Part shown: piece after piece, positions 1 to 64,000 of the stretch
How the letters are laid out: the number at the start of each line of letters is the position of its first letter
Position numbering within the stretch: the stretch's first letter is position 1
Source: Chlorobiota bacterium
GTDB taxonomy: Bacteria; Bacteroidota; Ignavibacteria; OLB7
NCBI GenBank assembly: GCA_028287785.1
Contig: JAQBOZ010000020.1
Span: 66,738 to 130,737, forward strand
Direction: 5' to 3'
DNA: 64,000 nucleotides
Position numbers and translations under genes: made by a program
Notes under the pieces: generated by a model
Databases searched by the model: none
What the model was told of the DNA's origin: nothing
What the model saw: the letters and a program-made list of their open reading frames with translations, nothing else

Positions 1-1359
1 AAGCAGCGCTACGATGAGGATATCTACTACGCGGTCCGCTCCCCCGTCCGGAGCAACGAGGATGCGTGGGAGGAGCCCATCAACCTTGGAAACACCATCA
101 ACAGCAGCGAGGACGATGGCGTCGTCGCGATCAGCCCCGATGGACAGAAGCTCTACTTCAACTCCCTGAAAAAGGGATGGGAGCAGGATGGCGGCCCCTT
201 CTACTACGCACGGCTTCACGGGCGTGACTGGACGGAGATCACCGGCCTTGGCGGCGGCATCACGCAGTTCTTCCATAATCGCCCGAAGGGAATCGGCTTC
301 CGCATCTATGGCGGCTCGGTCAGCTCCGATGGCAACGATTTCTATTTCGCGACCAGCCTCTTCTCGCCAAGCAGCAAGCACCAGATCTGGGTTTCCCATC
401 TGGTCAAGGGAGAGTGGAGCTATCCTGAGAATCTCGGCCCCACCGTCAATAATGCCGGCGCCAGCTACGCCCCGTGCATCGCGGCGGACGGCAAGACCCT
501 CTTCTTCTGCGCCAGCGGCCGCGGCGGCTATGGCGGCGATGACATCTTCGTCTCCTCGCTGGAGAACGGTGCATGGAGCGAGCCGGTGAACGTCGGTGAG
601 CCGATCAACACGCCGGAGGACAACTCGTTCCTCTCGATCCCCGCCTCGGGCGATCGCGTCTATCTCTCGGTCACCCGCGACGGCAACGAGGACATCTACG
701 TTGCACCGCTTCCCGAAATCCTCCGTCCGAACAATGTGGTCCTTCTCTCCGGCAGCGTTACCGACAAGGTGACCGGCCTGCCGATCGAGGCCACCGTGGT
801 GATCGAGGATCTCCAGACCGGACAGACGATCTTCAAGGCGAACAGCAACGCGACCAACGGCAACTATACCACGGTCCTCCAGCCGGGCCGCGATTACGGC
901 ATCTCGATCAACGCTCCCGGCTACATCTTCCGCTCGGATCGCTACACGATCCCGGAGAGAACACCCTACAAGGAGTTCAATCATCCGGTTGAGCTGGAGA
1001 AGCTGAAGACCGGCGAGAGCTTTGTGGTCAACAACATCTTCTTCGATTACAACACGGCGACGCTCGACAACGCATCACGCCCGGAACTGGATCGCATCAT
1101 CGATCTGATGAAGGAGCACGGAACGCTCAAGATGCAGGTCAACGGTCATACCGATAACGTCGGCTCGTCGGACTTCAACTACAAGCTCTCGGTGAAGCGC
1201 GCCGAGGCGGTCCGCGACTACCTGATCGCGACCGGCGGCATCGATTCCTCGCGGATCACCGTCAAGGGCTTCGGCTACAAGAAGCCGGTGGCATCCAACA
1301 AGTCGGAGGAAGGACGGCATCAGAATCGCCGGAGCGAGTTCACGGTGCTCCAGATGTAA
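1..1359 (+). CDS. OmpA-family outer-membrane protein with TolB-like PD40 beta-propeller repeats; 5' end lies outside the window
   Basis: Frame 1 is open from base 1. Repeated PD40-like motifs (SPDGQKLYF, SSDGNDFYFA, AADGKTLFF). C-terminal OmpA domain (NIFFDYNTATL...HTDNVGS...NYKLSVKRAEAV...RRSEFTVL). The listed ORF 188..589 is an off-frame artefact. Confidence 0.8.
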   Translation, partial: KQRYDEDIYYAVRSPVRSNEDAWEEPINLGNTINSSEDDGVVAISPDGQKLYFNSLKKGWEQDGGPFYYARLHGRDWTEITGLGGGITQFFHNRPKGIGFRIYGGSVSSDGNDFYFATSLFSPSSKHQIWVSHLVKGEWSYPENLGPTVNNAGASYAPCIAADGKTLFFCASGRGGYGGDDIFVSSLENGAWSEPVNVGEPINTPEDNSFLSIPASGDRVYLSVTRDGNEDIYVAPLPEILRPNNVVLLSGSVTDKVTGLPIEATVVIEDLQTGQTIFKANSNATNGNYTTVLQPGRDYGISINAPGYIFRSDRYTIPERTPYKEFNHPVELEKLKTGESFVVNNIFFDYNTATLDNASRPELDRIIDLMKEHGTLKMQVNGHTDNVGSSDFNYKLSVKRAEAVRDYLIATGGIDSSRITVKGFGYKKPVASNKSEEGRHQNRRSEFTVLQM

Positions 1360-1392
1360 ACAGGAAATTGGTTTAGGGTTAGGTTAGAATGG

Positions 1393-1435
1393 GACAGATA
1401 AGCCGGGCGTTCTTTCGGGAACCCCGGCTTGTCTG
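1393..1435. terminator. GC-rich hairpin downstream of the OmpA-family gene; possible intrinsic terminator
   Basis: Inverted repeat cagataagccggg / ccccggcttgtctg just 3' of the stop at 1359. Weak U-tract. Confidence 0.25.
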
Positions 1436-1548
1436 CGTTATGGGGCGGATGATGTTGTCGGGAGGCCGTTTGAAACATCCCCCGACAGTCCTATTTATCA
1501 TAACTTTGCCGTTTCCTTAACCCCATGGACATAGTCAACAGGAGAAGT

Positions 1549-3816
1549 ATGATCAAGCGCGAAGAAGCACTTGAGTACCATCGGATGGGACGACGCGGCA
1601 AGATGGAAGTCGTCTCCACCAAACCAGTTTCCACGCAGCGCGATCTTTCGCTGGCCTACAGCCCCGGCGTTGCCGAGCCATGCCGGGAGATCGCGGCCGA
1701 TGAGGAGAAGGTGTACGAGTACACCGCAAAGGGAAATCTCGTCGGGGTGATATCGAACGGAACGGCGGTCCTCGGCCTCGGCAATATCGGTCCATCCGCC
1801 AGCAAGCCGGTGATGGAAGGCAAAGGGGTCCTCTTCAAGAAATTCGCCGATATCGATGTCTTCGATATCGAGATGACCCCGACCGACCCGAAAGTGCTGA
1901 TCGAGGCGATCGCCGCGCTGGAACCGACGTTCGGCGGCATCAACCTGGAGGATATAAAATCGCCGGAATGCTTCGAGGTGGAGGAGGCGCTCAAGGCCAG
2001 AATGAACATCCCGGTCTTCCATGACGATCAGCACGGCACCGCCATCATCTCCGGCGCGGCCCTGATCAACGCCCTGGAGATTCAGAAGAAGAAGATCGAG
2101 GATGTCAGCATCATTGTCTCCGGCGCGGGGGCGGCCGCCATAAGCTGCTCGCGATTCTACGTGCTGCTGGGGGCGCGGATCGAGAACATCTACATGTGCG
2201 ATTCGAAGGGGCTGATCCACAAACACCGCAACGATCTGAACAAATACAAGGAAGAATTCGCCAACGGTGACGGGCCGGCCACGCTCGGCGACATGCTGAA
2301 CGGCGCCGATGTCTTTATCGGCCTTTCCCAGGCTGGGCTGGTGACCAGGGAGATGATCGTCTCGATGGCCCCCCGGCCCATTGTCTTCGCGATGGCGAAC
2401 CCCGATCCGGAGATCAGCTATGAGGATGCCACGTCGGTGCGGAACGATATCATCATGGCAACCGGCCGGAGCGATTACCCGAACCAGGTGAACAACGTTC
2501 TGGGATTTCCCTTCATCTTCCGCGGCGCGCTCGATGTCCGCGCCCGCGCCATCAACGATCACATGAAGCTGGCCGCCGCGCAGGCAATCGCGCAGCTCGC
2601 GCGGGAGGATGTGATAGACTCGGTCATCCGCAGCTATGGCGACAAGCCGCTCAGCTTCGGCCCCGACTACATCATCCCGAAACCGTTCGATCAGCGCGTG
2701 CTCCTCTGGGTTGCCCCGGCGGTCGCCCGCGCCGCGATCGAGAGCGGCGTTGCCCGCAAGCCGATCCTGGACTGGGAGGAGTATCACGATGAGCTGGAGA
2801 CGCGGCTCGGGAAATCGCGCGGGTTCATGGTGCCGATCATCAACCGCGCGCAGTCGCGACGCCCGCTCAAGAAGGTGGTGCTGCCGGAAGGGGAGGAGGT
2901 GTCGGTCCTGCGAGCGGCGCAGCGCGTGGTGGAGGAGAAGATCGCCATCCCCGTGCTGCTTGGCCGGCCCAATCTGATCGCCGCGCTCGCCGCCGAAAAC
3001 CATATCGACCTGACCGGCGCGGAGATCATCAACCCGATGGAGGATGCCCGGCGTGGTGAATATCAGGAGGCGTTCTTCCAGCTTCGCGCGCGGAAGGGGA
3101 CAACCCTGGCGACCGCGCGGCGCCTGATGCAGCGGACGATGTACTACGGGCTGATGATGGTTCGCATGGACCATGCCGATGGCCTGGTTGCCGGCGCGTC
3201 GATATCCTATCCCGATGTCATCCGTCCCGCGCTTCAGACCGTGGGGCGCGATAACCGCTACTCACGCGTTGGCGGCCTGTATGTGATGATGCCGAAATCG
3301 GGAGGGCAGTTCTTCCTGGCCGATACCACTGTAAATATCGATCCGACCGCCGAGCAGCTTGCGGAGATTGCGCTGATGGCCTCCGAGACCGCCGCCCGGT
3401 TCGGCGCGACGCCGCGCGTGGCGATGCTCTCCTTCTCCAACTTCGGGGACTCGAAACATCCGAACGCGCTGAAGATGCGCCGCGCCACGGAGCTGGTGAA
3501 ATCCGAGCACCCGCATCTGATGGTCGATGGCGAGATGCACGCGGATATGGCGGTGGTGCCGGAGATGCTGAACGCCACCTATCCGTTCAACGAGCTGGGA
3601 GGGCAGGGGGCCAACGTCCTGATCTTCCCGAACATCGACGCCGGGAATATCGCCTACAAGCTGCTGATGAGGCTTGGGGAATGCGAGGCAATCGGCCCCA
3701 TCCTGATGGGGATGAACAAGCCGGTTCATGTGATTCAGAACTCCAGCCAGGTGCAGGATATCGTCAACATGGTGGCGATCACCGTCACCGAGGTGTGGGA
3801 CCGGGCAGGCGCCTGA
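1549..3816 (+). CDS. maeB: NADP-dependent malic enzyme (malic enzyme domain plus phosphotransacetylase-like C-terminal domain)
   Basis: [58 protein letters not shown], followed by a PTA-like domain. About 755 aa, collinear with E. coli MaeB. ATG at 1549 sits behind AGGAG; the track ORF begins at 1525. Confidence 0.9.
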
Positions 3817-3847
3817 TATCGTCGTATATTGTCCTTCCTCTCCAGAC

Positions 3848-3882
3848 GCGGGCGCCCCGCCCATACCGAGCGGGGCGCTCCG
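3848..3882. terminator. Hairpin after maeB (gcgccccgc...gcggggcgc)
   Basis: Perfect 9-bp inverted repeat in the maeB/sigma intergenic region. No strong T-tract. Confidence 0.25.
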
Positions 3883-3951
3883 CGAACTAACATTTCCCTT
3901 ATCTCTCCCGTTCTTATTCGAGAGGCACCAGTAGTGGGGCCTTGTTCGGAG

Positions 3952-4578
3952 ATGGCGGGTGAACGGGCTGATCACGGGACTAGCACCCTGTTTCCGGCCC
4001 GGAACAACAAAGCTCGATCGAACAGATTGGCTGGTAAAACACTTCGGCAACCGCCGACCTCCGACGACCAACTGCTTCGCCTGGTAGCCTCGGGCGACAA
4101 GCAGGCGTTTCTCACGCTCTACGATCGCTATCGCGAACGGTTGTTTACCTATTGCTGTAGAATGATCGGGGACCGGGAGCGCGCCAAGGATGCGATGCAG
4201 GATGCGCTGTTAAAGGCGTACCAGAATGCCGCGATGTACCAGGAGGGAACCAACGTTGCCGCATGGCTCTTCCGGCTGACCCGCAATGTCTGCATCGATG
4301 CGATCCGTGCCCGGAAGGAGCACGATCCGATCGACGATCTGCAACTCGCCGTTCAGGAGCGCGCTCCCGATGTGATGCTGCAGGATGCGTTGACCGAGGA
4401 GATCGAACGACTTCCGGAGATATATCGCGAGGCGGTCGTTCTGCGTGATGTGCAGGGGCACTCCTATGATGAAATCGCGAAGATCACCGGGACGGCGATA
4501 TCAACCGTCAAGTTCAGGATCTTCAAGGCCCGCGACACATTGCGCCAACGTTTAGCCATTTACCTGAAAGATCAATGA
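3952..4578 (+). CDS. ECF-family RNA polymerase sigma-70 factor
   Basis: Region 2 (FLTLYDRYRERLFTYCCRMIGDRERAKDAMQDALLKAY...AWLFRLTRNVCIDAIR) and region 4 (YREAVVLRDVQGHSYDEIAKITGTAISTVKFRIFKAR). ATG verified at 3952; the track ORF begins upstream at 3829. Confidence 0.85.
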   Translation: MAGERADHGTSTLFPARNNKARSNRLAGKTLRQPPTSDDQLLRLVASGDKQAFLTLYDRYRERLFTYCCRMIGDRERAKDAMQDALLKAYQNAAMYQEGTNVAAWLFRLTRNVCIDAIRARKEHDPIDDLQLAVQERAPDVMLQDALTEEIERLPEIYREAVVLRDVQGHSYDEIAKITGTAISTVKFRIFKARDTLRQRLAIYLKDQ

Positions 4579-5150
4579 ACGAGGAACTACATCATCTTCT
4601 TGATGGCGAGCTATCCGACAGCGAGACTGCCGAGATGCTGCGAAAGCTCGCGGAGGATGGTGAGCAACGGTCGCTCTTTCGCCAGCAGTTAATGCTCCAG
4701 AGCGCGCTCAATCGGAATGAGGCCCACCAGCCGATGTCCTCCCCGGAGGCCTCGGAGATGTATGGGCGTCTTTCCAACGCGATTGGCGCGCCCGCGGAGA
4801 GTGCGGCGAACAGATTCGGCACAAAAGCGCTCGGCATGCTCGGGATCGGCCTTCTGGTCGGTTGCGGGCTCGGATTCCTGATCAATTCCACGACCGGTGG
4901 CGGAGAAACCCGCAATCCGCCGGTCGCCACGATCCCGCACGCCGACACCATCAGGGTGATGACGCCGGCTCCGTGCAACAGCGATTCGCTGATCGCCGCG
5001 GTTCGCGACTCGATAACCGCAGCGATTGTCCCGGCTCCCCCCCCCGCGCCGAAAAAGCGGGTGGTCCGCTCATCCCGTTCACCGAAAAACATGGTGACGA
5101 CGGGCGCGGATCTCATTCATACGAAACGCCCCAAACCCGTAACGCCGTAA
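4575..5150 (+). CDS. Putative anti-sigma factor: N-terminal cytoplasmic domain, one TM helix, Pro-rich C-terminus
   Basis: Start overlaps the sigma-factor stop as ATGA. Predicted TM segment GMLGIGLLVGCGLGFLI. Arrangement is typical of ECF sigma/anti-sigma pairs. The protein itself carries no recognisable conserved signature, so the call rests on gene context. Confidence 0.5.
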   Translation: MNEELHHLLDGELSDSETAEMLRKLAEDGEQRSLFRQQLMLQSALNRNEAHQPMSSPEASEMYGRLSNAIGAPAESAANRFGTKALGMLGIGLLVGCGLGFLINSTTGGGETRNPPVATIPHADTIRVMTPAPCNSDSLIAAVRDSITAAIVPAPPPAPKKRVVRSSRSPKNMVTTGADLIHTKRPKPVTP

Positions 5151-5214
5151 CGGCGCCGGGTTGAACCACATCATACGCAACGTCCTCCAAACCTCAGGGG
5201 ATGATTGCGAACGG

Positions 5215-5266
5215 AAAAGGGATGGATGCTCGGTAAGGGAAGCGTCCATCCCTTTTCATTATTTCC
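5215..5266. terminator. Bidirectional rho-independent terminator between the convergent anti-sigma and usher genes
   Basis: aaaagggatggatgc-(loop)-gcgtccatcccttttc followed by attatttcc. A-tract 5' and T-tract 3' let it work on both strands. Confidence 0.55.
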
Positions 5267-5295
5267 GATGAGGGATTGAATTCTGATGATCCCGA

Positions 5296-7899
5296 CTATT
5301 CCGCTCGCCTCAGCCGGATCACCGGATGCCGCGATGACTCGCCACCGATGCTGATGATCTCCTCCGGCGCAACCCGCGCCAGACGCCGCGAGGCAAGCTG
5401 CGCCCGATCGAACTCCACGCGATATTCCCCCGCCGCCACGCCGGTGATCAGCATCGTCCCGTCGGCGAACACCTCGCCATCGTACAACGCGCTGCCGGAA
5501 ACCGCCGCCAGTTGCACCCGAAGCCCGTTCAGATGCCCCCCCGCGGTTTCCCCCGCGACCGAATCAGCGGCCACGAGACACCGACCGGCAACATCGCCCC
5601 CCTCCACATAGGGCACATCCACCGCCACCGCCGCGCCGGGGGAGGAGAAGACGCCATAGCGGAGATGGCTGGGAAAAAGTCCCTCCGGCGCGTAATCCCA
5701 TCGGTCCACATCCAGCACCCAGACCATGTTCGGCGTCAGCAGAGGGAACTCCCCTTCCTCCGCGGTAAGCTCGGTGTTCCCCTGGCGGAGCCGCGCGTGG
5801 GGCGCCGGCAGATCCTCCTCGCCATCGTCGCGAACGCCGTTGCCGTTCCGATCCCTGAACGCCCGTACAACAACCGCCGAACGCCCCAGCGCATAATCGG
5901 GCGAGAGGAGAACGCCGTTGCCCGTGAAGGCCACGCTCCCCTGGGCGAACATCGTGCTGGTGGTGGCCGCCGTGCCGGCCTGATGATCCGCGAAGGCGAA
6001 TATCCGCGCGGGAGCAAAGTTCAGCTCAAGCTGCGCGGTGATTGCCCCTCGCGACCATTGAAGATTGGGAACGGAATACCCGACGCTGATCCCCATGAAC
6101 CCGGTCAGGCGGAGATATCCCGTCATATCGAGCAGCGGAAGCGACCGGGTGCGATAATCATATGTGCCGCCGATGCTGACCAGCGTCCCCCGCAACGGCG
6201 TCGCAATCAGTCGGAACACGCTCTGAACGCCGCCGCTCCGCCCCGCGCTGTCGATTTCGCCACCGCCGCCGCCGCCAACCGCGCGCGCGAATGTCGTGGA
6301 GAGGAACGCGGTCACCCCCGCCAGATAGCCGGAGATCTGCGGAGTGGCCGTCACGAAATATCCGTTTCCCCGATGCTCCACCCGCCCGGCGCCGCCAATC
6401 GACACCTGCCCAAGCGGAATATTGGCGGAGACCGTGGAGATAAAGGAGCGGTCACGCAGTGAAAGGGAATCGACCGACAGCCGGAACGATCTGTTCCCCG
6501 GCGTCACCGAGGATATCTCGCCGGAAAAGAGGCGGGAAAGAGGCCGGTAGCGCAGCCCCAGCGTGCTCGATTCCCCCATCCATATCGTGGCAAATGTGCT
6601 GGCCGAAACGCTGTCGGCGGTGATGGCGCCATATGCCGAGGGACGCAGCAGGCCGTCCACGCCAACGGTCAGGCGCGACAGCAACCCGAAATCGACGCGC
6701 CCCTCGCCGCCGATCCTCGATCCGGCGGCGAGCCGCTCGCTCCCGCCACGCACGGTATAATCCAGCTCCCCGGAGGGAATGACATGCCCATCAACCTGCA
6801 CCCGTCGCTCCTCCGTGAGGATCTCCCCGTACGGCCCCACAAACCTGAGCAGCCGTTCGATTGTTCCATATCCCACCGGGACCGTGAAAGAATAATATCC
6901 CAGGCTGTCGGCCCTGGTCACATCGGCCAGATGCGTTCCATCGTATAATTCCACAGTCCATCCCGGACGCGTCTGCCCCTGGATTTCATGTTCCATAAAG
7001 CCGCCGCGGGGAATGATCGGGACATTGGAGATCTCGGCGGCATACATCTGCGTCCCCGCCACAGGAATTCTTCCGATCGTGACTTTTCTCAGCGGCGAAT
7101 ATTCCGGCGCGATAAAACGCCATGTCCAGGAATTGAGCGCAACCAGAGGCGTTTGAGCGCCGAACGCCCCGCGACGCATTATCGCCGAGGTATTGATTTC
7201 AGCCTCACCGAACAGCAGTTCGCCGCCAATTCCCACGGAGGCATTGGAGAGATTATTTCTGGAATTCAGATTATTCGATATGGTCCAGTCGATCATCGGC
7301 GCGCCGATCAATGAGCGATTCACGGATATTTCCGGAACCGGATCGCCCGGCGATGTCTTGTCCAGCAGCAGCGATGCGTAACGCTGGTGATTCCGGCTCC
7401 ACTGCACAACCGGCAGCCGTTCATCCTGGGCAATCAGCAGCGTGAGCTTCGATATCCGGAAATTCGCCTGGATTCCGAGAACCCGAAAGAACAGCGACTG
7501 TTCGATATACAACTCGCCGCCAACCAGGCGGATTTGAGCCGCGGGAAACGACACGGTATCCCTTCCACGTGTGGCGGTATTCGAGCGACGCGAAAATTCA
7601 AAATGCTGATCGGACGGGAACGATCCCTCAAGGGTCGAATTATCGGAGGAAATTCCGGCGGGAATGCGGAGAAAATCGCAAAGCGAGAGATAGGGGAGAA
7701 ACAGCGTATCGCCGGAGAACTGAGCAACAAAATCATGACGGGCAATGCCGGCCACCTCGGCCTGCGCCACCCCTTCCTCCAGCGGATCGGGTGGGATGGG
7801 ATCGGCGCCACTGTCAGGGGTTTTTCCCGTTCTGTCGCCGGCCATCGATATATTCGGAACCAGAACCAGCAGGAGCAGAATAAGTGATAGTATGTTCAT
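5296..7899 (-). CDS. Putative fimbrial usher-like outer-membrane protein of the chaperone-usher operon
   Basis: 867 aa with an N-terminal signal peptide (MNILSLILLLLVLVPNISMA). Start ATG overlaps the upstream pilin stop as ATGA, suggesting translational coupling. Size (about 830-880 aa) and position after pilin-chaperone-pilin fit an usher. No usher motif was verified directly. Confidence 0.45.
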   Translation of the reverse strand: MNILSLILLLLVLVPNISMAGDRTGKTPDSGADPIPPDPLEEGVAQAEVAGIARHDFVAQFSGDTLFLPYLSLCDFLRIPAGISSDNSTLEGSFPSDQHFEFSRRSNTATRGRDTVSFPAAQIRLVGGELYIEQSLFFRVLGIQANFRISKLTLLIAQDERLPVVQWSRNHQRYASLLLDKTSPGDPVPEISVNRSLIGAPMIDWTISNNLNSRNNLSNASVGIGGELLFGEAEINTSAIMRRGAFGAQTPLVALNSWTWRFIAPEYSPLRKVTIGRIPVAGTQMYAAEISNVPIIPRGGFMEHEIQGQTRPGWTVELYDGTHLADVTRADSLGYYSFTVPVGYGTIERLLRFVGPYGEILTEERRVQVDGHVIPSGELDYTVRGGSERLAAGSRIGGEGRVDFGLLSRLTVGVDGLLRPSAYGAITADSVSASTFATIWMGESSTLGLRYRPLSRLFSGEISSVTPGNRSFRLSVDSLSLRDRSFISTVSANIPLGQVSIGGAGRVEHRGNGYFVTATPQISGYLAGVTAFLSTTFARAVGGGGGGEIDSAGRSGGVQSVFRLIATPLRGTLVSIGGTYDYRTRSLPLLDMTGYLRLTGFMGISVGYSVPNLQWSRGAITAQLELNFAPARIFAFADHQAGTAATTSTMFAQGSVAFTGNGVLLSPDYALGRSAVVVRAFRDRNGNGVRDDGEEDLPAPHARLRQGNTELTAEEGEFPLLTPNMVWVLDVDRWDYAPEGLFPSHLRYGVFSSPGAAVAVDVPYVEGGDVAGRCLVAADSVAGETAGGHLNGLRVQLAAVSGSALYDGEVFADGTMLITGVAAGEYRVEFDRAQLASRRLARVAPEEIISIGGESSRHPVIRLRRAE

Positions 7900-8429
7900 C
7901 GATATTCCGCCATAATGGTCACCGATCCCGAATATGATCCCCGCTGCTGACGCGTGCCGCTGGCGATACTTCCGCCGACCCGTACATCGATGCTGCTCCT
8001 GCCGGAGAGGCTGGCGGGGAACTGCGTGTCCTGATATAATGTCCCGGTTGAAAATGTTGTCCAGGTGGTACCGCCATCCAGGCTGTAGGCGCAGTCGGAA
8101 TTGCTGATCGTGATGCCGATATCACGATCGGAACTATTGATGCTGGCGCCGCTCAGCGCGGCAAGATTGGTAATGGCGATGGTGATGCGAACATTGCTGG
8201 CGGTATCCCCCGTAATCGTGAAACGGGCGGCCTGGCTGCTGGAATACGCAACAACCAGCTCACTCGAACGGGAAAATGTGCCGAACGTCAGGCCGGCGAC
8301 ACCGGTCATGGAAATGGCGGTCTGCCCATTCCCTGATGATGCTCCGGCAACGATTATAAAGAGCACCATCGCCGTTCGCAGGAAAAATCCCATGCGATGC
8401 GGACGCGATATACCCGGAACACGCGCCAT
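7896..8429 (-). CDS. Spore-coat-protein-U (SCPU) domain pilin-like subunit
   Basis: Signal peptide (likely start M at 8393: MGFFLRTAMVLFIIVAGASSG). C-terminus ...QQRGSYSGSVTIMAEYR matches the SCPU/Csu-pilin C-terminal strand pattern (Y.G..T.TV..Y). Confidence 0.6.
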   Translation of the reverse strand: MARVPGISRPHRMGFFLRTAMVLFIIVAGASSGNGQTAISMTGVAGLTFGTFSRSSELVVAYSSSQAARFTITGDTASNVRITIAITNLAALSGASINSSDRDIGITISNSDCAYSLDGGTTWTTFSTGTLYQDTQFPASLSGRSSIDVRVGGSIASGTRQQRGSYSGSVTIMAEYR

Positions 8430-8441
8430 GACGTTGTAAAG

Positions 8442-9305
8442 TTAGTCCCCCGGCGATAACGCAATTCCGCTCGCGGAGACAGTGACGAAATATTTTCTTC
8501 TCATCGTGGGCGCCGTAATCACGGCATCATTCGCCGCGCCTTTTTTTACCGTCGCCGATTCGATTTCGATGGTATAGGAGCCCAAGGCCAGTTTCGGAAA
8601 CCGCAATGATTTTCTCAGCGAAAATTCGGTTGTAAACTGGTCGGTTGCCGTGGCAATATCCTTCCCTTCAACATTTCGCACGTGTGCGGACAATGTTCCC
8701 CGATATGCCGAATTTCCGGAACGTCGCAGATCGATCAATGCAAGCGTCCCCTTCGCATCTCCCCGCATGGCAACGGCATCGATGGATATTCCCGTTTCGG
8801 TATTCCCCTTCCGAAAAATAATCGGGATATCAAGCTCTATTTTCATCGTAAGCCGCGTCTCTATCTGAGCCGCGCTATCCCCCAGCACGGAGGATTCCAC
8901 TGAAACAGGGGAGCTTCCGAACACCGCGCGGCCCCAGTATTCCCCATCCGGTATGGAATCCGGCGGCAGAATCAGGACGCGCACCGAACGCGATTCGCCG
9001 GGGGCGAGCGTAAATCGATGCGGAAAAATCTTTACCCAGTTTCTGCACGATTTTCTCAATTCATCGCTGCTCGCATCAGACCGAAGCGTGACACGGCCCA
9101 GGGAATCGCTCTGCAACAGCCTGAATCCCAGGTCGGTCGTCACCTCGACCCGCTCCGATGTCGGATTGGTGAGATTTACCTCCTGTGACCGCTCGCGAAG
9201 GCTGAGAATTACGCGGGTCGGAGAAAGCTCCACTTGCGCCGATACCGCGTGCGCGGCTACGACGCCAAGGAAAATGACCAGCGCAATTCTGGAGATGATA
9301 GTCAT
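8442..9305 (-). CDS. Periplasmic pilus-assembly chaperone (PapD-like)
   Basis: Signal peptide MTIISRIALVIFLGVVAAHAVSAQ. N-terminal domain pattern VELSPTRVILSL...EVNLTN...RFTLAPGESRSVRVLILPP is reminiscent of PapD-like chaperones. Lies between two SCPU pilin genes. Confidence 0.5.
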   Translation of the reverse strand: MTIISRIALVIFLGVVAAHAVSAQVELSPTRVILSLRERSQEVNLTNPTSERVEVTTDLGFRLLQSDSLGRVTLRSDASSDELRKSCRNWVKIFPHRFTLAPGESRSVRVLILPPDSIPDGEYWGRAVFGSSPVSVESSVLGDSAAQIETRLTMKIELDIPIIFRKGNTETGISIDAVAMRGDAKGTLALIDLRRSGNSAYRGTLSAHVRNVEGKDIATATDQFTTEFSLRKSLRFPKLALGSYTIEIESATVKKGAANDAVITAPTMRRKYFVTVSASGIALSPGD

Positions 9306-9461
9306 GGAAAATAGTCGTGAGAGCTTTTAACAGAATATTCCGGAAGGGCCTGGACGTGCCCACCATCCGCCAGATATTGTTGCCGATTTCGGGAGAGAAG
9401 CTGTTGCCGGCCGCATGGAATGAATATCCACGCGCCGGCAACCTCATCTCATGCGGCATGA

Positions 9462-10013
9462 TTAATTCGAATAGGCGGCGCTCACGGAAAACGATCCGCT
9501 ATACACACCACGCTGCTGCGATGCGGCGGGAGTTACCGAGCCACCAATCCAGAGATATGCCTGACCAAGACCGTCGGCATCGGTTCCATTGCCGTCCGCG
9601 TCCGCGCTGAGCCCAACCGTCACGGTTCCGCTCGATGCGTCGGCCTGCGTTGCATTGGCCTGGACGTTGGCGGTGCTGTTCGCGATCATGTTGGCGCGGT
9701 CCAGCGTTACGCTCAGCGTGGCCGATCCATCGCCGGAGGTTGTGTGCAGCGTTGCTGAGGAAGGGACAGTGACGACGACGTTATCCGACTCATCGCCGCT
9801 GAAATTGAATGCGCCGGCGCCGCCGGCGCTCTCAACAACAGCATTTGCCTGTCCCTTGGTTACGGTCCCGAATGCAAGAGCGGCGGTTGCCGTGCCGACG
9901 ATCGGCGTGGTAACGGTTGCGGAGCTGGAAACGCTGGTCTGTGCGACGGCGTTCAGCCCGGTGGAAAGTGCACATGCGGCGATTGCGCTCACGAAAAGCT
10001 TGCTGAATCTCAT
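9462..10013 (-). CDS. Spore-coat-protein-U (SCPU) domain pilin-like major subunit
   Basis: ATG at 10013 (MRFSKLFVSAIAACALSTGLNAVAQ signal peptide) with GGAG about 9 nt upstream. C-terminus ...QQRGVYSGSFSVSAAYSN is paralogous to 7896..8429. The track ORF extends further, to 10148. Confidence 0.6.
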   Translation of the reverse strand: MRFSKLFVSAIAACALSTGLNAVAQTSVSSSATVTTPIVGTATAALAFGTVTKGQANAVVESAGGAGAFNFSGDESDNVVVTVPSSATLHTTSGDGSATLSVTLDRANMIANSTANVQANATQADASSGTVTVGLSADADGNGTDADGLGQAYLWIGGSVTPAASQQRGVYSGSFSVSAAYSN

Positions 10014-10260
10014 CGTAGAAACTCCAGAAAAGATATGTGTGGGTTGTTCTTCCGGGGAGCTGACCATCTCCATCGGATTGCCCGCGATGCCTGTTTGGAC
10101 CATCATCGTAGGCACCACAAATATACATGGGCACCACACCCTCCGCAAGAGGTTTTATGCTCTGAATGCAAAATATCTTTCGCCGATTATTCTTTTAACC
10201 GAATTCCTGAAATATTCAAGGAATAATACCCGCGTAACAATTGACCATTATTATCGGTTA
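10014..10260 (-). promoter_or_regulatory. AT-rich leader and promoter region upstream of the pilus operon
   Basis: Markedly AT-rich stretch (aaatatctttcgccgattattcttttaaccgaattcctgaaatattcaaggaataata) in otherwise GC-rich DNA, directly upstream of the first pilin gene. No specific -35/-10 elements were assigned. Confidence 0.3.
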
Positions 10261-10624
10261 CGGCCACGGAGACATACATGCCAGGATATCAGGCTCGCGC
10301 CGGAAGGCTTATGGCGGCATCGATGACAATCATGCACGACAATATTGACGGGCTGCTGAAGTACTCCCGGTCCTCAGGCTGTACGACAACAATCGCAGGG
10401 CAACTTTCCGCGCCACAGCGGGCGAGGTGACATTGTTCGATCTCACGTTCATGATGGTCCCTTCAATTCCATCGACGGATGATGCCTGTCGCGGGATCGG
10501 GTGAGATGGGGAGTGGCGGAAAGCGGTTATCGATTCGAATGATGAACGTGGTATGGCAGTTGCTTGATATCGATTATGATTCCCATGCGTCGCTCCCGCG
10601 CATCTTATTCCCGGAGATCGATCC

Positions 10625-10852
10625 ATGACGAACTTTTCGCTTTCGGCAACCCTCGCCGATGGTCAGAAGGTGGAACACAGCTTCCACGACTGCCATGACC
10701 TTATCCAGTGGCTGGCCGGCTACGGCATTGTCCCCGATATCTCAAGCGCGGAGATCACCGTGAGGACTGATGATGGCAAAACCGTCCATATCACTATCCC
10801 GAATGATGACAGCATGGAAGTACGCGCGCGAATCGATGATGAACCTGGGTAG
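10625..10852 (+). CDS. Small hypothetical protein (75 aa)
   Basis: Isolated ORF with no recognisable motif. Codon usage looks plausible. Confidence 0.3.
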   Translation: MTNFSLSATLADGQKVEHSFHDCHDLIQWLAGYGIVPDISSAEITVRTDDGKTVHITIPNDDSMEVRARIDDEPG

Positions 10853-10956
10853 ATACGCGGGTGGTGAGATGTCATGGAACCGGCAACGACGATGGCCCGC
10901 CCCGCCGGTCGGTGCCGGAGGTGATGCGGGCCATACGATTCGCCAAGAGAGTATCC

Positions 10957-11226
10957 TCAGACCGATGCGGGCTGTTTCGGCTTCCTGCCGCTCCAGAAGA
11001 GCCATCCTGCCAGCACCACGAAGACCGCCACCGCCGGGCCGATATATCCCAGCAGCCCCGGATGAAAATCGTTCTTCCATTCCTTCGTGGTGGTGCCGAA
11101 CAGGGGATCAACAACGTCAACCTGCACCTGCTCGACATTGTAGATATGAGCGCCGGTTGTCCACCAGTAGACCAGCAGCCCCAGGGCCACCAGCAGGCAA
11201 ATGATTGCGAGGATTCTTTTGTTCAT
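10957..11226 (-). CDS. Small membrane protein (two predicted TM helices), last gene of the Rieske/cytochrome-porin operon
   Basis: MNKRILAIICLLVALGLLVYWW... and ...GPAVAVFVVLAGWLFW hydrophobic segments. Only 4 bp downstream of the YceI gene on the same strand. Confidence 0.45.
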   Translation of the reverse strand: MNKRILAIICLLVALGLLVYWWTTGAHIYNVEQVQVDVVDPLFGTTTKEWKNDFHPGLLGYIGPAVAVFVVLAGWLFWSGRKPKQPASV

Positions 11227-11230
11227 GATA

Positions 11231-11884
11231 TTACAGGCCTGTTGATCCGAAGAGTTGCGCGGTTACCTGAATCTTTTCGCCAACCTTGCTCCCGATGGTC
11301 CCCTGTGCCCCCGATACGTTGTAATCGGCAAGCGCCACGTCGAATGTGGCGGAGATCATCACCAGATCGCCCGGCGCGCGCTTGCGCGTTTCGGCCGATT
11401 CATCCAGATAGGTGATCTTGAAGGGAACAGAGAGCGACTTCGTGACGCCGTGCATCGTGAACTTCCCGGTCGCCGTGCCGGTAGCGGAGTTCCCCGTCAC
11501 CTTTATGCCACTCACCGATCCGATCGTAAAGGAGAGCAGCGGATATTTCGCTCCATCCAGCCATTGCGCGCTCTGGATATGCGAGTCGCGCATGGCGTTG
11601 CCGCTCTTCATCGTGCTGACCGTTGCCCCGATCGTTCCGCGAATCGTGCCGAGATTCCTCGGATCGAGCGTGAGCGTGCCGCTTACCCCTTCCGCCGTTC
11701 CCTTCATGTTCTCCAGCGGCGCGTTGCTGACCCAGACGAACTGGTTCTTGGAGACCCGGTCGCTCAGCTTCACGGTTTTCACCCCGGAGGCGTTCACCGT
11801 CAGGCCCTGCGCCCCGGCAACGGAACCGCCGCATATTCCCATGGCAATCGTCAGCGCGATTGCCGACATCCTTGAAATCTTCAT
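11231..11884 (-). CDS. YceI-family periplasmic (polyisoprenoid-binding) protein
   Basis: Signal peptide. YceI-like core (MRDSHIQSAQWLDGAKYPLLSFTIGSV...KFTMHGVTKSLSVPFKIT). Confidence 0.8.
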   Translation of the reverse strand: MKISRMSAIALTIAMGICGGSVAGAQGLTVNASGVKTVKLSDRVSKNQFVWVSNAPLENMKGTAEGVSGTLTLDPRNLGTIRGTIGATVSTMKSGNAMRDSHIQSAQWLDGAKYPLLSFTIGSVSGIKVTGNSATGTATGKFTMHGVTKSLSVPFKITYLDESAETRKRAPGDLVMISATFDVALADYNVSGAQGTIGSKVGEKIQVTAQLFGSTGL

Positions 11885-11980
11885 CGGACCTTCCTCTATG
11901 TATTATACTTGATTGATTGCTGACGTCGTCTTCCGCTCGCCCATCACCATGCCGGTTGATGATGCACGGGCGGCACGCGA

Positions 11981-13192
11981 TCAGTAGAAGAGATGTACCT
12001 GGAGCGCGAACTGTCCCGAGGAGCTCACCGCGGTCTTCATATACCGGTATTCCGGACGAATCTCGAAATAGGGAAACACAAAGAGCTGGCTCCCGATCAC
12101 GTAGGAGTTTGCCTCGACCAACGGGGATTCCGCGGTTTCCCTGGCGGTTCCCCGTTCGTAGCGACCTTCCAGGTTCATCCACGGCGTCAACTGATAGGTT
12201 CCGTAGATCATCGTGCTTCCCAGCTTGTAGCCGGTGCCGGTGTGGGTGAACATCCCCTCACCGTAGATCGCCGCCCTGTCCGACAGACCCACCCCCGCGA
12301 ACGCGTTGATCATGGTGAACTCCCCGTTGGCGAGAAGCGAACCACCGACCATGCCGTTAAGCCCCTCATCGAGAAGCTGCGGCCAGTAGATCAGACGCCC
12401 CGAGAACGATGGCTTGGCGGAATCGACGCCGATATCGAAATTCTGGCCGAGGTTCCTGGCGGAGTAGACGCCGGCGTTCACCGTGAAATCGCGGGTTCCC
12501 TCGTAGGTCAGCTCGGCCCCCCACTCATTGTAGTTGGGGGGGAGAATCGGCAGCGTGCCGAACTCCGTGGTTTCCTGCCGGACGAACATCGTATGATCAT
12601 CCTGGCGGATGCCGACGCTCGGCTGGATATGCCCCACGCGGATCGATGGAAGCGTGATTCCCGGCTGGTACTGAACGGCAAGATCGAACGAGGATTGCCC
12701 CAGATAGGCCGGAACCGCCAGCTTGTCCCCAAGATATTTCTGATCGGCGAAATTGAAGCTCCCGTACATGGTCAGCTCATCGAACGGCTGAATGGCGATC
12801 GCCGGAGAAAGCTGCATCACCTTGATCTCCGACGATCCATCCTGCGCCCCGAAATTCGCGTACTGAACCCGCGCATCCAGCCCGACCGTGACAAGGCCAT
12901 TCCAGAAACTGTTGCTCTCCGCGGCAAAAAGGGAATCCAGACCGATCATCGATGGCTGAATGGCGCCGATCTCATTCATCGTGCTCCATCCCAGCTCGTT
13001 CCTGATGCCGCTTCCCTGCGGGTTGAAGTGGCACGCGGAACAGCGCGTGCCGGTCAGCAGCGAGAAACGGGGAAGCGCGCGGAGATGGACCGGAGCGGCC
13101 AACACCATGATAAACAGCAGGAGAAGCCCCGGACGGCCGCCACGTGGGCCGATATTCCGCGAGAGTTTGAGCGACATCATCGTTGTTTCCAT
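11981..13192 (-). CDS. Outer-membrane beta-barrel protein with an N-terminal CXXCH haem-binding motif; candidate Cyc2-like fused cytochrome-porin
   Basis: Signal peptide. CSACH motif within about 15 residues of the predicted mature N-terminus (TGTRCSACHFNPQG). Amphipathic beta-strand-rich body ending in aromatic ...QVHLFY. Size of 403 aa fits the smaller Cyc2 clade. The Cyc2 assignment is inference only. Confidence 0.5.
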   Translation of the reverse strand: METTMMSLKLSRNIGPRGGRPGLLLLFIMVLAAPVHLRALPRFSLLTGTRCSACHFNPQGSGIRNELGWSTMNEIGAIQPSMIGLDSLFAAESNSFWNGLVTVGLDARVQYANFGAQDGSSEIKVMQLSPAIAIQPFDELTMYGSFNFADQKYLGDKLAVPAYLGQSSFDLAVQYQPGITLPSIRVGHIQPSVGIRQDDHTMFVRQETTEFGTLPILPPNYNEWGAELTYEGTRDFTVNAGVYSARNLGQNFDIGVDSAKPSFSGRLIYWPQLLDEGLNGMVGGSLLANGEFTMINAFAGVGLSDRAAIYGEGMFTHTGTGYKLGSTMIYGTYQLTPWMNLEGRYERGTARETAESPLVEANSYVIGSQLFVFPYFEIRPEYRYMKTAVSSSGQFALQVHLFY

Positions 13193-13310
13193 GCTTGTTT
13201 CGGATTCGTTTCACGGATCTGCCGTATCGCGGGACGGCGAGCGGACCATTCCGTTACGAGCCGCCGGATGCAGTCCCCGCCCCTTCCGGGACATCCCGCC
13301 CGGGGCAGTC

Positions 13311-13793
13311 TCACCGGAATTTTATGGTCAGCATCTTCGTGGTATCGTCGAACGTGGAAGTGTACTGTCCCAGGGGAGAGCTGGCCGGCCCCTGCTTCAC
13401 CGCGCCGGTGATATCGAACTTCGAGCCGTGGCACGGGCAGGTCATGATGCCGCTGGAGCTTGGTGCCCCCACCTGGCAGTTATCGTGCGTGCATTGCATC
13501 GAGAGCACAAGATACGTCGTCGCCGTTTTCCGAACCACCAGCACGTTCTGCCCGTCGGTTCCCTGGTCCCCCACCACCACAGCCATGTTATCGGCGGTGA
13601 GCGAGGAGACATCGGCTGTAATCTGGGCGGGACCGTTCGGCGCGGTTGGCGAGCTTGAATCGGAGCATCCCTGAAGAACGGGGGCAATCGTCCCGATGAC
13701 CGTCAGCCCCACCATGGCGCTGGCACACTGCGAGAAGAACGAGCGCCTGCCCTCGCTTTCGATGATGGGGAGCTCTTTATTGTTTGAACACAT
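13311..13793 (-). CDS. Rieske [2Fe-2S] domain protein with TAT signal and probable lipobox
   Basis: Twin-arginine motif GRRSFF; probable lipobox VLQGC (Q at -2 is non-canonical). Rieske boxes CTHDNC and CPCHGS. First gene of the minus-strand operon. Confidence 0.8.
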   Translation of the reverse strand: MCSNNKELPIIESEGRRSFFSQCASAMVGLTVIGTIAPVLQGCSDSSSPTAPNGPAQITADVSSLTADNMAVVVGDQGTDGQNVLVVRKTATTYLVLSMQCTHDNCQVGAPSSSGIMTCPCHGSKFDITGAVKQGPASSPLGQYTSTFDDTTKMLTIKFR

Positions 13794-14232
13794 AAACTAC
13801 CTCGATAGAGTTTGGGGAGAATCGATATTACGCAGCACTCCTGTACGAAAGCTTAACAATGGGCGTAGACGCATCCGGAAAGATAGGATGATCTTTCCAA
13901 TCGTAACAGTCCTGAGGCCGTTCCTTGATAAAAGAAGATCGGGCTGGAATATCTCCGGGGAACCCGCCGGCGCGGATTGGACAGGCGAAGGATGCGACGA
14001 GGAAAGCGGGCCGGGAACTGTTATCGGGAGTGCTGTTCCCGACCCGCTGTACGTCCATGATCACCACGGAGCAATGAATGTGACGCGGCCGGAAATAGTT
14101 ACATCGCTCCGGTCGGCCGAAAGGTATGCGCGCATCTCCGGCACTCGCGTAATTTCCGGCCCCGCGGTATCGGCGGAGGCGGCCACGGGGAGAGGCACGG
14201 GGGGGAATCCATCATGTACGGGATCTGTTTTC

Positions 14233-14670
14233 ATGGCGATCTATTCACACGCGATAACGCTTATCACCGGGGAGACCATCCCCCTTTCCGCGCTCGAATT
14301 CTCAACCAGCAGAAGCGGGGGGCCGGGGGGACAGAACGTGAACAAGGTCGAGACGCGGGTGGAGATCCGTTTTCCGATCATCGGCTCGCAGTGGCTGGCG
14401 GAATCCACGCAGGAGCGGCTGGCGGTAAAACTCCGATCAAAAATCGATACATCCGGGGCGATTCGCGTGGCAAGCAGCATCGCCAGAACGCAGGGGGGAA
14501 ACAGGACCGCGGCGGTGGAACGGCTGGAGCGGCTTCTCAACAGCGCGCTGGAGCCCGAGAAGCCTCGCCTTGCCACGCGACCCACCTATGCATCGAAACA
14601 GCGGCGGGTGGAGATCAAGAAGAAGCACGCCGAAAAGAAATCATCGCGCCGGTCCGGCTGGGATGACTGA
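14233..14670 (+). CDS. arfB: Alternative ribosome-rescue factor ArfB (peptidyl-tRNA hydrolase, class I release-factor domain)
   Basis: GGQ motif in SGGPGGQNVNKVET. About 145 aa with a basic C-terminal tail (KQRRVEIKKKHAEKKSSRRS). The upstream part of track ORF 13696..14670 is non-coding. Confidence 0.8.
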   Translation: MAIYSHAITLITGETIPLSALEFSTSRSGGPGGQNVNKVETRVEIRFPIIGSQWLAESTQERLAVKLRSKIDTSGAIRVASSIARTQGGNRTAAVERLERLLNSALEPEKPRLATRPTYASKQRRVEIKKKHAEKKSSRRSGWDD

Positions 14671-14694
14671 TCCAACAACACGATATCGCTCAGC

Positions 14695-15234
14695 ATGAAC
14701 GCCGTCATCACGCTGCTGGATGAGGAATTCCAGCACCGGCTCAGAAAGATATGGTCCGGCCTCCGCAGGGATGTGGGAGGGACGGGGGTGGCAACAACCC
14801 CCTTTCCGCACTTCTCCTATCAGATCGCCGAACGCTACGATGTCGATTACGTCTCCGCGATCCTGGCGCGCGTGGCGGCCGGACAACGCCCGTTCGCCGT
14901 AAGGACGACCGGGCTCGGGATCTTCACCGGGAATCTCCCGGTCCTCTTCCTTTCACTGGTGAAGAGCATCGAGCTGATCAGGCTTCACGAGGAGATCTGG
15001 GAGGAGCTGCGCGGCGATGGCACCGACCTCTCCGATCTCTACCGGCCCGACCGCTGGACGCCCCATATCACGCTCTATCGAGGCTCCCCCGACAATCAGC
15101 GGCTCCCCGATATCGTCAGGGTTCTGAGCGGAGAGGACTTCACCGGCGAGATCATCGTCAACAACCTTTCGCTCATCTTCCGGAATGAGGGGGAGAAGGG
15201 GATTCGCGCGCGGCATCTGTTTCCCGACGCATAG
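14695..15234 (+). CDS. 2H phosphoesterase superfamily protein (LigT/ThpR-like 2'-5' RNA ligase family)
   Basis: Two H-x-[ST]-x motifs (PHFSY and PHITLY), about 180 aa. Confidence 0.6.
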   Translation: MNAVITLLDEEFQHRLRKIWSGLRRDVGGTGVATTPFPHFSYQIAERYDVDYVSAILARVAAGQRPFAVRTTGLGIFTGNLPVLFLSLVKSIELIRLHEEIWEELRGDGTDLSDLYRPDRWTPHITLYRGSPDNQRLPDIVRVLSGEDFTGEIIVNNLSLIFRNEGEKGIRARHLFPDA

Positions 15235-15257
15235 CCGGCGGGGAAGGGCGATCCCGT

Positions 15258-15567
15258 GAGTAGTGACTCAGGTTGGGATACGGCTCATGCTGTTCGGGCT
15301 CATCGAGGGCATTCGGCATCTCTCCTTCCAGCCCCATCGGGGCGTACCGGTTGTAGCGATGCCACGTCTTCGATGATCTGAAGCTCCATCGGTGAGTACC
15401 ATTTGGCAAGGATGCGGGGATGGTACGCTCCGATGGAGCTTGAGCGAAAAGATGGGAGCATCGTTGCTACAACCGGCGCGCTCCTACGGAGCTTGAAGAG
15501 TGAAGGAGGGATCGCCGCCCGATGATTGTTCAGCAGATGGAAGGCCGGATTCAACCTGAGTCACTAC
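15258..15567. repeat. About 310-bp palindromic MITE-like element, copy A, with 18-bp terminal inverted repeats
   Basis: TIRs gagtagtgactcaggttg (15258..15275) and caacctgagtcactactc (15550..15567). Internal nested hairpins: ccggttgtagc...gctacaaccgg outer stem and agctccatcgg...ccgatggagct inner stem. A second copy lies at 28232..28530. Confidence 0.6.
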
Positions 15568-15586
15568 TCAATTGGGAGAGAGAGGC

Positions 15587-17647
15587 TCAGGCCCCGGCCA
15601 TCGCGCCGCGCACCGATTCCAGCACCATCTCCGCCACATCCTTTACCACGACGTGGCCGTCGGGGTTGCTCGCCTTCACGCCATCGTTCATCATCGTCAT
15701 GCAGAACGGGCAGGCGGTGGCGACAATGTCAGCTCCGGTGGCGAGCGCCTCCTCGCTCCGCTCGATATTCACGCGCTTCCCCTCGGTCTCCTCCATGAAC
15801 ATCTGCCCGCCGCCGGCGCCGCAGCAGAAGCCACGGCTCTTGTTCCGCTCCATCTCCACCACCTCAAGGCCGGGGATATTCTCCAGCATGGCGCGCGGCG
15901 CCTCGTACTGGTTGTTGTAGCGACCCAGGTAGCAGCTATCGTGGAAGGTCACCTTTTCCTGCATCGGCGTCAGCGTCTTGAGCCGCCCGTCCTTCAGCAT
16001 GCCGTCGATAAAGGCGGTGTGATGAATCACCTCATACTCTCCGCCGAAATCGCCATACTCATTGAGCAGCGTATTGAAGCAGTGCGGGCAGCTCGTCACG
16101 ATCTTCTTCACGTTGTAGGCGTTCAGCGTCTCCACGTTCATCTGGATAAGGCTTTGCGCCAGATACTCGTTCCCCATGCGGCGCGCGGCATCGCCGTTGC
16201 ATTTCTCCTCGGTCCCCAGAATCCTGAACGATACGCCCGCGATCTCCATCAGCTCCGCGAACGCCCTTGTCACCTTCTTGTAGCGGTCATCGTAGCTGCC
16301 GGCGCATCCCACCCAGAAGAGGACATCGATATTCTCCCGTTCCTCCTCCGGCGTCTCCTCCATCGTCTTCACGTTGGTCCCCTCCGTCCAGTCCGCCCGC
16401 TCGCTGGCGGAGAAGGCCCACGGCGTGAAGTTGTTCTCCATGTTCTGGAACGCCGGCTGGATTTCCGCCGGGAACTCCGCCTGCATCATCACCAGCGAAC
16501 GGCGCAGATCGACAATGGCCGGCACATGCTCGATCATCACCGGGCACTCCTGAACGCACGCCATGCAGGTTGTGCACTGCCAGAGCGCCTCCGGGGAGAT
16601 GTAATCGCCGATCAGGCTCTTCGACATCACGTCGACGTTCCGGCTTTCATTCAGCCCGGCGTTGGTGGCCTCCCCCTCGCCGAGCGTGGCCGGCGTTTTC
16701 TCGCCAACCATCAGCGGCGCGCGGTCCATCGTGCGATGATGGGTCTGGATGATGATCTGCTTGGGATCGAGCACCTTGCCGGTGATATTTGCCGGACAGA
16801 CCGATGTACACCGGCCGCAGTGCGTGCAGGTCATGCCGTCCAGAAGCTGCTTCCATGTGAAATCCTCGACATCGCTCACACCGAACTTCTCAAGCCCCTC
16901 CTCCTCGAAGTCGATCTTCTGGAGCTTGTTCACGGTGCTCAGCGTCCCGAAGTAGACATTCGGGATGGAGGTCATCACGTGGAGATGCTTGGAGTACGGG
17001 AGGTAGTTCATAAAGCCGAGGATGGTGACGATATGGAGCCACCACATGCTCTCGTAGATCATCGCCGCCGTCCGGGGATCGCTCAACGCGCCGTGGAACA
17101 GCGCGCCGACCGGGCGGACGGCCCATCCGGACTCCACGCCGGTGCCGGCGCGCGCCGCGTTCATCAGGAGGAGCGATGTGACGATGATGCCGATCAGCCC
17201 GAGGATCAGCGTGGCATCCTTCTTCTCCGGAAGATCCCCCTGAAGTCGCTTCACCTTGGTGACGTACCGTCGCCAGAGCGCCCAAACCACCCCCACCAGG
17301 ATCAGCACGCAGAAGAGATCCTGCGAGATGGTGAGGACCGAGTAGATGGGTCCCAGCCAGCCGAGACCGCCGCCGGGGAACAGCCCCTCCAGCACCGACT
17401 CGACCACGGCGGCCAGCAGCACCAGAAAGCCCCAGAAGATGGCAGCGTGGATGGCGCCGGCAATCGGCTCCCGCATCAGCTTGGACTGACCGATGGCGAC
17501 CACGAGGACATTTTTTATCCGGGCGGCGATATCGCCGAAGCGGTTCTCCTTCTTTCCGATCCTGAGATAGCCGATGAGGCGCCGGGTGTTCCAGGCGATT
17601 CCCCCCATCGAGGCGATAAAGACGATCCAGAAAATGATATGCTTCAT
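15587..17647 (-). CDS. Membrane-anchored (Fe-S)-binding oxidoreductase: polytopic N-terminal domain fused to a 4Fe-4S ferredoxin and two CCG (HdrD/GlpC-type) domains
   Basis: N-terminal about 230 aa with 5-6 TM helices. CTHCGRCTSVCP and CTTCMACVQECP ferredoxin motifs. CCG-domain cysteines (WVGCAGSYD..., SCPHCFNTL, CCGAGGG, CPFCMTMM). Confidence 0.8.
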   Translation of the reverse strand: MKHIIFWIVFIASMGGIAWNTRRLIGYLRIGKKENRFGDIAARIKNVLVVAIGQSKLMREPIAGAIHAAIFWGFLVLLAAVVESVLEGLFPGGGLGWLGPIYSVLTISQDLFCVLILVGVVWALWRRYVTKVKRLQGDLPEKKDATLILGLIGIIVTSLLLMNAARAGTGVESGWAVRPVGALFHGALSDPRTAAMIYESMWWLHIVTILGFMNYLPYSKHLHVMTSIPNVYFGTLSTVNKLQKIDFEEEGLEKFGVSDVEDFTWKQLLDGMTCTHCGRCTSVCPANITGKVLDPKQIIIQTHHRTMDRAPLMVGEKTPATLGEGEATNAGLNESRNVDVMSKSLIGDYISPEALWQCTTCMACVQECPVMIEHVPAIVDLRRSLVMMQAEFPAEIQPAFQNMENNFTPWAFSASERADWTEGTNVKTMEETPEEERENIDVLFWVGCAGSYDDRYKKVTRAFAELMEIAGVSFRILGTEEKCNGDAARRMGNEYLAQSLIQMNVETLNAYNVKKIVTSCPHCFNTLLNEYGDFGGEYEVIHHTAFIDGMLKDGRLKTLTPMQEKVTFHDSCYLGRYNNQYEAPRAMLENIPGLEVVEMERNKSRGFCCGAGGGQMFMEETEGKRVNIERSEEALATGADIVATACPFCMTMMNDGVKASNPDGHVVVKDVAEMVLESVRGAMAGA

Positions 17648-17935
17648 AGTTTCCGCGCTGTGTTCGGGAGCATGTCCCCAGGAGGTTCGATGGATGCGAT
17701 ATGACGGAAGGAGCAGATCCCGGGGTCGGGACGCTCCCGCTTTTTACATCAGAGCAAGTTAAGTTTTCGATGCCACGGGGAAAAGCGGCAGCAGCACATA
17801 ATAGATAACATTGTGAAAGTATGGCGCGAAGAATGCGCCTGGAATCAGCCCGTCCGGGGACAATCGGCTATTTTTGGTATCGGTAGCATCCTGTTTCCGG
17901 AATGGCAGGGATCACATCAGTCAATCGTCAATATC

Positions 17936-19174
17936 ATGAACCAGCGGAAACGTATCGTCATCCTGGGCACAGGGTTCGCCGCCATCAGCCTCGTCAAGAA
18001 GATCGACCTCACCGCTTACGAGGTCATGATCGTCAGCCCGCGGAATCATTTTCTCTTTACTCCACTGCTGCCGAGCACGACCGTGGGAACCGTGGAATTC
18101 AGAAGCATCATCGAGCCGGTTCGGAAGACCCGCAAGGGGATCGAGTACATGCAGGGAAGCTGCCGGTCGGTTGATACGGAGCGGCGGACCATCACCTGCG
18201 AGGGGGTCGATTCCGGGGTCGAGTTCACGATGGAATATCATCATCTGGTGATCGCGGTGGGGGCATGGAACAACACCTTCAACGTCCCCGGCGTCCGGGA
18301 GCATGCCCGGTTCCTGAAGGAGGTGACCGATGCCAGGGTGATCCGCGAGCAGGTGATTTCCTGTCTGGAACGGGCGGATATCCCCGGCATCAGCATGGAG
18401 GAGCGGAACAGGCTGCTCCATTTCGTGGTGGTCGGGGGCGGGCCAACGGGGATCGAGTTCGCGGCGGAACTGCATGATCTGATCGAGGAGGATCTGGGGA
18501 GAAGCTATCCGCATCTGAAGGGGGAGGTGAAGATCAGCCTGTTCGAGGCGATGAACACCATTCTCAACTCGTTCGATGGCAATCTTCGCCGGTACACCGC
18601 GGAGCACTTCAAGCGGCAGGGAATCGAGCTTCGAGTGGGAACGCCGGTGCAGGAGGTGCTGGATGGCGGCCTGAAGCTGAAGAACGGCGAGATGATCCCG
18701 GCCGGGCTGATCGTCTGGTCCACCGGCTACGGGCCGACCGGCCTGGCGCAGTCGCTGCCGTTCGACAAGGACAGGTCGGGACGGATACTGGTGGATGAAT
18801 GCCTGCGCGTCCCGGCGCACCCGGAGATCTACGCGCTTGGCGATTGCTCGAACATCGCGGGAAACGCGGTCCCGCAGACGGCGCAGCTTGCCATGCAGCA
18901 GGGAAAATATCTGGCGAAGGCGCTCAACGCCATCCACGACGGCGAGAGCCCGAAGCCGTTCAAATTCAACAACCTGGGGATGCTGGCCTATGTCGGCGAA
19001 AGCAAGGCCCTTGCCGATATCCCGAAGGCAAACATCCGATGGCGCGGGCTGATCACCTATATCTTCTGGCGCTCCGCTTATTTCACCCGGCTGATCGGCT
19101 TCAAGAACAAGGTGCTGGTGTTGTTCGACTGGATAAAGACGGCGGTGTTCGGACGGGATCTGAGCAAGTTCTGA
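17936..19174 (+). CDS. ndh: Type II NADH:quinone oxidoreductase (NDH-2)
   Basis: Two Rossmann dinucleotide-binding motifs (IVILGTGFAA; VVVGGGPTGIEFAAEL). NDH-2 family length. ATG verified at 17936; the track ORF begins at 17813. Confidence 0.85.
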   Translation: MNQRKRIVILGTGFAAISLVKKIDLTAYEVMIVSPRNHFLFTPLLPSTTVGTVEFRSIIEPVRKTRKGIEYMQGSCRSVDTERRTITCEGVDSGVEFTMEYHHLVIAVGAWNNTFNVPGVREHARFLKEVTDARVIREQVISCLERADIPGISMEERNRLLHFVVVGGGPTGIEFAAELHDLIEEDLGRSYPHLKGEVKISLFEAMNTILNSFDGNLRRYTAEHFKRQGIELRVGTPVQEVLDGGLKLKNGEMIPAGLIVWSTGYGPTGLAQSLPFDKDRSGRILVDECLRVPAHPEIYALGDCSNIAGNAVPQTAQLAMQQGKYLAKALNAIHDGESPKPFKFNNLGMLAYVGESKALADIPKANIRWRGLITYIFWRSAYFTRLIGFKNKVLVLFDWIKTAVFGRDLSKF

Positions 19175-19208
19175 TGCCACTGGTGAAATTGTGGAAGGAT
19201 AGTGGATT

Positions 19209-19724
19209 ATGCTCCCCGTGGGCACCCATGCCAATACTTTCGACACCGTCCATCTCGATGGCCTTCACTCTCATTATTCGGCTTCCGTCGCGGAAATACG
19301 AGCGGCGGCCTATCTCAATGAGGATACCATCACCGTTGGAACCAAGGGGATAGCCTGCTCGCACCTGATTTTTACAGCCCATGATTACGAGAATATTGGA
19401 TTCAATTCAAAGGCTCCCTATCCCGATCCAAATCCAAACAGTGGGTTCATCATTGGCATTGAATACTGGTATTCTCCGATGCTTCATTGTATCGTAAAAG
19501 AAAGGCAATATAACTGGGCCAGTGGAGATAGTATCCAAGGGGGCACAGATCAGAACGCCGATCGCCCGCAAGCTGGAATAAGCCGGGTTGATAAACCAGC
19601 CAGAAGAGACATCCTGACAATTTCAGGGCTCGCAGCCAGTCACCGAATGTGTTTCGCGCGCGATCCACTCACCACGGTTACTTCCCCGGAATTACCATAT
19701 ACGAAACGGGCCGGAGAGATATGA
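19209..19724 (+). CDS. Hypothetical protein in a lower-GC patch; coding status uncertain
   Basis: 171-aa ORF in a region visibly AT-richer than its flanks. No recognisable motif. Confidence 0.25.
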   Translation: MLPVGTHANTFDTVHLDGLHSHYSASVAEIRAAAYLNEDTITVGTKGIACSHLIFTAHDYENIGFNSKAPYPDPNPNSGFIIGIEYWYSPMLHCIVKERQYNWASGDSIQGGTDQNADRPQAGISRVDKPARRDILTISGLAASHRMCFARDPLTTVTSPELPYTKRAGEI

Positions 19725-19765
19725 CTCTCCAGCCTGTCATATTATCGAAGCAATCATCCCCGTAC

Positions 19766-21667
19766 CTACTTCACAACCGAAAATCCTCTCGTCATGACCC
19801 TTCCTTCCACCTGAAGCTGATAGAAATATGCGCCGGCCGGCAGCGTCACGGTGTTGAGCGCTTCTCTGTGCGAACCCGCCGCTCTCTCTCCATCGGTAGC
19901 CAGAATTTCCCGCCCAAGCGCATCCAACAGGCGCAGACGAACGTGGCACTGCCTGGGAAGAGAATATCCTATTGTCGTAAAACCAGTGGCGGGGTTGGGA
20001 TAATTTCCGTCGAGCGTTGCTTCATTGGCAGATGAGGCCTCGGGAACATCGGCCGCCACGCTCTCCAGAACAAGATGCACAACGGTCAACGGAGCAATGG
20101 TATAGGTGAAGTTGGTTACCCCGGCGTCCGATGTCATTCCCGTAACCGCCGGGATCTCCCTGATATCCATCCCACTACCATCAAAAGCAAATGCCCGCCC
20201 GCTCGTGAATTTCCGGTCGGACCTGACCGAAAAGCTCCCGATAATCGGGTCGGTCATGCTTTTGTTGATGGCGACGATATGGAATTTCGATCGATCGGAT
20301 GAGCTGGCCGAGGCATGGACGGAGCTGTTCTGATTGTCCGAGGAAACGGCGCGCGCGTTGATATCGCCGAATGCCGAGAAGTGCCCGTCATAATTCCGGT
20401 AGATCCTGTAGGCCGTCGAAATATAATCCCCCACGGTCCCCCAGTAATTGGACATATAGACGCCATATTTTCCGAAGATTCCCAGGACATCCGCAACGGC
20501 TATCCCGCCCGAGATATCGCTGTCGCCACCGTAATTATATTCCGTAAATGCCAGCTTTGTTCCGGGATAATATCTGGCGATCGATGCGCGCACGGCCGGG
20601 ATCAGCGCAACGGGGCTGAAGTACTGGCCTATCCAGCTATCCTCCCTGAACGTGGAATCCCAGAGCGACCGCGGCGCCTGCATCCGCGCGCGCTGGACGC
20701 CCGGATCGGCCCCGTTCTTGTCGAAAACGATACGGACCAAGCTGCTGTCGTTTCCCTTGCCGCGCGCCTCGGGGTACCAGTGCAGATCCAGCACATCGAG
20801 CAGCCGCATGTTATAGGCCGCCTCCGCCTCCTTCATTTTCGCCAGATATGCGCCGAGGAAATTCCCGTAGCTGCTGTAGGCGCTCCAGTCCGGGGCATCC
20901 TGGCAGTTGAGAAATTCCGCGTAGCCATACGCCACGGGCCCGAACATCTCGGCACCGGCGTCCACTCCCTTGACCGCGCGCGCCAGAGCAACTCCCTTGT
21001 CGATCACCTCCTGAACCCGCGTCTTCGCCGGATGTATTCTGGGATGAGTTGTCGGCCAGAGCGCCGGCTCATTATCGATCGCATAGCCCCGAACGCCCCC
21101 GACGTTCGATTTGCCGAACATGTTCACCAGAGCATTCACCTCCTCATCGGCATAGACGATATTGTCGCCGGTATCCGGCGCAAGCAGAAACGGACTCCCC
21201 TTGGCCGGCTTCACCTCCGCCCATCGCACCGATGGGGCGGTCTGCTCCGGCGATACCACACCGGATTTATCCTTTGCCACATAGCCGGCCGCCGGCAACG
21301 TAATCAGCGAATAACTGGACGTGCTTATCGACTCCTGATGAAAGAGCCTGGGAACGATACCCGGCTTATTCTCAAGGGAGTCGGCAAGCGTATAGGTCAT
21401 GTAATTATCGCTCTGATTATTGAAATCGGTGCCGGCGTGCGATGCGTTGTTCTCCCAGTTGTACCCGGTCCACCTGTTCCCCCCCGCCCTTCGCGCGGCG
21501 ATATTCGCGGCGGGGTCATCCCCCTGGGCATTGGAACCGTAGACATACGGGCTGATGCGGAAGGTATCGAGGCCGGCATCGATCGAAAACCGGACATGGG
21601 TTGGCGACTGCGCCAGCGCGGCCGCGGGGAGCAGCATAACGGCGAGAAGTTGTAGAAGGGGCTTCAT
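19766..21667 (-). CDS. Glycoside hydrolase family 44 (endoglucanase/xyloglucanase-type) with T9SS C-terminal sorting domain
   Basis: Signal peptide. GH44 signatures (RWTGYNWENNASHAG; YAIDNEPALW). C-terminal about 80 aa match the Por-secretion tail (YPNPATGFTTIGYSLP...LRLLDALGREI...LPAGAYFYQLQVEGR). Confidence 0.85.
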   Translation of the reverse strand: MKPLLQLLAVMLLPAAALAQSPTHVRFSIDAGLDTFRISPYVYGSNAQGDDPAANIAARRAGGNRWTGYNWENNASHAGTDFNNQSDNYMTYTLADSLENKPGIVPRLFHQESISTSSYSLITLPAAGYVAKDKSGVVSPEQTAPSVRWAEVKPAKGSPFLLAPDTGDNIVYADEEVNALVNMFGKSNVGGVRGYAIDNEPALWPTTHPRIHPAKTRVQEVIDKGVALARAVKGVDAGAEMFGPVAYGYAEFLNCQDAPDWSAYSSYGNFLGAYLAKMKEAEAAYNMRLLDVLDLHWYPEARGKGNDSSLVRIVFDKNGADPGVQRARMQAPRSLWDSTFREDSWIGQYFSPVALIPAVRASIARYYPGTKLAFTEYNYGGDSDISGGIAVADVLGIFGKYGVYMSNYWGTVGDYISTAYRIYRNYDGHFSAFGDINARAVSSDNQNSSVHASASSSDRSKFHIVAINKSMTDPIIGSFSVRSDRKFTSGRAFAFDGSGMDIREIPAVTGMTSDAGVTNFTYTIAPLTVVHLVLESVAADVPEASSANEATLDGNYPNPATGFTTIGYSLPRQCHVRLRLLDALGREILATDGERAAGSHREALNTVTLPAGAYFYQLQVEGRVMTRGFSVVK

Positions 21668-22230
21668 GGGTTGGACGGATTCTGGTTTGGACCTGAACTG
21701 TGATGGGAATATAGGGGTTTGCGATGATTTCGCACCAGAGGCCCCCGTGGATTCGATATACTTTGGATGGCTCCGATATGCCCGCGTTTACTATGTTTGC
21801 GCCCTGTCGCAAGCTCGACAACCATATTCTCCGCGTCTCATTCCCGCATTTCCCTTGAAGACCACGTATCATACCGGCGGCATCCCGGATATACCGCGCC
21901 ACCGTGCTTGACGATCATTTTTCATTTGTCAACCGGGATACCATCGCCTTCCGTTATCAGAGCCGATTCGATGTGCCATATGGATTATGGATCGACAACA
22001 GCGACAATGTCATTCTTCCCGCCAGCCGCAGACGGAATACAATGTCGATATCCCGATATGATATGAATACCGGTCTGGTCATCAGACAGAGCTGTTTTCT
22101 GGGAAACCCGGACAGCACCGGCATCATCGATCTTTCGTCAACTCCGTAATCGCCGGCCGCATATAAAAGGAAACGCCCGCTCGCGCATCGGCACGAACGG
22201 GCGTTCCTGTATTATATCGACCACCGGGAT

Positions 22231-23526
22231 TTATCCAAGCCCGCAACGCTCGAAGATATAATCAACGTTGCGGATCGATTTCTGAAGATCGCACAGCTCG
22301 TCGATCTCCGCGGGGGGAATGATCGCGGTTACATCGGCATCGCGTTTCAGAACATCGGCGAAGTTCTCGCGGGTGCGCCAGACCTCCATCGCATTCCGCT
22401 GCACCATGCTGTACGCATCTTCGCGGCTGACGCCTTTTTTGGCAAGGGCCAGAAGAATGGTCTGGGAGAAATGGAGCCCGCTGGTGATCTCCAGGTTCTT
22501 TTTCATATTCTCCGGATAGACCAGCAGCTTATCCACCAGCCCCGTCATCTTGTCGAGAATATAATCGAGCGCGATCGTGGAGTCGGGGCAGATCACCCGT
22601 TCCACGGAGGAGTGGCTGATATCCCGCTCGTGCCAGAGCGCCACATTCTCCATGGCGGCAATGGCGTTGACACGGATGATCCGCGCCATGCCGCAGACCC
22701 GCTCGGAGATGATCGGGTTCCGCTTGTGCGGCATCGCGGAGCTTCCCTTCTGCCCGGCGGAGAAATATTCCTCGGCCTCCAGCACTTCCGTCCGCTGGAG
22801 ATGCCGGATCTCGGTGGCGAACTGCTCGAGCGTGGAGGCAACCACGCCAAGCGCCGCCATATACTCCGCGTGCCGGTCGCGCTGGATAACCTGCGTGGTT
22901 ACCGGATCGGCCTTCAGCCCGAGATGCTCGCAGACATATTCCTCCACCTTCGGGCTGAGATGCTCGAACGTCCCGACAGCGCCGGAGATCTGCCCGTAGG
23001 AGATCACGTCGATCGCCCGCCGCATCCGCTCGATGTTCCGCTTCGTCTCCTCGTACCAGAGCGCCAGCTTCAACCCGAAGGTGATCGGCTCCGCGTGAAT
23101 CCCGTGCGAGCGGCCGATCATCATCGTGTACTTGAACTCCACGGCCCGCCTTGCCAGCACATCGCGGAACGCCTCAAGATCCTTCAGCAGAATCTCCCCC
23201 GCCTGCTTCAACTGGACCGCCAGACAGGTATCCAGCACGTCCGATGATGTCATGCCGAGATGGATGTAGCGCGATGGCTCCCCCACATACTCCGCCACGT
23301 TCGTCAGAAACGCGATCACATCGTGCTTGGTGGTCTCCTCGATCTCCAGCACCCTCTTCACATCGAAGTTCCCACGCTCGCGAACGGCCCGCGCGGCCTC
23401 CGCCGGCACATCCCCCAGCTCCGCCTGCGCCTCCACCGCCAGCGTCTCGATCTCCAGCCAGATACGGTACTTGTTCTCATCCTGCCAGATCGCCCCCATC
23501 TCGGGGCGGGTATAACGTTCGATCAT
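22231..23526 (-). CDS. purB: Adenylosuccinate lyase
   Basis: Fumarate-lyase signature GSSAMPHKRNP. Full-length collinearity with PurB. ATG at 23526 (MIERYTRPEM); the track ORF begins further upstream, at 23565. Confidence 0.9.
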   Translation of the reverse strand: MIERYTRPEMGAIWQDENKYRIWLEIETLAVEAQAELGDVPAEAARAVRERGNFDVKRVLEIEETTKHDVIAFLTNVAEYVGEPSRYIHLGMTSSDVLDTCLAVQLKQAGEILLKDLEAFRDVLARRAVEFKYTMMIGRSHGIHAEPITFGLKLALWYEETKRNIERMRRAIDVISYGQISGAVGTFEHLSPKVEEYVCEHLGLKADPVTTQVIQRDRHAEYMAALGVVASTLEQFATEIRHLQRTEVLEAEEYFSAGQKGSSAMPHKRNPIISERVCGMARIIRVNAIAAMENVALWHERDISHSSVERVICPDSTIALDYILDKMTGLVDKLLVYPENMKKNLEITSGLHFSQTILLALAKKGVSREDAYSMVQRNAMEVWRTRENFADVLKRDADVTAIIPPAEIDELCDLQKSIRNVDYIFERCGLG

Positions 23527-23722
23527 TGCGCGAAAACCCGGTTGTGTTTGACGTTCCCGGCGCATCGGCCTTCAGCCGGTCCGCCGGTGCCCATGCAGGG
23601 CGACATTAACTATCCGCACGCCTGTGACGCCCGTTCGACCAACAAATAGCGCCGATCGGAAGCGATTCAAGGGATCTTAATAAAATTCCGCGAGAGGGCT
23701 TGCGAACTTTGAATTCCTTCGT

Positions 23723-24268
23723 ATGTTTGCCGTTGAACTTAATTATTCAAAGCCCTTGAGACTCTCTACCGATCTCGATTCGATCGACCTCCAGATCCTG
23801 AAGGCGCTTCAGGCCAACGGTCGCGCGCAGCTTGGGACAATCGCCGAGGCGGTTGCCCTCTCCGCGCCGGCGGTGGCCGAGCGGCTTCGGAAGCTGGAGG
23901 AGCGGGGGGTCATCCTGGGCTTTACCGCGCGTCTTGCCCCCGCGCCGCTCGCGCTTGATATCACCGCATTCATCATGGTGCGCGTCGATTCATCGACCCA
24001 CTATCCGAAGTTTCTCGCGAAGGCGACCGCCCATGAAGAGGTTATGGAGTGCCACGCCATCACCGGCGATGCCTCTCATATTCTGAAGATCAGGACCCGC
24101 AACACGGGAACCCTGGAGACATTGCTCGGCGAGATTCAGCGCTGGCCGGGGGTGATCGGCACCAGGACCAACCTGGTCCTCTCCACGCACAAGGAATCGT
24201 TCGCGCTCCCCTGTTCGCACCTCGAAGAGATCATCGCCGGGGGAAGAATCGGAAAAAAGAAGGAATAA
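23723..24268 (+). CDS. Lrp/AsnC-family transcriptional regulator
   Basis: N-terminal HTH (LDSIDLQILKALQANGRAQLGTIAEAVALSAPAVAERLRKLEERGVI) and C-terminal RAM domain. Immediately upstream of glnA. Confidence 0.8.
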   Translation: MFAVELNYSKPLRLSTDLDSIDLQILKALQANGRAQLGTIAEAVALSAPAVAERLRKLEERGVILGFTARLAPAPLALDITAFIMVRVDSSTHYPKFLAKATAHEEVMECHAITGDASHILKIRTRNTGTLETLLGEIQRWPGVIGTRTNLVLSTHKESFALPCSHLEEIIAGGRIGKKKE

Positions 24269-24396
24269 TACGCTCGGCGCGCGCGTCGGCCGGCTGAAAA
24301 CCGGCCGGGACCGACGAGATGGGCAAACATACCCATTAGCCGAGAGATAGATTTTTTCAAATCATCAATACACTCAAAGCAGGAGAAGTGGAATCG

Positions 24397-25740
24397 ATGG
24401 CAATCACCAAGGATGATGTCCTGAGAATGGCTCAGGAGCAGAACGTACAGTTCGTGAACCTCCAGTTCACCGATATCGTCGGCACGCTGAAAGCGGTCAC
24501 CATCCCGGTCTGGAAGCTGGAAGATGCGATCGAGCAGAATGTCTGGTTCGATGGCTCGTCGATCGAGGGCTTTACCCGGATCCATGAGAGCGACATGTTC
24601 CTGAAGCTCGATCTTGACACGTTCGCCGTGATCCCCTGGACCAAGGGGGCAAGCTCCGGAACGCGCGCCCGTATCATCTGCGATGTCTACATGCCCGATG
24701 GAACGCCGTTCGAGGGGGACCCGCGCGGCATCCTGAAGCGCCAGCTCGAGCGCGCCAAGGCGCTTGGCTATGTCTTCAACGTCGGGCCGGAGCTGGAGTT
24801 CTTCCTCTTCAAGCGGAACGCCGAGGGAAAGCTGGCGCCGCTTCCGCACGATGAGGCCGGCTACTTCGATCAGACCACCGATGCCGCCACCGAGATCCGC
24901 CAGGAGATGACCTTCGCCCTCCAGGCGTTCGGCATCGATGTCGAGGCGCTTCATCACGAGGTCGCGGTCGGGCAGCACGAGATCGACTTCCGCTACTGCG
25001 ACGCCCTCACCGGCGCCGATGCATCGGTCACGCTCCGCTTCGCCCTCAAGTCGATCGCCGCGCAGCACGGCCTGCACGCCACCTTCATGCCGAAGCCGAT
25101 CGCCGGCATCAACGGCTCCGGCATGCACGTCCATCAGTCGCTCTTCACCACCGACGGGAAGAACCTGATGTTCGACAAGGACGGCCTCTACTCCCTCAGC
25201 GATTTCGCCCAGCATTTCATCGGCGGGCAGCTGCACCATATCAAGGCGATGAACGCCATCCTCAACCCGACGATCAACAGCTACAAGCGGCTCGTTGTGG
25301 GCTACGAGGCGCCGGTGAACGTGGCGTGGGGACAGAAGAACCGCTCGGTGCTGATCCGCGTGCCGCGCTACACGCCGGGACGTGAGAAGGCGGTTCGCGT
25401 GGAGATCCGCTGCCCCGATCCTGCCGCCAACCCCTATCTCGCCTTCGCAGTCCTCCTGGCCGCCGGCCTGGACGGCGTCGAGAAGAAGATCAAGCCGCCG
25501 AAGCCGGTGGAGGACGATATCTTCGAGATGGGACCGGAGGAGATCAAGGAGCGCGGCATCGGCGCGGTGGCGGAGAATCTGAAGGAGGCGCTGGAGGAGC
25601 TGTCGATCAACACGGTCGTCCGCGAGGCCATCGGCGAGTTCACCTTCCGGAAGTTCTACGAGGCGAAGATGAACGAGTGGGACGAGTACCGGATCGCGGT
25701 TTCGCAGTGGGAGCTGGATCGCTACATGGAGATCCACTGA
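24397..25740 (+). CDS. glnA: Glutamine synthetase type I
   Basis: GS-I family throughout (VNLQFTDIVG..., NVGPELEFFLF, HHEVAVGQHEIDF, MPKPIAGINGSGMHVHQSL, KNRSVLIRVP). ATG at 24397 is 10 nt after AGGAGA; the track ORF begins at a GTG at 24388. Confidence 0.9.
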   Translation: MAITKDDVLRMAQEQNVQFVNLQFTDIVGTLKAVTIPVWKLEDAIEQNVWFDGSSIEGFTRIHESDMFLKLDLDTFAVIPWTKGASSGTRARIICDVYMPDGTPFEGDPRGILKRQLERAKALGYVFNVGPELEFFLFKRNAEGKLAPLPHDEAGYFDQTTDAATEIRQEMTFALQAFGIDVEALHHEVAVGQHEIDFRYCDALTGADASVTLRFALKSIAAQHGLHATFMPKPIAGINGSGMHVHQSLFTTDGKNLMFDKDGLYSLSDFAQHFIGGQLHHIKAMNAILNPTINSYKRLVVGYEAPVNVAWGQKNRSVLIRVPRYTPGREKAVRVEIRCPDPAANPYLAFAVLLAAGLDGVEKKIKPPKPVEDDIFEMGPEEIKERGIGAVAENLKEALEELSINTVVREAIGEFTFRKFYEAKMNEWDEYRIAVSQWELDRYMEIH

Positions 25741-25773
25741 TCGGGTAGATATCAATTCCCGTCGCAGATGAAC

Positions 25774-25813
25774 GAAGCCCCCGCGAGCGATGATGTCTCA
25801 CGGGGGCTTTGCG
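25774..25813. terminator. Hairpin terminator after glnA, also 3' of the convergent T9SS gene
   Basis: gaagcccccg-(17-nt loop)-cgggggcttt followed by gcgttat. Confidence 0.45.
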
Positions 25814-25884
25814 TTATCACGATGTTCAGGAGCGCGCTTCGCGATTTCCCGTTTGTCCCGATCACCACACGATGTTCCGGCCGG

Positions 25885-28104
25885 TCAATGCCGCACGATC
25901 ACCCTGCCACTCGCGGTGGCGCTTCCCGCGGTCACCCGGTAGAGATAGATCCCCGCTGGAAGCCCGCCCCCACGCAGCACCACCTCCCCTCCGGCGCCGC
26001 TCCCCTCCATCACCATCCTTCCCGTCGCATCGTACAGCCGTGCATGGACAGCCTCTTCGCCCGCGCGATCGAATCGGATGATGATAGTTCCATCGGCAAA
26101 GCGCGCGTCCCTGATTGTTATGCCGCCGGCGGCAATACCGGCATCATCCACCCCGGCGATGTGCTGAACGATCACCGGAACGTCGCGGGAGAGAGTGCGG
26201 TTGCCGGCCGCATCCAACGCGACGGCGGTCAGATCGTGGAGTCCCGGAAAGGTCGCGCCTGGGTCCCATGTCAGATCGTACGGCGCCGCGTGCATCGGAT
26301 CGCCAAGGTTTGCGCCGTCCAGCCTCACCTGCACGCTCGCGATCCCCACGTTATCGGTGGCGGCCACATGGATGATGATCGGCTTCGACACCTTCCCCCC
26401 GTAGGTCGGGCTGGTGATCTCCACGAGCGGCGGGATGGTGTCGCTGTTCGGCGCGATCAGTATCCGCACCGAATCGGAGAAGCTCCTGTTGCCCGCCTGA
26501 TCTCTTGCAATCGCCCGCAGCGTATGCCATCCCTGCGTCAGGGAGGCGGCATCAGCGTTGACCGCATACGGCTGCCCCATCACCTCTCCGCCGATATCGA
26601 CGCCATCGATCCTGAACTGCACGCCGGATATCGCCACGTTATCGGTGGCGGTCGCCTGAATCCTGAGGATGCTTCCGGTGATGGTCTCCCCATCCACAGG
26701 GGTTGTCATCGCAACGACCGGAGGGATCGTATCCCCCTGCCCGATCGGCGGATCGATGGCGCGGATCGTCATCACCCCCTTTCCCGGCATCATCGCCTCA
26801 AGCGTTCCCCCCTCCGGGATCGTCGTGTCCGGGGCATCCGCTCCAGCCGCGCCGGCGGTCGTATAGGAGATGCCGTAGTTCCCGCCGGGAAGCCCCGCCA
26901 CCTGCAACGTTCCGGTTGTATCGGCCTTTACGACGACGACATCCCGTCGGTCGGCGTTGATGAACGCGACCGGATCGAACGCCGGGTTGGTGGTCTCCAC
27001 ATCGATACGCACCGCGCCCCGATGCACATACCTGAAGTATTGCCGGAGATATCGCGCCGCCTTGCCCATCACCACGTCCGGCCTCCCGGCCGGGGCAGCA
27101 AAGAAGTACGCGGTCCCGTCATCGGTCCCCACGCGGGCCAGCCTCCCCAGTTGCCATGCGGAACTCGACGCCAGCTTGAGATCCTTGTGAAGCTCCTCAT
27201 AGCCGCCCCCCGCATGCTCCAGCATCGCCGGTTCCGCCGAGAAGCTCTCGGCGCGGGAGGCAATCGCCCGGAGTGTGCCGTCGAGCGTGGTCCCGTAGCG
27301 GTGATAGGAGAGCTCTCGAATGTGATCGCCTATCCCCCCGGCGGTTTCGATCATCCCGTTGATGTAATTGAGAGCCGCGGCGGCGTTCGAGGTGGATGGC
27401 GCGATAAAATCCCCCGGCTCGGCGAATCTCCGGGAGCAGGCGAGGATGGCATCGGCAAGCTGCGCCGGGCTCCAGCCGGCCAGATCGGGCTCCAGACAGA
27501 CCTCGATGGCGTCGGGAAGAAGGCCATACCGATGCTGGATATGCGACGTGACGGCGGCCATGAACTCCGCGTACTCCTCAGGGTTGGCGGCATGACGGAA
27601 GGGGGACGCGGAGGAATCGGTGTAGGCCAGATTGATGGAAAGCTCCTCCCCCTCGCTCTTCAGGCGATCGCGCAGCGGCATCACCAGCCTGTCGAAGACA
27701 TTATCGATCTCGGAGAACTGAAAGCGGGAGGAATCGATCATCGTGGGATCGTTGTTGTCGTTGACAACCTCGTAACGCTTTCTGCTCCATTCCGCAGCGG
27801 AGATCGCGCCGGATCGATAGAGCGACCAGTAGTCCACAGGGTTTTCGATGCCGCTCCGCGCTTCAACCCGGAGCCGGTTGATCCCCATGACGGCCGCGTC
27901 CTGGAACAGCTCCCCCGCATAGTCGAAGAACCGAAGCGTATCCTCCCCCGCGTGCGCGGTCGCCTCCCAGCCGTTGATCGTCTGGAACGTGCGGGCGGGG
28001 TTCAATGTGATCACCGCGCCGGCCGGGGTCTGCCCCGGCGATTGAACGCAGGAGACGGAGCCGAGGAGGAGAACAATCAGGAGATGGAGAGAAGATCGAT
28101 TCAT
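25885..28104 (-). CDS. Secreted multidomain protein: putative glycosidase-like catalytic domain, three bacterial Ig-like repeats, T9SS C-terminal sorting domain
   Basis: ATG at 28104 (MNRSSLHLLIVLLLGSVSCVQS signal peptide); the track ORF begins at 28302. Three about 95-aa repeats beginning TIPPVVAMTTP / TIPPLVEITSP. C-terminal Por tail (LYDATGRMV...LPAGIYLYRVTAGS...). Confidence 0.7.
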   Translation of the reverse strand: MNRSSLHLLIVLLLGSVSCVQSPGQTPAGAVITLNPARTFQTINGWEATAHAGEDTLRFFDYAGELFQDAAVMGINRLRVEARSGIENPVDYWSLYRSGAISAAEWSRKRYEVVNDNNDPTMIDSSRFQFSEIDNVFDRLVMPLRDRLKSEGEELSINLAYTDSSASPFRHAANPEEYAEFMAAVTSHIQHRYGLLPDAIEVCLEPDLAGWSPAQLADAILACSRRFAEPGDFIAPSTSNAAAALNYINGMIETAGGIGDHIRELSYHRYGTTLDGTLRAIASRAESFSAEPAMLEHAGGGYEELHKDLKLASSSAWQLGRLARVGTDDGTAYFFAAPAGRPDVVMGKAARYLRQYFRYVHRGAVRIDVETTNPAFDPVAFINADRRDVVVVKADTTGTLQVAGLPGGNYGISYTTAGAAGADAPDTTIPEGGTLEAMMPGKGVMTIRAIDPPIGQGDTIPPVVAMTTPVDGETITGSILRIQATATDNVAISGVQFRIDGVDIGGEVMGQPYAVNADAASLTQGWHTLRAIARDQAGNRSFSDSVRILIAPNSDTIPPLVEITSPTYGGKVSKPIIIHVAATDNVGIASVQVRLDGANLGDPMHAAPYDLTWDPGATFPGLHDLTAVALDAAGNRTLSRDVPVIVQHIAGVDDAGIAAGGITIRDARFADGTIIIRFDRAGEEAVHARLYDATGRMVMEGSGAGGEVVLRGGGLPAGIYLYRVTAGSATASGRVIVRH

Positions 28105-28231
28105 GGCACCTGGAATTGATGATCGTCGCCGTTTCCCAAGGAGGAAAGGGCGTTCGATAGTGGAGGAACGTAACCGTGCCGGAAACGGATGGTACGAAAT
28201 CGAAGCATTGTGACAAGCGGAGCGCACTGGC

Positions 28232-28530
28232 AGGTAGTGGCTCAATTTGAATCCAGCCCTCGGGTTGACGGCGCAATGATCCATCGACAATCCTCTGATC
28301 ACTCTTCAAGCTCCGTCAGGAGCGTGCCGGTTGTAGCAACGATATATCCGTTTCACACTCAAGCTCCAGAGGAGCGGACTATTCTGCCGGCATGCAAGGA
28401 TGGTTCGCTCCTCTGGAGCCTGGATTATGGAAGGCGTGGTGATACTACAACCGGCACGCCCCGATGGGGCTGGCAGATGCCGTATATGACTCCGGGCATC
28501 ATCCACAGCATCTCAACCTGAGTCACGACC
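28232..28530. repeat. About 300-bp palindromic MITE-like element, copy B
   Basis: Right TIR caacctgagtcacgaccc (28513..28530) and degenerate left TIR aggtagtggctcaatttg. Same nested-hairpin core as copy A (ccggttgtagc...ctacaaccgg; ctccagaggagcg...cgctcctctggag) with compensatory stem changes. Sits in the 5' region of gene 25885..28104. Confidence 0.55.
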
Positions 28531-28986
28531 CGACGGCAACAAAAAAGGCGCTCCGGTGAGGGAGCGCCCTGGTGATTACGATCACCGGAGGGGTCGCGCT
28601 TGTGATCGCTCAACCATGGGGGCCGACATCATTCATGTATCGCCGCTGAATCAGGCTCGGGGTTACCCCTGGAAGCCTCCCCGGTCACCGTCGATCCATC
28701 GATGCCGGCCGGAGATGGTGAGCTTGCGCGGAGAAACCCTGGGGGGTAGGGCTCCATCGGGGAGGCCACGAGCACAGATGATCCATCAGCGCTACAATCC
28801 ATCAGTCGTTTCAGGGGGGCTGAACAAACGGCCTTGTATTCCTAACCAGCGCGCCCACCGAAACCTTACATCGCATCGCAACGCCCACAGCCCGCGCAAC
28901 ACAACGAACGAGGGGGCACCCGCATTCCGCGCGAGCGCCCCCTCCGAATAATCCCAATCGCCAAAGAATGAACCGACGCAAAACGA

Positions 28987-31422
28987 TCAGTGAAGAATCG
29001 TCGCCGCGCCGCTCGTCACGGTCCCATCATCCAGATGGAGGCGCCATGTATAGCGTCCGGCCGGAAGCCCCGCGCTGGTAACGATAAACGATGACGGCCC
29101 AGCCGGAAGATTCCCCTCATGGATCAGCCGGACCGGAGCGCCAAGGATATCGAACAGCTCCAGCCTGCTCCGATGCTGCTCCGAGGAGAGGGTAAGATCG
29201 ATCCGCGCGCTGCCGGAGAAGGGATTAGGCCGGAGAGCGGCATTCCGCAACGCGCCGGATGGACGCGCTGGGGAGATGTCGACCGATACAAGGGGAGCGC
29301 CGTCGCTGACGCTGAAATCATCCATGCCGGCCTCCACCAGGTTCTGCTCGAAGAGATCGGACGCCACAATGCAGAAAAGCGTCTGCCTGGATGGAGTCAC
29401 ATAATCCTTTACCCTGATCCCGACCGGGCGCCACGTGCGCGGCTCGGACTGGGCGATATGCCGCACCAGATGCCAGTTCTTGCCGTTATCATCCGAAAGA
29501 AGCAGATCGAGCGAATCGTTCGCCGGCACGCCGGGCCTGAGATCGTTCGAGTACCATATCCAGCAGTTGATATACGGATCGCCGTAGGTGCTCAGGTCCA
29601 TCGCCGGAGATGTCAGCGAGGTCCTGCCGCTGTCCACATCGTTGGAGCCGGCATCGACGGAGTTGCTGATGCCGGTAATGAACGCCTGATCGCCCCATCC
29701 GGGAGTGTTGTCGGCCTTCGGCTGAATGTCCACCGATGCATCGTACGGGTTGGGCACTTCCACCGGAACGCCCCGCTCCCATGTCCCGCTGCTGGCATTG
29801 TCGGTCGGCGCGGCAAGCATCCATCCAAGATCCAGCTCGGCATCGTCGTAATAGCCGCGCGCAAGCTCGATCTTGTCGGTCTGGTTCTCCGCCTTCACGG
29901 TCACCAGTTTTGGGATATATCCCCATGCTCCCACGTAAATGCGATAGGTGCTGTCCTGCGAGAGCTTCAGAAGCTGCGGATTGCTGAACCCGCGAATCCC
30001 GCCATCCGCCTGATCGTCGATAACCCGGTAGGAGAATGTCTCCATCGACTCGCCGGTGATCGAATCGACGGGGTTCAGGAGAAAGGAGACCTTCGGGATG
30101 ACGTTGACGTAGATATCGACCTCCGAATCGGTCGTCCCCACGATCAGCGAGCCGACCCCTGCCTTCTCGGGATCATAGACCCTGACCGAGTACGGCAGCG
30201 TGTCGGCCGCCCCCTCATAGCTGTAGCGTCCGGCGGAGTCGGCGGTGATCGTCTTGCCGACCTTTTCAAGGACGATCGGGGCAAACGGAACCGGCTCATG
30301 GGTGATGGCGTCGCGGACAACGCCATGCACCATGCCGCGCCTGGCGCCGTTGTAGGTAAAGACATACAGCCCGGTCTGCATATCGCTGGCGATGATCTTT
30401 CCGTCGGGGAAGTAGGGATAGGTTTCCCAGTTCCCCGAGTACTCGCTCCCCTGACGCGGGGACATGTCGAAGTAGCCCAGCTCCACGGGGTCGCGGGGAT
30501 TGGAGATATCGACGATCCGCGTCCCGGCCGTATACCATGCGATATAGGCCAGGTTCCCCTTGATATGAACGTTGTGGATGATCTCCCCCGGCACCGGCGT
30601 CCAGTCCGCCACCTTGCTGACGCTGTTGATATCGCGCACATCCCAGACCTTCAGGGTCTTCGGGGTCGAGCCGATCTCATCGGTCGTCAGGGCGTAGCTG
30701 CCGTCGGTGGTGATATCCACATTGTGCGTGCCGCCGGTGTTGCCGGCCGGGCCAAAGACGGTAACCAGGTGCGGATGCGTCCTGTCCTTCCCCAGCGCCA
30801 CCACATCCACCCTTCCCTTGTTGATCGCGGCCACCCAGAGCGTATCATTCCTGATATAGGCATCGTGCGCGTAATCGCCATCGAACTTCCCAACCATCAC
30901 CGGCTTCGTGGGGTCGGGCTCCAGATCGAAGATGATCGTCCCCTGATTTGCTCCGGCGTCCACCTGGCTTCCGTTCACGTAGAGGTAGTGCCCTTCCTGA
31001 TCGACCGTATGGGCCCGGCTGAAGACGCTGCTGTCCAGCCGCAGCTCGGCCGCGGAGGCGGGAAGATGGGAGAGATCGATGATCTGAAGCCCCCGCCCGT
31101 TTTCGCTCACCACATAGGCGTAGGTGCCGTAGGTTTTCATCTCCCGCCACTGGCTGTAGGGGGCCGGGATAAAGGCCACCTGCTTGACCGGCTGCTCGGT
31201 GATATCGATGATGTGCGTGCCGGTATATCCCCCCAGAAGCGCGTATTCACGGCCATCGGGGGCTGTATAGCCGGTGAGCGCCGAATACTTCCACTGGCCG
31301 GAAGCCGTGCCGGGATCGAGCTTGCCGAAGAACGTCGTGTTGTAGGCCTTCGGGGTCTGCCCCAAGGCCGTGACGACGGCCAGCAGAGCGCAGACTGCAA
31401 ACGACGTAAAAATTCTGTGCAT
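28987..31422 (-). CDS. LVIVD-repeat beta-propeller protein with carboxypeptidase-regulatory-like domain and T9SS C-terminal sorting domain
   Basis: ATG at 31422 (MHRIFTSFAVCALLAVVTALGQ); the track ORF begins at 31686. LVIVD-type repeats (YAYVVSENGRGLQIIDLS, LAYIAWYTAGTRIVDISNP, etc.). C-terminal Por tail (LRPNPFSGSARIDL...LPAGRYTWRLHLDDG). Confidence 0.7.
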   Translation of the reverse strand: MHRIFTSFAVCALLAVVTALGQTPKAYNTTFFGKLDPGTASGQWKYSALTGYTAPDGREYALLGGYTGTHIIDITEQPVKQVAFIPAPYSQWREMKTYGTYAYVVSENGRGLQIIDLSHLPASAAELRLDSSVFSRAHTVDQEGHYLYVNGSQVDAGANQGTIIFDLEPDPTKPVMVGKFDGDYAHDAYIRNDTLWVAAINKGRVDVVALGKDRTHPHLVTVFGPAGNTGGTHNVDITTDGSYALTTDEIGSTPKTLKVWDVRDINSVSKVADWTPVPGEIIHNVHIKGNLAYIAWYTAGTRIVDISNPRDPVELGYFDMSPRQGSEYSGNWETYPYFPDGKIIASDMQTGLYVFTYNGARRGMVHGVVRDAITHEPVPFAPIVLEKVGKTITADSAGRYSYEGAADTLPYSVRVYDPEKAGVGSLIVGTTDSEVDIYVNVIPKVSFLLNPVDSITGESMETFSYRVIDDQADGGIRGFSNPQLLKLSQDSTYRIYVGAWGYIPKLVTVKAENQTDKIELARGYYDDAELDLGWMLAAPTDNASSGTWERGVPVEVPNPYDASVDIQPKADNTPGWGDQAFITGISNSVDAGSNDVDSGRTSLTSPAMDLSTYGDPYINCWIWYSNDLRPGVPANDSLDLLLSDDNGKNWHLVRHIAQSEPRTWRPVGIRVKDYVTPSRQTLFCIVASDLFEQNLVEAGMDDFSVSDGAPLVSVDISPARPSGALRNAALRPNPFSGSARIDLTLSSEQHRSRLELFDILGAPVRLIHEGNLPAGPSSFIVTSAGLPAGRYTWRLHLDDGTVTSGAATILH

Positions 31423-31753
31423 ACGACGAAGTGAGTTAGAGGGAAGAATACCTGATGCTCCCGGTGGGCGCCGGAGCTGCGAACGGGCGGCGGCAATCAT
31501 AGCGACTGGCCGCATCTCCTGCAAGGAACAGTCCGGCACGGCCGGAATGCGTTGTGAAGAATTCGTGACGTTGGGGGGACGACCGGGGCCGGTCGCTATT
31601 TTCGCGAGGCCCGGCATGGCCCCAACTTCCCCGGAGGTTGGGGCGCTCCACGGCCGGGGATGACGGCAACGATCGCCCGGAGCCATATCGGGTTATATTC
31701 CGATGACTGGCGCGGGCCAATGTATATGAACACCTATCGGCGGAAAATCTCTC

Positions 31754-32428
31754 ATGACATCACGAGCGGCAACGCTTCAACGAATGCTCGACGCAAAGAT
31801 CATCGCGGTGATCCGGTTCGATTCGGCCGACCAGGCGGCCGGGATTATCGAGATCATCGCCTCGGCCGGCATCACGACCGTGGAGATCACCCTGACCACC
31901 GATGGCGCGATCGGGCTGATAGAGCGCCTGGCCGGCCGGGATGATCTTCTGATCGGCGCGGGAACTGTTCTCAAGAAATCGCGGGCCAGGGGGGTGTTCG
32001 ACGCGGGCGCTCTCTTCTATGCCAGCCCGGTCTTCGATCCCCGCCTCGTCGCCACGGCGCATCAGGCGGGATGCGTGGCGATGCCGGGGGCGCTTACCCC
32101 CACCGAGGTGATGGCGGCATGGCGCGGCGGCGCCGATATCGTCAAGCTCTTTCCGATGCCGGCCGAGGGAGCACGGTATCTCTCGGCGATTCGCGCTCCC
32201 CTCCCCGATATCCCGATCGCCCCGTCCGGCGGCGTCTCGCTGGAGACCGCCGAGGCTCTTCTCCGCGCCGGCGCCGCAGCCCTCAACGTGGGCACATGGC
32301 TGACGCACGAGAAGGATGGGACGATCAGCGATGAGAGGATCATCAGCAATCGCGCGGAATCGCTGGCGGCGCTTGTTAAAAAAGTGTCCGGGGAGATCGC
32401 AAGGCAGCAGATCCGCCCGACGACATGA
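31754..32428 (+). CDS. eda: KDPG/KHG aldolase (2-dehydro-3-deoxyphosphogluconate aldolase)
   Basis: IIAVIR, GITTVEITL, GAGTV, FYASP, PGALTPTE and VKLFP motifs in canonical order; about 224 aa. Confidence 0.85.
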   Translation: MTSRAATLQRMLDAKIIAVIRFDSADQAAGIIEIIASAGITTVEITLTTDGAIGLIERLAGRDDLLIGAGTVLKKSRARGVFDAGALFYASPVFDPRLVATAHQAGCVAMPGALTPTEVMAAWRGGADIVKLFPMPAEGARYLSAIRAPLPDIPIAPSGGVSLETAEALLRAGAAALNVGTWLTHEKDGTISDERIISNRAESLAALVKKVSGEIARQQIRPTT

Positions 32429-32463
32429 AAAAGCCCGGCCGCGCGGGAGCGGACGGGCTTTTC
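32428..32463. terminator. Bidirectional terminator between eda and the convergent peroxiredoxin gene
   Basis: aaaaagcccg-(loop)-cgggcttttcg. A-tract and T-tract on opposite sides. Confidence 0.5.
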
Positions 32464-32494
32464 GCATTCATCGGGACGGCGACGGAATCGGGGA

Positions 32495-33139
32495 TCAGTT
32501 TTCCAGATTCGGCTGCGGCGTCAGGCGGAGATACGGGCGAACCACGCTGAACCCTTTCGGGAACTTGGCGGCCAGCTCCTCCGGGTCCTGAATCCCCGGA
32601 AGGATCACGCAATCATCCCCGTTCTTCCAGTTGGCCGGCGTCGCCACGCTGTGATGCTCGGTAAGCTGCAACGAGTCGATCACGCGGAGGATCTCGTCGA
32701 AGTTGCGGCCGGTCGATGCCGGATAGGTAAGCGTCAGACGGAGCTTCTTCTTTGGATCGATGATAAACACCGAGCGGACGGTGGCCGTGGCGCTTGCCTC
32801 CGGGTGGATCATGTCGTACAGCCCCGAGACCGAGCGGTCGGCATCGGCGAGGATCGGATAGTTGAGATTCACTCCCTGCGTCTCCTCGATATCGCCGACC
32901 CAGCGGTTGTGCGAGTCCACGTTATCCACGCTCAGGGCGATCGCCTTCACGTTCCGCCTGTCGAACTCCGATTTCAGGCGCGCCACGGTTCCAAGCTCGG
33001 TGGTGCAGACCGGCGTGAAGTCGGCGGGATGCGAGAAGAGAATCACCCAGCTGTCTCCCGCCCAGTCGTGGAAATTGATCTCTCCCTCGGTCGACTGCTG
33101 CGTGAAATTGGGAACGGTATCCCCGAGTCGAATTGCCAT
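32495..33139 (-). CDS. 1-Cys peroxiredoxin (Prx6-like)
   Basis: MAIRLGDTVPNF..., active-site FTPVCTTE, about 214 aa. ATG at 33139. The track ORF 32495..34192 is an artefactual upstream extension. Confidence 0.9.
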   Translation of the reverse strand: MAIRLGDTVPNFTQQSTEGEINFHDWAGDSWVILFSHPADFTPVCTTELGTVARLKSEFDRRNVKAIALSVDNVDSHNRWVGDIEETQGVNLNYPILADADRSVSGLYDMIHPEASATATVRSVFIIDPKKKLRLTLTYPASTGRNFDEILRVIDSLQLTEHHSVATPANWKNGDDCVILPGIQDPEELAAKFPKGFSVVRPYLRLTPQPNLEN

Positions 33140-33352
33140 CGCTGATCCTCCTGATTGTATGGAACGAAATTGATTGATAGCGTCGCCGCCAGTATCTTCT
33201 TCTCTGATTATGGAGTCGGGCAAGGTAGCGCGGGGAGCCCCGTTCCCCAAGAAAAAAATCTGATAATTCCATGCAGGTTCTCCGGGCCGGGAACCAGCGC
33301 AACCGGAAACGATGGCCCGGTGAACGATCCAGCAACGGAGCGATAGCGCATC

Positions 33353-34228
33353 ATGGCAAACAGAACCAGACGGCTTCCGGAGAACGTGGCGGGGGATTTC
33401 TTCGTCGATGATTCCTGCATCGATTGCGATGCATGCCGGCAGATAGCCCCGGAGACATTTCGCGATCACGGCGATCAGTCGAGCGTTCATCACCAGCCGG
33501 CGGCGCGGGATGAGGAGCTGCGCGCGCTGATGGCGCTTATTGCCTGCCCCACCGGATCGATCGGGACCACGAAGGAGCATGACGCCCGCGCCGGCATCGC
33601 GGCATTTCCGGCGCCGGTGGTCGAGAACATTTACTTCTGCGGCTTCACCGCCGAATCGAGCTTCGGCGCATGGAGCTACCTGATCGTCCGCCCGGAATCC
33701 GACGGCGGCAACGTCCTGATCGATTCCCCCCGCTACGCCCGTCCCCTCGCCGATCGCATCGCGGCGCTCGGCGGCATCCGCACCATCTTCCTCTCCCACC
33801 GCGACGACATCGCGGACCACGACCGCTACGCCGCGACATTCGGCGCCGAACGGATCATGCACGCCGCCGACGGCGCCGAACGGCTCGGCATCGAGCGGGT
33901 GGTTCAGGGGACCGGGGCATTTCGGGTGGACGATGACATCACCATCATCCCCGTGCCGGGCCACACGCGCGGCCAGATGGCCCTCCTCTACCGGGACGCC
34001 TACCTCTTCACCGGCGATCACCTCGCGTGGTCCCCGGCGCGGAACACGCTCACCGCCTTTCGCAGCGCCTGCTGGTACTCCTGGACCGAGCAGATCACCT
34101 CGATGGAGAAACTCCTGGACTACAGCTTCCGCTGGGTGCTCCCCGGCCACGGCCGCATCGGCAGCGACACCGCGGAGCGGATGCACGCTCATCTTGAGGG
34201 ATGCATTGCCTGGATGAAGGAGCGGTAG
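33353..34228 (+). CDS. MBL-fold metallo-hydrolase with N-terminal ferredoxin-like Cys cluster
   Basis: N-terminal CIDCDACRQIAPE...ACPTGSI (4Fe-4S-like). Downstream metallo-beta-lactamase fold motifs (HRDDIADHD; PVPGHTRGQ). Confidence 0.7.
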   Translation: MANRTRRLPENVAGDFFVDDSCIDCDACRQIAPETFRDHGDQSSVHHQPAARDEELRALMALIACPTGSIGTTKEHDARAGIAAFPAPVVENIYFCGFTAESSFGAWSYLIVRPESDGGNVLIDSPRYARPLADRIAALGGIRTIFLSHRDDIADHDRYAATFGAERIMHAADGAERLGIERVVQGTGAFRVDDDITIIPVPGHTRGQMALLYRDAYLFTGDHLAWSPARNTLTAFRSACWYSWTEQITSMEKLLDYSFRWVLPGHGRIGSDTAERMHAHLEGCIAWMKER

Positions 34229-34490
34229 GGTGATGGGCTGCCCATGCAGGAATCCGCCGATGCCGCCATGCGATTACAACCACGGGCAGAGGCGGCATAT
34301 CATCCGAAATTGATCATGGCCGAACCGATTAAATGAGGGAACTTGTGCCATATCGAACAGATCGGAACACGATAATGGCGACGCCCCTCATCGCCTGAAT
34401 CATCCTCGATCCCGGAAAATCATCAGTGAATGGAGGGGAGATCATGATTTCATCGTCCAGGCCAACGACCGCGCGCACGAGCGGCCGCCC

Positions 34491-36068
34491 ATGACGCCCC
34501 CTACTCCGGGCGGAGCCGCGCCCGCCACGGGACGCGCCGGCGGATGGATTCTGGCGGCCACCATCCTGGGATCGAGCCTCTCGTTTATCGACGGCACGGT
34601 TGTGAACGTGGCGCTGCCGGCGTTGCAGGCGGGGTTGGGAGCCTCGGTTTCGCAGGTGCAGTGGGTGGTGGAGGCCTACGCGCTCTTCCTTGGCGCGCTG
34701 GTGCTGGTGGGCGGATCGCTCGGCGATCGTTACGGCCGGCGGCGGATATTCGCTCTGGGGATCGTGATCTTCACCCTGGCGTCGGTCTGGTGCGGGCTCT
34801 CCCCCACCATCATGCAGTTGATCATCGCCCGCGGCATCCAGGGGATCGGAAGCGCGCTTCTGGTGCCGGGAAGCCTTGCAATCATCACCGCATCGTTCGA
34901 CGAGCATGAGCGTGGAAAGGCCATCGGCACGTGGTCCGGGTTTACCGCGATCACGGCGGCGATCGGACCGCTTCTCGGCGGCTGGCTGATCGAGCATGCC
35001 TCCTGGCACTGGATCTTCTTCATCAATGTCCCGCTGGCCGCCGTGGTCCTCCTGATCACCTTCTGGCGCGTCCCGGAAAGCCACGACGGGGACATCGAAG
35101 GGAGGCTGGACTGGGCAGGCGCGTCGCTGGTGACGATAAGCCTGGCGGGGCTGGTCTACGGGCTGGTGGAATCCTCAAATCTCGGGTTCGGCAACCCGAG
35201 GGTGATCGCCGCGCTGGCGGTTGGCGCCATCGCGCTGCCGGCGTTTCTCTACGTGGAATCCCACACCGCCACGCCGATGATGCCCCTCTCCCTCTTCCGC
35301 TCGCGTGCATTCAGCGGCACCAACCTCCTCACGTTTCTCCTCTACGCGGGGCTGGGGGGAATTCTCTTCTTTCTCCCCTTCAACCTGATTCAGGTGCAGG
35401 GATATTCCGCCACCCAGGCCGGCGCGGCAATGCTCCCGTTTATCGTCATCATGTTCCTCCTCTCCCGCTGGTCGGGAGGGCTGGTGGCGAAGTTCGGAGC
35501 GCGCCTGCCGCTTGCGGTGGGACCCGCGATAGCGGCGGTCGGCGGGGCGCTCTTCGCGCTGCCGGGGATCGGCGGGAGTTACTGGAGCACATGGTTTCCG
35601 GCGATGGCAGTGCTGGGAATCGGGATGGCGATCAGCGTGGCGCCGCTCACCACCACGGTGATGGGATCGGTGCCGGTTCACAACTCCGGCATCGCCTCCG
35701 GCATCAACAACGCGATATCCCGGATAGCGGGCCTCCTCTCGGTCGCGGTGCTGGGAATCGTGGTGCTGGCCGCGTTCAACAGCGCGCTGGATCAACGGCT
35801 TGCCACGTCCGGCATCCCGCCGGAGGCGCGGAAGATCGTGGAGGCGCAGAGGGCAAAGGCGGCTGCGGCGAAGATCCCGGAGGATGTGCCGCCGGAGCTT
35901 CGCGCGCGCCTCCAGGAGATCATCGGGACTTCCTTCGTGGCGGGATTCCGCTGGGCGATGCTGATCTCCGCCGGCCTGGCGCTGGCCGGAGCCGCCGGCA
36001 CCCTTATCTTCATCGATCCGAAGAAGATCCCGGAACAGTCACCTGAGCCGGAGGCGGCAACCTTCTGA
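34491..36068 (+). CDS. MFS transporter, DHA2 (EmrB/QacA) family, 14 TMS
   Basis: MFS motif A (GSLGDRYGRRR). 14 hydrophobic segments typical of the DHA2 drug:H+ antiporter family. Confidence 0.85.
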   Translation: MTPPTPGGAAPATGRAGGWILAATILGSSLSFIDGTVVNVALPALQAGLGASVSQVQWVVEAYALFLGALVLVGGSLGDRYGRRRIFALGIVIFTLASVWCGLSPTIMQLIIARGIQGIGSALLVPGSLAIITASFDEHERGKAIGTWSGFTAITAAIGPLLGGWLIEHASWHWIFFINVPLAAVVLLITFWRVPESHDGDIEGRLDWAGASLVTISLAGLVYGLVESSNLGFGNPRVIAALAVGAIALPAFLYVESHTATPMMPLSLFRSRAFSGTNLLTFLLYAGLGGILFFLPFNLIQVQGYSATQAGAAMLPFIVIMFLLSRWSGGLVAKFGARLPLAVGPAIAAVGGALFALPGIGGSYWSTWFPAMAVLGIGMAISVAPLTTTVMGSVPVHNSGIASGINNAISRIAGLLSVAVLGIVVLAAFNSALDQRLATSGIPPEARKIVEAQRAKAAAAKIPEDVPPELRARLQEIIGTSFVAGFRWAMLISAGLALAGAAGTLIFIDPKKIPEQSPEPEAATF

Positions 36069-36165
36069 ACATCGGCAACGGATCTGCCGTCCGGGACGGC
36101 TCAAAGCGGCTCGGTTCGGGGATCGAGCCCATCTCGCAATTTCATCCTTCATCGGGAGATTCAAC

Positions 36166-36426
36166 ATGGCGGATACCTGTACGCATCTCGATCAGATCAA
36201 CGAAGACCTTACGCCGGAAACCCATGTCTGCCCGGAATGCGTGGCGCTCGGGGACCGGTGGGTCCACCTCCGGATGTGCCTCGTCTGCGGCCATACCGGC
36301 TGCTGCGATTCATCGAAGAACAAGCACGCCACAAAGCACTTCCACTCCACGGGACATCCGGTGATCCGCTCGATAGAGCCGGGCGAGGAGTGGGGATGGT
36401 GCTACGTTGACGAGACCTATCTCTGA
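36166..36426 (+). CDS. Stand-alone UBP-type zinc-finger (zf-UBP) protein
   Basis: CTHLDQ...CPEC...HLRMCLVCGHTGCCDSS...HATKHFHSTGHP matches the zf-UBP Cys/His spacing. Confidence 0.65.
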   Translation: MADTCTHLDQINEDLTPETHVCPECVALGDRWVHLRMCLVCGHTGCCDSSKNKHATKHFHSTGHPVIRSIEPGEEWGWCYVDETYL

Positions 36427-36505
36427 TGCCGGACAACTCCCCGACCGGCGCCGCAGGCAGGTACGGGAAAATCGCCCACGCGTGAACAAACCTAATCCCG
36501 CAATC

Positions 36506-37414
36506 ATGAATACGCCCACAAGAATACTCCTTCAGACAACCATCCCGGCCACCGAGGATGACTGGAACATCGGCCGTTTCTCGCGGCTTCACGATCATCT
36601 CTCCTCGCTGGCCGATTCCTCCGGCGCCCCGCTGTTCGAGGTGACAGGACGCAACCTGGAACGCTCCGGCGACGGCGCCGATCCGGTGCTCAGCCGCCTC
36701 GACGTGTCCGATTTCGATCAGCTGTGGCTGTTTGCCGTGGATACCGGCGATGGGTTGAACAGCGACGAGTGCGGCGGCATCACCCGCTTCCGCCAGCGCG
36801 GCGGCGGGCTGCTGACCACGCGCGACCATCAGGATCTGGGCTCATCCCTCTGCACGCTCGGAGGGGTCGGCGCGGCCCATTTCTTCCACTCGAAGAATCA
36901 GGAGCCGGATGCGGCACGGCATATCATCGATGATCCGGACAACCCGGCCATCACCTGGCCCAACTACCACTCCGGCGCCAACGGCGACTTTCAGCGGGTG
37001 GAGCCGGCGGAACCGATCCACGAGATATTTCTCCATCCCGGCGCATCGCCGCGGCCGATCGAGATGATCCCCGCTCACCCGCACGAGGGGGCAGTGGGAG
37101 TGCCGGCCGGAGAGGGGCACGCCAGGGTGATCGCCACCGGACGGAGCAAGGTCACCGGCACGCCGTTCAACCTGATGATAGCGTTCGACGCCAGCCCCGA
37201 TGAACACGGCAACATGCTCGGACGCGCCATCGCCGACTCCAGCTTCCATCACTTCGTGGACTACAACTGGGACCCATCGCTCGGCGCCCCCAGCTTCGTC
37301 ACCGAGCCCCCCGGCGACGGGATGCGGCGCGAGCCGCGTGCCACGGCCGACACGCTTGCCTTTGCCCGGAACATCGCACTATGGCTGGCTCCGACGGCCG
37401 GAAGCGGAGCATGA
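36506..37414 (+). CDS. Hypothetical protein (possible ThuA/class-I glutamine-amidotransferase-like fold)
   Basis: ATG at 36506 (MNTPTRILLQTTIPA...); the track ORF begins upstream at 36407. No catalytic motif recognised; the fold assignment is weak. Confidence 0.5.
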   Translation: MNTPTRILLQTTIPATEDDWNIGRFSRLHDHLSSLADSSGAPLFEVTGRNLERSGDGADPVLSRLDVSDFDQLWLFAVDTGDGLNSDECGGITRFRQRGGGLLTTRDHQDLGSSLCTLGGVGAAHFFHSKNQEPDAARHIIDDPDNPAITWPNYHSGANGDFQRVEPAEPIHEIFLHPGASPRPIEMIPAHPHEGAVGVPAGEGHARVIATGRSKVTGTPFNLMIAFDASPDEHGNMLGRAIADSSFHHFVDYNWDPSLGAPSFVTEPPGDGMRREPRATADTLAFARNIALWLAPTAGSGA

Positions 37415-37415
37415 G

Positions 37416-38090
37416 ATGATAAAGCCGAGCGGCGGCGCGGCGCCGGGAGGGATGAGCCCGCACCGGATCGAGGCGCTGGGAGATGGCGTCTTCTCGATCG
37501 CCATGACGCTGCTGGTGCTGGAGATTCATGTGCCGCAGATGCCGGCCGGAGCATCCGAGGGGGAACTCCTCGGGGGCCTGCTCGCCCTCTGGCCGAAAGC
37601 GCTCAGCTATGTTGCCAGCTTCGTGGTGATCGGCATCTACTGGATCGGCCACCGGACGCAGTATCACTACATCCGGCGGGCCGATCGGACGTTTCTCTGG
37701 ATCAACATCCTCTTTATGATGTTTATCGCATTCATACCGTTTTCCGCCGCGCTCCTCGGAAATTATTCGGGGTATCGAACGGCGGTGATCGTCTACGGGT
37801 GCAATCTGATCGCGGCGGGGCTTTCGCTCCAGCTTCACTGGTGGTACGCCACATCGGGACGGCGACTGGTGGATCACGATCTGGACGATGGATTTGTGCG
37901 GGTGGTGAACACCAGGATTCTGGTGGCGCCCTGCCTCTACCTGGGGGCGATCGCCCTCTCCTTTATCAGCACGCGGGTCAGCCTGGTGGTCTATACGCTC
38001 GTGCTGGTCTACTACATCCTCCCCGGACAGGTGGACCGTCATTTCCGGTTCCGTCCGTCGGGGGAAATCAAGCAACCACGGGACAAATAA
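37416..38090 (+). CDS. TMEM175/DUF1211-family membrane protein (putative K+ channel)
   Basis: RIEALGDGVFSIAMTLLVLE signature helix plus about 6 TM segments. ATG at 37416 follows the upstream stop after 1 nt. Confidence 0.7.
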   Translation: MIKPSGGAAPGGMSPHRIEALGDGVFSIAMTLLVLEIHVPQMPAGASEGELLGGLLALWPKALSYVASFVVIGIYWIGHRTQYHYIRRADRTFLWINILFMMFIAFIPFSAALLGNYSGYRTAVIVYGCNLIAAGLSLQLHWWYATSGRRLVDHDLDDGFVRVVNTRILVAPCLYLGAIALSFISTRVSLVVYTLVLVYYILPGQVDRHFRFRPSGEIKQPRDK

Positions 38091-38449
38091 TGAACGGAAG
38101 CGCGGGGCGGGAATTCTACGACCGGCAGATAGGCTATCTGGAATCGGGGGATATCGACGGGCTGATGAGCCAGTATCACGATGACGCGATCCTCATCGGA
38201 TTCGGCCTGACGGTCCGGGGAGCGGCGGCGCTGCGGACGCACATGGAGGGCTATCTGGCTCACCTGGGATCGCTCCGGCTGGTATCGACCGACAAGTTCA
38301 CCGGGACCGAGGATTCGATCTTCTTCGAGGCGACTGTCGATACGGATCTGGGGCGCGCCCGCGTCTACGATGTCTTCATGCTCCGCGACGGACGGGCAAC
38401 GCATCAGTTCACCGGCGTCCTCTCGGTAACGCCCGCCCCTCCCCGCTGA
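38090..38449 (+). CDS. NTF2-like/SnoaL-like small protein
   Basis: 119 aa. Start overlaps the upstream stop as TAATG. General NTF2-like pattern (YHDDAILIGFG...VYDVFMLRDGRA). Confidence 0.5.
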   Translation: MNGSAGREFYDRQIGYLESGDIDGLMSQYHDDAILIGFGLTVRGAAALRTHMEGYLAHLGSLRLVSTDKFTGTEDSIFFEATVDTDLGRARVYDVFMLRDGRATHQFTGVLSVTPAPPR

Positions 38450-38469
38450 TGGCGGAGAGGGGCCAGGGG

Positions 38470-39309
38470 TCAATGCACCTTGACCTTCACCGGAAGCGAC
38501 TGGAAGGCCACGTAATCGCCGGTGGCCGCCGTGTTCTGCCGTATCTGGAAGACGATGGTCGTGGAATCGACCTTCTTGGGAAGGAGGTTGAAGTTCGAGG
38601 AGATCGATGGATCGGGGACGAAATCGGCAACTGAAGTGTCGGCGAGCTGGCCCACCAGGCTGATCCCGGCCTTGCCGAGCGTATCGAGCTCATTCCCGTT
38701 CGCGTCGAACAACTGGAACCGGAGCGGATGCGTTCCCGAGACGAACGACGGAGAGATCAGCCCGCCGATCACTGTCGAATCGGTCAGCGTCAGCACGCTC
38801 AGATTGAGCCCGGTGCCGCTGGTCAACGTCATCTTCACCACCTCCAGCCCCTCGGTCACAATGTGCGCGTTGATTGGAGCCGTGGTAAAAAGTGGCGCGT
38901 GGTTCCGCAGCAGGACGAACTTCACCGTCGCCTGTCCGGCTCCCTTGCCGAGAAATCTGAACTTGAATCGCTCCCCCGCTATCCTCTGAACTCCCAGGAT
39001 ATTCTGATTGGTGATCACGAAATCGAGGCTGTCATCCGCGTTGATCGTGAAGGCGGAGCCGTCGGTGTTGGTGAAGGTGATAACCATATCGCCGGAGGCG
39101 ACCGGCTGACCGCCGCTGCCGATGGGCCGCTTGATCTCTACGCTGCCGGTTACCGAGCCATTTCCCTGGCTCGCCTTTTCCGTCCCATTCTCCTTCAGGA
39201 CAAAGCCGGCCGGATAGGTGCCGGGGGTTACCGGGGTCTCGGTCTTCGTGCAGCCGGCAAACGCCAGAAGGGATGCGAATGCGACTATGGAGATGATCCG
39301 ATGTGTCAT
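38470..39309 (-). CDS. Lipoprotein of unknown function
   Basis: ATG at 39309 with a lipoprotein signal (MTHRIISIVAFASLLAFAGC). The track ORF extends to 39702 across a repeat element and is not credible there. Confidence 0.6.
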   Translation of the reverse strand: MTHRIISIVAFASLLAFAGCTKTETPVTPGTYPAGFVLKENGTEKASQGNGSVTGSVEIKRPIGSGGQPVASGDMVITFTNTDGSAFTINADDSLDFVITNQNILGVQRIAGERFKFRFLGKGAGQATVKFVLLRNHAPLFTTAPINAHIVTEGLEVVKMTLTSGTGLNLSVLTLTDSTVIGGLISPSFVSGTHPLRFQLFDANGNELDTLGKAGISLVGQLADTSVADFVPDPSISSNFNLLPKKVDSTTIVFQIRQNTAATGDYVAFQSLPVKVKVH

Positions 39310-39439
39310 ACGTGGAAAGAAATCGCTCATGTATTCTACTCCGAGTGGAACTGTTTCGAGGAAGTTAAGAAAGAAGCCGGGAATCGGCAGCCGATATCGC
39401 ACCCCGATAACCGGGGCCGCGGCGGGTTGGTTCCGGGAT

Positions 39440-39709
39440 GCAAGACCATGATGACCCGGCGAGTGTTTCAGACGGCGCGCGGGGCGATGGCCCGCGCACC
39501 AGCTATTGCGCCCCTCCGGGGCTTGGGAGGGAGGACAACGCCGCGGATGATATTCTTCAGCGTAGCTCGATGCCACAGACTGTTCAAGGACGATCTCAAC
39601 TGCAAGGCGGCCAAGCCTGAGCGAACCTGAGCGAATGAGCCGTCCTCCCGGACGCCGCAGTGAGCGACGGTGAAGGCCAACGCAGCAGATGACGTCCTTC
39701 AACAGTCTG
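39440..39709. repeat. Composite intergenic repeat: REP-like hairpin module (39440..39575) plus a 134-bp miniature element with 17-bp TIRs (39576..39709)
   Basis: Module I holds gcgcggggcgatggcccgcgc and gcgcccctccggggc hairpins and recurs near 46803 and 47613. Module II is bounded by cagactgttcaaggacg / cgtccttcaacagtctg and recurs inverted at 63371..63492. It has a 12-bp internal tandem duplication (cctgagcgaa cctgagcgaa). Confidence 0.55.
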
Positions 39710-39715
39710 GTAGGG

Positions 39716-40570
39716 CTACCAAGCCATCACTCCGGGATAATGCCTGCGGCGCAGTTCCTCGATGGTGACCGGATCGGCGCGGAAGGGATTCCCGGGCTCC
39801 CTCGGCGACCGTATCCGGTTGCTGGCGCCGAACGGGGTATCCTCGATCTTCATATTGTACGCCATCACCAGCAGCCGCTCAAGGTTTACGGTATCCTGGA
39901 TGTTGTAGGCCAGGAGCGTCTCCAGCGCCATCGGGTTGGCATTGTTGCGGTATTCATGCCAGAGGAGCACGGCGAAATATCCGTCCACGCCATCCAGCTC
40001 CCCCCTGTCGATTCCAAGCTGACGCTCGCACCCCTTCAGGCCGCCGCCGTAGCCCAGGCTCCGCAGCAGATAACGGAGATCGATATGCGCCTGCGGGAGC
40101 GAGATCATGAAATAACGTTCGATGAACGGAAGATCGAAACACTTGCCGTTGTAGGTGACGAGGAGATCGAACCCGTTGATATCATCCTTGAAATCCCTCA
40201 GGTTCTCCCCGTTGACATAGTGCCTGATCTCCTCGCCGTCATACAGCGCAATCGTCGTGATGGCGGACCCCATGTCGACGCTCAGGCCGGTGGTTTCGAT
40301 ATCGAGGTAGGCCGTGCGACTCCTGAATTCCGGGAACAGCCGCCATTCCTCGCCGCCGGGGATCGATCCGGCGAAAAAGCCGATATCGAAATCCTCCAGC
40401 GCCTGCTGCGACCGATAGAGATGCTCGGTGATCTCCCGCCCTTTTTTTCCGGGGTTCAGGGCATCCCCCATCTCCAGGTAGTCATCCCATGTGCGTATTC
40501 CATCGTCCCAGAGCTTCTGCTCGCTTCTGGCGCCGATGCCGGGTATATGGCAGAACGTATTCGGTATCAT
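39716..40570 (-). CDS. RNase H-like (YprB-family) predicted 3'-5' exonuclease domain protein
   Basis: DEDD-type motif I AYLDIETTGL. Later acidic motifs (FDLLVTYNGKCFDLPF; YNIQDTVNL) in RNase-H-fold order. Confidence 0.55.
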   Translation of the reverse strand: MIPNTFCHIPGIGARSEQKLWDDGIRTWDDYLEMGDALNPGKKGREITEHLYRSQQALEDFDIGFFAGSIPGGEEWRLFPEFRSRTAYLDIETTGLSVDMGSAITTIALYDGEEIRHYVNGENLRDFKDDINGFDLLVTYNGKCFDLPFIERYFMISLPQAHIDLRYLLRSLGYGGGLKGCERQLGIDRGELDGVDGYFAVLLWHEYRNNANPMALETLLAYNIQDTVNLERLLVMAYNMKIEDTPFGASNRIRSPREPGNPFRADPVTIEELRRRHYPGVMAW

Positions 40571-40826
40571 TATTCGATGTGCAGATTATGCCGCGATTAT
40601 GCTCCGACGGTAAAATACGGCCTGGCCGGAGCGATTCAATATTCGTCGGGACGATTCATGAATTGCCCCGCCCCCGGCGCAAAAAAAATCGTATCATCGG
40701 GAACCGAATTCCATCAACGCGCTCCAACGCGGTTGATTCGATCTCATCCCCATCGCAATTACCATTGGATCGTCGCGCGCTGACTATCCCCTTCCCTTCA
40801 TGTTCCGCTATCCGGAGATATTGTTC

Positions 40827-42401
40827 ATGCGAACTGGCAACGCCGTTACATGCCGAAAAACGCTCGGGAGCATTGCGAGCTGGCTTATGCCGATGCTCCT
40901 TCTGCTCGCCATCACCACCGGCGCCCGAGCCCAGGGAGGCGGGTTCCTCGTTATCACCCCCGCCGGAGGCGAGAACTTCGTGGTCGATTCCACGGTACAG
41001 ATCCGGTGGCTGGCGCAGGGAGTTACCGGCCAGTTGAACATCGACTACTCGGTCGATAGCGGCGCGGTCTGGAAACGGATCGACAGCGTAACCGCAAGGA
41101 CGGGGCTGGACTCGATGTCGTGGGTTGTCCCCAATGATACCTCCAGGCGCGCGCTGGTCCGGATCACCACGGCGGATGGCACCAAGACGGCCCGCTCGCG
41201 CAGGGTCTTCTCCATCACGCTGAAGCCGCTCCCGGCGCTTACGGTGATCTACCCGAACGGCGGCGAGCTGTTCGGCGCCGATTCCACCGTCAAGATCCGC
41301 TGGAACGCCACCAACATCACCGGCGATCTTCTGGTCGATTATTCGATCGACAGCGGCAGGACATGGAAACCGATCAAGAAGGTGGCGGCGCGCAGCGGCC
41401 CCGATACGCTGGCCTGGGTGATCCCGCATGATACCACCAGCCAGGCGTTCGTCCGCGTGATGGCGGTCGACAGCTCCATCAGGGACGCATCCAACCGGAC
41501 GTTCACGATCCGCGCATCGGTAAATCCGAAGATCCAGCTGCTCTTCCCCAACGGCGGCGAAGCATTCCAGGCGGATTCCACGACAATGATTCGCTGGCAG
41601 GGGCAGGACCTGACCGGCGCACTCAACATCGAATTTTCGACCGATGGCGGAACAAGCTGGAAGCTCATCGGCAGCAAACAGCCACGGACGGGAAATGACT
41701 CGCTCCCCTGGAAGGTGCCGAATGATTCCACGACCAAAGCGCTGGTCAGGGTCAGCAGCGGCCCGCTCCGCGATACCTCGGACGCGGTCTTCACCATCAA
41801 CCCGCGCCCGCCCATCTCCCTGAAACTCCTCTATCCGAATGGCGGCGAGAAGTTCGGCACCGATTCGACGATCGCCATCGTCTGGAACTCGAAGAACAAC
41901 AAGGGAATGCTGGCGATGAACTTCTCATCCGACGGCGGTGCCACATGGACACTGATCGACAGCGTGATGCCGAAGCCGGGGAACGACTCGATGTTCTGGA
42001 CCACCCCGAAAACCCTCAGCAAGAACGCCCGGCTGGCGATCACCACGGCCGATGGGCTGGTGAGCGATACCACCGATGCCCCCTTCTCGATCGTTTCGAA
42101 CAACGTGGGGCCAGGCGATGGCGTCGATTATCAGTCGGGCGGTTCCGGGTCGCTTGCGGCGTATCCGAACCCGACGGCCGCCGAAACCGACCTGCGCTGG
42201 GAACAGCGGAGCGCCGGCGAGGCAAGCGTGGGCATCTACGACCGGAGCGGCCGACTTCTCATGACCGCCGCCGCCGGACATCGCGAGCCCGGAGAGCAGC
42301 ATTATCGTCTGTCGACGACGGGGCTGCCGGCCGGCATCTATCTGGTCGAAATCCACTCTGGCATGAATCGTGCGAATTGCGTGGTCACGCTGGTGCGATA
42401 A
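40827..42401 (+). CDS. Secreted protein with five tandem about 90-aa repeats and T9SS C-terminal sorting domain
   Basis: Signal peptide. Five repeats: (I/L)xxPNGGExF..DST..IRW......G.L.IDYS.D.G.TWK.I....AR.G.D...W.VP.D.....LVR. C-terminal Por tail (AYPNPTAAETDL...LPAGIYLVEIHSG). Alternative ATG at 40800. Confidence 0.7.
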   Translation: MRTGNAVTCRKTLGSIASWLMPMLLLLAITTGARAQGGGFLVITPAGGENFVVDSTVQIRWLAQGVTGQLNIDYSVDSGAVWKRIDSVTARTGLDSMSWVVPNDTSRRALVRITTADGTKTARSRRVFSITLKPLPALTVIYPNGGELFGADSTVKIRWNATNITGDLLVDYSIDSGRTWKPIKKVAARSGPDTLAWVIPHDTTSQAFVRVMAVDSSIRDASNRTFTIRASVNPKIQLLFPNGGEAFQADSTTMIRWQGQDLTGALNIEFSTDGGTSWKLIGSKQPRTGNDSLPWKVPNDSTTKALVRVSSGPLRDTSDAVFTINPRPPISLKLLYPNGGEKFGTDSTIAIVWNSKNNKGMLAMNFSSDGGATWTLIDSVMPKPGNDSMFWTTPKTLSKNARLAITTADGLVSDTTDAPFSIVSNNVGPGDGVDYQSGGSGSLAAYPNPTAAETDLRWEQRSAGEASVGIYDRSGRLLMTAAAGHREPGEQHYRLSTTGLPAGIYLVEIHSGMNRANCVVTLVR

Positions 42402-42464
42402 CCACGGTATCGCCGAACATTCTCATATGTTTGTCCCGATGGGCAGACAGGCCCGGTGCATGTG

Positions 42465-42490
42465 TGGGGGGATTTCTCGAAATCCCCCCA
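42465..42490. terminator. 10-bp GC hairpin after the five-repeat gene
   Basis: tggggggattt-ctcg-aaatcccccca. No strong U-tract. Confidence 0.4.
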
Positions 42491-42517
42491 CGCGGTTAAT
42501 CGACAGTCGGATATTTC

Positions 42518-43945
42518 ATGGCAGAAGCAACCAAACGCTCCGCGGCGCTCGCGTCGGTGGGATCGGGGCTGATCCTCACTATTCTGAAAGTGGTCGTCGG
42601 TTTCGCGACCGGAAGCCTTGCAATCGTATCGGAGGCGGCCCACTCCGGGCTTGACCTTCTGGCGGCCATGCTGACCTTTTTCGTGGTCTACATCGCCGAG
42701 CAGCCACCGGACGAGAATCATCCCTACGGACATGGAAAGGCGGAGAGCCTCGGGGCCCTTGCCGAGTCCGCCCTGCTGGTGGCGACGGCCATCTGGGTGC
42801 TGTGGCATGCGTACGAGCGGATCTTCGTTTCGCCGGCGATCCCGGAAATCACCGTCTGGTCCTTCGTGGTCATGATCATCTCAATGGTGGTGGACTTCAC
42901 CCGGTCGCGGTCGCTGAAACGGGCCGCCGAACTTCACAAAAGCCAGGCGCTCGCCGCCGATGCCGCCCACTTCAGCAACGACCTGCTCGGCTCGGCGGTG
43001 GTCATCCTCTCGCTCGTTGTCCTGGAGATCGCGAAACGGACTGACGCCATCCCGCAGTGGCTTGTCCTGCGCGCCGATGCGCTGGGAGCCGTGGTGGTAG
43101 CATTGATCGCGCTGAAAGTCTCCTATCGTCTCGGTCGCGAGAGCGTCCATGCGCTGATGGAGGATGTGCCGGGCGATCTCGGCAGACGGCTGACCGCGAA
43201 GGTCCGCGCCGTTCCCCAGCTTGTCTCCGATTCCGTCCGCGTCCGCGTCCGGTTCGTGGGGGAACAGGCGTTTGTCGATGTGGCGTTGCAGGTGCCGCGC
43301 ACGCTTACGCTGGAGGCCAGCTATCAGGTGAGCGAGGAGGTGCGGGGGGTGATCAGGAGCGAGCTTCCCTTCGCCGATATCGTGGTAAACGTGGAGCCGG
43401 CCCGGATCGAGGGGGAGGAATACGCGGCGGCGGTCTACGCGGCGGCAAATCGCCTCAGCCTTGCCATCCATCATCTCAGTCTTCTTCTGACAAGGGACGG
43501 CCTCCGCATCCTTCTCGATCTTGAGCTTCCCAGCCATATGTCGCTGCTCGACGCCCACTCGGTCTCCGAGCAGCTGCGCGACACCCTGGCCCGCGAGCTG
43601 CCGGAGGGCTCCGCGATCAGCATCCATCTGGAATCGCGCGATCTTCACGTCTGCCCGGCCGTGCGGAGCGAGCAGATCAACAACGATGTCCGCGCCGTGC
43701 TCGGCTCGATCGCCAACGGCGATCCGGTCACCGATGTCAACAGCTATCTGATCGAGAACGGGACGGTGATCTCCCTCTCCTGCGCCTACAGCGGCGATAC
43801 CCCGCTCTCCACCGTTCATCAGCGGATGTCGGAGCTGGAGAGCGCCATTCGCGAGCGCGTCCCATCAGTCTCCCGCATCCATGTGGCTCCGGCGCCCTTC
43901 CCCGTTAATCCGCCTTCCCGAACTGATACGTCAGACGCGCAATGA
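42518..43945 (+). CDS. Cation diffusion facilitator (CDF) family metal efflux transporter with extended C-terminal cytoplasmic region
   Basis: CDF signature (HSGLDLLAAMLTFFV...HPYGHGKAESLGAL). Six TM helices, then about 250 aa of cytoplasmic domain. Confidence 0.85.
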   Translation: MAEATKRSAALASVGSGLILTILKVVVGFATGSLAIVSEAAHSGLDLLAAMLTFFVVYIAEQPPDENHPYGHGKAESLGALAESALLVATAIWVLWHAYERIFVSPAIPEITVWSFVVMIISMVVDFTRSRSLKRAAELHKSQALAADAAHFSNDLLGSAVVILSLVVLEIAKRTDAIPQWLVLRADALGAVVVALIALKVSYRLGRESVHALMEDVPGDLGRRLTAKVRAVPQLVSDSVRVRVRFVGEQAFVDVALQVPRTLTLEASYQVSEEVRGVIRSELPFADIVVNVEPARIEGEEYAAAVYAAANRLSLAIHHLSLLLTRDGLRILLDLELPSHMSLLDAHSVSEQLRDTLARELPEGSAISIHLESRDLHVCPAVRSEQINNDVRAVLGSIANGDPVTDVNSYLIENGTVISLSCAYSGDTPLSTVHQRMSELESAIRERVPSVSRIHVAPAPFPVNPPSRTDTSDAQ

Positions 43946-46676
43946 CCAGACGCCCCAGGGCCGGCGCCCCCACGAACTCCTGATGCCTGCGCGTGAAGAT
44001 GCTCCCATCGGTGTCGGCGAAGGTCAGGAGGTTCTGCGCGCTGATCGTGAGCCCCATGCCGGGAATCCACGGAAGCTGATAGCCCAGATTGAGATCGATC
44101 ACCGAATAGGGAATGACATCGCCGACGTAGACGCCGGAGTTGACGGGAAAGCCATCGACATGGCGGAGGCGGACGTCGCCGTTGAAGCCGATTGTCGCGT
44201 TCCGGTATTCCGCGCCGAGCGTGTACTTGAACTTCGGCGAGTTGAGCGATAGATCGGAGACGTTGTCGAGGTTGCGGAAGAAGTTCTTGTCGGTGTAGGA
44301 GAACGACCCGCTCAGCGTCAGCCCGTCGGCCACCGCCGCCTGCACGGAGATATCGCAACCGTAGAGCGTGATGCTCCCGTAGTTCCGCGACGAAAGAAGG
44401 ATGGCCGCGGGATCGTTCGGGTTGCTTGCCTGATACGGGTTGCCTGCCACGTTCGGCGCCACCGTGCCGATGGGGATCTTCGTGATAAAGTCCGCCACCG
44501 ATCCAAGCGCCTCGGAGATTTTCGAGGTGTCCGCCCCGCGAGCCTGAAGCTGCCGGAGCAGATACCCGTAGAGCGAATCCCGATTGAAGAACGCGTTGGG
44601 GGTGATCACCTGGAGCGGCCCGATGAAGTTGTCGTACTGCGATCGATAGAGATCGACGCTGACCGAGATTCTTTCGGCGATCAGCCCCTTGTAGCCAAGC
44701 TCGATGGTGGAGTTGATCGTGGGCTTCAACGATGCCACATTGAACGCCCCGCGCGATGGATCGAACCCCCTGGTCTGCTGATTGAGCTGCCGCAGCTCCA
44801 CCACCGACGCTGGTGGCGGCGGCACGCTGTCCAGGCTTGCGCCGAATGCCTGGGAGAGCGGGCGGAGCGTATCCTGAAGCTTTCTCCAGATGGGGAGAAG
44901 GCTGTCCAGCGGGAAGGCGAGATTCGGGTCCTGCCCCAGCGCCGCGTAGGAACGGATATACGGCTGATTGCCCGGGCTGAGCGTGAAGGTGAACCCCTCC
45001 GGCGGAACGCCCGATGCGCGAACGTTGACCCCCTGGCTGGAGCCGCCGATGAAGTCGAGAAAAAGATCGTTGGTGGTCGGCGCGCTGTAGGCGCGGTTGA
45101 AGGTCGCGCGGATTGCCTGGTCCGGCGCGGGGGTGTAGACCAGCGCGGCGCGCGGCGAGAAGATAAGCCCATCGAGCTTGCTGTGATGATCCAGTCGCCC
45201 GGCCACCACCAGATCCAGAAGATCGCGCGCCAGCATCGCCTCCCCCTGGAGATATCCCCCGACCTCCACGATATCATCGCTGTTCTCGAACCGGCCGGTG
45301 ATCGTCCCGTCGGTGACGGGGGTGGTATGGAGATAATCGACCCCGTACGCCAGCCGGCCAAGCCCCTCGAACGCCGTCGAGTGCTGTGCCTGCACCACGA
45401 AGAGCGTGGATCTATCGACCAGGGGCTGCCCGGTCCGGAGCGTATAGCTCTCCCGGGCATTGCTCTGGTTGAGAAATGCCTGCACGAAGAAATCCTTGTA
45501 GAGCCCCCGCACCTGATAATAGTTGTAGAGCCAGTCGCGCGCCTGCGCGCCTCCCACGCCGGTGATCTCGGGGTTCCGCAGCGCGGCATTCGTGCCAAGC
45601 TGGAAGATCAGCATCATGTTATCCACCGGGATATAATCCACGCGCAGCTCGCCACCGACCCGGCGGATAGTGCTGTCCCGAAGCCCGATCTTCAACGTAT
45701 CGGGGTTGAGGCCGGTATGGAGCGAATCGGCGAGGAAGATCGCCCTGGCGCGCTCGGTCACCTCCACCGAATCGACATATCCCCAGTCCTCCCCCTGCAT
45801 ATACTGAGCGGAGACCTTGTAGCCCAGCCGGTCGCCGTAGGTGCCGGCAAATCGCCCCATCCCCTGCACCACTCCGCGCTCCCCCGCCGCCAGGGAAAAC
45901 CACGCTCCGGTGGAGGCAAAGGGGGAACGGGTGATCATGTGGAGGACTCCGTTGGCGGTGTTCGGCCCGTAGAGCGCCGAGCCGGGACCGCGGATCACCT
46001 CGATCTGCTGGAGATCCTCGTTGACGAGCGGGATGAAGTTGTGGGCGTTGAACCGGAGCGACGGCACCGATGCGATCCGGTTGTCCACCAGCGTCATCAG
46101 CGTGCCGGAAAACGCGTTGTTGAAACCGCGCGCCACCACCATGTTCTGCGTCAGCCCCGACTGCACGATATCGAGCCCCGGAACCGAACGGAGGTGATCC
46201 ACGCCGCTCAGCGCCGGCCGCTCCTCGATATGCCTGGGATCGACAACGGTGACCGAGGCCGGGGCGCGCGTGATCTTCTCGGGCCGCCGCGATGCCGAGA
46301 CAACCACCTCGCTCTGATTCAGCGTCCCCTCCTTCAACGCCGCGTCCACGCGAAGCGTGGCCCCCTCCCGCAGATCCAGCGAATCGCTTTCGAACAGCCC
46401 GTAGCCAATGTAGCTCACCTGCACGCGATAGCGGCCGGGGGGAATTCCTCTCATCATGTAGTAACCGTCGCGTGCGGAGATTGCCCCCCCCTGCCGCGTC
46501 GTGGCGCTGCCGCCGATCAGCCGGATGGTGGCCCCCGCGAGCGGCCCGCCCGAACCGGCATCGGTAACGCGACCGGTCACGGTGCCGTTCTGTGCCACGG
46601 CCGGAATCGCCGCGGCGATCGACAGCAATGCAAAAAGAAGGGCGCGCGCGCCGGAAGAGAGAATCAAGCGAACCAT
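43905..46676 (-). CDS. TonB-dependent outer-membrane receptor with N-terminal carboxypeptidase-regulatory-like domain
   Basis: Signal peptide. CarbopepD_reg-like GTVTGRVTDAGSGGPLAGATIRL. Plug motifs (VVVSASRRPEKITRAPASVTVV; LRSVPGLDIVQSG). C-terminal ...RLTYQF aromatic terminus. 3' end overlaps the CDF gene by 41 bp on the opposite strand. Confidence 0.85.
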   Translation of the reverse strand: MVRLILSSGARALLFALLSIAAAIPAVAQNGTVTGRVTDAGSGGPLAGATIRLIGGSATTRQGGAISARDGYYMMRGIPPGRYRVQVSYIGYGLFESDSLDLREGATLRVDAALKEGTLNQSEVVVSASRRPEKITRAPASVTVVDPRHIEERPALSGVDHLRSVPGLDIVQSGLTQNMVVARGFNNAFSGTLMTLVDNRIASVPSLRFNAHNFIPLVNEDLQQIEVIRGPGSALYGPNTANGVLHMITRSPFASTGAWFSLAAGERGVVQGMGRFAGTYGDRLGYKVSAQYMQGEDWGYVDSVEVTERARAIFLADSLHTGLNPDTLKIGLRDSTIRRVGGELRVDYIPVDNMMLIFQLGTNAALRNPEITGVGGAQARDWLYNYYQVRGLYKDFFVQAFLNQSNARESYTLRTGQPLVDRSTLFVVQAQHSTAFEGLGRLAYGVDYLHTTPVTDGTITGRFENSDDIVEVGGYLQGEAMLARDLLDLVVAGRLDHHSKLDGLIFSPRAALVYTPAPDQAIRATFNRAYSAPTTNDLFLDFIGGSSQGVNVRASGVPPEGFTFTLSPGNQPYIRSYAALGQDPNLAFPLDSLLPIWRKLQDTLRPLSQAFGASLDSVPPPPASVVELRQLNQQTRGFDPSRGAFNVASLKPTINSTIELGYKGLIAERISVSVDLYRSQYDNFIGPLQVITPNAFFNRDSLYGYLLRQLQARGADTSKISEALGSVADFITKIPIGTVAPNVAGNPYQASNPNDPAAILLSSRNYGSITLYGCDISVQAAVADGLTLSGSFSYTDKNFFRNLDNVSDLSLNSPKFKYTLGAEYRNATIGFNGDVRLRHVDGFPVNSGVYVGDVIPYSVIDLNLGYQLPWIPGMGLTISAQNLLTFADTDGSIFTRRHQEFVGAPALGRLVIARLTYQFGKAD

Positions 46677-46774
46677 GTATGCTCCATCAACGGTTGGAAG
46701 TTTCCCCTCGACGCTGACGAGGCGCGCCGGAGAGAGGATGCCTGGCGAAGCGGCGAACTTAAGAATTACTTCGG

Positions 46775-46915
46775 TGCCGGGGGCGGTGCCCAGGGTACCA
46801 GGGATTGCGCCCCTCCGGGGCCCAATACAGCGAGTTGCTCCACTGGCTACGAGGCATATGAAGGAATATACAGTGACATTCGCGGCGGATATTGTCGCAG
46901 GATATGCCAGGGGCC
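46775..46915. repeat. REP-like intergenic repeat (module I family copy)
   Basis: Contains attgcgcccctccggggc (46803..46820) and gcggcggatattgtcgcaggatatgcc, related to the 39440 and 47585 copies. Confidence 0.4.
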
Positions 46916-46916
46916 G

Positions 46917-47501
46917 TCAATCGTGATCGTGGTCTCTGGCGCGCGCGCGCCATTCCCCCGCCAGCAGCATATACATATCATGCCCCTCCCAGACGCCGTT
47001 GATCTGCACCATCGCCGGTGAATGGCCGATCAGCGTGAACCCGCATTTCTTCAGCACCCGCGCCGATGCCGCGTTGCGCGGCATCACGTTGGCCTCCAGC
47101 CGGTGCAGCCCAAGATCCTCGAACGCATACCGTATCAGCTTCCTAAGCCCGGCCGTCATCAGCCCGCGCCCCATATACTCCGCGTCGATCGAATAGCCGA
47201 ATCGCCCGTTCTGAAACACCCCCCGCTCGATCGACGTGAGCGAGATGGTCCCGATAAGCTCCGCCGCCGATGTGAACATGCCGAAGCGTATCTCCCGCCC
47301 CTCATCCCTCAATATCGCTCCCCGCTCCAGACGCTCCCGCTGAACCTTCGTCGTGAAGAACTCGGCGGGGGCAAGCGGCGACCACTCGCGGTGCGCCTCC
47401 CGGTTCCGCCGGTAGTACGAGGCAAGCAATGGGGCATCCTCCTGCTCCAGCGGACGGATGAAATACGAAAGCGGAGGCTGAACCGATGGGCTCTTCTTCA
47501 T
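46917..47501 (-). CDS. GNAT-family N-acetyltransferase (RimJ/RimL-like)
   Basis: ATG at 47501 (MKKSPSVQPP...); the track ORF begins upstream at 47609. GNAT motifs (GTISLTSIE...GYSIDAEYMGRGLMTAGLRKLIRYAFEDLGLHRLEANVMPRNAASARVLKKCGF). Confidence 0.8.
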   Translation of the reverse strand: MKKSPSVQPPLSYFIRPLEQEDAPLLASYYRRNREAHREWSPLAPAEFFTTKVQRERLERGAILRDEGREIRFGMFTSAAELIGTISLTSIERGVFQNGRFGYSIDAEYMGRGLMTAGLRKLIRYAFEDLGLHRLEANVMPRNAASARVLKKCGFTLIGHSPAMVQINGVWEGHDMYMLLAGEWRARARDHDHD

Positions 47502-47584
47502 GGGATCGTTTATGATACGATAACGGCGCGGGGGAATCCATTGAGCCGAAGTATACTGAACATGCGGCTGACACGGAACATCGG

Positions 47585-47700
47585 TGACGCGGGGCATCGC
47601 CCCGCGCACCGGGGATTGCGCCCCTCCGGGGCTTGAGAAGGCGGGCGGGCGTGGCGGATGAGATCCTTCAAGAGTCGGTTAGCACGAAGTTTGATGCGTG
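47585..47700. repeat. REP-like intergenic repeat (module I family copy)
   Basis: gacgcggggcatcgccccgcgcacc ggggattgcgcccctccggggcttgag..., two stem-loops. Closest to the 39440 copy. Confidence 0.4.
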
Positions 47701-47845
47701 AGATGGCTTCCCCCCCGGGTGGCACCGATGATGGTGAACCGGACCGATCGGCTAACTTGAGCCGACAGCCTAATCGTGCCCCCGTCTCGTATATGGTCAA
47801 TGGTGCGGATGGAGTCTCCGCGCCGCTACATTTATCAGCGATCCG

Positions 47846-48940
47846 ATGCCAAACATTCTCGCGGTCGGCACCGTCTTGCCGGACAATATTCTCACGCAAC
47901 GGGAGGTGCAGCAGTTCGCGCACAATATCTACGGCGAGGCATTTCACGATATCGACAGGCTGGTTTCGGTGTTCGACAACGCGGAGATCGAGCAGCGGCA
48001 TTTCTGCGTTCCGCTGGACTGGTTCGGCAGCTCGAAAACGTTCGAGGAGAAGAACGATCTCTACATCAGCAACGCCATCTCCCTGTCGAGCGCGGCCATC
48101 GAGCTGGCGCTGACGAACGCGGGGCTGGCTCACGCCGATATCGACTACCTTATCTTCGTCTCCACAACCGGCATCTCCACGCCGAGCATCGACGCGCAAC
48201 TGATCCAGCGGCTGCCGTTCCGCCGCAACATCAAGCGGCTGCCGATCTGGGGGCTTGGCTGCGCCGGCGGTGCCGCATCGCTCTCCCGCGCCATGGATAT
48301 CGCCAGGGCAAACCGATCGGCGCGGGTCCTTGTGGTGATCACCGAGCTGTGCGGGCTTACCTTCCTCCGCAACGACCTCTCGAAGTCAGCATTGATCGCC
48401 ACCTCCCTCTTCGCCGACGGATCGGCGGCGGTGGTGGTCGGCGGCGATGACGTGCCGGCCGGCCCGCGCGCGGCGGCGCTGATCTCATCGCGCACAACCA
48501 CGATGGATGACTCGCTGGACGTGATGGGATGGGATATCGGCAACGATGGGTTCAAGGTGATGATCTCCCGCGATATCCCGGCGATCGTCAGGACCTTCAT
48601 GCGCGATTCGATCGAGGCGTTTCTGGAGGAGGAGGGCCTCGCAATCGGCGATATCGATCATTTCATCGCCCATCCCGGCGGGGCCAAGGTGCTCCAGGCG
48701 TACATCGATTCGCTCGATCTGCCGCCGGAGAAGCTGGATCATACGCGGTCGGTCCTCCGCACATGCGGGAACATGTCGGCATGCTCGGTGATCTTCGTGC
48801 TCGAGAAGTTTCTGGAGGAGATCGCCTCACGCCGGGACCCCCAACCGGATACGGAGTACGGCCTGCTGGGGGCGCTCGGCCCCGGCTTCGCCTCCGAGCT
48901 GGTGCTCCTCCGCTGGCAATCACCGGCCGAATCAACCTGA
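47846..48940 (+). CDS. Type III polyketide synthase (chalcone/stilbene synthase family)
   Basis: Active-site Cys in LGCAGGAASL. FIAHPGGAKVL (His) and GNMSACSV (Asn) complete the Cys-His-Asn triad. About 364 aa. Confidence 0.85.
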   Translation: MPNILAVGTVLPDNILTQREVQQFAHNIYGEAFHDIDRLVSVFDNAEIEQRHFCVPLDWFGSSKTFEEKNDLYISNAISLSSAAIELALTNAGLAHADIDYLIFVSTTGISTPSIDAQLIQRLPFRRNIKRLPIWGLGCAGGAASLSRAMDIARANRSARVLVVITELCGLTFLRNDLSKSALIATSLFADGSAAVVVGGDDVPAGPRAAALISSRTTTMDDSLDVMGWDIGNDGFKVMISRDIPAIVRTFMRDSIEAFLEEEGLAIGDIDHFIAHPGGAKVLQAYIDSLDLPPEKLDHTRSVLRTCGNMSACSVIFVLEKFLEEIASRRDPQPDTEYGLLGALGPGFASELVLLRWQSPAEST

Positions 48941-48946
48941 CGCGAC

Positions 48947-49249
48947 ATGCTGTTGACGGCGTATTCGATATTCCTCGCCAATTTCCTCTTCGGTGTCATG
49001 GTGAAATCGAGGGTGATCGACAGCGCCCGGTTCCGATGGTTCCATCACACGCTCTATTTACTGGTGATGGCGGGGATCGCCGGCGCGGTGATCGAGGCTA
49101 TCATCGCCGGCTCGTGGCGTGGCCTGCTGCTGGCCGGGATGGGGGCGATGCTGCTGCTGATGCCCCGATTCCGTGGTCGCGGCAACGGCCACTGGATCTA
49201 TGCCACCTGCTGCTGCGTCGCCTACTCGGCAATCGTCTTCTGGCCGTGA
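48947..49249 (+). CDS. Small integral membrane protein (three TM helices) immediately after the type III PKS
   Basis: 100 aa, hydrophobic (FLANFLFGVMV; LYLLVMAGIAGAVIEAIIAG; LLLAGMGAMLLLM). 6 bp after the PKS stop. Confidence 0.45.
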   Translation: MLLTAYSIFLANFLFGVMVKSRVIDSARFRWFHHTLYLLVMAGIAGAVIEAIIAGSWRGLLLAGMGAMLLLMPRFRGRGNGHWIYATCCCVAYSAIVFWP

Positions 49250-49275
49250 CCGGACATCATTTTTTTACCCGACCG

Positions 49276-49818
49276 ATGAAATTCGAACGACTCTCCCGCG
49301 AAGTGATCTACCGCAGCCCCTGGGTGAACCTCTTCGTCGACGCCGTCCGCTTCCCGAACGGGTCGATCATCGAGCGGCATCATCTCCTCGATTTCGAGCG
49401 CGCCGCCGTCACCGTGATCATCGATGACGGCGATGGCAATATCCTGCTGGTGAAGGTCCCCCGCTACACGACCGGGGAGGCGGACTGGGAGCTGCCGGCC
49501 GGCAACGTCGATCCCGGCGAATCGATGACGGAGGCGGCGGAACGTGAGGCGTTCGAGGAGACCGGCTACCGGACCGGGGGACACCGGGAGCTGCAATCGT
49601 TCTACCCGATGAACGGCATCGCCAACCGCACCTCCAGCGTGGTCCGCTGCGTTATCGACGGGGAGGCGGGGAGCTTCGATCAGGAGGAGATCGCCGACCG
49701 GCGATGGTTCTCCCGGAGGGAGATCGTGGAGATGCTCCGGCACGGGACGATCAGGGATGGATACTCGCTCGTGGCGCTCCTCTTCTATCTGAACGGCGAA
49801 GAGCTTGAACATCCATGA
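49276..49818 (+). CDS. NUDIX hydrolase
   Basis: Nudix box GNVDPGESMTEAAEREAFEETG. ATG at 49276. Upstream part of track ORF 48529..49818 is non-coding. Confidence 0.8.
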   Translation: MKFERLSREVIYRSPWVNLFVDAVRFPNGSIIERHHLLDFERAAVTVIIDDGDGNILLVKVPRYTTGEADWELPAGNVDPGESMTEAAEREAFEETGYRTGGHRELQSFYPMNGIANRTSSVVRCVIDGEAGSFDQEEIADRRWFSRREIVEMLRHGTIRDGYSLVALLFYLNGEELEHP

Positions 49819-49870
49819 CGAAATCCGCCGCGCCCACGATATCGATCAATCAAACCAACAACCGACGCAC

Positions 49871-50665
49871 GTGGAACTACTCGACGCAATCCGCAACAGA
49901 CGGACAACCAACTCGCGATTTCTCGAAAAGCCTCTCTCCGACGACCATATACGGACCATCATCGAGGCGGCGAGCTATGCCCCCAGCCACTTCAACTCGC
50001 AGCCCTGGCGGTTTGTGCTGATACGGAGCCGTGAGGGGCGCGACAGGCTGGGGAAGATCGCCGGGCGATCGATGCGGGCAGTGATGGAGAAAGGGGAGTT
50101 CTGGAAGCGCTATCTGAAGTATTTCCGATTCAGCAGAGAGGAGATCGACAAGAGCGGCGATGGGATTTATATCGATAACATGCCGGCGCCGCTGCGGCCG
50201 TTTATCCGCTATATCTTCTCGGAGAAGGGGGCCGAGGTGATGAACAAGCTCCGCGTCCCCTACATCCTGGCGATTGATTCCAAGCGGCTGATCACCACAT
50301 CGCCATTGATCCTGGCCGTGCTGCTGACGAAGGAGGAGTACAGGAAGGGGGAGCTTTCCGGGATGTATTCCATGCTGGCGCTCGGCATGGCGATCGAGAA
50401 CATCTGGCTGACCGCCAACTCCCTCGGCGTCGGCGTGCAGTTCATCTCCCTCCCGATGGAGGCCGGCGGCGAGCACTGGGCGGAATGCGTGGCGATGATC
50501 GATCCGCCGGAGAACTACGAGGTGATAGCCCTCTTCCGCCTTGGCTACGTGGACCCCGATGCCAAACGTCCGACGATCGACTGGTCCAGCAAGCAGCGGA
50601 AGGATATCTCGCAATTCTGTTTTGATGAGACATTCGGCAACGGATGGCGGTCGGGGCGGGTTTGA
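49871..50665 (+). CDS. Nitroreductase-family protein
   Basis: SHFNSQPWRFVLI motif. The track start (TTG at 49805) overlaps the NUDIX gene. An in-frame GTG at 49871 gives the typical nitroreductase N-terminus (M)ELLDAIRNRRTTNSRF, so the start was placed there by inference. Confidence 0.7.
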   Translation: MELLDAIRNRRTTNSRFLEKPLSDDHIRTIIEAASYAPSHFNSQPWRFVLIRSREGRDRLGKIAGRSMRAVMEKGEFWKRYLKYFRFSREEIDKSGDGIYIDNMPAPLRPFIRYIFSEKGAEVMNKLRVPYILAIDSKRLITTSPLILAVLLTKEEYRKGELSGMYSMLALGMAIENIWLTANSLGVGVQFISLPMEAGGEHWAECVAMIDPPENYEVIALFRLGYVDPDAKRPTIDWSSKQRKDISQFCFDETFGNGWRSGRV

Positions 50666-50678
50666 AACCCGCCCCGAC
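50650..50678. repeat. 29-nt GC-rich hairpin, copy 1 (gtcggggcgggtttgaaacccgccccgac); probable bidirectional terminator or REP
   Basis: 11-bp perfect stem. Overlaps the nitroreductase stop codon. Near-identical copy at 51236..51264. Confidence 0.5.
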
Positions 50679-50694
50679 GGCGCTTCGCTCCATA

Positions 50695-51198
50695 TCATCC
50701 GCCATACGTAAACAGATTCTCCGGATGCTCCTCCACCCGGCCGGTGCTGATGATATGCCGCACCGTCACGCCGCGAGCCGCCAGCGCGTCGGCAACCCAG
50801 AAGCGATGGCAGTGGCTGGGGTCGGACTCCGCGCACATCAGCGCCACGCGCCGCTCCGATGCCAGACGAAGCGCCCGCTCCATCCCCCGCTTGAACGGCT
50901 CGGTCCCCATGTAGCCCGCAAACCCGCGCGAACGCTCGCTGCACGACTTCGCGCGGTCGATCACCGCCTGCGGTGGCTTCACCCCGCCCAGTTCCGTGCA
51001 ATGCTCGTAGATAAGCCCATGACCGGGGATCATCGCCTCCATCTCCTCCCTGTTGAACTGCGGGTTGTACCGTGAGTATGGTATCCTCCTGATATCGAGC
51101 AGCAGCTCGATCCCGTTCTCCTTCAGCAGCTCCACCAGCTCATCCCGTGTCCGCGTTGAATGGCCTATCGTGAATATCTCAAGTTCCTGCCGGCTCAT
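50695..51198 (-). CDS. DUF488-family protein
   Basis: ATG at 51198; the track ORF begins upstream at 51270. MSRQELEIFTIGHSTRTRDELVELLKENGIELLLDIRRIPYS matches the DUF488 N-terminal pattern (IYTIGHS...LVDVR..P.S). Confidence 0.7.
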   Translation of the reverse strand: MSRQELEIFTIGHSTRTRDELVELLKENGIELLLDIRRIPYSRYNPQFNREEMEAMIPGHGLIYEHCTELGGVKPPQAVIDRAKSCSERSRGFAGYMGTEPFKRGMERALRLASERRVALMCAESDPSHCHRFWVADALAARGVTVRHIISTGRVEEHPENLFTYGG

Positions 51199-51235
51199 GC
51201 GCTTTGTATTGATTGAATTGATCGTTAGCGTCGGC

Positions 51236-51264
51236 GTCGGGGCGGGTTTAAAACCCGCCCCGAC
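51236..51264. repeat. 29-nt GC-rich hairpin, copy 2 (gtcggggcgggtttaaaacccgccccgac)
   Basis: Perfect palindrome. Lies upstream of the DUF488 start, between it and valS. Confidence 0.5.
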
Positions 51265-51426
51265 GTACACGACATCGACGTGCTGCTACTGACTCCACTA
51301 TAACGAATGAAACGCCCGCAACGTCTGAAAAACGTTCCGGACGGATGAAAAATCGCGCTGGTTTCAACCTGTGCGGCGCTACCTTCCGTACAGGCTTCCG
51401 CCGTATATTCTTCGCCATAATAATTC

Positions 51427-54180
51427 ATGGAACAATCGCGAGCGAACCCGATGGCTGAACTTCCCAAAGCGTACACCCCGGCCGATGCCGAGGCCCGATG
51501 GTATCCCTACTGGTATGAACATCACCTTTACGACGCGGAGGTCAACCGGGACCGCCCGCCCTATACCATCGTCATCCCCCCTCCCAATATCACCGGCATG
51601 CTGACGCTGGGGCATGTCCTCAACAACTCGATTCAGGATCTCTACATCCGCTGGCATCGGATGCGCGGGTTCGAGGCGTGCTGGATACCGGGCACCGATC
51701 ATGCCGGCATCGCCACGCAGACCAAGGTGGTGAACGCGCTGGCGGACGAGGGAATCCATCACCGCGATCTGGGCCGCGAGAAGTTCGTGGAGCGGGTCTG
51801 GGAGTGGCGCGAAAAATACGGCGGCATCATCTTCAGCCAGCTCCGCGCCCTCGGCGTCTCGGTGGACTGGCGCCGCGAACGCTTCACTCTTGATGAAGAA
51901 TTGAACCAGGCGGTGACCGAGGTCTTCGTCCGCCTGTACGACAAGGGGCTGATCTACAAGGGGAAGAAAATCGTCAACTGGTCCCCCAAGGCCCAGTCCA
52001 CGCTGAGCGATGAAGAGGTAAAGCACAGGGATGTCACCGACCGGATGTATACGCTCCGCTATCATCTCACCGATGGAAGCGGCACCATCATGGTCTCCAC
52101 CGCCCGGCCGGAGACGATCTTCGGCGATGTGGCAGTGGCGGTGAACCCCGCCGATGAACGCTATACCGCCATGCTCGGCAAAACCGTCACCGTCCCGGTC
52201 GCGGGACAGCAGGTGACGCTGATCGCCGACGAGCATGCCGATCCCGCGTTCGGCACCGGCGCGGTGAAGATCACCCCGGCGCACGACCCGAACGACTACG
52301 AGGTGGGCCTCCGCCATAACCTCCCGATGCCGAACACCATCAACCCGGACGGCACGATGAACGAGCTGGCCGGCCCGCTGGCCGGGATGGACCGCTTCGC
52401 GGCGCGCCGTGCCGCGGTGAAGATGCTGGAGGAGGCCGGGCTGATCGAGAAGAGCGAGGAGTACGTCCACTCCGTCGGCTTCTCGGAGCGGGGCGGCGAG
52501 CAGATCGAGCCCTATCTCTCCGATCAATGGTTCGTGGCGATGAAGCCGCTCGCGGAGCCGGCGCTGAAAGCGGTGCTGGATGGTGATATCAAATTCTATC
52601 CGGAGCACTGGACCAAGACCTACGAGCACTGGATGGCGAACATCCGCGACTGGCCGATCTCCCGCCAGCTCTGGTGGGGACATCGCATCCCCGTCTACTA
52701 TCTGGAGGATGGCCGCCAGACCGCCGCGCGATCCGAGACGGAGGCATGCGCGAAGCTGGGCGTCCCGCAGGGAACTCCCCTGCAACGCGATGAGGATGTG
52801 CTGGATACCTGGTTCTCCTCATGGCTCTGGCCCTTCTCCGTCCACGGCTGGGGGAGCGATAAAAAGAACGATCGCGATCTCCAGTATTTCTATCCGACCG
52901 ATCTTCTGGTGACCGGCCCCGATATCATCTTCTTCTGGGTGGCCCGGATGATCATGGCCGGGTTCGAGTTCATGCGCGATGAGCCGATGGCCGATGGCGC
53001 GCCGCGCACCTCGGTGGCCGAGCTGATCCCCTTCAAAACCGTCTACTTCACATCGCTGATCCGCGACAAGGAAGGGCGGAAGATGTCGAAGCAGCTCGGC
53101 AACTCCCCCGATCCGCTCGACGTGATCCGCGATTACGGCGCCGATGCCCTCCGCTTCACCATCCTCTACCTGGCACCCAGCGGCCAGGATGTCCGCTTCT
53201 CAGCGGAGATGTGCGAGCTTGGCCGGAACTTCGCCAACAAGATCTGGAACGCCGGGCGCTTCCTCCTGATGAAACGGGATGAGGCCGGCGCCGATCCGGT
53301 GGCCTATCCGCAGCGCCTGGATGAGCTTGAGCCGATCTCTTCATCGGATCGATGGATTCTCTCCCGGTTCCATTCGGTGCTCGGCAATGTGGAGTCCGCC
53401 CTGGGCGCCTACCGGATCAACGAGTACACAAAGCTCCTCTACGATTTCGTCTGGAGCGATTTCTGCGACTGGTACGTGGAGCTGCTGAAGACCGAGCTGG
53501 CGAACAGCGAGGACGCCGCCCGCTCCAGACAGATGATGAACTTCGCCATCGGCCTGTTCGATCAGGTGCTGAGAATGCTCCACCCAATCATCCCGTTCGT
53601 GACCGAGGAGTTGTGGCAGAATCTGGCCGGACGGACATCGGGGGATTCGATATCGATCGCGGCGTTCCCGGTCTCCGATCAATCGCTGGTTTCGACGGAG
53701 GTCGAGCGGGAGTTCGAGCTGCTCCGTGGCTGCTCCGAGGCGATCCGCAGGATGCGGAACGAGGCGAACGTGGCCCCGTCAAAGCTGGTCGATGTGACGA
53801 TCAAGGCGGCCGATCCGGTCGGCTTCGCCATGCTCCGCCGCAGTTGCGAGCTGATGCGCCGGATGGCGAGAATCGATGCCCTCCTCATCTCCGACGATGC
53901 CGGGAAGCCGAAGCTCTCGGTCACCGAGGTGGTCCGCGGCAACGATATCCATGTCCATCTTGAAGGGCTGATCGATATCGAAAAGGAGAGGGCGAAGACG
54001 GAGAAGGAGATCGCGCGTCTGGAGGGACAGGCCCGCGCAACCGAGGGGAAGCTCTCCAACGAGCGGTTTACCGCCAACGCCCCGGCGGAGGTGGTGGAGA
54101 CCGAGCGGGAGAAGCTCCGCAACTATCAGGACACGCTGGTCAGGCTTCGGCAGACGCTGGAGCAGTACGCGGTGATGTGA
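51427..54180 (+). CDS. valS: Valine--tRNA ligase
   Basis: Class-I HIGH region (PPPNITGMLTLGHVLNN), KMSKS (RKMSKQLGNSPDP), editing domain, C-terminal coiled coil; 917 aa. Confidence 0.9.
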   Translation: MEQSRANPMAELPKAYTPADAEARWYPYWYEHHLYDAEVNRDRPPYTIVIPPPNITGMLTLGHVLNNSIQDLYIRWHRMRGFEACWIPGTDHAGIATQTKVVNALADEGIHHRDLGREKFVERVWEWREKYGGIIFSQLRALGVSVDWRRERFTLDEELNQAVTEVFVRLYDKGLIYKGKKIVNWSPKAQSTLSDEEVKHRDVTDRMYTLRYHLTDGSGTIMVSTARPETIFGDVAVAVNPADERYTAMLGKTVTVPVAGQQVTLIADEHADPAFGTGAVKITPAHDPNDYEVGLRHNLPMPNTINPDGTMNELAGPLAGMDRFAARRAAVKMLEEAGLIEKSEEYVHSVGFSERGGEQIEPYLSDQWFVAMKPLAEPALKAVLDGDIKFYPEHWTKTYEHWMANIRDWPISRQLWWGHRIPVYYLEDGRQTAARSETEACAKLGVPQGTPLQRDEDVLDTWFSSWLWPFSVHGWGSDKKNDRDLQYFYPTDLLVTGPDIIFFWVARMIMAGFEFMRDEPMADGAPRTSVAELIPFKTVYFTSLIRDKEGRKMSKQLGNSPDPLDVIRDYGADALRFTILYLAPSGQDVRFSAEMCELGRNFANKIWNAGRFLLMKRDEAGADPVAYPQRLDELEPISSSDRWILSRFHSVLGNVESALGAYRINEYTKLLYDFVWSDFCDWYVELLKTELANSEDAARSRQMMNFAIGLFDQVLRMLHPIIPFVTEELWQNLAGRTSGDSISIAAFPVSDQSLVSTEVEREFELLRGCSEAIRRMRNEANVAPSKLVDVTIKAADPVGFAMLRRSCELMRRMARIDALLISDDAGKPKLSVTEVVRGNDIHVHLEGLIDIEKERAKTEKEIARLEGQARATEGKLSNERFTANAPAEVVETEREKLRNYQDTLVRLRQTLEQYAVM

Positions 54181-54217
54181 TGTTCGGAAGCCGGTGGTGA
54201 TAGTGCTTCGCGGCACG

Positions 54218-54250
54218 AAGGGACGTTCAACCGAGCGTCCCTTCGTTGCG
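54218..54250. terminator. Bidirectional hairpin terminator between valS and the convergent AraC-family gene
   Basis: gaagggacg-ttcaaccgag-cgtcccttc followed by gttgcg. Confidence 0.45.
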
Positions 54251-54267
54251 TATGCGCCCCGCGGCGA

Positions 54268-55155
54268 TCACTTGATCGGGATCAGGATATCCATTTCCGA
54301 ATCCTCGGCGGTCGGGTTGAACCGCTCATCGTACAGCTCAAGATCCGGCCCCTCCGACATCTCGTACGGGGCGTTCGGCCGCCACGAGCCGTAGACGTAG
54401 TTCATCGTCTCCCCCAGCCGGTGCAGCGGCCCCTTGTGGGTGAACACCGCGTACCGCTGCTCCGGGATGGTGCGGGCGGTCATCCCCTCCGGGATCGCGT
54501 CCAGCGATTGCACCTCCGTGCAGGCCATGTAGTAGAACTCGTCCTCATGCGTGCGCTTCATCTCAGGGCTCAGCGCATCGCACAGGCCGTAGCGTGTATC
54601 CCCGGCGGGGTTCCGGATCTCGCCGATCCGGCCGTTGAACTCATCCCAGAGCATCGGCAGCACCTGCATGCTGTTCGCGTCGGGCGAGAGGATCGATATG
54701 AACTGCTTCCCCAGCCCCACCAGATTCATCTCCCCGACCACCTTGATCGTTGGCTCCATTGTGATTCCTCCAAAACGTTGTAGTAGATATTCCTCGGTAA
54801 TCCGCGGCCTTCCGATACAACGGGCCGACTCGATGCCGCTCCGCCGGCACTCCCCCGGCGTTATCCCGAACCGCGCCTTGAACGCCCGCGTAAACGCCTC
54901 CTGCGACTCGAACCCGTGGTCCCACGCAACATCGCCGATCTTCTTCCCTGTCCCCGCAAGCTCCCGCGCGGCCAGCGTCAGACGCCGTCCCCGGACATAC
55001 CCCCTCACCGACTCCCCCACCAGCGCCCCGAAAATCCGCTGGAAATGCCAGACGGAAAACGCGGCCTCCCTGGCTATCGATTCCAGGGGAAGATCGCCGA
55101 GAATGTTCTCCTCGATAAAATCAAGCGCGCGCTGTATCCGTTCGATATGATTCAT
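54268..55155 (-). CDS. AraC-family transcriptional regulator with GyrI-like effector-binding domain
   Basis: N-terminal AraC HTHs (LESIAREAAFSVWHFQRIF...; IGDVAWDHGFESQEAFTRAFKARFGITPGE). C-terminal GyrI-like domain. Confidence 0.8.
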   Translation of the reverse strand: MNHIERIQRALDFIEENILGDLPLESIAREAAFSVWHFQRIFGALVGESVRGYVRGRRLTLAARELAGTGKKIGDVAWDHGFESQEAFTRAFKARFGITPGECRRSGIESARCIGRPRITEEYLLQRFGGITMEPTIKVVGEMNLVGLGKQFISILSPDANSMQVLPMLWDEFNGRIGEIRNPAGDTRYGLCDALSPEMKRTHEDEFYYMACTEVQSLDAIPEGMTARTIPEQRYAVFTHKGPLHRLGETMNYVYGSWRPNAPYEMSEGPDLELYDERFNPTAEDSEMDILIPIK

Positions 55156-55290
55156 GATTCCGTGTTGATTACCGGACGGCGAAACTACGGCCGGAGAGGG
55201 CCCAACTCTTTGACCGTTTGTGCGATCTCCCCTTCGCTCATTCTTTTTTTCCGTTCCCTCCCTCCGTTGCTTGAACTTGGCGATATTAAA

Positions 55291-55313
55291 GGCACTTATA
55301 TACTTGACTCACC
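55291..55313. repeat. Left terminal inverted repeat of the IS1595-family element
   Basis: ggcacttatatacttgactcacc, reverse-complementary (22/23) to 58961..58983. Preceded by target-site duplication atattaaa (55283..55290). Confidence 0.75.
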
Positions 55314-55337
55314 CGCTATATTTTCGTATATTTGTGC

Positions 55338-56279
55338 ATGGAAAAGGAAAACTACACACCGCGCACCCTTCAGGAAGCAATCGTCCACTACTCCAACCCG
55401 GATAATGCACTCGCATTTATGATCCGTCTTCGGTGGCCGGACGGTATCACGTGCCCCCGTTGCGGATCGTGCGAGCATAGCTTTTTGACGACGCGCCGCG
55501 TGTGGAAGTGCAAGGGATGTAAGAAGCAGTTCTCCGTTAAGGTCGGCACCATCTTCGAGGATTCTCCGCTCGGTCTGAACACGTGGCTTGCCGCCGTGTG
55601 GCTCATCACGAACGCCAAGAACGGCGTAAGCTCATGCGAGATTGCGCGGGCACTTGGCATCACACAAAAGAGCGCGTGGTTCGTCTTGCATCGTATCCGC
55701 ATCGCGATGGAAACGGGCACCATTGAGAAGCTGAAGGGCCAGGTTGAAGCCGATGAAACGTACATCGGCGGCAAGTACGGGAACATGCACAGGATCAAGC
55801 GCGCTCAAAAGGAGCAGGGACGCGGCGCTGTCGGGAAGGTTATCGTGATGGGGTTCTTGGAGCGTGACGGCGCGGTACGGGCAAAGGTCGTGAAGAGCAT
55901 CAAGAAGACCATCTTGCACGCGGAAGTCCGGCTGAACGTCGAAGCTGGTACGGAGTTGCTTACCGACAACCTTGCGAGCTACGAGGGCTTGGAGCCGGAA
56001 TACACGCACGAGAGCGTCAACCACGCCGCTGAACAGTATGTACGGGGCCATGTGCATACCAACGGCATAGAGAACTTCTGGAGCTTGCTCAAGCGGACGC
56101 TGAAGGGCACGTATGCGCAGGTTGAGTCCCATCACCTTCAGGCATATCTTGACGAACAGATATTGCGGTTCAATCTTCGCAAGGGAACGGATAAGAGCCG
56201 GTTCTTGCGCGTGGTTGGTGGAGTGTCGGGAAAGAGACTAACTTACAAGCAGTTGATTGGTCGGGGTGGTAACATCTAG
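55338..56279 (+). CDS. IS1595-family transposase (N-terminal zinc-ribbon plus ISXO2-like DDE domain)
   Basis: CPRCGS...CKGCKKQFSVKVGTIFEDS zinc ribbon. DETYIGGK and downstream DDE-domain residues. ATG at 55338; the track ORF begins at a TTG at 55332. Confidence 0.85.
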   Translation: MEKENYTPRTLQEAIVHYSNPDNALAFMIRLRWPDGITCPRCGSCEHSFLTTRRVWKCKGCKKQFSVKVGTIFEDSPLGLNTWLAAVWLITNAKNGVSSCEIARALGITQKSAWFVLHRIRIAMETGTIEKLKGQVEADETYIGGKYGNMHRIKRAQKEQGRGAVGKVIVMGFLERDGAVRAKVVKSIKKTILHAEVRLNVEAGTELLTDNLASYEGLEPEYTHESVNHAAEQYVRGHVHTNGIENFWSLLKRTLKGTYAQVESHHLQAYLDEQILRFNLRKGTDKSRFLRVVGGVSGKRLTYKQLIGRGGNI

Positions 56280-56290
56280 GAGGTACGGCA

Positions 56291-56464
56291 ATGGATAAGG
56301 AAGGTGATGATAAGAATCATCAATCAGAGGAATACACTCGCTTTGAACAGGCGATGCGAACGATTCTAGGGGCACCGAAGAAGAAGGTTGACGCGAAGAT
56401 GGAGGAATTAAAGAAGAAGCGCAAAGGGATAAATAAAAAAGGCAGTACAGATAAGGATAGATAA
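56291..56464 (+). CDS. Small basic hypothetical protein (57 aa) inside the IS element
   Basis: ATG 12 nt after the transposase stop. Lys-rich. Not in the supplied ORF track; read directly from the sequence. Confidence 0.3.
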   Translation: MDKEGDDKNHQSEEYTRFEQAMRTILGAPKKKVDAKMEELKKKRKGINKKGSTDKDR

Positions 56465-56499
56465 AGGGTTCATATAGAGCATTCGCTCAATATGCGCAC

Positions 56500-57123
56500 T
56501 TATTTCTTTGTGTTCAATGCACGAATTCGCTCTGTCAGTTTATATACCCCAGTTGATGGATTCCCGCCAATGGTGCTATGTCTCTCGTGCATCTTGTCTA
56601 ATTCAGAGGCCCTTGTAACTGCAAGCTCATAGTTTGGCTGAATCTGATCAAGTGGAATGAGCTTTACATAACCCGGCAAGTGTGTTTTGCAATGGGATTG
56701 AACCACTCCTCTATCAATATAAGCTCGGTGATCGGCAAAATGCAGGTATACCCAAAGCTCAAAGCAAGGATTCGATATTGCTAGCTGTATGTTGTGCGCA
56801 TTAGCCTGCTGACATGCATCTGCAATATTAGGATGCTCATCGACATCGAAGCAGCACCATACTTCATCATACTTTAGATTATTATCCTTTTCTCTTCTTG
56901 CTTCCTGTTCCGCTCTTTTCTTCTCAGCTACAGCTGCTTCAACTAGGGCTTTTGGTACCATACCACATTCGCCAATCTTGATCTCAACGAGCCGGTTACG
57001 TTCCATCCTGCAAAAAGCAATGAAATACTCACGTTCGGTAACAACTCCTTCGCAGAGAATTAGCAGTCTTTTTTGAACATCCCGAAATGGTCTTCGGCGA
57101 GCAAGGCTAGCTTTTCGCTTCAC
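56500..57123 (-). CDS. RloB-like (AbiLii-like) protein
   Basis: RloB-family N-terminus ...RLLILCEGVVTEREYF, central DEVWCCFDVDEH, and LAISNPCFELWVYLHF. GTG start at 57123 overlaps the upstream ATPase gene by 17 bp. Confidence 0.75.
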   Translation of the reverse strand: MKRKASLARRRPFRDVQKRLLILCEGVVTEREYFIAFCRMERNRLVEIKIGECGMVPKALVEAAVAEKKRAEQEARREKDNNLKYDEVWCCFDVDEHPNIADACQQANAHNIQLAISNPCFELWVYLHFADHRAYIDRGVVQSHCKTHLPGYVKLIPLDQIQPNYELAVTRASELDKMHERHSTIGGNPSTGVYKLTERIRALNTKK

Positions 57124-58393
57124 TCTCTCCCTCCACTATCTTACGGAACAATGAAGATGATCCAACAAATGGAATTGCACCATATCTACCTTGGAGGTAT
57201 CCACGCCGCAAGTTCTCGTTTGGGCGAGTCTTAAAGTCTGACAGCGGATAGAGGTCGGTCGCGCCTGAAGCGTCCTTCTCCGTAAACCAAATTTGATCTC
57301 TCCGAAGTAAATCGGGATCAAGTAGCGTTGAATCGTGTGTACTGAAAATTAGTTGAGCGCCATTATCATTCTCATCAGCATTAACAAGTTCGATGATGTG
57401 CCGAGCTACAATAGGATGCAAACTTGCTTCGAGTTCATCAACAAGAAGAACGCCGCCATTTTCAATCTGGTTAATTAACGGCCCTAGAAGGGATAGGTAA
57501 GCTCGTGTCCCATCGGATTCATCTTCAAGAGGAAGCGATACTGAATCTCCACTTCCGGTAGAATGGCGTAACGTTGCAGAGGGGATCATTTGTCCCTTCA
57601 TTGTAGTCGGTGGCGCGTGAATAATATCTGCCATCTGAAAATACGCCTTCATATGCTCTGCCATATCCCTATCGGCTGTATCCATCCCTACTATGCCAAG
57701 ATCGGCCATTGTAAGTAGTTTGGCAATGATTTCACCATACTCTGGCTTCTTGCATCGATCCAATGTGTGCAATCTATGCAGCTCACGCGTCTCATTTCGA
57801 AGGAATAGAACTTGACGCTGAAACCAGTTATATACTGGAACAAGCTCCTCGTTGCCATTCTGTACAGCGGCCGACAGAAACAAGCTATTTGTCCGAGTGA
57901 GCTTTGTTAACGAAGCACGTCCGGCAATTCGGCGTTTGAATTCAAACTGATTACCAGGTGACCGTCTAAACCATTCCTGCCGCACCTTGTTAGGATAAGC
58001 ATATAGCCACTCTGAAAGTATTGAGGTTGAATCCTGTTCGAATCCATACTTGTAGCGTACACCGCCTATGATAGCGTCAACTTCAAAGGCTGATGGGGCA
58101 CCGTTGAATGCAGGGTCTAATTTGAACGGGAAGTATGGGATTGGCCCATCAACGCTCCAGTCTTTATGGGAGTGGACTACAGCTAGCCGCATATAGGATA
58201 AGGCCCGAAGCATATTGGTCTTGCCTGAAGCGTTAGGCCCGTAAATAGCGGCTGCTTTGACTAAGTTGACGCCAATACGCTCCTTGGTGGGAATAATCGA
58301 CATGACCCCCCCTTGCAGAGGGCTAGCTACCAAGGTTAGTTCTTTCTCGTCTCGGATGGACCTATAGTTGCGGACGCGAAAGCTAATAAGCAT
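57107..58393 (-). CDS. AAA-family ATPase (AAA_21/AAA_15 type; RloA/AbiLi-like)
   Basis: Walker A YGPNASGKTN. ABC/SMC-like Walker B/D-loop VLLVDELEASLHP. About 428 aa. Immediately upstream of and overlapping the RloB-like gene. Confidence 0.8.
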   Translation of the reverse strand: MLISFRVRNYRSIRDEKELTLVASPLQGGVMSIIPTKERIGVNLVKAAAIYGPNASGKTNMLRALSYMRLAVVHSHKDWSVDGPIPYFPFKLDPAFNGAPSAFEVDAIIGGVRYKYGFEQDSTSILSEWLYAYPNKVRQEWFRRSPGNQFEFKRRIAGRASLTKLTRTNSLFLSAAVQNGNEELVPVYNWFQRQVLFLRNETRELHRLHTLDRCKKPEYGEIIAKLLTMADLGIVGMDTADRDMAEHMKAYFQMADIIHAPPTTMKGQMIPSATLRHSTGSGDSVSLPLEDESDGTRAYLSLLGPLINQIENGGVLLVDELEASLHPIVARHIIELVNADENDNGAQLIFSTHDSTLLDPDLLRRDQIWFTEKDASGATDLYPLSDFKTRPNENLRRGYLQGRYGAIPFVGSSSLFRKIVEGESEAKS

Positions 58394-58541
58394 AAGGTGA
58401 CCTGAGATAGGATTAGACGATATTGCGGACTAGACGCAATTTAGGTAAGAAAGTTGCAATTATCCAATGTAGATCGCATTACTATGCAATGATGGATGCT
58501 ATCGCCTCGTCCAAAGCAATCTGAACGAGGCGATACCCTCG

Positions 58542-58754
58542 CTACCCCCGCTCCAACTCCCCCGCGATACTCGCAAGCTCATCGCTCACATAGTCGCAAA
58601 GCCACGTCCGTTCCCCTAGCTCTGTAGAGTAGTCGCGGCCTGCCACATCGAACGAATCACGTAAACAGCCGACGAACGACCGGATACGGTGGAGGCGATC
58701 CACGGGATCAAGCGGGGGATCGGGAGATGATGGTGTGATTTCTGAATGGTCCAT
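58542..58754 (-). CDS. Small hypothetical protein inside the IS element
   Basis: 70-aa ORF between the ATPase gene and the right TIR. No recognisable motif. Confidence 0.3.
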   Translation of the reverse strand: MDHSEITPSSPDPPLDPVDRLHRIRSFVGCLRDSFDVAGRDYSTELGERTWLCDYVSDELASIAGELERG

Positions 58755-58960
58755 AGTGCATTTAGATGAAGATAATCCCGACTGTTATCTACGTCGCACT
58801 AACAACGCTCCGAGCCTCGCGGACATCGGAACAGTCGGGATAGAAGGAAGAATCAGAGGCGCGTCATTGCGCTGTCAGTGCTACGTGACGCGGCCAATGT
58901 AGACGACTGAAATATACCGGCAATGGATCGTATACAGTTGAATCTAACCTTTTTTTCGGT

Positions 58961-58983
58961 GGTGAGTCAAGTATATAAATGCC
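58961..58983. repeat. Right terminal inverted repeat of the IS1595-family element
   Basis: ggtgagtcaagtatataaatgcc, followed by target-site duplication atattaaa (58984..58991). Confidence 0.75.
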
Positions 58984-59128
58984 ATATTAAACGCTACAAT
59001 TGCGCGCTCACGATGGAGAGATGGCGACCGATTCCGACCGGAACGGCCCGGCTCAACCTTCCCCGCCAATGTGCATCGAACGAACAATGACCGGACAAAC
59101 AGAACCCTTATCAGTGCCGAACAGAACC

Positions 59129-60112
59129 ATGAGCCCATTCGCCTTTCAACTGTTCGCCCTTACGCTCCTCCTCCTTTCGGGCGGGCACGCGGCGGCGCAG
59201 CAGGATACATCGATCGTCCGCATCGACACGCTCAAACCGAATGTGGGGAGCGCATTCACCGTCGAGAAGATCGACGGCAGGGTCGATCCCCGCTTCCGCC
59301 ACCTGATCAAGCGCCTGGCCGATGATGGCTGGCCGGAACAGTGGGTGGTGGCGCGCTTCACCGATAAACGCACCGTCTACATCCCGAAGATGGCGACGAT
59401 CAAACCGCGGAAGGAGGGGGCGACAATCACCTCCGATCACTCCGCCTATGCGTGGGTGAACACCGAGGAATCGGCCCAGGCGTGCAGGACGTTTATCGCG
59501 AAGTACGAGCCGATCATGGCCGAGGCGGAGAAGCGCTACGGGGTGGACCGCGAGACGATCGCCGCGTTGATGCGCTGCGAAACCCGCCACGGCACCGTCA
59601 CCGGCGATTACCATGTCTTCAGCGTCTACGCATCGATGGCGCTGATGGGAGAACAGAGCGTGGTTGATACGATGGTGGGACGCGCGAAGCAGCAGCTCAC
59701 CGCGGAGAAGGCCAGCGCCAGGTGGATCGCGTCGGAGGCCGAGCGTATCCGCAACCGCGCGGACAACCGTTCCAGCTGGGCGTACAAGGAGCTGGTGAAC
59801 ATGCTGAAGATCGATCGGAGCGGCTCGGCCGATGCCCTCTCGATCTACGGCTCCTGGGCCGGCGCGTTCGGCTGGTCGCAGTTCCTCCCCTCCTCCTACC
59901 TCCGCAGCGCGGTCGATGGCAATGGCGATCACAAGATCGATCTGTTCAACCCGGCCGATGCCATCCACTCGGTGGCGAACTATCTGAGCAAGGCGGGGTT
60001 CAGGATCGACAACACCGCCAGCCAGGCAAAGGCGATCAGGAGCTACAACAACTCCGGCCCCTACGTGGAATCGATCATGGCGCTCGCCGCCCGCGTCCGG
60101 AAGCATGACTGA
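59129..60112 (+). CDS. Lytic murein transglycosylase (MltB/SLT_2-like)
   Basis: ATG at 59129 (MSPFAFQLFALTLLLLSGGHAAAQ signal peptide); the track ORF begins at a TTG at 59000, 9 nt after the IS target-site duplication. Catalytic-region motifs (ETRHGTVTGDYHVFSVYAS; GAFGWSQFLPSSY). Confidence 0.75.
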   Translation: MSPFAFQLFALTLLLLSGGHAAAQQDTSIVRIDTLKPNVGSAFTVEKIDGRVDPRFRHLIKRLADDGWPEQWVVARFTDKRTVYIPKMATIKPRKEGATITSDHSAYAWVNTEESAQACRTFIAKYEPIMAEAEKRYGVDRETIAALMRCETRHGTVTGDYHVFSVYASMALMGEQSVVDTMVGRAKQQLTAEKASARWIASEAERIRNRADNRSSWAYKELVNMLKIDRSGSADALSIYGSWAGAFGWSQFLPSSYLRSAVDGNGDHKIDLFNPADAIHSVANYLSKAGFRIDNTASQAKAIRSYNNSGPYVESIMALAARVRKHD

Positions 60113-60148
60113 GCAGGCGACTCCTCCGGGCATCCGGCGGAGGGGGAG

Positions 60149-60721
60149 ATGACCCCGGTCGATCTGCTGGCGGGCCTCCCCCCGATCGACCTTGAAAACT
60201 TCACTCTCCGGGGCATCCCGCTGGCCGACGTGCTCCGCGCGATCGAGATGATCGACAGGGAGGAGACGGCATCGGTCCTCTTCCGGGAGGCGCATTTCGG
60301 CGGCGGCATATCGCAGAGCCTTACCGGCGCCATCGAGGAATACGAGCGCCACCACCCGCCGCCGTGGGGCGCATACAGCCGCTCCGATGGGCTGCTGGCC
60401 GGCATCTGCTCCATCCTCGAATGGAATATCCGCCACTCGGCCGTGGAGATACTCCCCCTTCTTTTCCCCCGCTACAGAACCGCGACGAACGGCGTGGAGA
60501 TCGTGCGCGGCATGGCCGATTTCGCCTTCCGGTGCATCGAGGCCAATCGCGTCTGGCTTCCGTGCGATCCCGCCGATGCATTCACATCCGCCGCCGCCGC
60601 CGGCGCGGGGCTCGGCCCGGAGGCACATCTCGAAGAATATCTCAGAATCGGCGACGGCTATCACGATATCACTATCTTTACCATGACGCGGGATGAATGG
60701 GCGCCATCCAGTGCGGAATGA
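60149..60721 (+). CDS. GNAT-like protein, divergent paralogue of the downstream acetyltransferase
   Basis: N-terminus LLAGLPPIDLENFTLRGIPLADV parallels FGDLPPIPTERLLLRKLRLEDA of the next gene. C-terminal RVWLPCDPAD...YHDITIFTMTRDEW parallels RIEARCEAVN...YRDLKMYAILRRDW. The acetyl-CoA-binding motif is degenerate. Confidence 0.4.
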   Translation: MTPVDLLAGLPPIDLENFTLRGIPLADVLRAIEMIDREETASVLFREAHFGGGISQSLTGAIEEYERHHPPPWGAYSRSDGLLAGICSILEWNIRHSAVEILPLLFPRYRTATNGVEIVRGMADFAFRCIEANRVWLPCDPADAFTSAAAAGAGLGPEAHLEEYLRIGDGYHDITIFTMTRDEWAPSSAE

Positions 60722-60773
60722 TCGTCCGGCCCGGCGTACACGGCGGTTTTTCGAACGTTGAGGAATAACACGG

Positions 60774-61349
60774 ATGAGGATCGAGCATGTCTTCGGCGAT
60801 CTCCCCCCCATCCCCACCGAACGCCTTCTCCTCAGGAAGCTCAGGCTGGAGGATGCCGCCGACGTTTTCGATTACGCGAGCGACCCTGAGGTCTCCCGGT
60901 ATGTTGTGTGGGATACGCACAATTCCATCGAGGACTCGCGCGGTTTTCTGGCGGCGACGATCGAACAGTACCGGAACGGCCACGTTTCGAGCTGGGGAAT
61001 CGAGCTGCGATCGACCGGGCGCGTGATCGGGACGATCGGCTTCGTCTACTGGAATATCGACCATGCGCGCACGGAGATCGGCTATGCGATGCACCGGCGG
61101 GACTGGGGAAAGGGGCTGATGACCGAGGCGGTCCGCGGGGTCATCGATTTCGGGTTCGCGACGATGGAGCTGAACCGGATCGAGGCGCGCTGCGAGGCCG
61201 TCAACACCGGCTCCTGGCGCGTGATGGAAAAGGCGGGGATGACATTCGAAGGCATCCTCCGCCAGCAGATGTACGTCAAGGGATCGTACCGCGATCTGAA
61301 AATGTACGCGATCCTCCGGCGGGACTGGCCGGAGGCCCGGCGCGATTGA
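60774..61349 (+). CDS. GNAT-family N-acetyltransferase (RimJ/RimL-like)
   Basis: TERLLLRKLRLEDAADVFDYASDPEVSRYV...; acetyl-CoA motif RRDWGKGLMTEAVRGVIDFGF...NRIEARCEAVNTGSWRVMEKAGMTFEGILRQ. Confidence 0.8.
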   Translation: MRIEHVFGDLPPIPTERLLLRKLRLEDAADVFDYASDPEVSRYVVWDTHNSIEDSRGFLAATIEQYRNGHVSSWGIELRSTGRVIGTIGFVYWNIDHARTEIGYAMHRRDWGKGLMTEAVRGVIDFGFATMELNRIEARCEAVNTGSWRVMEKAGMTFEGILRQQMYVKGSYRDLKMYAILRRDWPEARRD

Positions 61350-61384
61350 ACGCACGGCAGATGTTAACGCACGGATACCCGACC

Positions 61385-63370
61385 ATGAATGCTCGTCATA
61401 TACTGATCCTGGGGCTTCTCGCGATCTCCGTTTCGATCGCCAGAGCGCAGTTGCCTCACCCGGCCCTCTCCACGCCGATCTCCGGCCCGCTCGACTACAC
61501 GCCGCAGGCGTTCGACGTGATCCATTACGACGCGCGGCTCGATCTGACGGCGGCGCCGCAGAAGACCATGAGCGGCGCATGCACCATCACGATCGTCTGG
61601 GTGAAGGACCCATCGTCCGGCCCGTTCTATTTCCATCTCCGCGATCTCCAGATCACCGCCGCCTATTACAACGCGGCGATGGCGACGCCGGTGGTGGAGG
61701 GGACGCCGGAATCGGCCACGTACCACTACAGAATCGATCCGCCGCCAACGGCAAGGGCCGGCGATACGGCCAGGATCACGATCGAGTACAACGGCACCAT
61801 GACCGATGAACTCGGCGACGGCTACTGGGGTGGCGTCAGCTCATCGGACAGCGCGGTCTTCGCGATGGGCGTCGGCTTCTACAACAACTACGTCTCCTCC
61901 ACGGAGCACTGGCTCCCCTGCTACGACCATCCCTCCGACAAGGCGACCTTCCGGGGCCGGTTCCGCGTGCGGAAGGGGTTTGCCGTGGCGTCGAACGGGC
62001 TGGTGACGGTTACGCCGGAGAGCGACAGCACGACCGTCTACGACTGGCGCACCGATATCCCGTGCGCCACCTATCTCCTCACCTTCGCCGCCGGCAGGTA
62101 CGTGCCGCTGGATATCGCGGGGGCGCCGGTGCCGATGGTGGTCTACTCCCGCACCCGCGATACCGCCGCCACGCGCAAATCCTTCAGGCTCCTTCCAAGG
62201 ATGGTGGATGCGTTCGCGCGCCGGTTCGGGCCGTATCCGTTCGAGAAGGTCGGCTATGTCAACACGACGCTCGGGGCGATGGAACATCAGACAATGGTCT
62301 CCTTCAACACCAGCCTCTCGCAGTCCGGCGATACCGTCAACTCCACCGGCGCGCACGAGCTTTCCCACCAGTGGTTCGGCGATCTGGTCTCCCCGCGCGA
62401 TTTCCGGAACGCATGGCTGAACGAGAGCTTCGCGGTCTTCTGCGAAACGATCTGGGCGGAGGAGCTGAAGGGACACGCCGGCTATCTGGACGCGCAGGAG
62501 AAGGCGCGGAACCGCTATATCAGGACCGTCGCGAAGAGCGAGGGGATCATGCCGCTCTACGATTTCCCCCGCGCGAAGCCCTCCTCCAACTACCCCGAGA
62601 CCATCTATCAGAAAGGGGGAGTTGTCGTCGGCATGCTCCGGTATGAGCTGGGGGATTCACTCTTCTTCGCCTCCATGCGGGACTACCTGCACCGCTTCAG
62701 CTACGGCGTCTCCACCACCGATTCTCTTCGGGCGGTGCTGGAGCAGGACGCCGGACGCTCGCTCGGATGGTTCTTCGATCAATGGGTCTATCAGAAGGGC
62801 TGGCCGGTCCTCAACCTGACATCGCGGTCGGGGCCGTCGGCAGGAGGGCTGAATCGCGTGAGCGTAAAACTACAGCAGGTGCAGACGGTCGGGCCGGCGG
62901 TATTTACGCGGCTTCCGGTGGAGCTTGGCTTTGTCGGCGCCGGAGGCGTCACCACCTACAGAATGGTCACGATGATGAACGGCGTGGAGGAGGCCACGTT
63001 CGATTCCATTCCCCCCTTCACCAGCATCACCGTCAACAAGGGGCCGTCCGTCAGGGCGCTGCTCGAGGCGGGAGCGGTGGCGGGAGTGGAGAGCGGTGCC
63101 CTGCATCCCGATTCGGCGGCGGTGGAGTTTATCGTGCGACCGAACCCGGTCAGGCGTGAAAACGCCCTCTCGGTGGAGGCGCATGGCGCGTCCGACTGCA
63201 CCGGAATCGACTACGCGGTCTACGATTCCTCCGGCCGGAAGCTGGCGGTGGGCCACAGCGAAACCTGCCTCTTCACCATCCCGGTCGCGGGGCTGGCATC
63301 GGGGGCGCATGTGATCAGATTCACATTGAAGGGGCTATCCTACGATGTCCCGGCAATCATCACGCGATAA
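61385..63370 (+). CDS. M1-family zinc aminopeptidase with T9SS C-terminal sorting domain
   Basis: ATG at 61385 with signal peptide; the track ORF begins upstream at 60908. GAMEH exopeptidase motif. HELSHQWFGDLVS...WLNESFA (HEXXH-X18-E). C-terminal Por tail (VRPNPVRRENALSVEA...GLASGAHVIRFTLKG). Confidence 0.85.
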   Translation: MNARHILILGLLAISVSIARAQLPHPALSTPISGPLDYTPQAFDVIHYDARLDLTAAPQKTMSGACTITIVWVKDPSSGPFYFHLRDLQITAAYYNAAMATPVVEGTPESATYHYRIDPPPTARAGDTARITIEYNGTMTDELGDGYWGGVSSSDSAVFAMGVGFYNNYVSSTEHWLPCYDHPSDKATFRGRFRVRKGFAVASNGLVTVTPESDSTTVYDWRTDIPCATYLLTFAAGRYVPLDIAGAPVPMVVYSRTRDTAATRKSFRLLPRMVDAFARRFGPYPFEKVGYVNTTLGAMEHQTMVSFNTSLSQSGDTVNSTGAHELSHQWFGDLVSPRDFRNAWLNESFAVFCETIWAEELKGHAGYLDAQEKARNRYIRTVAKSEGIMPLYDFPRAKPSSNYPETIYQKGGVVVGMLRYELGDSLFFASMRDYLHRFSYGVSTTDSLRAVLEQDAGRSLGWFFDQWVYQKGWPVLNLTSRSGPSAGGLNRVSVKLQQVQTVGPAVFTRLPVELGFVGAGGVTTYRMVTMMNGVEEATFDSIPPFTSITVNKGPSVRALLEAGAVAGVESGALHPDSAAVEFIVRPNPVRRENALSVEAHGASDCTGIDYAVYDSSGRKLAVGHSETCLFTIPVAGLASGAHVIRFTLKGLSYDVPAIITR

Positions 63371-63492
63371 CAGACTGTTGAAGGACGTCATCTGCTGCGT
63401 TGGCCTTCACCGTCGCTCATTGCGGCGTCCGGGAGGACGCCTCATTCGCTCAGGTTCGGCCGCCTTGCAGCTGATCGTCCTTGAACAGTCTG
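63371..63492. repeat. 122-bp miniature inverted-repeat element (17-bp TIRs), inverted copy of 39576..39709
   Basis: cagactgttgaaggacg ... cgtccttgaacagtctg. Its reverse complement is more than 90% identical to the 39576..39709 element and lacks that copy's 12-bp internal duplication. Begins 1 bp after the aminopeptidase stop. Confidence 0.55.
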
Positions 63493-63555
63493 CGGCATCG
63501 AAAGTAGTTCAACAGCCTGATAAGACGGCCGCAGAATCTTAAACGGAATGATCCG

Positions 63556-64000
63556 ATGACATCGAACGAGCTTGCCAGCCATATCGACCACACGGCCCTG
63601 AAGCCGGGGACGACCGATACGGAGATACGAACGCTCTGCGAGGAGGCGCACCTGTTCGGGTTCGCGACGGTCTGCGTGATGCCCTACTATATCCCGCTCG
63701 CCTGCGCGGTGCTGGAGGGTCTTGGCTCGCAGGTGGCGCTCTGCGCGCCGGTCGGCTTCCCGAACGGGCTTCATCAGACAGTGCTGAAGGTCGCCGAGAC
63801 GAAGAAGGCGATGCACGACGGAGCGCGGGAGATCGATATGGTGATGAACGTCGGCGCGTTGAAATCGGGGCACGATCGGGTGGTGATGGCCGATATCCTC
63901 GCCGTGGTGATGGCCGCGCGCGAGGGGGGAGCCATCGTGAAGGTGATTCTGGAAACCGCCCTGCTGAACGATGAGGAGAAGCGGCTGGCGTGCGAGCTGG
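63556..64000 (+). CDS. deoC: Deoxyribose-phosphate aldolase; 3' end lies outside the window
   Basis: IDHTALKPGTTDTEI..., FATVCVMPYYI, catalytic-Lys region VKVILETALL; DeoC family. Not in the ORF track because it runs off the window end. Confidence 0.8.
   Translation, partial: MTSNELASHIDHTALKPGTTDTEIRTLCEEAHLFGFATVCVMPYYIPLACAVLEGLGSQVALCAPVGFPNGLHQTVLKVAETKKAMHDGAREIDMVMNVGALKSGHDRVVMADILAVVMAAREGGAIVKVILETALLNDEEKRLACEL

Follow-up and report, generated by a model that had tools for sequence, protein, structure and literature searches.

Type III polyketide synthases (PKSs) make phenolic lipids that harden the envelopes of cysts and spores, change antibiotic susceptibility and, in actinobacteria, act as alternative respiratory quinones. 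In every characterised phenolic-lipid pathway that we know of, the PKS is paired with a methyltransferase, and some pathways add an FAD-dependent oxidoreductase. The two-gene arrangement is seen in bpsA-bpsB of Bacillus subtilis and dquA-dquB of Sporomusaceae, where a PKS and an ICMT-like O-methyltransferase yield alkylpyrone or alkylresorcinol methyl ethers, BpsB and DquB being the enzymes that O-methylate the PKS product (PMC9827899). Operons that combine a PKS, a methyltransferase and an FAD-dependent oxidoreductase are found in Streptomyces griseus (srsABC), mycobacteria and Streptomyces (pkqABC), cyanobacteria (hidABC) and planctomycetes, with alkyl(methoxy)benzoquinones (polyketide quinones) or hierridins as products (PMC9927152, PMC10896814). 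Two residue rules have been considered for the PKS itself: the presence of Ala or of Arg/Lys after the catalytic His is taken to distinguish CoA-bound from ACP-bound starters, and the ArsB Trp281 position to distinguish resorcinol from pyrone formation, though the latter rule fails for DquA (PMC9827899).

We compared these systems with a locus in the 64-kb stretch of DNA analysed here (the window), which belongs to a metagenome-assembled genome of the Kapabacteria/Chlorobi group. The first-pass annotation had placed a type III PKS, a small membrane protein, a NUDIX hydrolase and a nitroreductase in it, and all four open reading frames were found on the + strand at the positions proposed (Table 1). 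The PKS matched Pfam Chal_sti_synt_N (9.2e-29, 100.9 bits) and Chal_sti_synt_C (1.3e-18, 67.9 bits), both above the gathering cut-off of 27 bits for these domains. The motifs quoted in favour of a full Cys-His-Asn triad were present, with GCAGGAASL starting at residue 138, HPGG at 276 and GNMSAC at 308, and Cys139, His276 and Asn309 aligned with the GLGC, HPGG and GNLS motifs of the Mycobacterium tuberculosis alkylpyrone synthase PKS11. The latter was also the best solved relative (PDB 4jao; E 1.2e-64, 36% identity over 342 aligned residues), a sequence relationship that is only moderate, and its genomic context, which we take to be the mycobacterial pks cluster, is unlike that of the window.

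Table 1. Features of the PKS locus, in window coordinates
Feature	Position	Strand	Description and basis
Divergent intergenic region	47610-47845	.	Presumed promoter of the PKS operon; between the GNAT gene (-) and the PKS gene (+) on the ORF map
Type III PKS	47846-48940	+	364 aa; BpsA/PKS11-like long-chain alkylpyrone/alkylresorcinol synthase (predicted); Pfam, PKS11 match
Catalytic Cys139 codon	48260-48262	+	Motif GLGCAGGAA; alignment to PKS11
Catalytic His276 codon	48671-48673	+	Motif AHPGGAK, Lys281 at +5; alignment to PKS11
Catalytic Asn309 codon	48770-48772	+	Motif CGNMSA; alignment to PKS11
TM100	48947-49249	+	100 aa; predicted four-helix membrane protein, partner of PKS and NTR; AF2, locus comparison
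NUDIX hydrolase	49276-49818	+	180 aa; ADP-ribose/NDP-sugar pyrophosphatase-like, lineage-specific insertion; Pfam
NTR	49871-50665	+	Nitroreductase-fold FMN protein, BluB/IYD-like; probably 264 aa from GTG 49871, ORF open from TTG 49805
Perfect 19-nt palindrome	50655-50673	.	Over the NTR stop codon; 2 matches vs 0 expected

Identity to Bacillaceae BpsA-like PKSs was 45-48%, and full-length identities of 44-49% were obtained with 10 Bacillaceae PKSs encoded upstream of BpsB-like ICMT genes, a comparison that covers 10 BpsA-like loci, with B. subtilis BpsA itself outside the set. The window PKS has the same triad as the bpsA-bpsB and dquA-dquB systems and shares with them the Lys at position +5 of the catalytic His. 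It did not group tightly with any characterised enzyme; such a grouping is what the first-pass annotation had named as counting against its reading. Judged by its domains, its triad and its likeness to BpsA and PKS11, the enzyme is a true type III PKS of the kind that makes phenolic lipids in bacteria, as had been proposed, and its predicted product should be a membrane-resident alkylpyrone and/or alkylresorcinol, two classes that the sequence does not separate.

The next gene encodes TM100, which starts exactly 6 bp past the PKS stop codon, as noted previously. It had been read as a three-TM protein, but the AF2 model (pLDDT 96.6) contains four helices (2-20, 30-53, 58-70 and 80-98), so that a four-helix bundle is predicted. 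No match was found for it in Pfam or NCBIfam, and a Pfam scan of 25 family members at E<=1 returned scattered noise only. A profile scan of 1.84 billion protein representatives yielded 53 representatives, all small and stand-alone, with no informative fusions; a direct word-based search found 2 proteins only, and a metagenome scan with a 6-sequence TM100 alignment only two nearly identical Thermochlorobacter loci. The TM100 family is therefore rare, and Pfam has no model for it. Three of its residues (G16, H33 and Y93) are invariant and three more (H34, H82 and A86) nearly so, and the helix order of the model together with the positive-inside rule would place the conserved His and Arg on the cytoplasmic side.

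In the Kapabacteria loci TM100 takes the slot next downstream of the PKS, which in Bacillaceae belongs to BpsB, and its RFRxxHHxLY segment was repeatedly paired with the ICMT motif YRFxxHPNY in hhalign and HMM searches, as might be the case if the usual ICMT methyltransferase gene behind the PKS had decayed into TM100 or were its paralogue. We rejected this origin as highly implausible. Two profile-profile comparisons of TM100 with ICMT (hhalign) gave probabilities of 0.4% and 0.8% (E 0.07-0.14), the 100-aa four-helix bundle has no counterpart of the C-terminal RIxxEE motif of ICMT, and TM100 coexists with an intact ICMT in four loci from Thermochlorobacter, a Myxococcales metagenome-assembled genome (MAG) and a Rubrobacter MAG.

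These four loci are part of a wider pattern. In Thermochlorobacter (L020 and L026/L027) the gene order was PKS-ICMT-TM100-NTR, with gaps of 24-32 bp in L020, and the ICMT was 40-47% identical to ICMT-type proteins of Bacillaceae. In the Myxococcales MAG (L025) and the Rubrobacter MAG (L028) it was TM100-NTR-PKS-ICMT, with entirely different flanks and a 4-bp NTR/PKS overlap in both; the small protein of L025 was recognised as a member of the TM100 family at E 1.4e-7. TM100 was present in all 12 loci with both PKS and NTR (the window and 11 others), in none of the 13 PKS-only loci (L004-L013, L015, L017 and L021) and in none of the 3 NTR-only loci (L022-L024). Close relatives of the PKS are among those without TM100 or NTR nearby (L015, L017 and L021, 55-61% identity). 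PKS and NTR matches also paired up on equally long contigs in 10 more cases, some of these contigs being shorter than 3.5 kb. Neither TM100 nor NTR occurred in any of the 10 Bacillaceae loci examined, each of which has a PKS followed by a gene for a 176-194-aa ICMT-type protein. We conclude that TM100 and NTR are genuine conserved partners of the PKS, in a cassette that recurs in at least three bacterial phyla and is apparently undescribed. In the searchable literature we found no description of a type III PKS with a nitroreductase or a small membrane protein as partner, Rubrobacter and Thermochlorobacter included, which bears out the earlier view that these partners are non-standard.

The full cassettes (L020, L026, L025 and L028) resemble bpsA-bpsB in carrying an ICMT gene adjacent to the PKS, and differ from it in the addition of TM100 and NTR. 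In the Kapabacteria loci (the window, L001-L003, L016, L018 and L019) PKS, TM100 and NTR lie within ~3.5 kb despite differing insertions, and in the window the three are on one strand within a few kb (47846-50665), as they are in the 11 other cassette loci. ICMT was absent from all loci of this type, and tblastn with two ICMT queries found no homologue in the 64-kb window, in agreement with the earlier remark that the usual membrane methyltransferase partner is missing. No other methyltransferase was found in the window operon, and there is no FAD-monooxygenase domain beside the PKS, whose neighbours are TM100, NUDIX, NTR, GNAT and DUF488. The Kapabacteria lineage, including the window, has lost the ICMT methyltransferase. 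The gene set is not peculiar to this genome: the locus is a trimmed version of the four-gene cassette of Chloroherpetonaceae, the Myxococcales MAG and the Rubrobacter MAG. The product had been described as not predictable from known clusters, but the context does constrain it, pointing to a phenolic lipid of the BpsA/BpsB kind and one additional redox reaction.

The NUDIX gene does not belong to this cassette. Its product matched Pfam NUDIX (5.5e-20, 72.2 bits against a cut-off of 21.1), and the Nudix box GNVDPGESMTEAAEREAFEETGY, read from the translation, is intact by the GX5EX7REUXEEXGU criterion. Among the 12 cassette loci the gene was found only in the window and in a relative with 95% identity (L001), and was absent from the other 10 (L002, L003, L016, L018-L020 and L025-L028). 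In L002 and L003, whose PKSs are 74% and 70% identical to that of the window, NTR directly follows TM100. Elsewhere in Kapabacteria other genes have been inserted, an endonuclease-III-like gene between PKS and TM100 in L016 and L018 and DoxX plus AraC between TM100 and NTR in L019. The four genes of the window are co-directional and tightly spaced (gaps of 6 bp and 26 bp, then 52 bp or a 14-bp overlap), which could suggest a novel three-enzyme tailoring set of TM100, NUDIX and NTR, with CoA esters or nucleotide-linked intermediates as possible targets of NUDIX. This is very improbable, since the distribution of the gene already largely refutes it and the best NCBIfam matches of the protein, all sub-threshold (NudE and YffH/AdpP-type models), are of the ADP-ribose and NDP-sugar pyrophosphatase types and not CoA pyrophosphatases. 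With NUDIX limited to the window and L001, and relatives having no NUDIX or other insertions, it is a recent unrelated insertion and not a tailoring gene, as the first-pass annotation had assumed it to be; it is the one neighbour for which a lack of relation to the PKS, which that annotation had also considered, was borne out. In annotation it should not be counted within the biosynthetic cluster.

NTR has the features of a flavoprotein. Its open reading frame (49805-50665) matched Pfam Nitroreductase (PF00881) above threshold at 4.7e-25, consistent with the nitroreductase fold, and the FMN-type RRxxxxRF motif is present. Homologues are 261-268 aa long and start at the equivalent of GTG 49871, and the gene therefore more probably spans 49871-50665, without overlap with the NUDIX gene. 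The subfamily (265 aa, more than 1500 members) is very conserved and carries a specific insertion of ~45 aa with an aromatic/basic stretch, FWKRYLKYFRF. The top structural neighbours of NTR are IYD and BluB, which act on phenolic or isoalloxazine rings, and a Ser aligned with BluB Ser167 is invariant.

This relationship raises the question of whether NTR is a divergent BluB-type enzyme (a 5,6-dimethylbenzimidazole synthase or another O2-dependent flavin-fragmenting enzyme) that serves cofactor metabolism rather than polyketide tailoring. At two Chloroflexi loci an NTR homologue comes after a His_Phos_1 gene whose score falls slightly short of the CobC cut-off (139-145 vs 162.9 bits), and these CobC-like neighbours of PKS-free homologues are also ambiguous with PspA. 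NTR itself differs from BluB in score (63.1 bits against a cut-off of 150 for the equivalog model TIGR02476), in the ~45-aa insertion, which BluB lacks, and in its invariant Thr12 (RRT), which aligns with the aspartate of the BluB RRD motif, presumably the catalytic Asp32. A BluB-type function would moreover leave the linkage with PKS and ICMT in three phyla unexplained, and we give it very little credence.

In Chloroflexi and Ignavibacteria, homologues of NTR with 50-55% identity were found whose surroundings, up to 6 kb away, contained neither PKS nor TM100, and they are as similar to the window NTR as are the cassette copies of Myxococcales and Rubrobacter; the chemistry of NTR is therefore not PKS-specific. 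These homologues bear on the possibility, raised in the first-pass annotation, that the neighbours are conserved independently of the PKS; TM100 was found only beside PKS and NTR together. The PKS-free homologues also suggest a second reading, in which TM100 and NTR are a redox unit of their own at the membrane, such as a general quinone or flavin reductase, that lies near the PKS through inherited gene order only. From the window to L025, identity is 56% for NTR and 39% for the PKS, making NTR the more conserved of the two; unrelated insertions between cassette genes are tolerated in the Kapabacteria loci, and synteny also covers genes around the cassette. Within Kapabacteria it extends to the TonB receptor, GNAT and DUF488, and conservation within that lineage alone is therefore weak evidence. 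Against mere proximity, the four families are found together in three phyla, in two orders and between unrelated flanks, with the 4-bp overlap in L025 and L028, and the restriction of TM100 to loci with both PKS and NTR is hard to reconcile with a unit independent of the PKS. We consider inherited gene order an unlikely explanation, though a more serious one than a BluB-type function.

On balance, and with only slightly more confidence than doubt, we favour the view that the locus derives from a conserved four-gene phenolic-lipid cassette by loss of the methyltransferase, with redox tailoring by NTR and TM100. By homology to BpsA, DquA and PKS11, the PKS would condense a long-chain fatty-acyl starter with malonyl-CoA. 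Comparative genomics identifies TM100, predicted to lie in the inner membrane, and the FMN-type NTR as its dedicated partners. NTR may work at the membrane, with TM100, and perhaps its own FWKRYLKYFRF insertion as well, anchoring it or supplying its substrate. There it would subject the phenolic head group to a redox reaction, most likely hydroxylating or oxidising it to a hydroquinone or quinone, or else reducing the quinone. The role of NTR would then be that of the FAD-dependent oxidoreductases SrsC, PkqC and HidB in the operons of PKS, methyltransferase and oxidoreductase; this role is proposed by analogy with SrsC and PkqC, and the contact between TM100 and NTR is likewise a proposal. Where the cassette is complete (Thermochlorobacter and the Myxococcales and Rubrobacter MAGs), the BpsB-like ICMT would O-methylate the product. 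With ICMT lost in the Kapabacteria lineage, the product here should be unmethylated. NUDIX, ADP-ribose-pyrophosphatase-like and inserted between TM100 and NTR in the lineage of the window only, would stand outside the pathway.

The full cassette thus follows the same plan as srsABC, pkqABC and hidABC, a tight operon that combines a PKS and a methyltransferase with a single flavoprotein oxidoreductase. It differs from them in that the FAD enzyme is replaced by a flavoprotein of the FMN nitroreductase fold (BluB/IYD-like), unlike the FAD-dependent hydroxylase fold of SrsC, PkqC and HidB, and in that a dedicated four-helix membrane protein of an unannotated family is added; the window lineage further lacks the methyltransferase. 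This points to a different tailoring chemistry, or to a different delivery of the lipid substrate to a soluble-type flavoenzyme. More tentatively, TM100 and NTR might constitute an unrecognised two-component membrane-bound enzyme that converts alkylresorcinols to alkyl-hydroquinones or quinones, a non-homologous replacement of SrsC, PkqC and HidB. If so, a new route to polyketide quinones would exist in Chlorobi-group bacteria, in some Myxococcota and in Rubrobacter, and such quinones could be auxiliary membrane electron carriers. For two uncharacterised families, TM100 (~50 clusters among 1.84 billion proteins) and the NTR subfamily, the cassette offers a first clue to function.

Finally, we looked for signals that could delimit the operon. 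A scan of 47400-51500 with a sigma-70-type consensus found no promoter, this consensus being uninformative for a Bacteroidota/Chlorobi-type organism. A weak terminator-like hairpin at 49239-49254, between TM100 and NUDIX, is at chance level (1 found vs 2.1 expected). The palindrome over the NTR stop codon has a second copy at 51241-51259 and is likely a bidirectional terminator or a REP-like element that closes the operon.

The interval 47846-50665 was found to hold four co-directional ORFs on the forward strand (table). ORFs, Pfam domains and motifs confirmed the gene order of the first-pass annotation, namely type III polyketide synthase (PKS), small membrane protein, NUDIX and nitroreductase, and the PKS motifs it quoted were present (Cys139, His276, Asn309). 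The membrane protein, TM100, does follow the PKS directly, but AF2 predicts four helices rather than the three TM segments proposed. The nitroreductase-fold gene (NTR) was likewise present, but its start was corrected to a probable GTG, because all homologues begin at the equivalent position. Upstream, the minus strand encodes a TonB-dependent receptor and a RimJ-like GNAT; downstream are genes for DUF488, ValRS, an AraC/GyrI regulator and an IS1595 transposase. Polyketide metabolism is not suggested by these flanking genes (ORF map, Pfam).

Features of the window and of the comparison loci (L), with their coordinates
Sequence	Feature	Position	Strand	Remarks
Window	533-aa ORF	40800-42401	+	
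Window	TonB-dependent receptor	43905-46676	-	divergent to PKS
Window	Type III PKS	47846-48940	+	364 aa; both chalcone/stilbene-synthase Pfam domains
Window	TM100	48947-49249	+	100 aa, hydrophobic; 6 bp 3' of PKS
Window	NUDIX	49276-49818	+	180 aa; Pfam 5.5e-20; Nudix box intact
Window	NTR	49871-50665 (probable)	+	264 aa from GTG 49871; ORF open from TTG 49805
Window	Palindrome copies	50655-50673; 51241-51259		19 nt
Window	DUF488 ORF	50695-51270		191 aa; runs through second palindrome copy
Window	IS1595-type transposase ORF	55332-56279		followed by low-GC stretch; feature span 55332-58400
L016	HhH-GPD	7140-7808		4-bp overlap with PKS stop codon
L018	HhH-GPD	7131-7799		4-bp overlap with PKS stop codon
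L020	TM100	7631-7936		
L022	His_Phos_1	5259-5900		just upstream of NTR homologue
L023	His_Phos_1	4898-5542		just upstream of NTR homologue

We compared neighbouring genes at 28 loci reached via PKS, NTR and TM100. TM100 was found in 12/12 loci holding both PKS and NTR, in 0/13 PKS-only loci and in 0/3 NTR-only loci. Candidatus Thermochlorobacter (L020, PKS 53% identical) has the order PKS-ICMT-TM100-NTR with gaps of 24-32 bp, ICMT being a BpsB-like methyltransferase family, and the same four genes occur at two loci (L026, L027) from a metagenome scan with TM100 as sole query. The order is small protein-NTR-PKS-ICMT in a Myxococcales MAG (L025) reached via NTR, where NTR and PKS overlap by 4 bp and the small protein fits the TM100 profile (E 1.4e-7). 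A Rubrobacter MAG (L028), reached via a distant TM100 relative, carries overlapping genes in the order TM100-NTR-PKS-ICMT, with flanks wholly unlike those of other cassettes. Three phyla hold the four families (Bacteroidota/Chlorobi group, in two separate lineages; Myxococcota; Actinomycetota), with two gene orders overall, and inherited synteny fails to explain this recurrence across phyla and orders. Ten further PKS/NTR match pairs had equal-sized longest contigs, some <3.5 kb, suggesting more adjacent pairs. No ICMT homologue was found across the whole 64-kb window; the simplest history would be an ancestral four-gene cassette whose methyltransferase was later lost in the Kapabacteria lineage.

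Among Kapabacteria-type loci, one with a 95%-identical PKS (L001) came from Candidatus Kapaibacterium; a protein identical to TM100 is on record from a 'Chlorobi bacterium' MAG. L002 and L003 (PKS identity 74% and 70%) showed the order GNAT-PKS-TM100-NTR without NUDIX, TM100 and NTR being 21 bp apart in L002. An endonuclease-III-like HhH-GPD gene is inserted between PKS and TM100 in L016 and L018 (PKS 65% identical), while in L019 (61%) TM100 is separated from NTR by DoxX and AraC genes; L015, L017 and L021 (55-61%) have neither TM100 nor NTR with the PKS. The cassette region tolerates insertions. NUDIX was present only in the window and L001 among the loci compared, and is therefore a recent insertion rather than the tailoring gene it had been taken for; it is irrelevant to the module. 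The two insertion sites differ (HhH-GPD between PKS and TM100, NUDIX between TM100 and NTR), so that sister lineages have each gained a different nucleotide- or DNA-'housecleaning' gene in the same cassette. The TonB receptor accompanies the PKS at every Kapabacteria/Ignavibacteria-type locus (L001-L003, L015-L019, L021), even those without TM100 and NTR, and thus adjoins it more persistently than the tailoring genes do. The cassettes of Thermochlorobacter and of the Myxococcales and Rubrobacter MAGs lack this receptor, and its adjacency is probably plain synteny.

The PKS itself is ordinary. Its best solved relative is M. tuberculosis PKS11 (E 1.2e-64, 36% identity), with whose catalytic motifs the Cys139/His276/Asn309 motifs align. 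The enzyme falls within the bacterial long-chain phenolic-lipid group. Beyond its own lineage, a genome scan matched Bacillaceae enzymes (44-49% identity), and in every case the next gene encodes an ICMT-type membrane methyltransferase of 176-194 aa, as in bpsA-bpsB. BpsA and DquA are alkylpyrone/alkylresorcinol synthases, and BpsB and DquB are ICMT-like O-methyltransferases acting on their products (PMC9827899). Lys281, five residues past the catalytic His, might correspond, by offset, to the position held to mark ACP-bound starters. Resorcinol versus pyrone is not predictable, because the Trp281 rule breaks down for DquA (PMC9827899).

NTR belongs to the nitroreductase superfamily (Pfam). 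Identity was 69-82% among Chlorobi-group cassettes, falling to 50-58% against the copies in the Myxococcales and Rubrobacter MAGs; 62 of ~264 positions were invariant in 36 sequences. The protein is unusually conserved. Assignment as BluB was rejected: NTR scored 63 bits against a 150-bit equivalog cut-off and has an invariant Thr in place of the RRD aspartate. It retains a Ser aligned with BluB Ser167 and carries an insertion of ~45 residues between its conserved halves. With its many invariant aromatic and basic positions (FWKRYLKYFRF), this insertion may be an interfacial membrane-binding element. Homologues without PKS or TM100 (50-55% identity) occur in Chloroflexi and Ignavibacteria; the enzyme is therefore not confined to polyketide pathways. 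At two Chloroflexi loci (L022, L023) the adjacent His_Phos_1 genes scored 139-145 bits, slightly below the CobC (alpha-ribazole phosphatase) cut-off of 162.9, and matched PspA too. This hints faintly at a possible cobalamin lower-ligand setting for PKS-free members of the NTR family.

TM100 gave no match in Pfam or NCBIfam. The family is rare: 1.84 billion 50%-identity clusters yielded 53 representatives (E<=1e-3), each an unfused protein of 60-193 aa, and the named ones are from Chloroherpetonaceae, Bacteroidota and Rubrobacter MAGs. The L020 gene was uncalled in the contig's public gene set and recovered only by tblastn; such genes are probably under-annotated, and database counts understate the family. 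Across 25 diverse members, G16, H33 and Y93 never varied and H34, H82 and A86 hardly did. The confident AF2 model (pLDDT 96.6) is an up-down four-helix bundle. H33, H34, H82 and conserved arginines are predicted to cluster at the cytoplasmic membrane face, because of the helix order, the Arg-rich loops (20-30 and 73-79) and the positive-inside rule. No kinship with ICMT was detectable (hhalign probability <1%).

The cassette genes are genomically linked, and the TM100-NTR pair is a conserved, apparently undescribed accessory module. We propose that the PKS would make a membrane-resident long-chain alkylpyrone or alkylresorcinol, and that TM100 would contact NTR and position it at the membrane for flavin-dependent redox chemistry at the phenolic head group; in full cassettes ICMT would O-methylate the product, a step lost in the window. 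Known operons combining PKS, methyltransferase and FAD-oxidoreductase (srsABC, pkqABC, hidABC, planctomycetal; PMC9927152, PMC10896814) follow a parallel logic, but NTR is non-homologous to their FAD-oxidoreductase. Searches of open-access full text, for type III PKS with nitroreductase and for the taxa involved, turned up no account of the arrangement.

Exactly two copies of a perfect 19-nt palindrome, GGCGGGTTT(G/A)AAACCCGCC, are present (0 expected). They bracket the DUF488 gene, and the first runs across the NTR stop codon. DUF488 probably has its true start deeper inside the ORF (MSRQELEIF, about 51198), and the L001 orthologue (167 aa) matches this shorter start. GC drops from about 0.61 elsewhere to 0.46 at 56-58 kb, suggesting a recently acquired island ~5 kb downstream of the cassette. 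The 533-aa ORF has about four internal repeats of ~100 aa each, and its C-terminal end resembles, by eye, a T9SS sorting signal, consistent with a Bacteroidota/Chlorobi-group origin.

Follow-up and report, generated by a model that had tools for sequence, protein, structure and literature searches.

Evidence for an intact, modular IS1595 element carrying a foreign AbiL-type gene pair in a Chlorobi-like genome

In the 64-kb stretch of DNA analysed here (the window), a transposase gene, two small open reading frames (ORFs) and an A+T-rich gene pair encoding an ATPase and an RloB-family protein lie between two terminal inverted repeats (TIRs). This arrangement raises the question of whether the whole stretch between the repeats is one mobile unit and, if so, what kind of cargo it carries. 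The reading that we favour, with a probability of about 0.82, is that positions 55291-58983 of the window are a single-copy, structurally intact, modular IS1595 element of the passenger-carrying type (tIS) with a foreign AbiL-type cargo.

The element measures 3693 bp between its two TIRs, each of which is 23 bp long. The left TIR, GGCACTTATATACTTGACTCACC, occupies 55291..55313 on the plus strand, and the right TIR, GGCATTTATATACTTGACTCACC on the minus strand and the same as the TIR of a related element (L102), occupies 58961..58983; the two are complementary at 22 of 23 positions. Copies of a perfect 8-bp target-site duplication (TSD), ATATTAAA, directly adjoin the left TIR (55283..55290) and the right TIR (58984..58991). 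When up to three mismatches were allowed, the TIR was matched twice in the window and not once in 100 shuffles, and ATATTAAA occurs only twice in 64 kb, both times abutting a TIR, against a chance expectation of 0.36 anywhere in the window. The intact TIRs and 8-bp duplication described in the initial annotation are thus borne out. The insertion site is a 272-bp divergent intergenic region, between a gene for an AraC/GyrI-like regulator and a gene for an SLT_2 lytic transglycosylase.

Downstream of the left TIR lies the transposase gene (tnp; 55338..56279, plus strand), which encodes 313 aa from its ATG with an N-terminal zinc ribbon; the mechanical call places the ORF start at 55332, a TTG. 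The earlier assignment of this protein to the IS1595-family DDE transposases was confirmed by matches to PF12762 (5.9e-40, full-length, 1-153/153), PF12760 (3.7e-14) and NF033547 (1e-55, exceeding the curated cut-off of 75 bits). The catalytic-type residues D139, D210, E245/N246 and K252 are present, and across 29 homologues the Asp, Asn and Lys columns do not vary. The closest named annotated relative that was found, ISCsp2, is 34% identical, and annotated plasmid-borne IS1595 transposases reach at most 42% identity. Just 5' of the tnp ATG, a putative inward-facing promoter-like site (55304..55332, plus strand) combines a TTGACT within the TIR, a spacer of 17 nt and TATATT; a second putative site at the other end, at 58970-58941, reuses the TTGACT of the right TIR. 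Each TIR may thereby supply the -35 element of an inward promoter, and promoter-like sites in the region are no more numerous than expected from shuffles.

Relatives were collected with transposases 50-75% identical to that of the window element, and 44 of the genome-derived ones and about 14 metagenome or viral ones show the TIR motif and a perfect 8-bp TSD. The motif GG(C/T)AAT..ATACTTGAC ends more than 55 related elements; of the empty sites and other copies proposed as targets of a search, neither an empty site nor an identical second copy was found. The TIR of the window element starts with GGnnnTTAT, and the element end GGCAcTTATATAC resembles ggnnatTAT, reportedly the consensus of the ISNwi1 subgroup. 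The TSDs of the relatives are A+T-rich with the consensus CWAATTWG, a roughly palindromic octamer; family-wide, 72 perfect 8-bp TSDs were counted, a number in which the TSD of the window element, those of MITE-like elements and some from duplicate contigs are included. All of the complete transposase-bearing relatives that could be delimited (>55) are 1.6-7.2 kb long (1646-7246 bp) and carry extra genes, and a bare insertion sequence of ~1 kb was not found among them. The view that an IS1595 element with cargo is an uncommon vehicle was therefore not upheld, since tIS are recognised in this family and every complete relative carries additional genes.

The end of the element distal to tnp proved to be conserved as well. 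A 70-aa ORF, S70 (58542..58754, minus strand), belongs to the right-end backbone and is 96% identical in DNA to L102; it is 32% identical (E 3e-8) to a 92-aa ORF of a second relative, L005, and had no match in a protein-family search. Between the right TIR and S70 lies a non-coding leader (58755..58960, minus strand) that is conserved in the alignments with L005 and L102, and S70 together with ~230 bp on its right-TIR side constitutes a conserved right-end module. The leader is predicted to fold into a three-way junction with an outer stem formed by 58775-58786 and 58830-58841. The fold has a z-score of -3.0, and RNAalifold recovered five pairs with compensatory changes from what are only two independent lineages; no match to Rfam was found for the leader. 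L102, which resides at a different site in another host and in DNA of 44% G+C, is 96% identical to the window over 58542-58983 and diverges exactly past the S70 stop codon. Homology to related backbones stops at the spacer between S70 and the cargo (58394..58541, minus strand), which contains a hairpin with 19-bp arms at 58495-58540, directly after the S70 stop codon. Related elements have a GC-rich hairpin at the same position, different in each.

The other small ORF, S57 (56291..56464, plus strand), encodes a 57-aa, Lys-rich protein of a small basic protein family. A homologous ORF is present in L005 (E 2e-13), and an iterative jackhmmer search placed members of the family in 41 of 48 delimited related elements, where their position and orientation vary; S57 had no match in Pfam, NCBIfam, PHROG or PADLOC. 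Both ORFs had been listed previously, and their presence stands; their treatment as incidental items does not, given the spread of the S57 family and the place of S70 in the right-end module.

These observations bear on whether the unit is a transposon at all. It might instead be an immobile relic, with an ordinary IS1595 of ~1.2 kb, unrelated DNA rich in A+T next to it, a distal TIR left as the solo end of another copy, and an 8-bp repeat that arose by chance; in keeping with this, one copy is known, no empty site was found and the element is heterogeneous in composition. However, neither an internal TIR (allowing up to three mismatches) nor a second tnp exists within the element, and ATATTAAA is confined to its two ends. 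The right arm recurs in L005, L102 and a third relative, L007, in an unchanged position with respect to a homologous transposase wherever the contig shows it, L005 shares the architecture of the window element and has its own perfect TSD, CTTCTTTT, and perfect 8-bp TSDs bound multi-gene units in more than 55 relatives. We therefore regard a relic as very improbable. As neither an empty site nor a second AbiL-bearing or identical copy was found (exact-protein look-ups led to the same contig only), the mobility of this exact unit is argued from its TIRs, its TSD and the behaviour of its relatives.

Within the element, the cargo pair comprises an AAA_21/AAA_15 ABC-type ATPase of AbiLi type (57107..58393, minus strand, 428 aa) and an RloB-family protein of AbiLii type (56500..57123, minus strand, 207 aa), a predicted TOPRIM-like nuclease. 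The 3' end of the ATPase gene overlaps the start of the RloB gene by 17 bp, and the overlapping reading frames suggest that the two are co-expressed. The ATPase matches PF13304 (3.5e-38) and PF13175 (9e-12), and in PADLOC its best model is AbiLi (PDLC02335; 1.7e-97, 324 bits) with AriA as runner-up at 127 bits; Walker A (GPNASGKT, 52-59), Walker B (VLLVDE, 315-320) and an H-loop-like STH at 351 are intact. The RloB protein matches PF13707 across the whole profile (7.2e-41) and PADLOC AbiLii (1.9e-26, 92 bits), and it contains the conserved E and DxD motifs; its fold match is not specific. These results agree with the initial annotation of the pair as AbiL, which had named the absence of RloB or AAA_21 profile matches as grounds for rejecting it. 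The nearest relatives of the ATPase are 44-49% identical and that of RloB is 58% identical, and these relatives are uncharacterised. Elsewhere, homologues of the ATPase gene adjoin an RloB gene, overlapping or directly abutting it.

The base composition of the pair sets it apart from its surroundings, as had been proposed. G+C is 0.46 in 56465-58541 compared to 0.62-0.63 in the host flanks, and GC3 is 0.38-0.45 in the cargo genes, 0.73 in tnp and 0.81-0.86 in host genes. Judged by its sequence, the cargo appears to come from a source whose A+T content is far above that of backbone and host alike. This compositional foreignness to the backbone is also relevant to the proposal that the ATPase and RloB are a transposon accessory for ATP-dependent target selection or DNA processing, comparable to TnsC-type or IstB-type proteins, rather than an AbiL-like immunity module. 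The pair does lie inside the TIRs, and several transposon families employ ATPases; however, AbiL was absent from all other loci fetched with related backbones, leaving the pair missing from all other clade members examined, and it recurs autonomously in three unrelated loci with no IS1595 transposase among the called genes. Moreover, backbones that are 97% identical hold unrelated genes in its place, and we give the accessory proposal next to no credence.

The right end of the window element and its close counterpart in L102 border unrelated cargo. Another example of such an exchange is the comparison of L005 and L007, which share 96.9% identity over the left TIR and tnp and 97.0% over the S70-like region, whereas their S57-like regions have diverged and their cargos are unrelated: a HipA_2-like protein and an unknown protein in L005, and an HTH/Peptidase_M78 protein and an unknown protein in L007. 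The exchanged segment starts near the 3' end of tnp, or else at the end of the small ORF that follows it, and reaches to the S70 stop codon. Across the relatives, the cargo is mostly mutually unrelated (44 of 71 cargo proteins are singletons among the elements even by iterative search) and includes restriction-modification, toxin and Abi genes, among them HipA_2, PIN (three times), Fic, and methyltransferases with Vsr or Eco57I/MmeI domains; many of the cargo proteins are without a Pfam match.

Altogether, we propose that the transposase would recognise the 23-bp TIRs, insert the whole 3693-bp unit and duplicate ATATTAAA. The unit would be modular, with a left arm of TIR and tnp, a right arm of S70, structured leader and TIR, and between them a variable segment, here S57 and the two-gene AbiL-type module; the most likely mode of cargo exchange is recombination of related elements through their conserved arms. 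By analogy with AbiL, OLD, Gabija and PARIS, infection would be sensed by the ATPase, which would then activate the RloB nuclease, and phage growth would be aborted. It is also conceivable, though we consider it unlikely, that the cargo acts mainly in a selfish way, as a stabilising or addiction module or as a weapon directed at other mobile elements, and favours retention of the transposon over protection from phage. The cargo of the relatives is rich in toxin- and restriction-type genes able to act as addiction modules, and the neighbours of the closest RloB homologue include VapBC and ParDE pairs; however, the best family matches are to the abortive-infection system AbiLi/AbiLii, and characterised systems of ATPase and TOPRIM protein (OLD, Gabija and PARIS) are triggered by phage (PMC11464382 and general knowledge). 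Addiction and phage defence are, moreover, mutually compatible roles.

The naming of tIS in the IS1595 family reportedly follows Siguier, Gagnevin and Chandler in 2009 and ISfinder/TnCentral usage. IS1595 is one of two IS families with formally recognised passenger-carrying tIS (TnCentral preprint; PMC11891212), for which regulators, methyltransferases and resistance genes have been reported as passengers (PMC11891212). Similar to these, the window element has a single zinc-ribbon DDE transposase, short TIRs and an 8-bp TSD, and its passengers lie inside one TIR pair with neither a flanking second IS nor a resolvase. Dissimilar from the described tIS, its subfamily has a right-end ORF and structured leader, and a small basic protein occurs clade-wide; no published description of these features was found, nor was any literature linking IS1595 to an Abi-type ATPase/nuclease pair. 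With AbiL of Lactococcus lactis and with RloA/RloB the cargo shares adjacent, overlapping genes in which an AAA_21/AAA_15 ATPase is followed by RloB; unlike AbiL of lactococcal plasmids, the pair resides on a tIS in a Chlorobi-like MAG, a host of another phylum. AbiL has been grouped with defence systems of ABC-ATPase and TOPRIM protein (PMC11464382), but matches to the OLD family, Gabija and PARIS are far weaker than to AbiL (AriA at 127 bits vs AbiLi at 324), and RloB is a Pfam family distinct from TOPRIM_OLD and DUF4435. Tn7-like elements are transposons whose hypervariable cargo includes many genes for defence, restriction and toxins. The clade of the window element likewise has a hypervariable cargo region; it differs in being far simpler, with one DDE transposase and a length of 1.6-7 kb, and in having the target CWAATTWG and no att-site targeting.

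Cargo-carrying IS1595 elements are an already known class, and in these relatives the cargo slot is exchanged unusually freely; less expected are that the cargo slot is family-wide, that a small protein is conserved and that the right end has a structured leader. The window element is a clean natural case of a one-transposase unit moving a complete immune-type ATPase/nuclease module into a compositionally distant genome (GC3 ~0.4 vs ~0.85). More tentatively, and at less than even odds, it may be one member of a large undescribed IS1595 clade, mainly of soil Acidobacteriota and other uncultured bacteria, that is never a bare IS and that has a slot for hypervariable conflict genes (restriction-modification, Abi, toxin kinases and nucleases, and many unknown proteins) along with an S57-like protein. 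The window subfamily would add the right-end ORF and RNA leader, and the clade would be a minimal dedicated shuttle for defence and addiction genes, in which the small proteins and leader tie the expression or exchange of cargo to transposition. If this is true, an overlooked means of spread for defence, restriction and toxin genes in uncultured soil bacteria would lie in these small IS1595 elements, and their cargo slots, given how many of the proteins in them lack a Pfam match, would be a compact place for finding new conflict systems. Two testable candidates for control functions encoded by the element are the conserved small protein and the structured leader at the right end.

An octamer, ATATTAAA, occurs exactly twice in the 64 kb of the window, at 55283-55290 and 58984-58991, and each copy lies directly outside a terminal inverted repeat (TIR), the left at 55291-55313 (GGCACTTATATACTTGACTCACC) and the right at 58961-58983. 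The two TIRs are complementary at 22 of 23 positions, and a search allowing up to three mismatches found these two matches alone in the window and none in 100 shuffles. The intact TIRs and 8-bp target-site duplication (TSD) reported in the initial annotation are thus borne out, and the positions of the TIRs and abutting TSD copies therefore delimit an element of 3693 bp at 55291-58983. A composite or two-element structure was ruled out because no further TIR-like sequence is present in the window at up to three mismatches. Joining the flanks gives ...CTTGAACTTGGCG-ATATTAAA-CGCTACAATTGCGCG... as the predicted pre-insertion host junction. The element was inserted centrally in a divergent intergenic region of 272 bp: the start of an AraC/GyrI-like regulator gene is 135 bp away on one side (55156-55290), that of an SLT_2 lytic transglycosylase gene 137 bp away on the other (58992-59128). 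The divergent promoter region of these two genes is split by the element, and their expression may be altered by the insertion. Exact-protein look-ups with the transposase and ATPase of the element and with the host proteins on either side gave only one further contig, Logan SRR13312994_33228, which carries the same locus; therefore, neither an empty site nor a second copy is in hand. The element is presumably still mobile.

The genes within the element were found in the layout first described, including a 17-bp overlap inside the cargo pair. The transposase gene (55338-56279, plus strand) encodes 313 aa from an ATG that is also the start in a public gene call, and its assignment to the IS1595 type is upheld by matches to DDE_Tnp_IS1595 (5.9e-40, full profile), Zn_ribbon_IS1595 (3.7e-14) and NCBIfam transpos_IS1595 (1e-55, 189 bits; cut-off 75). 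D139, D210, E245/N246 and K252 are all present, and the matching Asp, Asn and Lys columns do not vary in an alignment of 29 homologues. The cargo pair lies on the minus strand, where the 3' end of the ATPase gene (57107-58393) overlaps the start of an RloB-family ORF (56500-57123, 207 aa). The profile searches proposed in the initial annotation placed both proteins as it had expected: the ATPase matches AAA_21 (3.5e-38) and AAA_15 and, in PADLOC, AbiLi (1.7e-97, 324 bits), well above AriA (127 bits), GajA and PtuA, and the RloB protein matches the whole RloB profile (7.2e-41) and AbiLii in PADLOC (1.9e-26). The Walker A (GPNASGKT), Walker B (VLLVDE) and STH motifs of the ATPase are intact; in the RloB protein, E25, D95 and SNPCFELW are invariant, and D93 nearly so, across 32 homologues. 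Overlapping or directly abutting pairs with homologues of both proteins recur at three other fetched loci (L088, L089 and L190), none of which has an IS1595 transposase among its called genes; the pair thus constitutes an autonomous two-gene unit. AbiL has been grouped with defence systems in which an AAA15/21 ABC ATPase is paired with a TOPRIM nuclease (the 2024 Nature paper on PARIS; PMC11464382). The AlphaFold model of the RloB protein (pLDDT 83.8) had no significant Foldseek match in the PDB, and sequence searches with the ATPase and RloB returned no relatives of solved structure; the predicted fold is no more than compatible with TOPRIM. The pair would probably act against phage as an ATPase-licensed nuclease.

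Base composition agrees with the earlier description of the cargo as foreign and AT-rich. The segment of cargo genes and spacers (56465-58541) has a G+C content of 0.46 against 0.62-0.63 in the host flanks, while the transposase gene (0.56) and the right arm (0.53) lie between them. The same order is seen in GC3: 0.81-0.86 in host genes, 0.73 in the transposase gene, 0.62 in the 70-aa ORF, 0.45 in the ATPase gene and 0.38 in the RloB gene, with 0.47 in the 57-aa ORF. Relative to host and transposase backbone alike, the cargo is foreign.

The transposase belongs to a very large family (at least 8000 candidates scored, all at E≤1e-20), in which the nearest relatives are only 74-75% identical; on annotated plasmids, relatives reach at most 42% identity, and the sole named one is ISCsp2 (34%). 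A scan of a genome collection gave 80 loci with transposases 50-62% identical, mostly in soil MAGs, e.g., of Acidobacteriota. Elements were delimited by pairing the sequence upstream of the transposase gene with its own reverse complement downstream, and 44 elements with perfect 8-bp TSDs, of 1717-7246 bp, were delimited in this collection. A scan of metagenomes with the TIR (GGCANNTATATACTTGRCTCACC) yielded 99 stretches, and these added about 13 non-redundant elements (1646-3547 bp) that are complete, encode a transposase and are flanked by perfect TSDs; a scan of viral contigs yielded one further element, of 2109 bp. The latter (L189; IMG/VR UViG_3300023214_000214, 3403-5511) has the TSD ATAAAATG and a transposase 53% identical to that of the window. 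Its contig is classed as viral, and its TIR does not differ from the left TIR of the window; phage or prophage DNA may serve as a carrier for this clade.

The TSDs of the clade are 67% A+T, with the consensus C-W-A-A-T-T-W-G across 72 family elements, and the window's TSD matches only the A+T-rich core of this consensus, not the outer C and G. Many TSDs of the clade are perfectly palindromic, such as CAAATTTG, CTAATTAG, AAAATTTT and GTTTAAAC. Short elements of 333-1385 bp with the same TIR motif and perfect 8-bp TSDs, and with no detectable transposase match, were also observed (L104 3945-4280, equal to L183 and L136; L121 232-669, equal to L135; L154 332-983; L172 1686-2043; L176 669-1001; L184 920-1961; and L149 295-1679). 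They resemble MITE-like or deletion derivatives of the IS1595 clade in question, and this implies trans-acting transposases in the communities where they occur. Nested or composite arrangements also exist in the clade: a 7.2-kb relative (L042, 5695-12901) holds a second, oppositely oriented IS1595 transposase gene, and transposases of the ISAZ013 and IS4/5 types occur in the cargo sets of other relatives.

The cargo of the relatives was compared with that of the window. Pfam matches were obtained for only a minority of the 80 cargo proteins that are 120 aa or longer, and comprised DUF3800 (6), PIN (3), AIPR, Abi_2, HipA_2, Fic, HSDR_N, DNA methyltransferases (N6_N4, C5 with Vsr, and the Eco57I/MmeI/TaqI_C type), a trypsin-like protease and two other transposases. 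When the 71 cargo proteins of 150 aa or more were compared all against all, 44 found no relative in the rest of the set, jackhmmer searches included. The window's ATPase and RloB were not matched by tblastn in any of the 100 TIR-matched metagenome and viral loci, nor by BLASTP among the proteins of the 48 genome-derived elements, and among the fetched elements the AbiL pair is the window's only. These comparisons show that cargo is diverse among relatives of the element.

The closest structural counterpart is a 3452-bp element, L005 (identical copy L006), with the TIR GGCAAGTATATACTTGACTCACC and the perfect TSD CTTCTTTT. Its order is like that of the window: a transposase gene, a homologue of the 57-aa ORF (E 2e-13), minus-strand cargo and a homologue of the 70-aa ORF (E 3e-8), followed by a right-end non-coding region partly conserved with the window's. 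The cargo of L005 is a HipA_2-like protein with an unknown 297-aa protein, and that of L007 and the P0002 contig, two further homologous loci, is an HTH/Peptidase_M78 protein with an unknown protein. L005 and L007 are 96.9% identical across 958 bp, from the left TIR to within 17 nt of the transposase stop, and 97.0% identical in the region of the 70-aa ORF as far as the L007 contig reaches; in the interval that separates these arms, the 57-aa-like ORFs are only distantly similar and the cargo is unrelated. Furthermore, the locus L102 (Ga0137420_1352789), which sits at a different site in DNA of 44% G+C, is 96.4% identical to the window over 58542-58983, with the same TIR, and this homology breaks off directly behind the 70-aa ORF's stop codon. 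The same right arm is present at both ends of the L102 contig with small indels, and the flanking sequence beyond 719 reads as the reverse complement of that preceding 3609. L102 was considered as two independent right ends like that of the window and this was rejected: the two flanks, and likewise the two cargo stubs, are mutually reverse-complementary, which makes it a fold-back contig, most likely an assembly or read artefact; it was counted as one copy, and part of its divergence may be read error. From these alignments, the constant parts are therefore the left TIR with the transposase gene, and the 70-aa ORF with the right-end leader and TIR, and the variable segment runs from about the 3' end of the transposase gene (L005/L007) or the end of the 57-aa ORF to the stop of the 70-aa ORF. 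The alignments show a modular backbone.

A strong, GC-rich hairpin of different sequence follows the stop of the 70-aa ORF in each of the four elements (window 58495-58540; L102 ~4078-4110; L005 ~3560-3590; L007 ~5757-5791). It stands at the exact point where backbone homology ends, and its possible roles are those of terminator, insulator or recombination boundary.

Apart from the transposase and the cargo pair, the element encodes two small proteins. The 57-aa ORF (56291-56464, plus strand) belongs to a family of small (~50-70 aa), basic proteins with the motif E[FY]xxF[DE]xxhxxhLxVP+xE and a Lys/Arg-rich tail, which iterative search recovered from 41 of the 48 elements delimited; where it lies and on which strand varies, and it is often immediately 3' of a cargo gene. 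The 70-aa ORF (58542-58754, minus strand) is limited to a narrow subfamily of the window, L102, L005 and L007. Neither has a credible match in Pfam (E up to 1), NCBIfam, PHROGs or PADLOC. Between the 70-aa ORF and the right TIR lies a highly conserved leader of ~200 bp (58755-58960, minus strand), whose predicted fold resembles a three-way junction with an outer stem of 58775-58786 and 58830-58841. The fold has a z-score of -3.0, and compared with L005 five of its pairs carry compensatory changes; these come from two independent lineages only, so the structure is treated as a lead, a candidate RNA. No Rfam family was matched in 55000-59300 at E≤1. Both TIRs hold TTGACT followed by a -10-like hexamer 17-18 nt further in, which suggests inward promoters open to occlusion by the transposase; promoter-like sites here are no commoner than in shuffled sequence, and the arrangement is a putative one. 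The promoter/terminator scan found no canonical intrinsic terminators.

It was on the IS1595 family that IS with passenger genes ("transporter IS") were defined. According to TnCentral's authors (preprint; see also PMC11891212), they are restricted to the IS1595 and IS66 families; the passenger genes cited are regulators, methyltransferases and resistance genes (PMC11891212). Since transporter IS are already known for IS1595, the window's element belongs to a known class, here with an AbiL-type pair as passenger; among the papers searched, none connected IS1595 with anti-phage cargo. The initial annotation was confirmed in its observation and supported in its overall interpretation; its view of the element as an uncommon vehicle, however, was only partly right, as cargo is the rule in this clade and no bare ~1.1-kb IS was among the complete elements delimited. 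The simplest mechanism for the exchange of cargo would be homologous recombination between the arms of co-resident relatives. It is possible, if on balance doubtful, that what is new in this clade is the scale and variability of its cargo slot, together with the conserved small-protein and leader modules.
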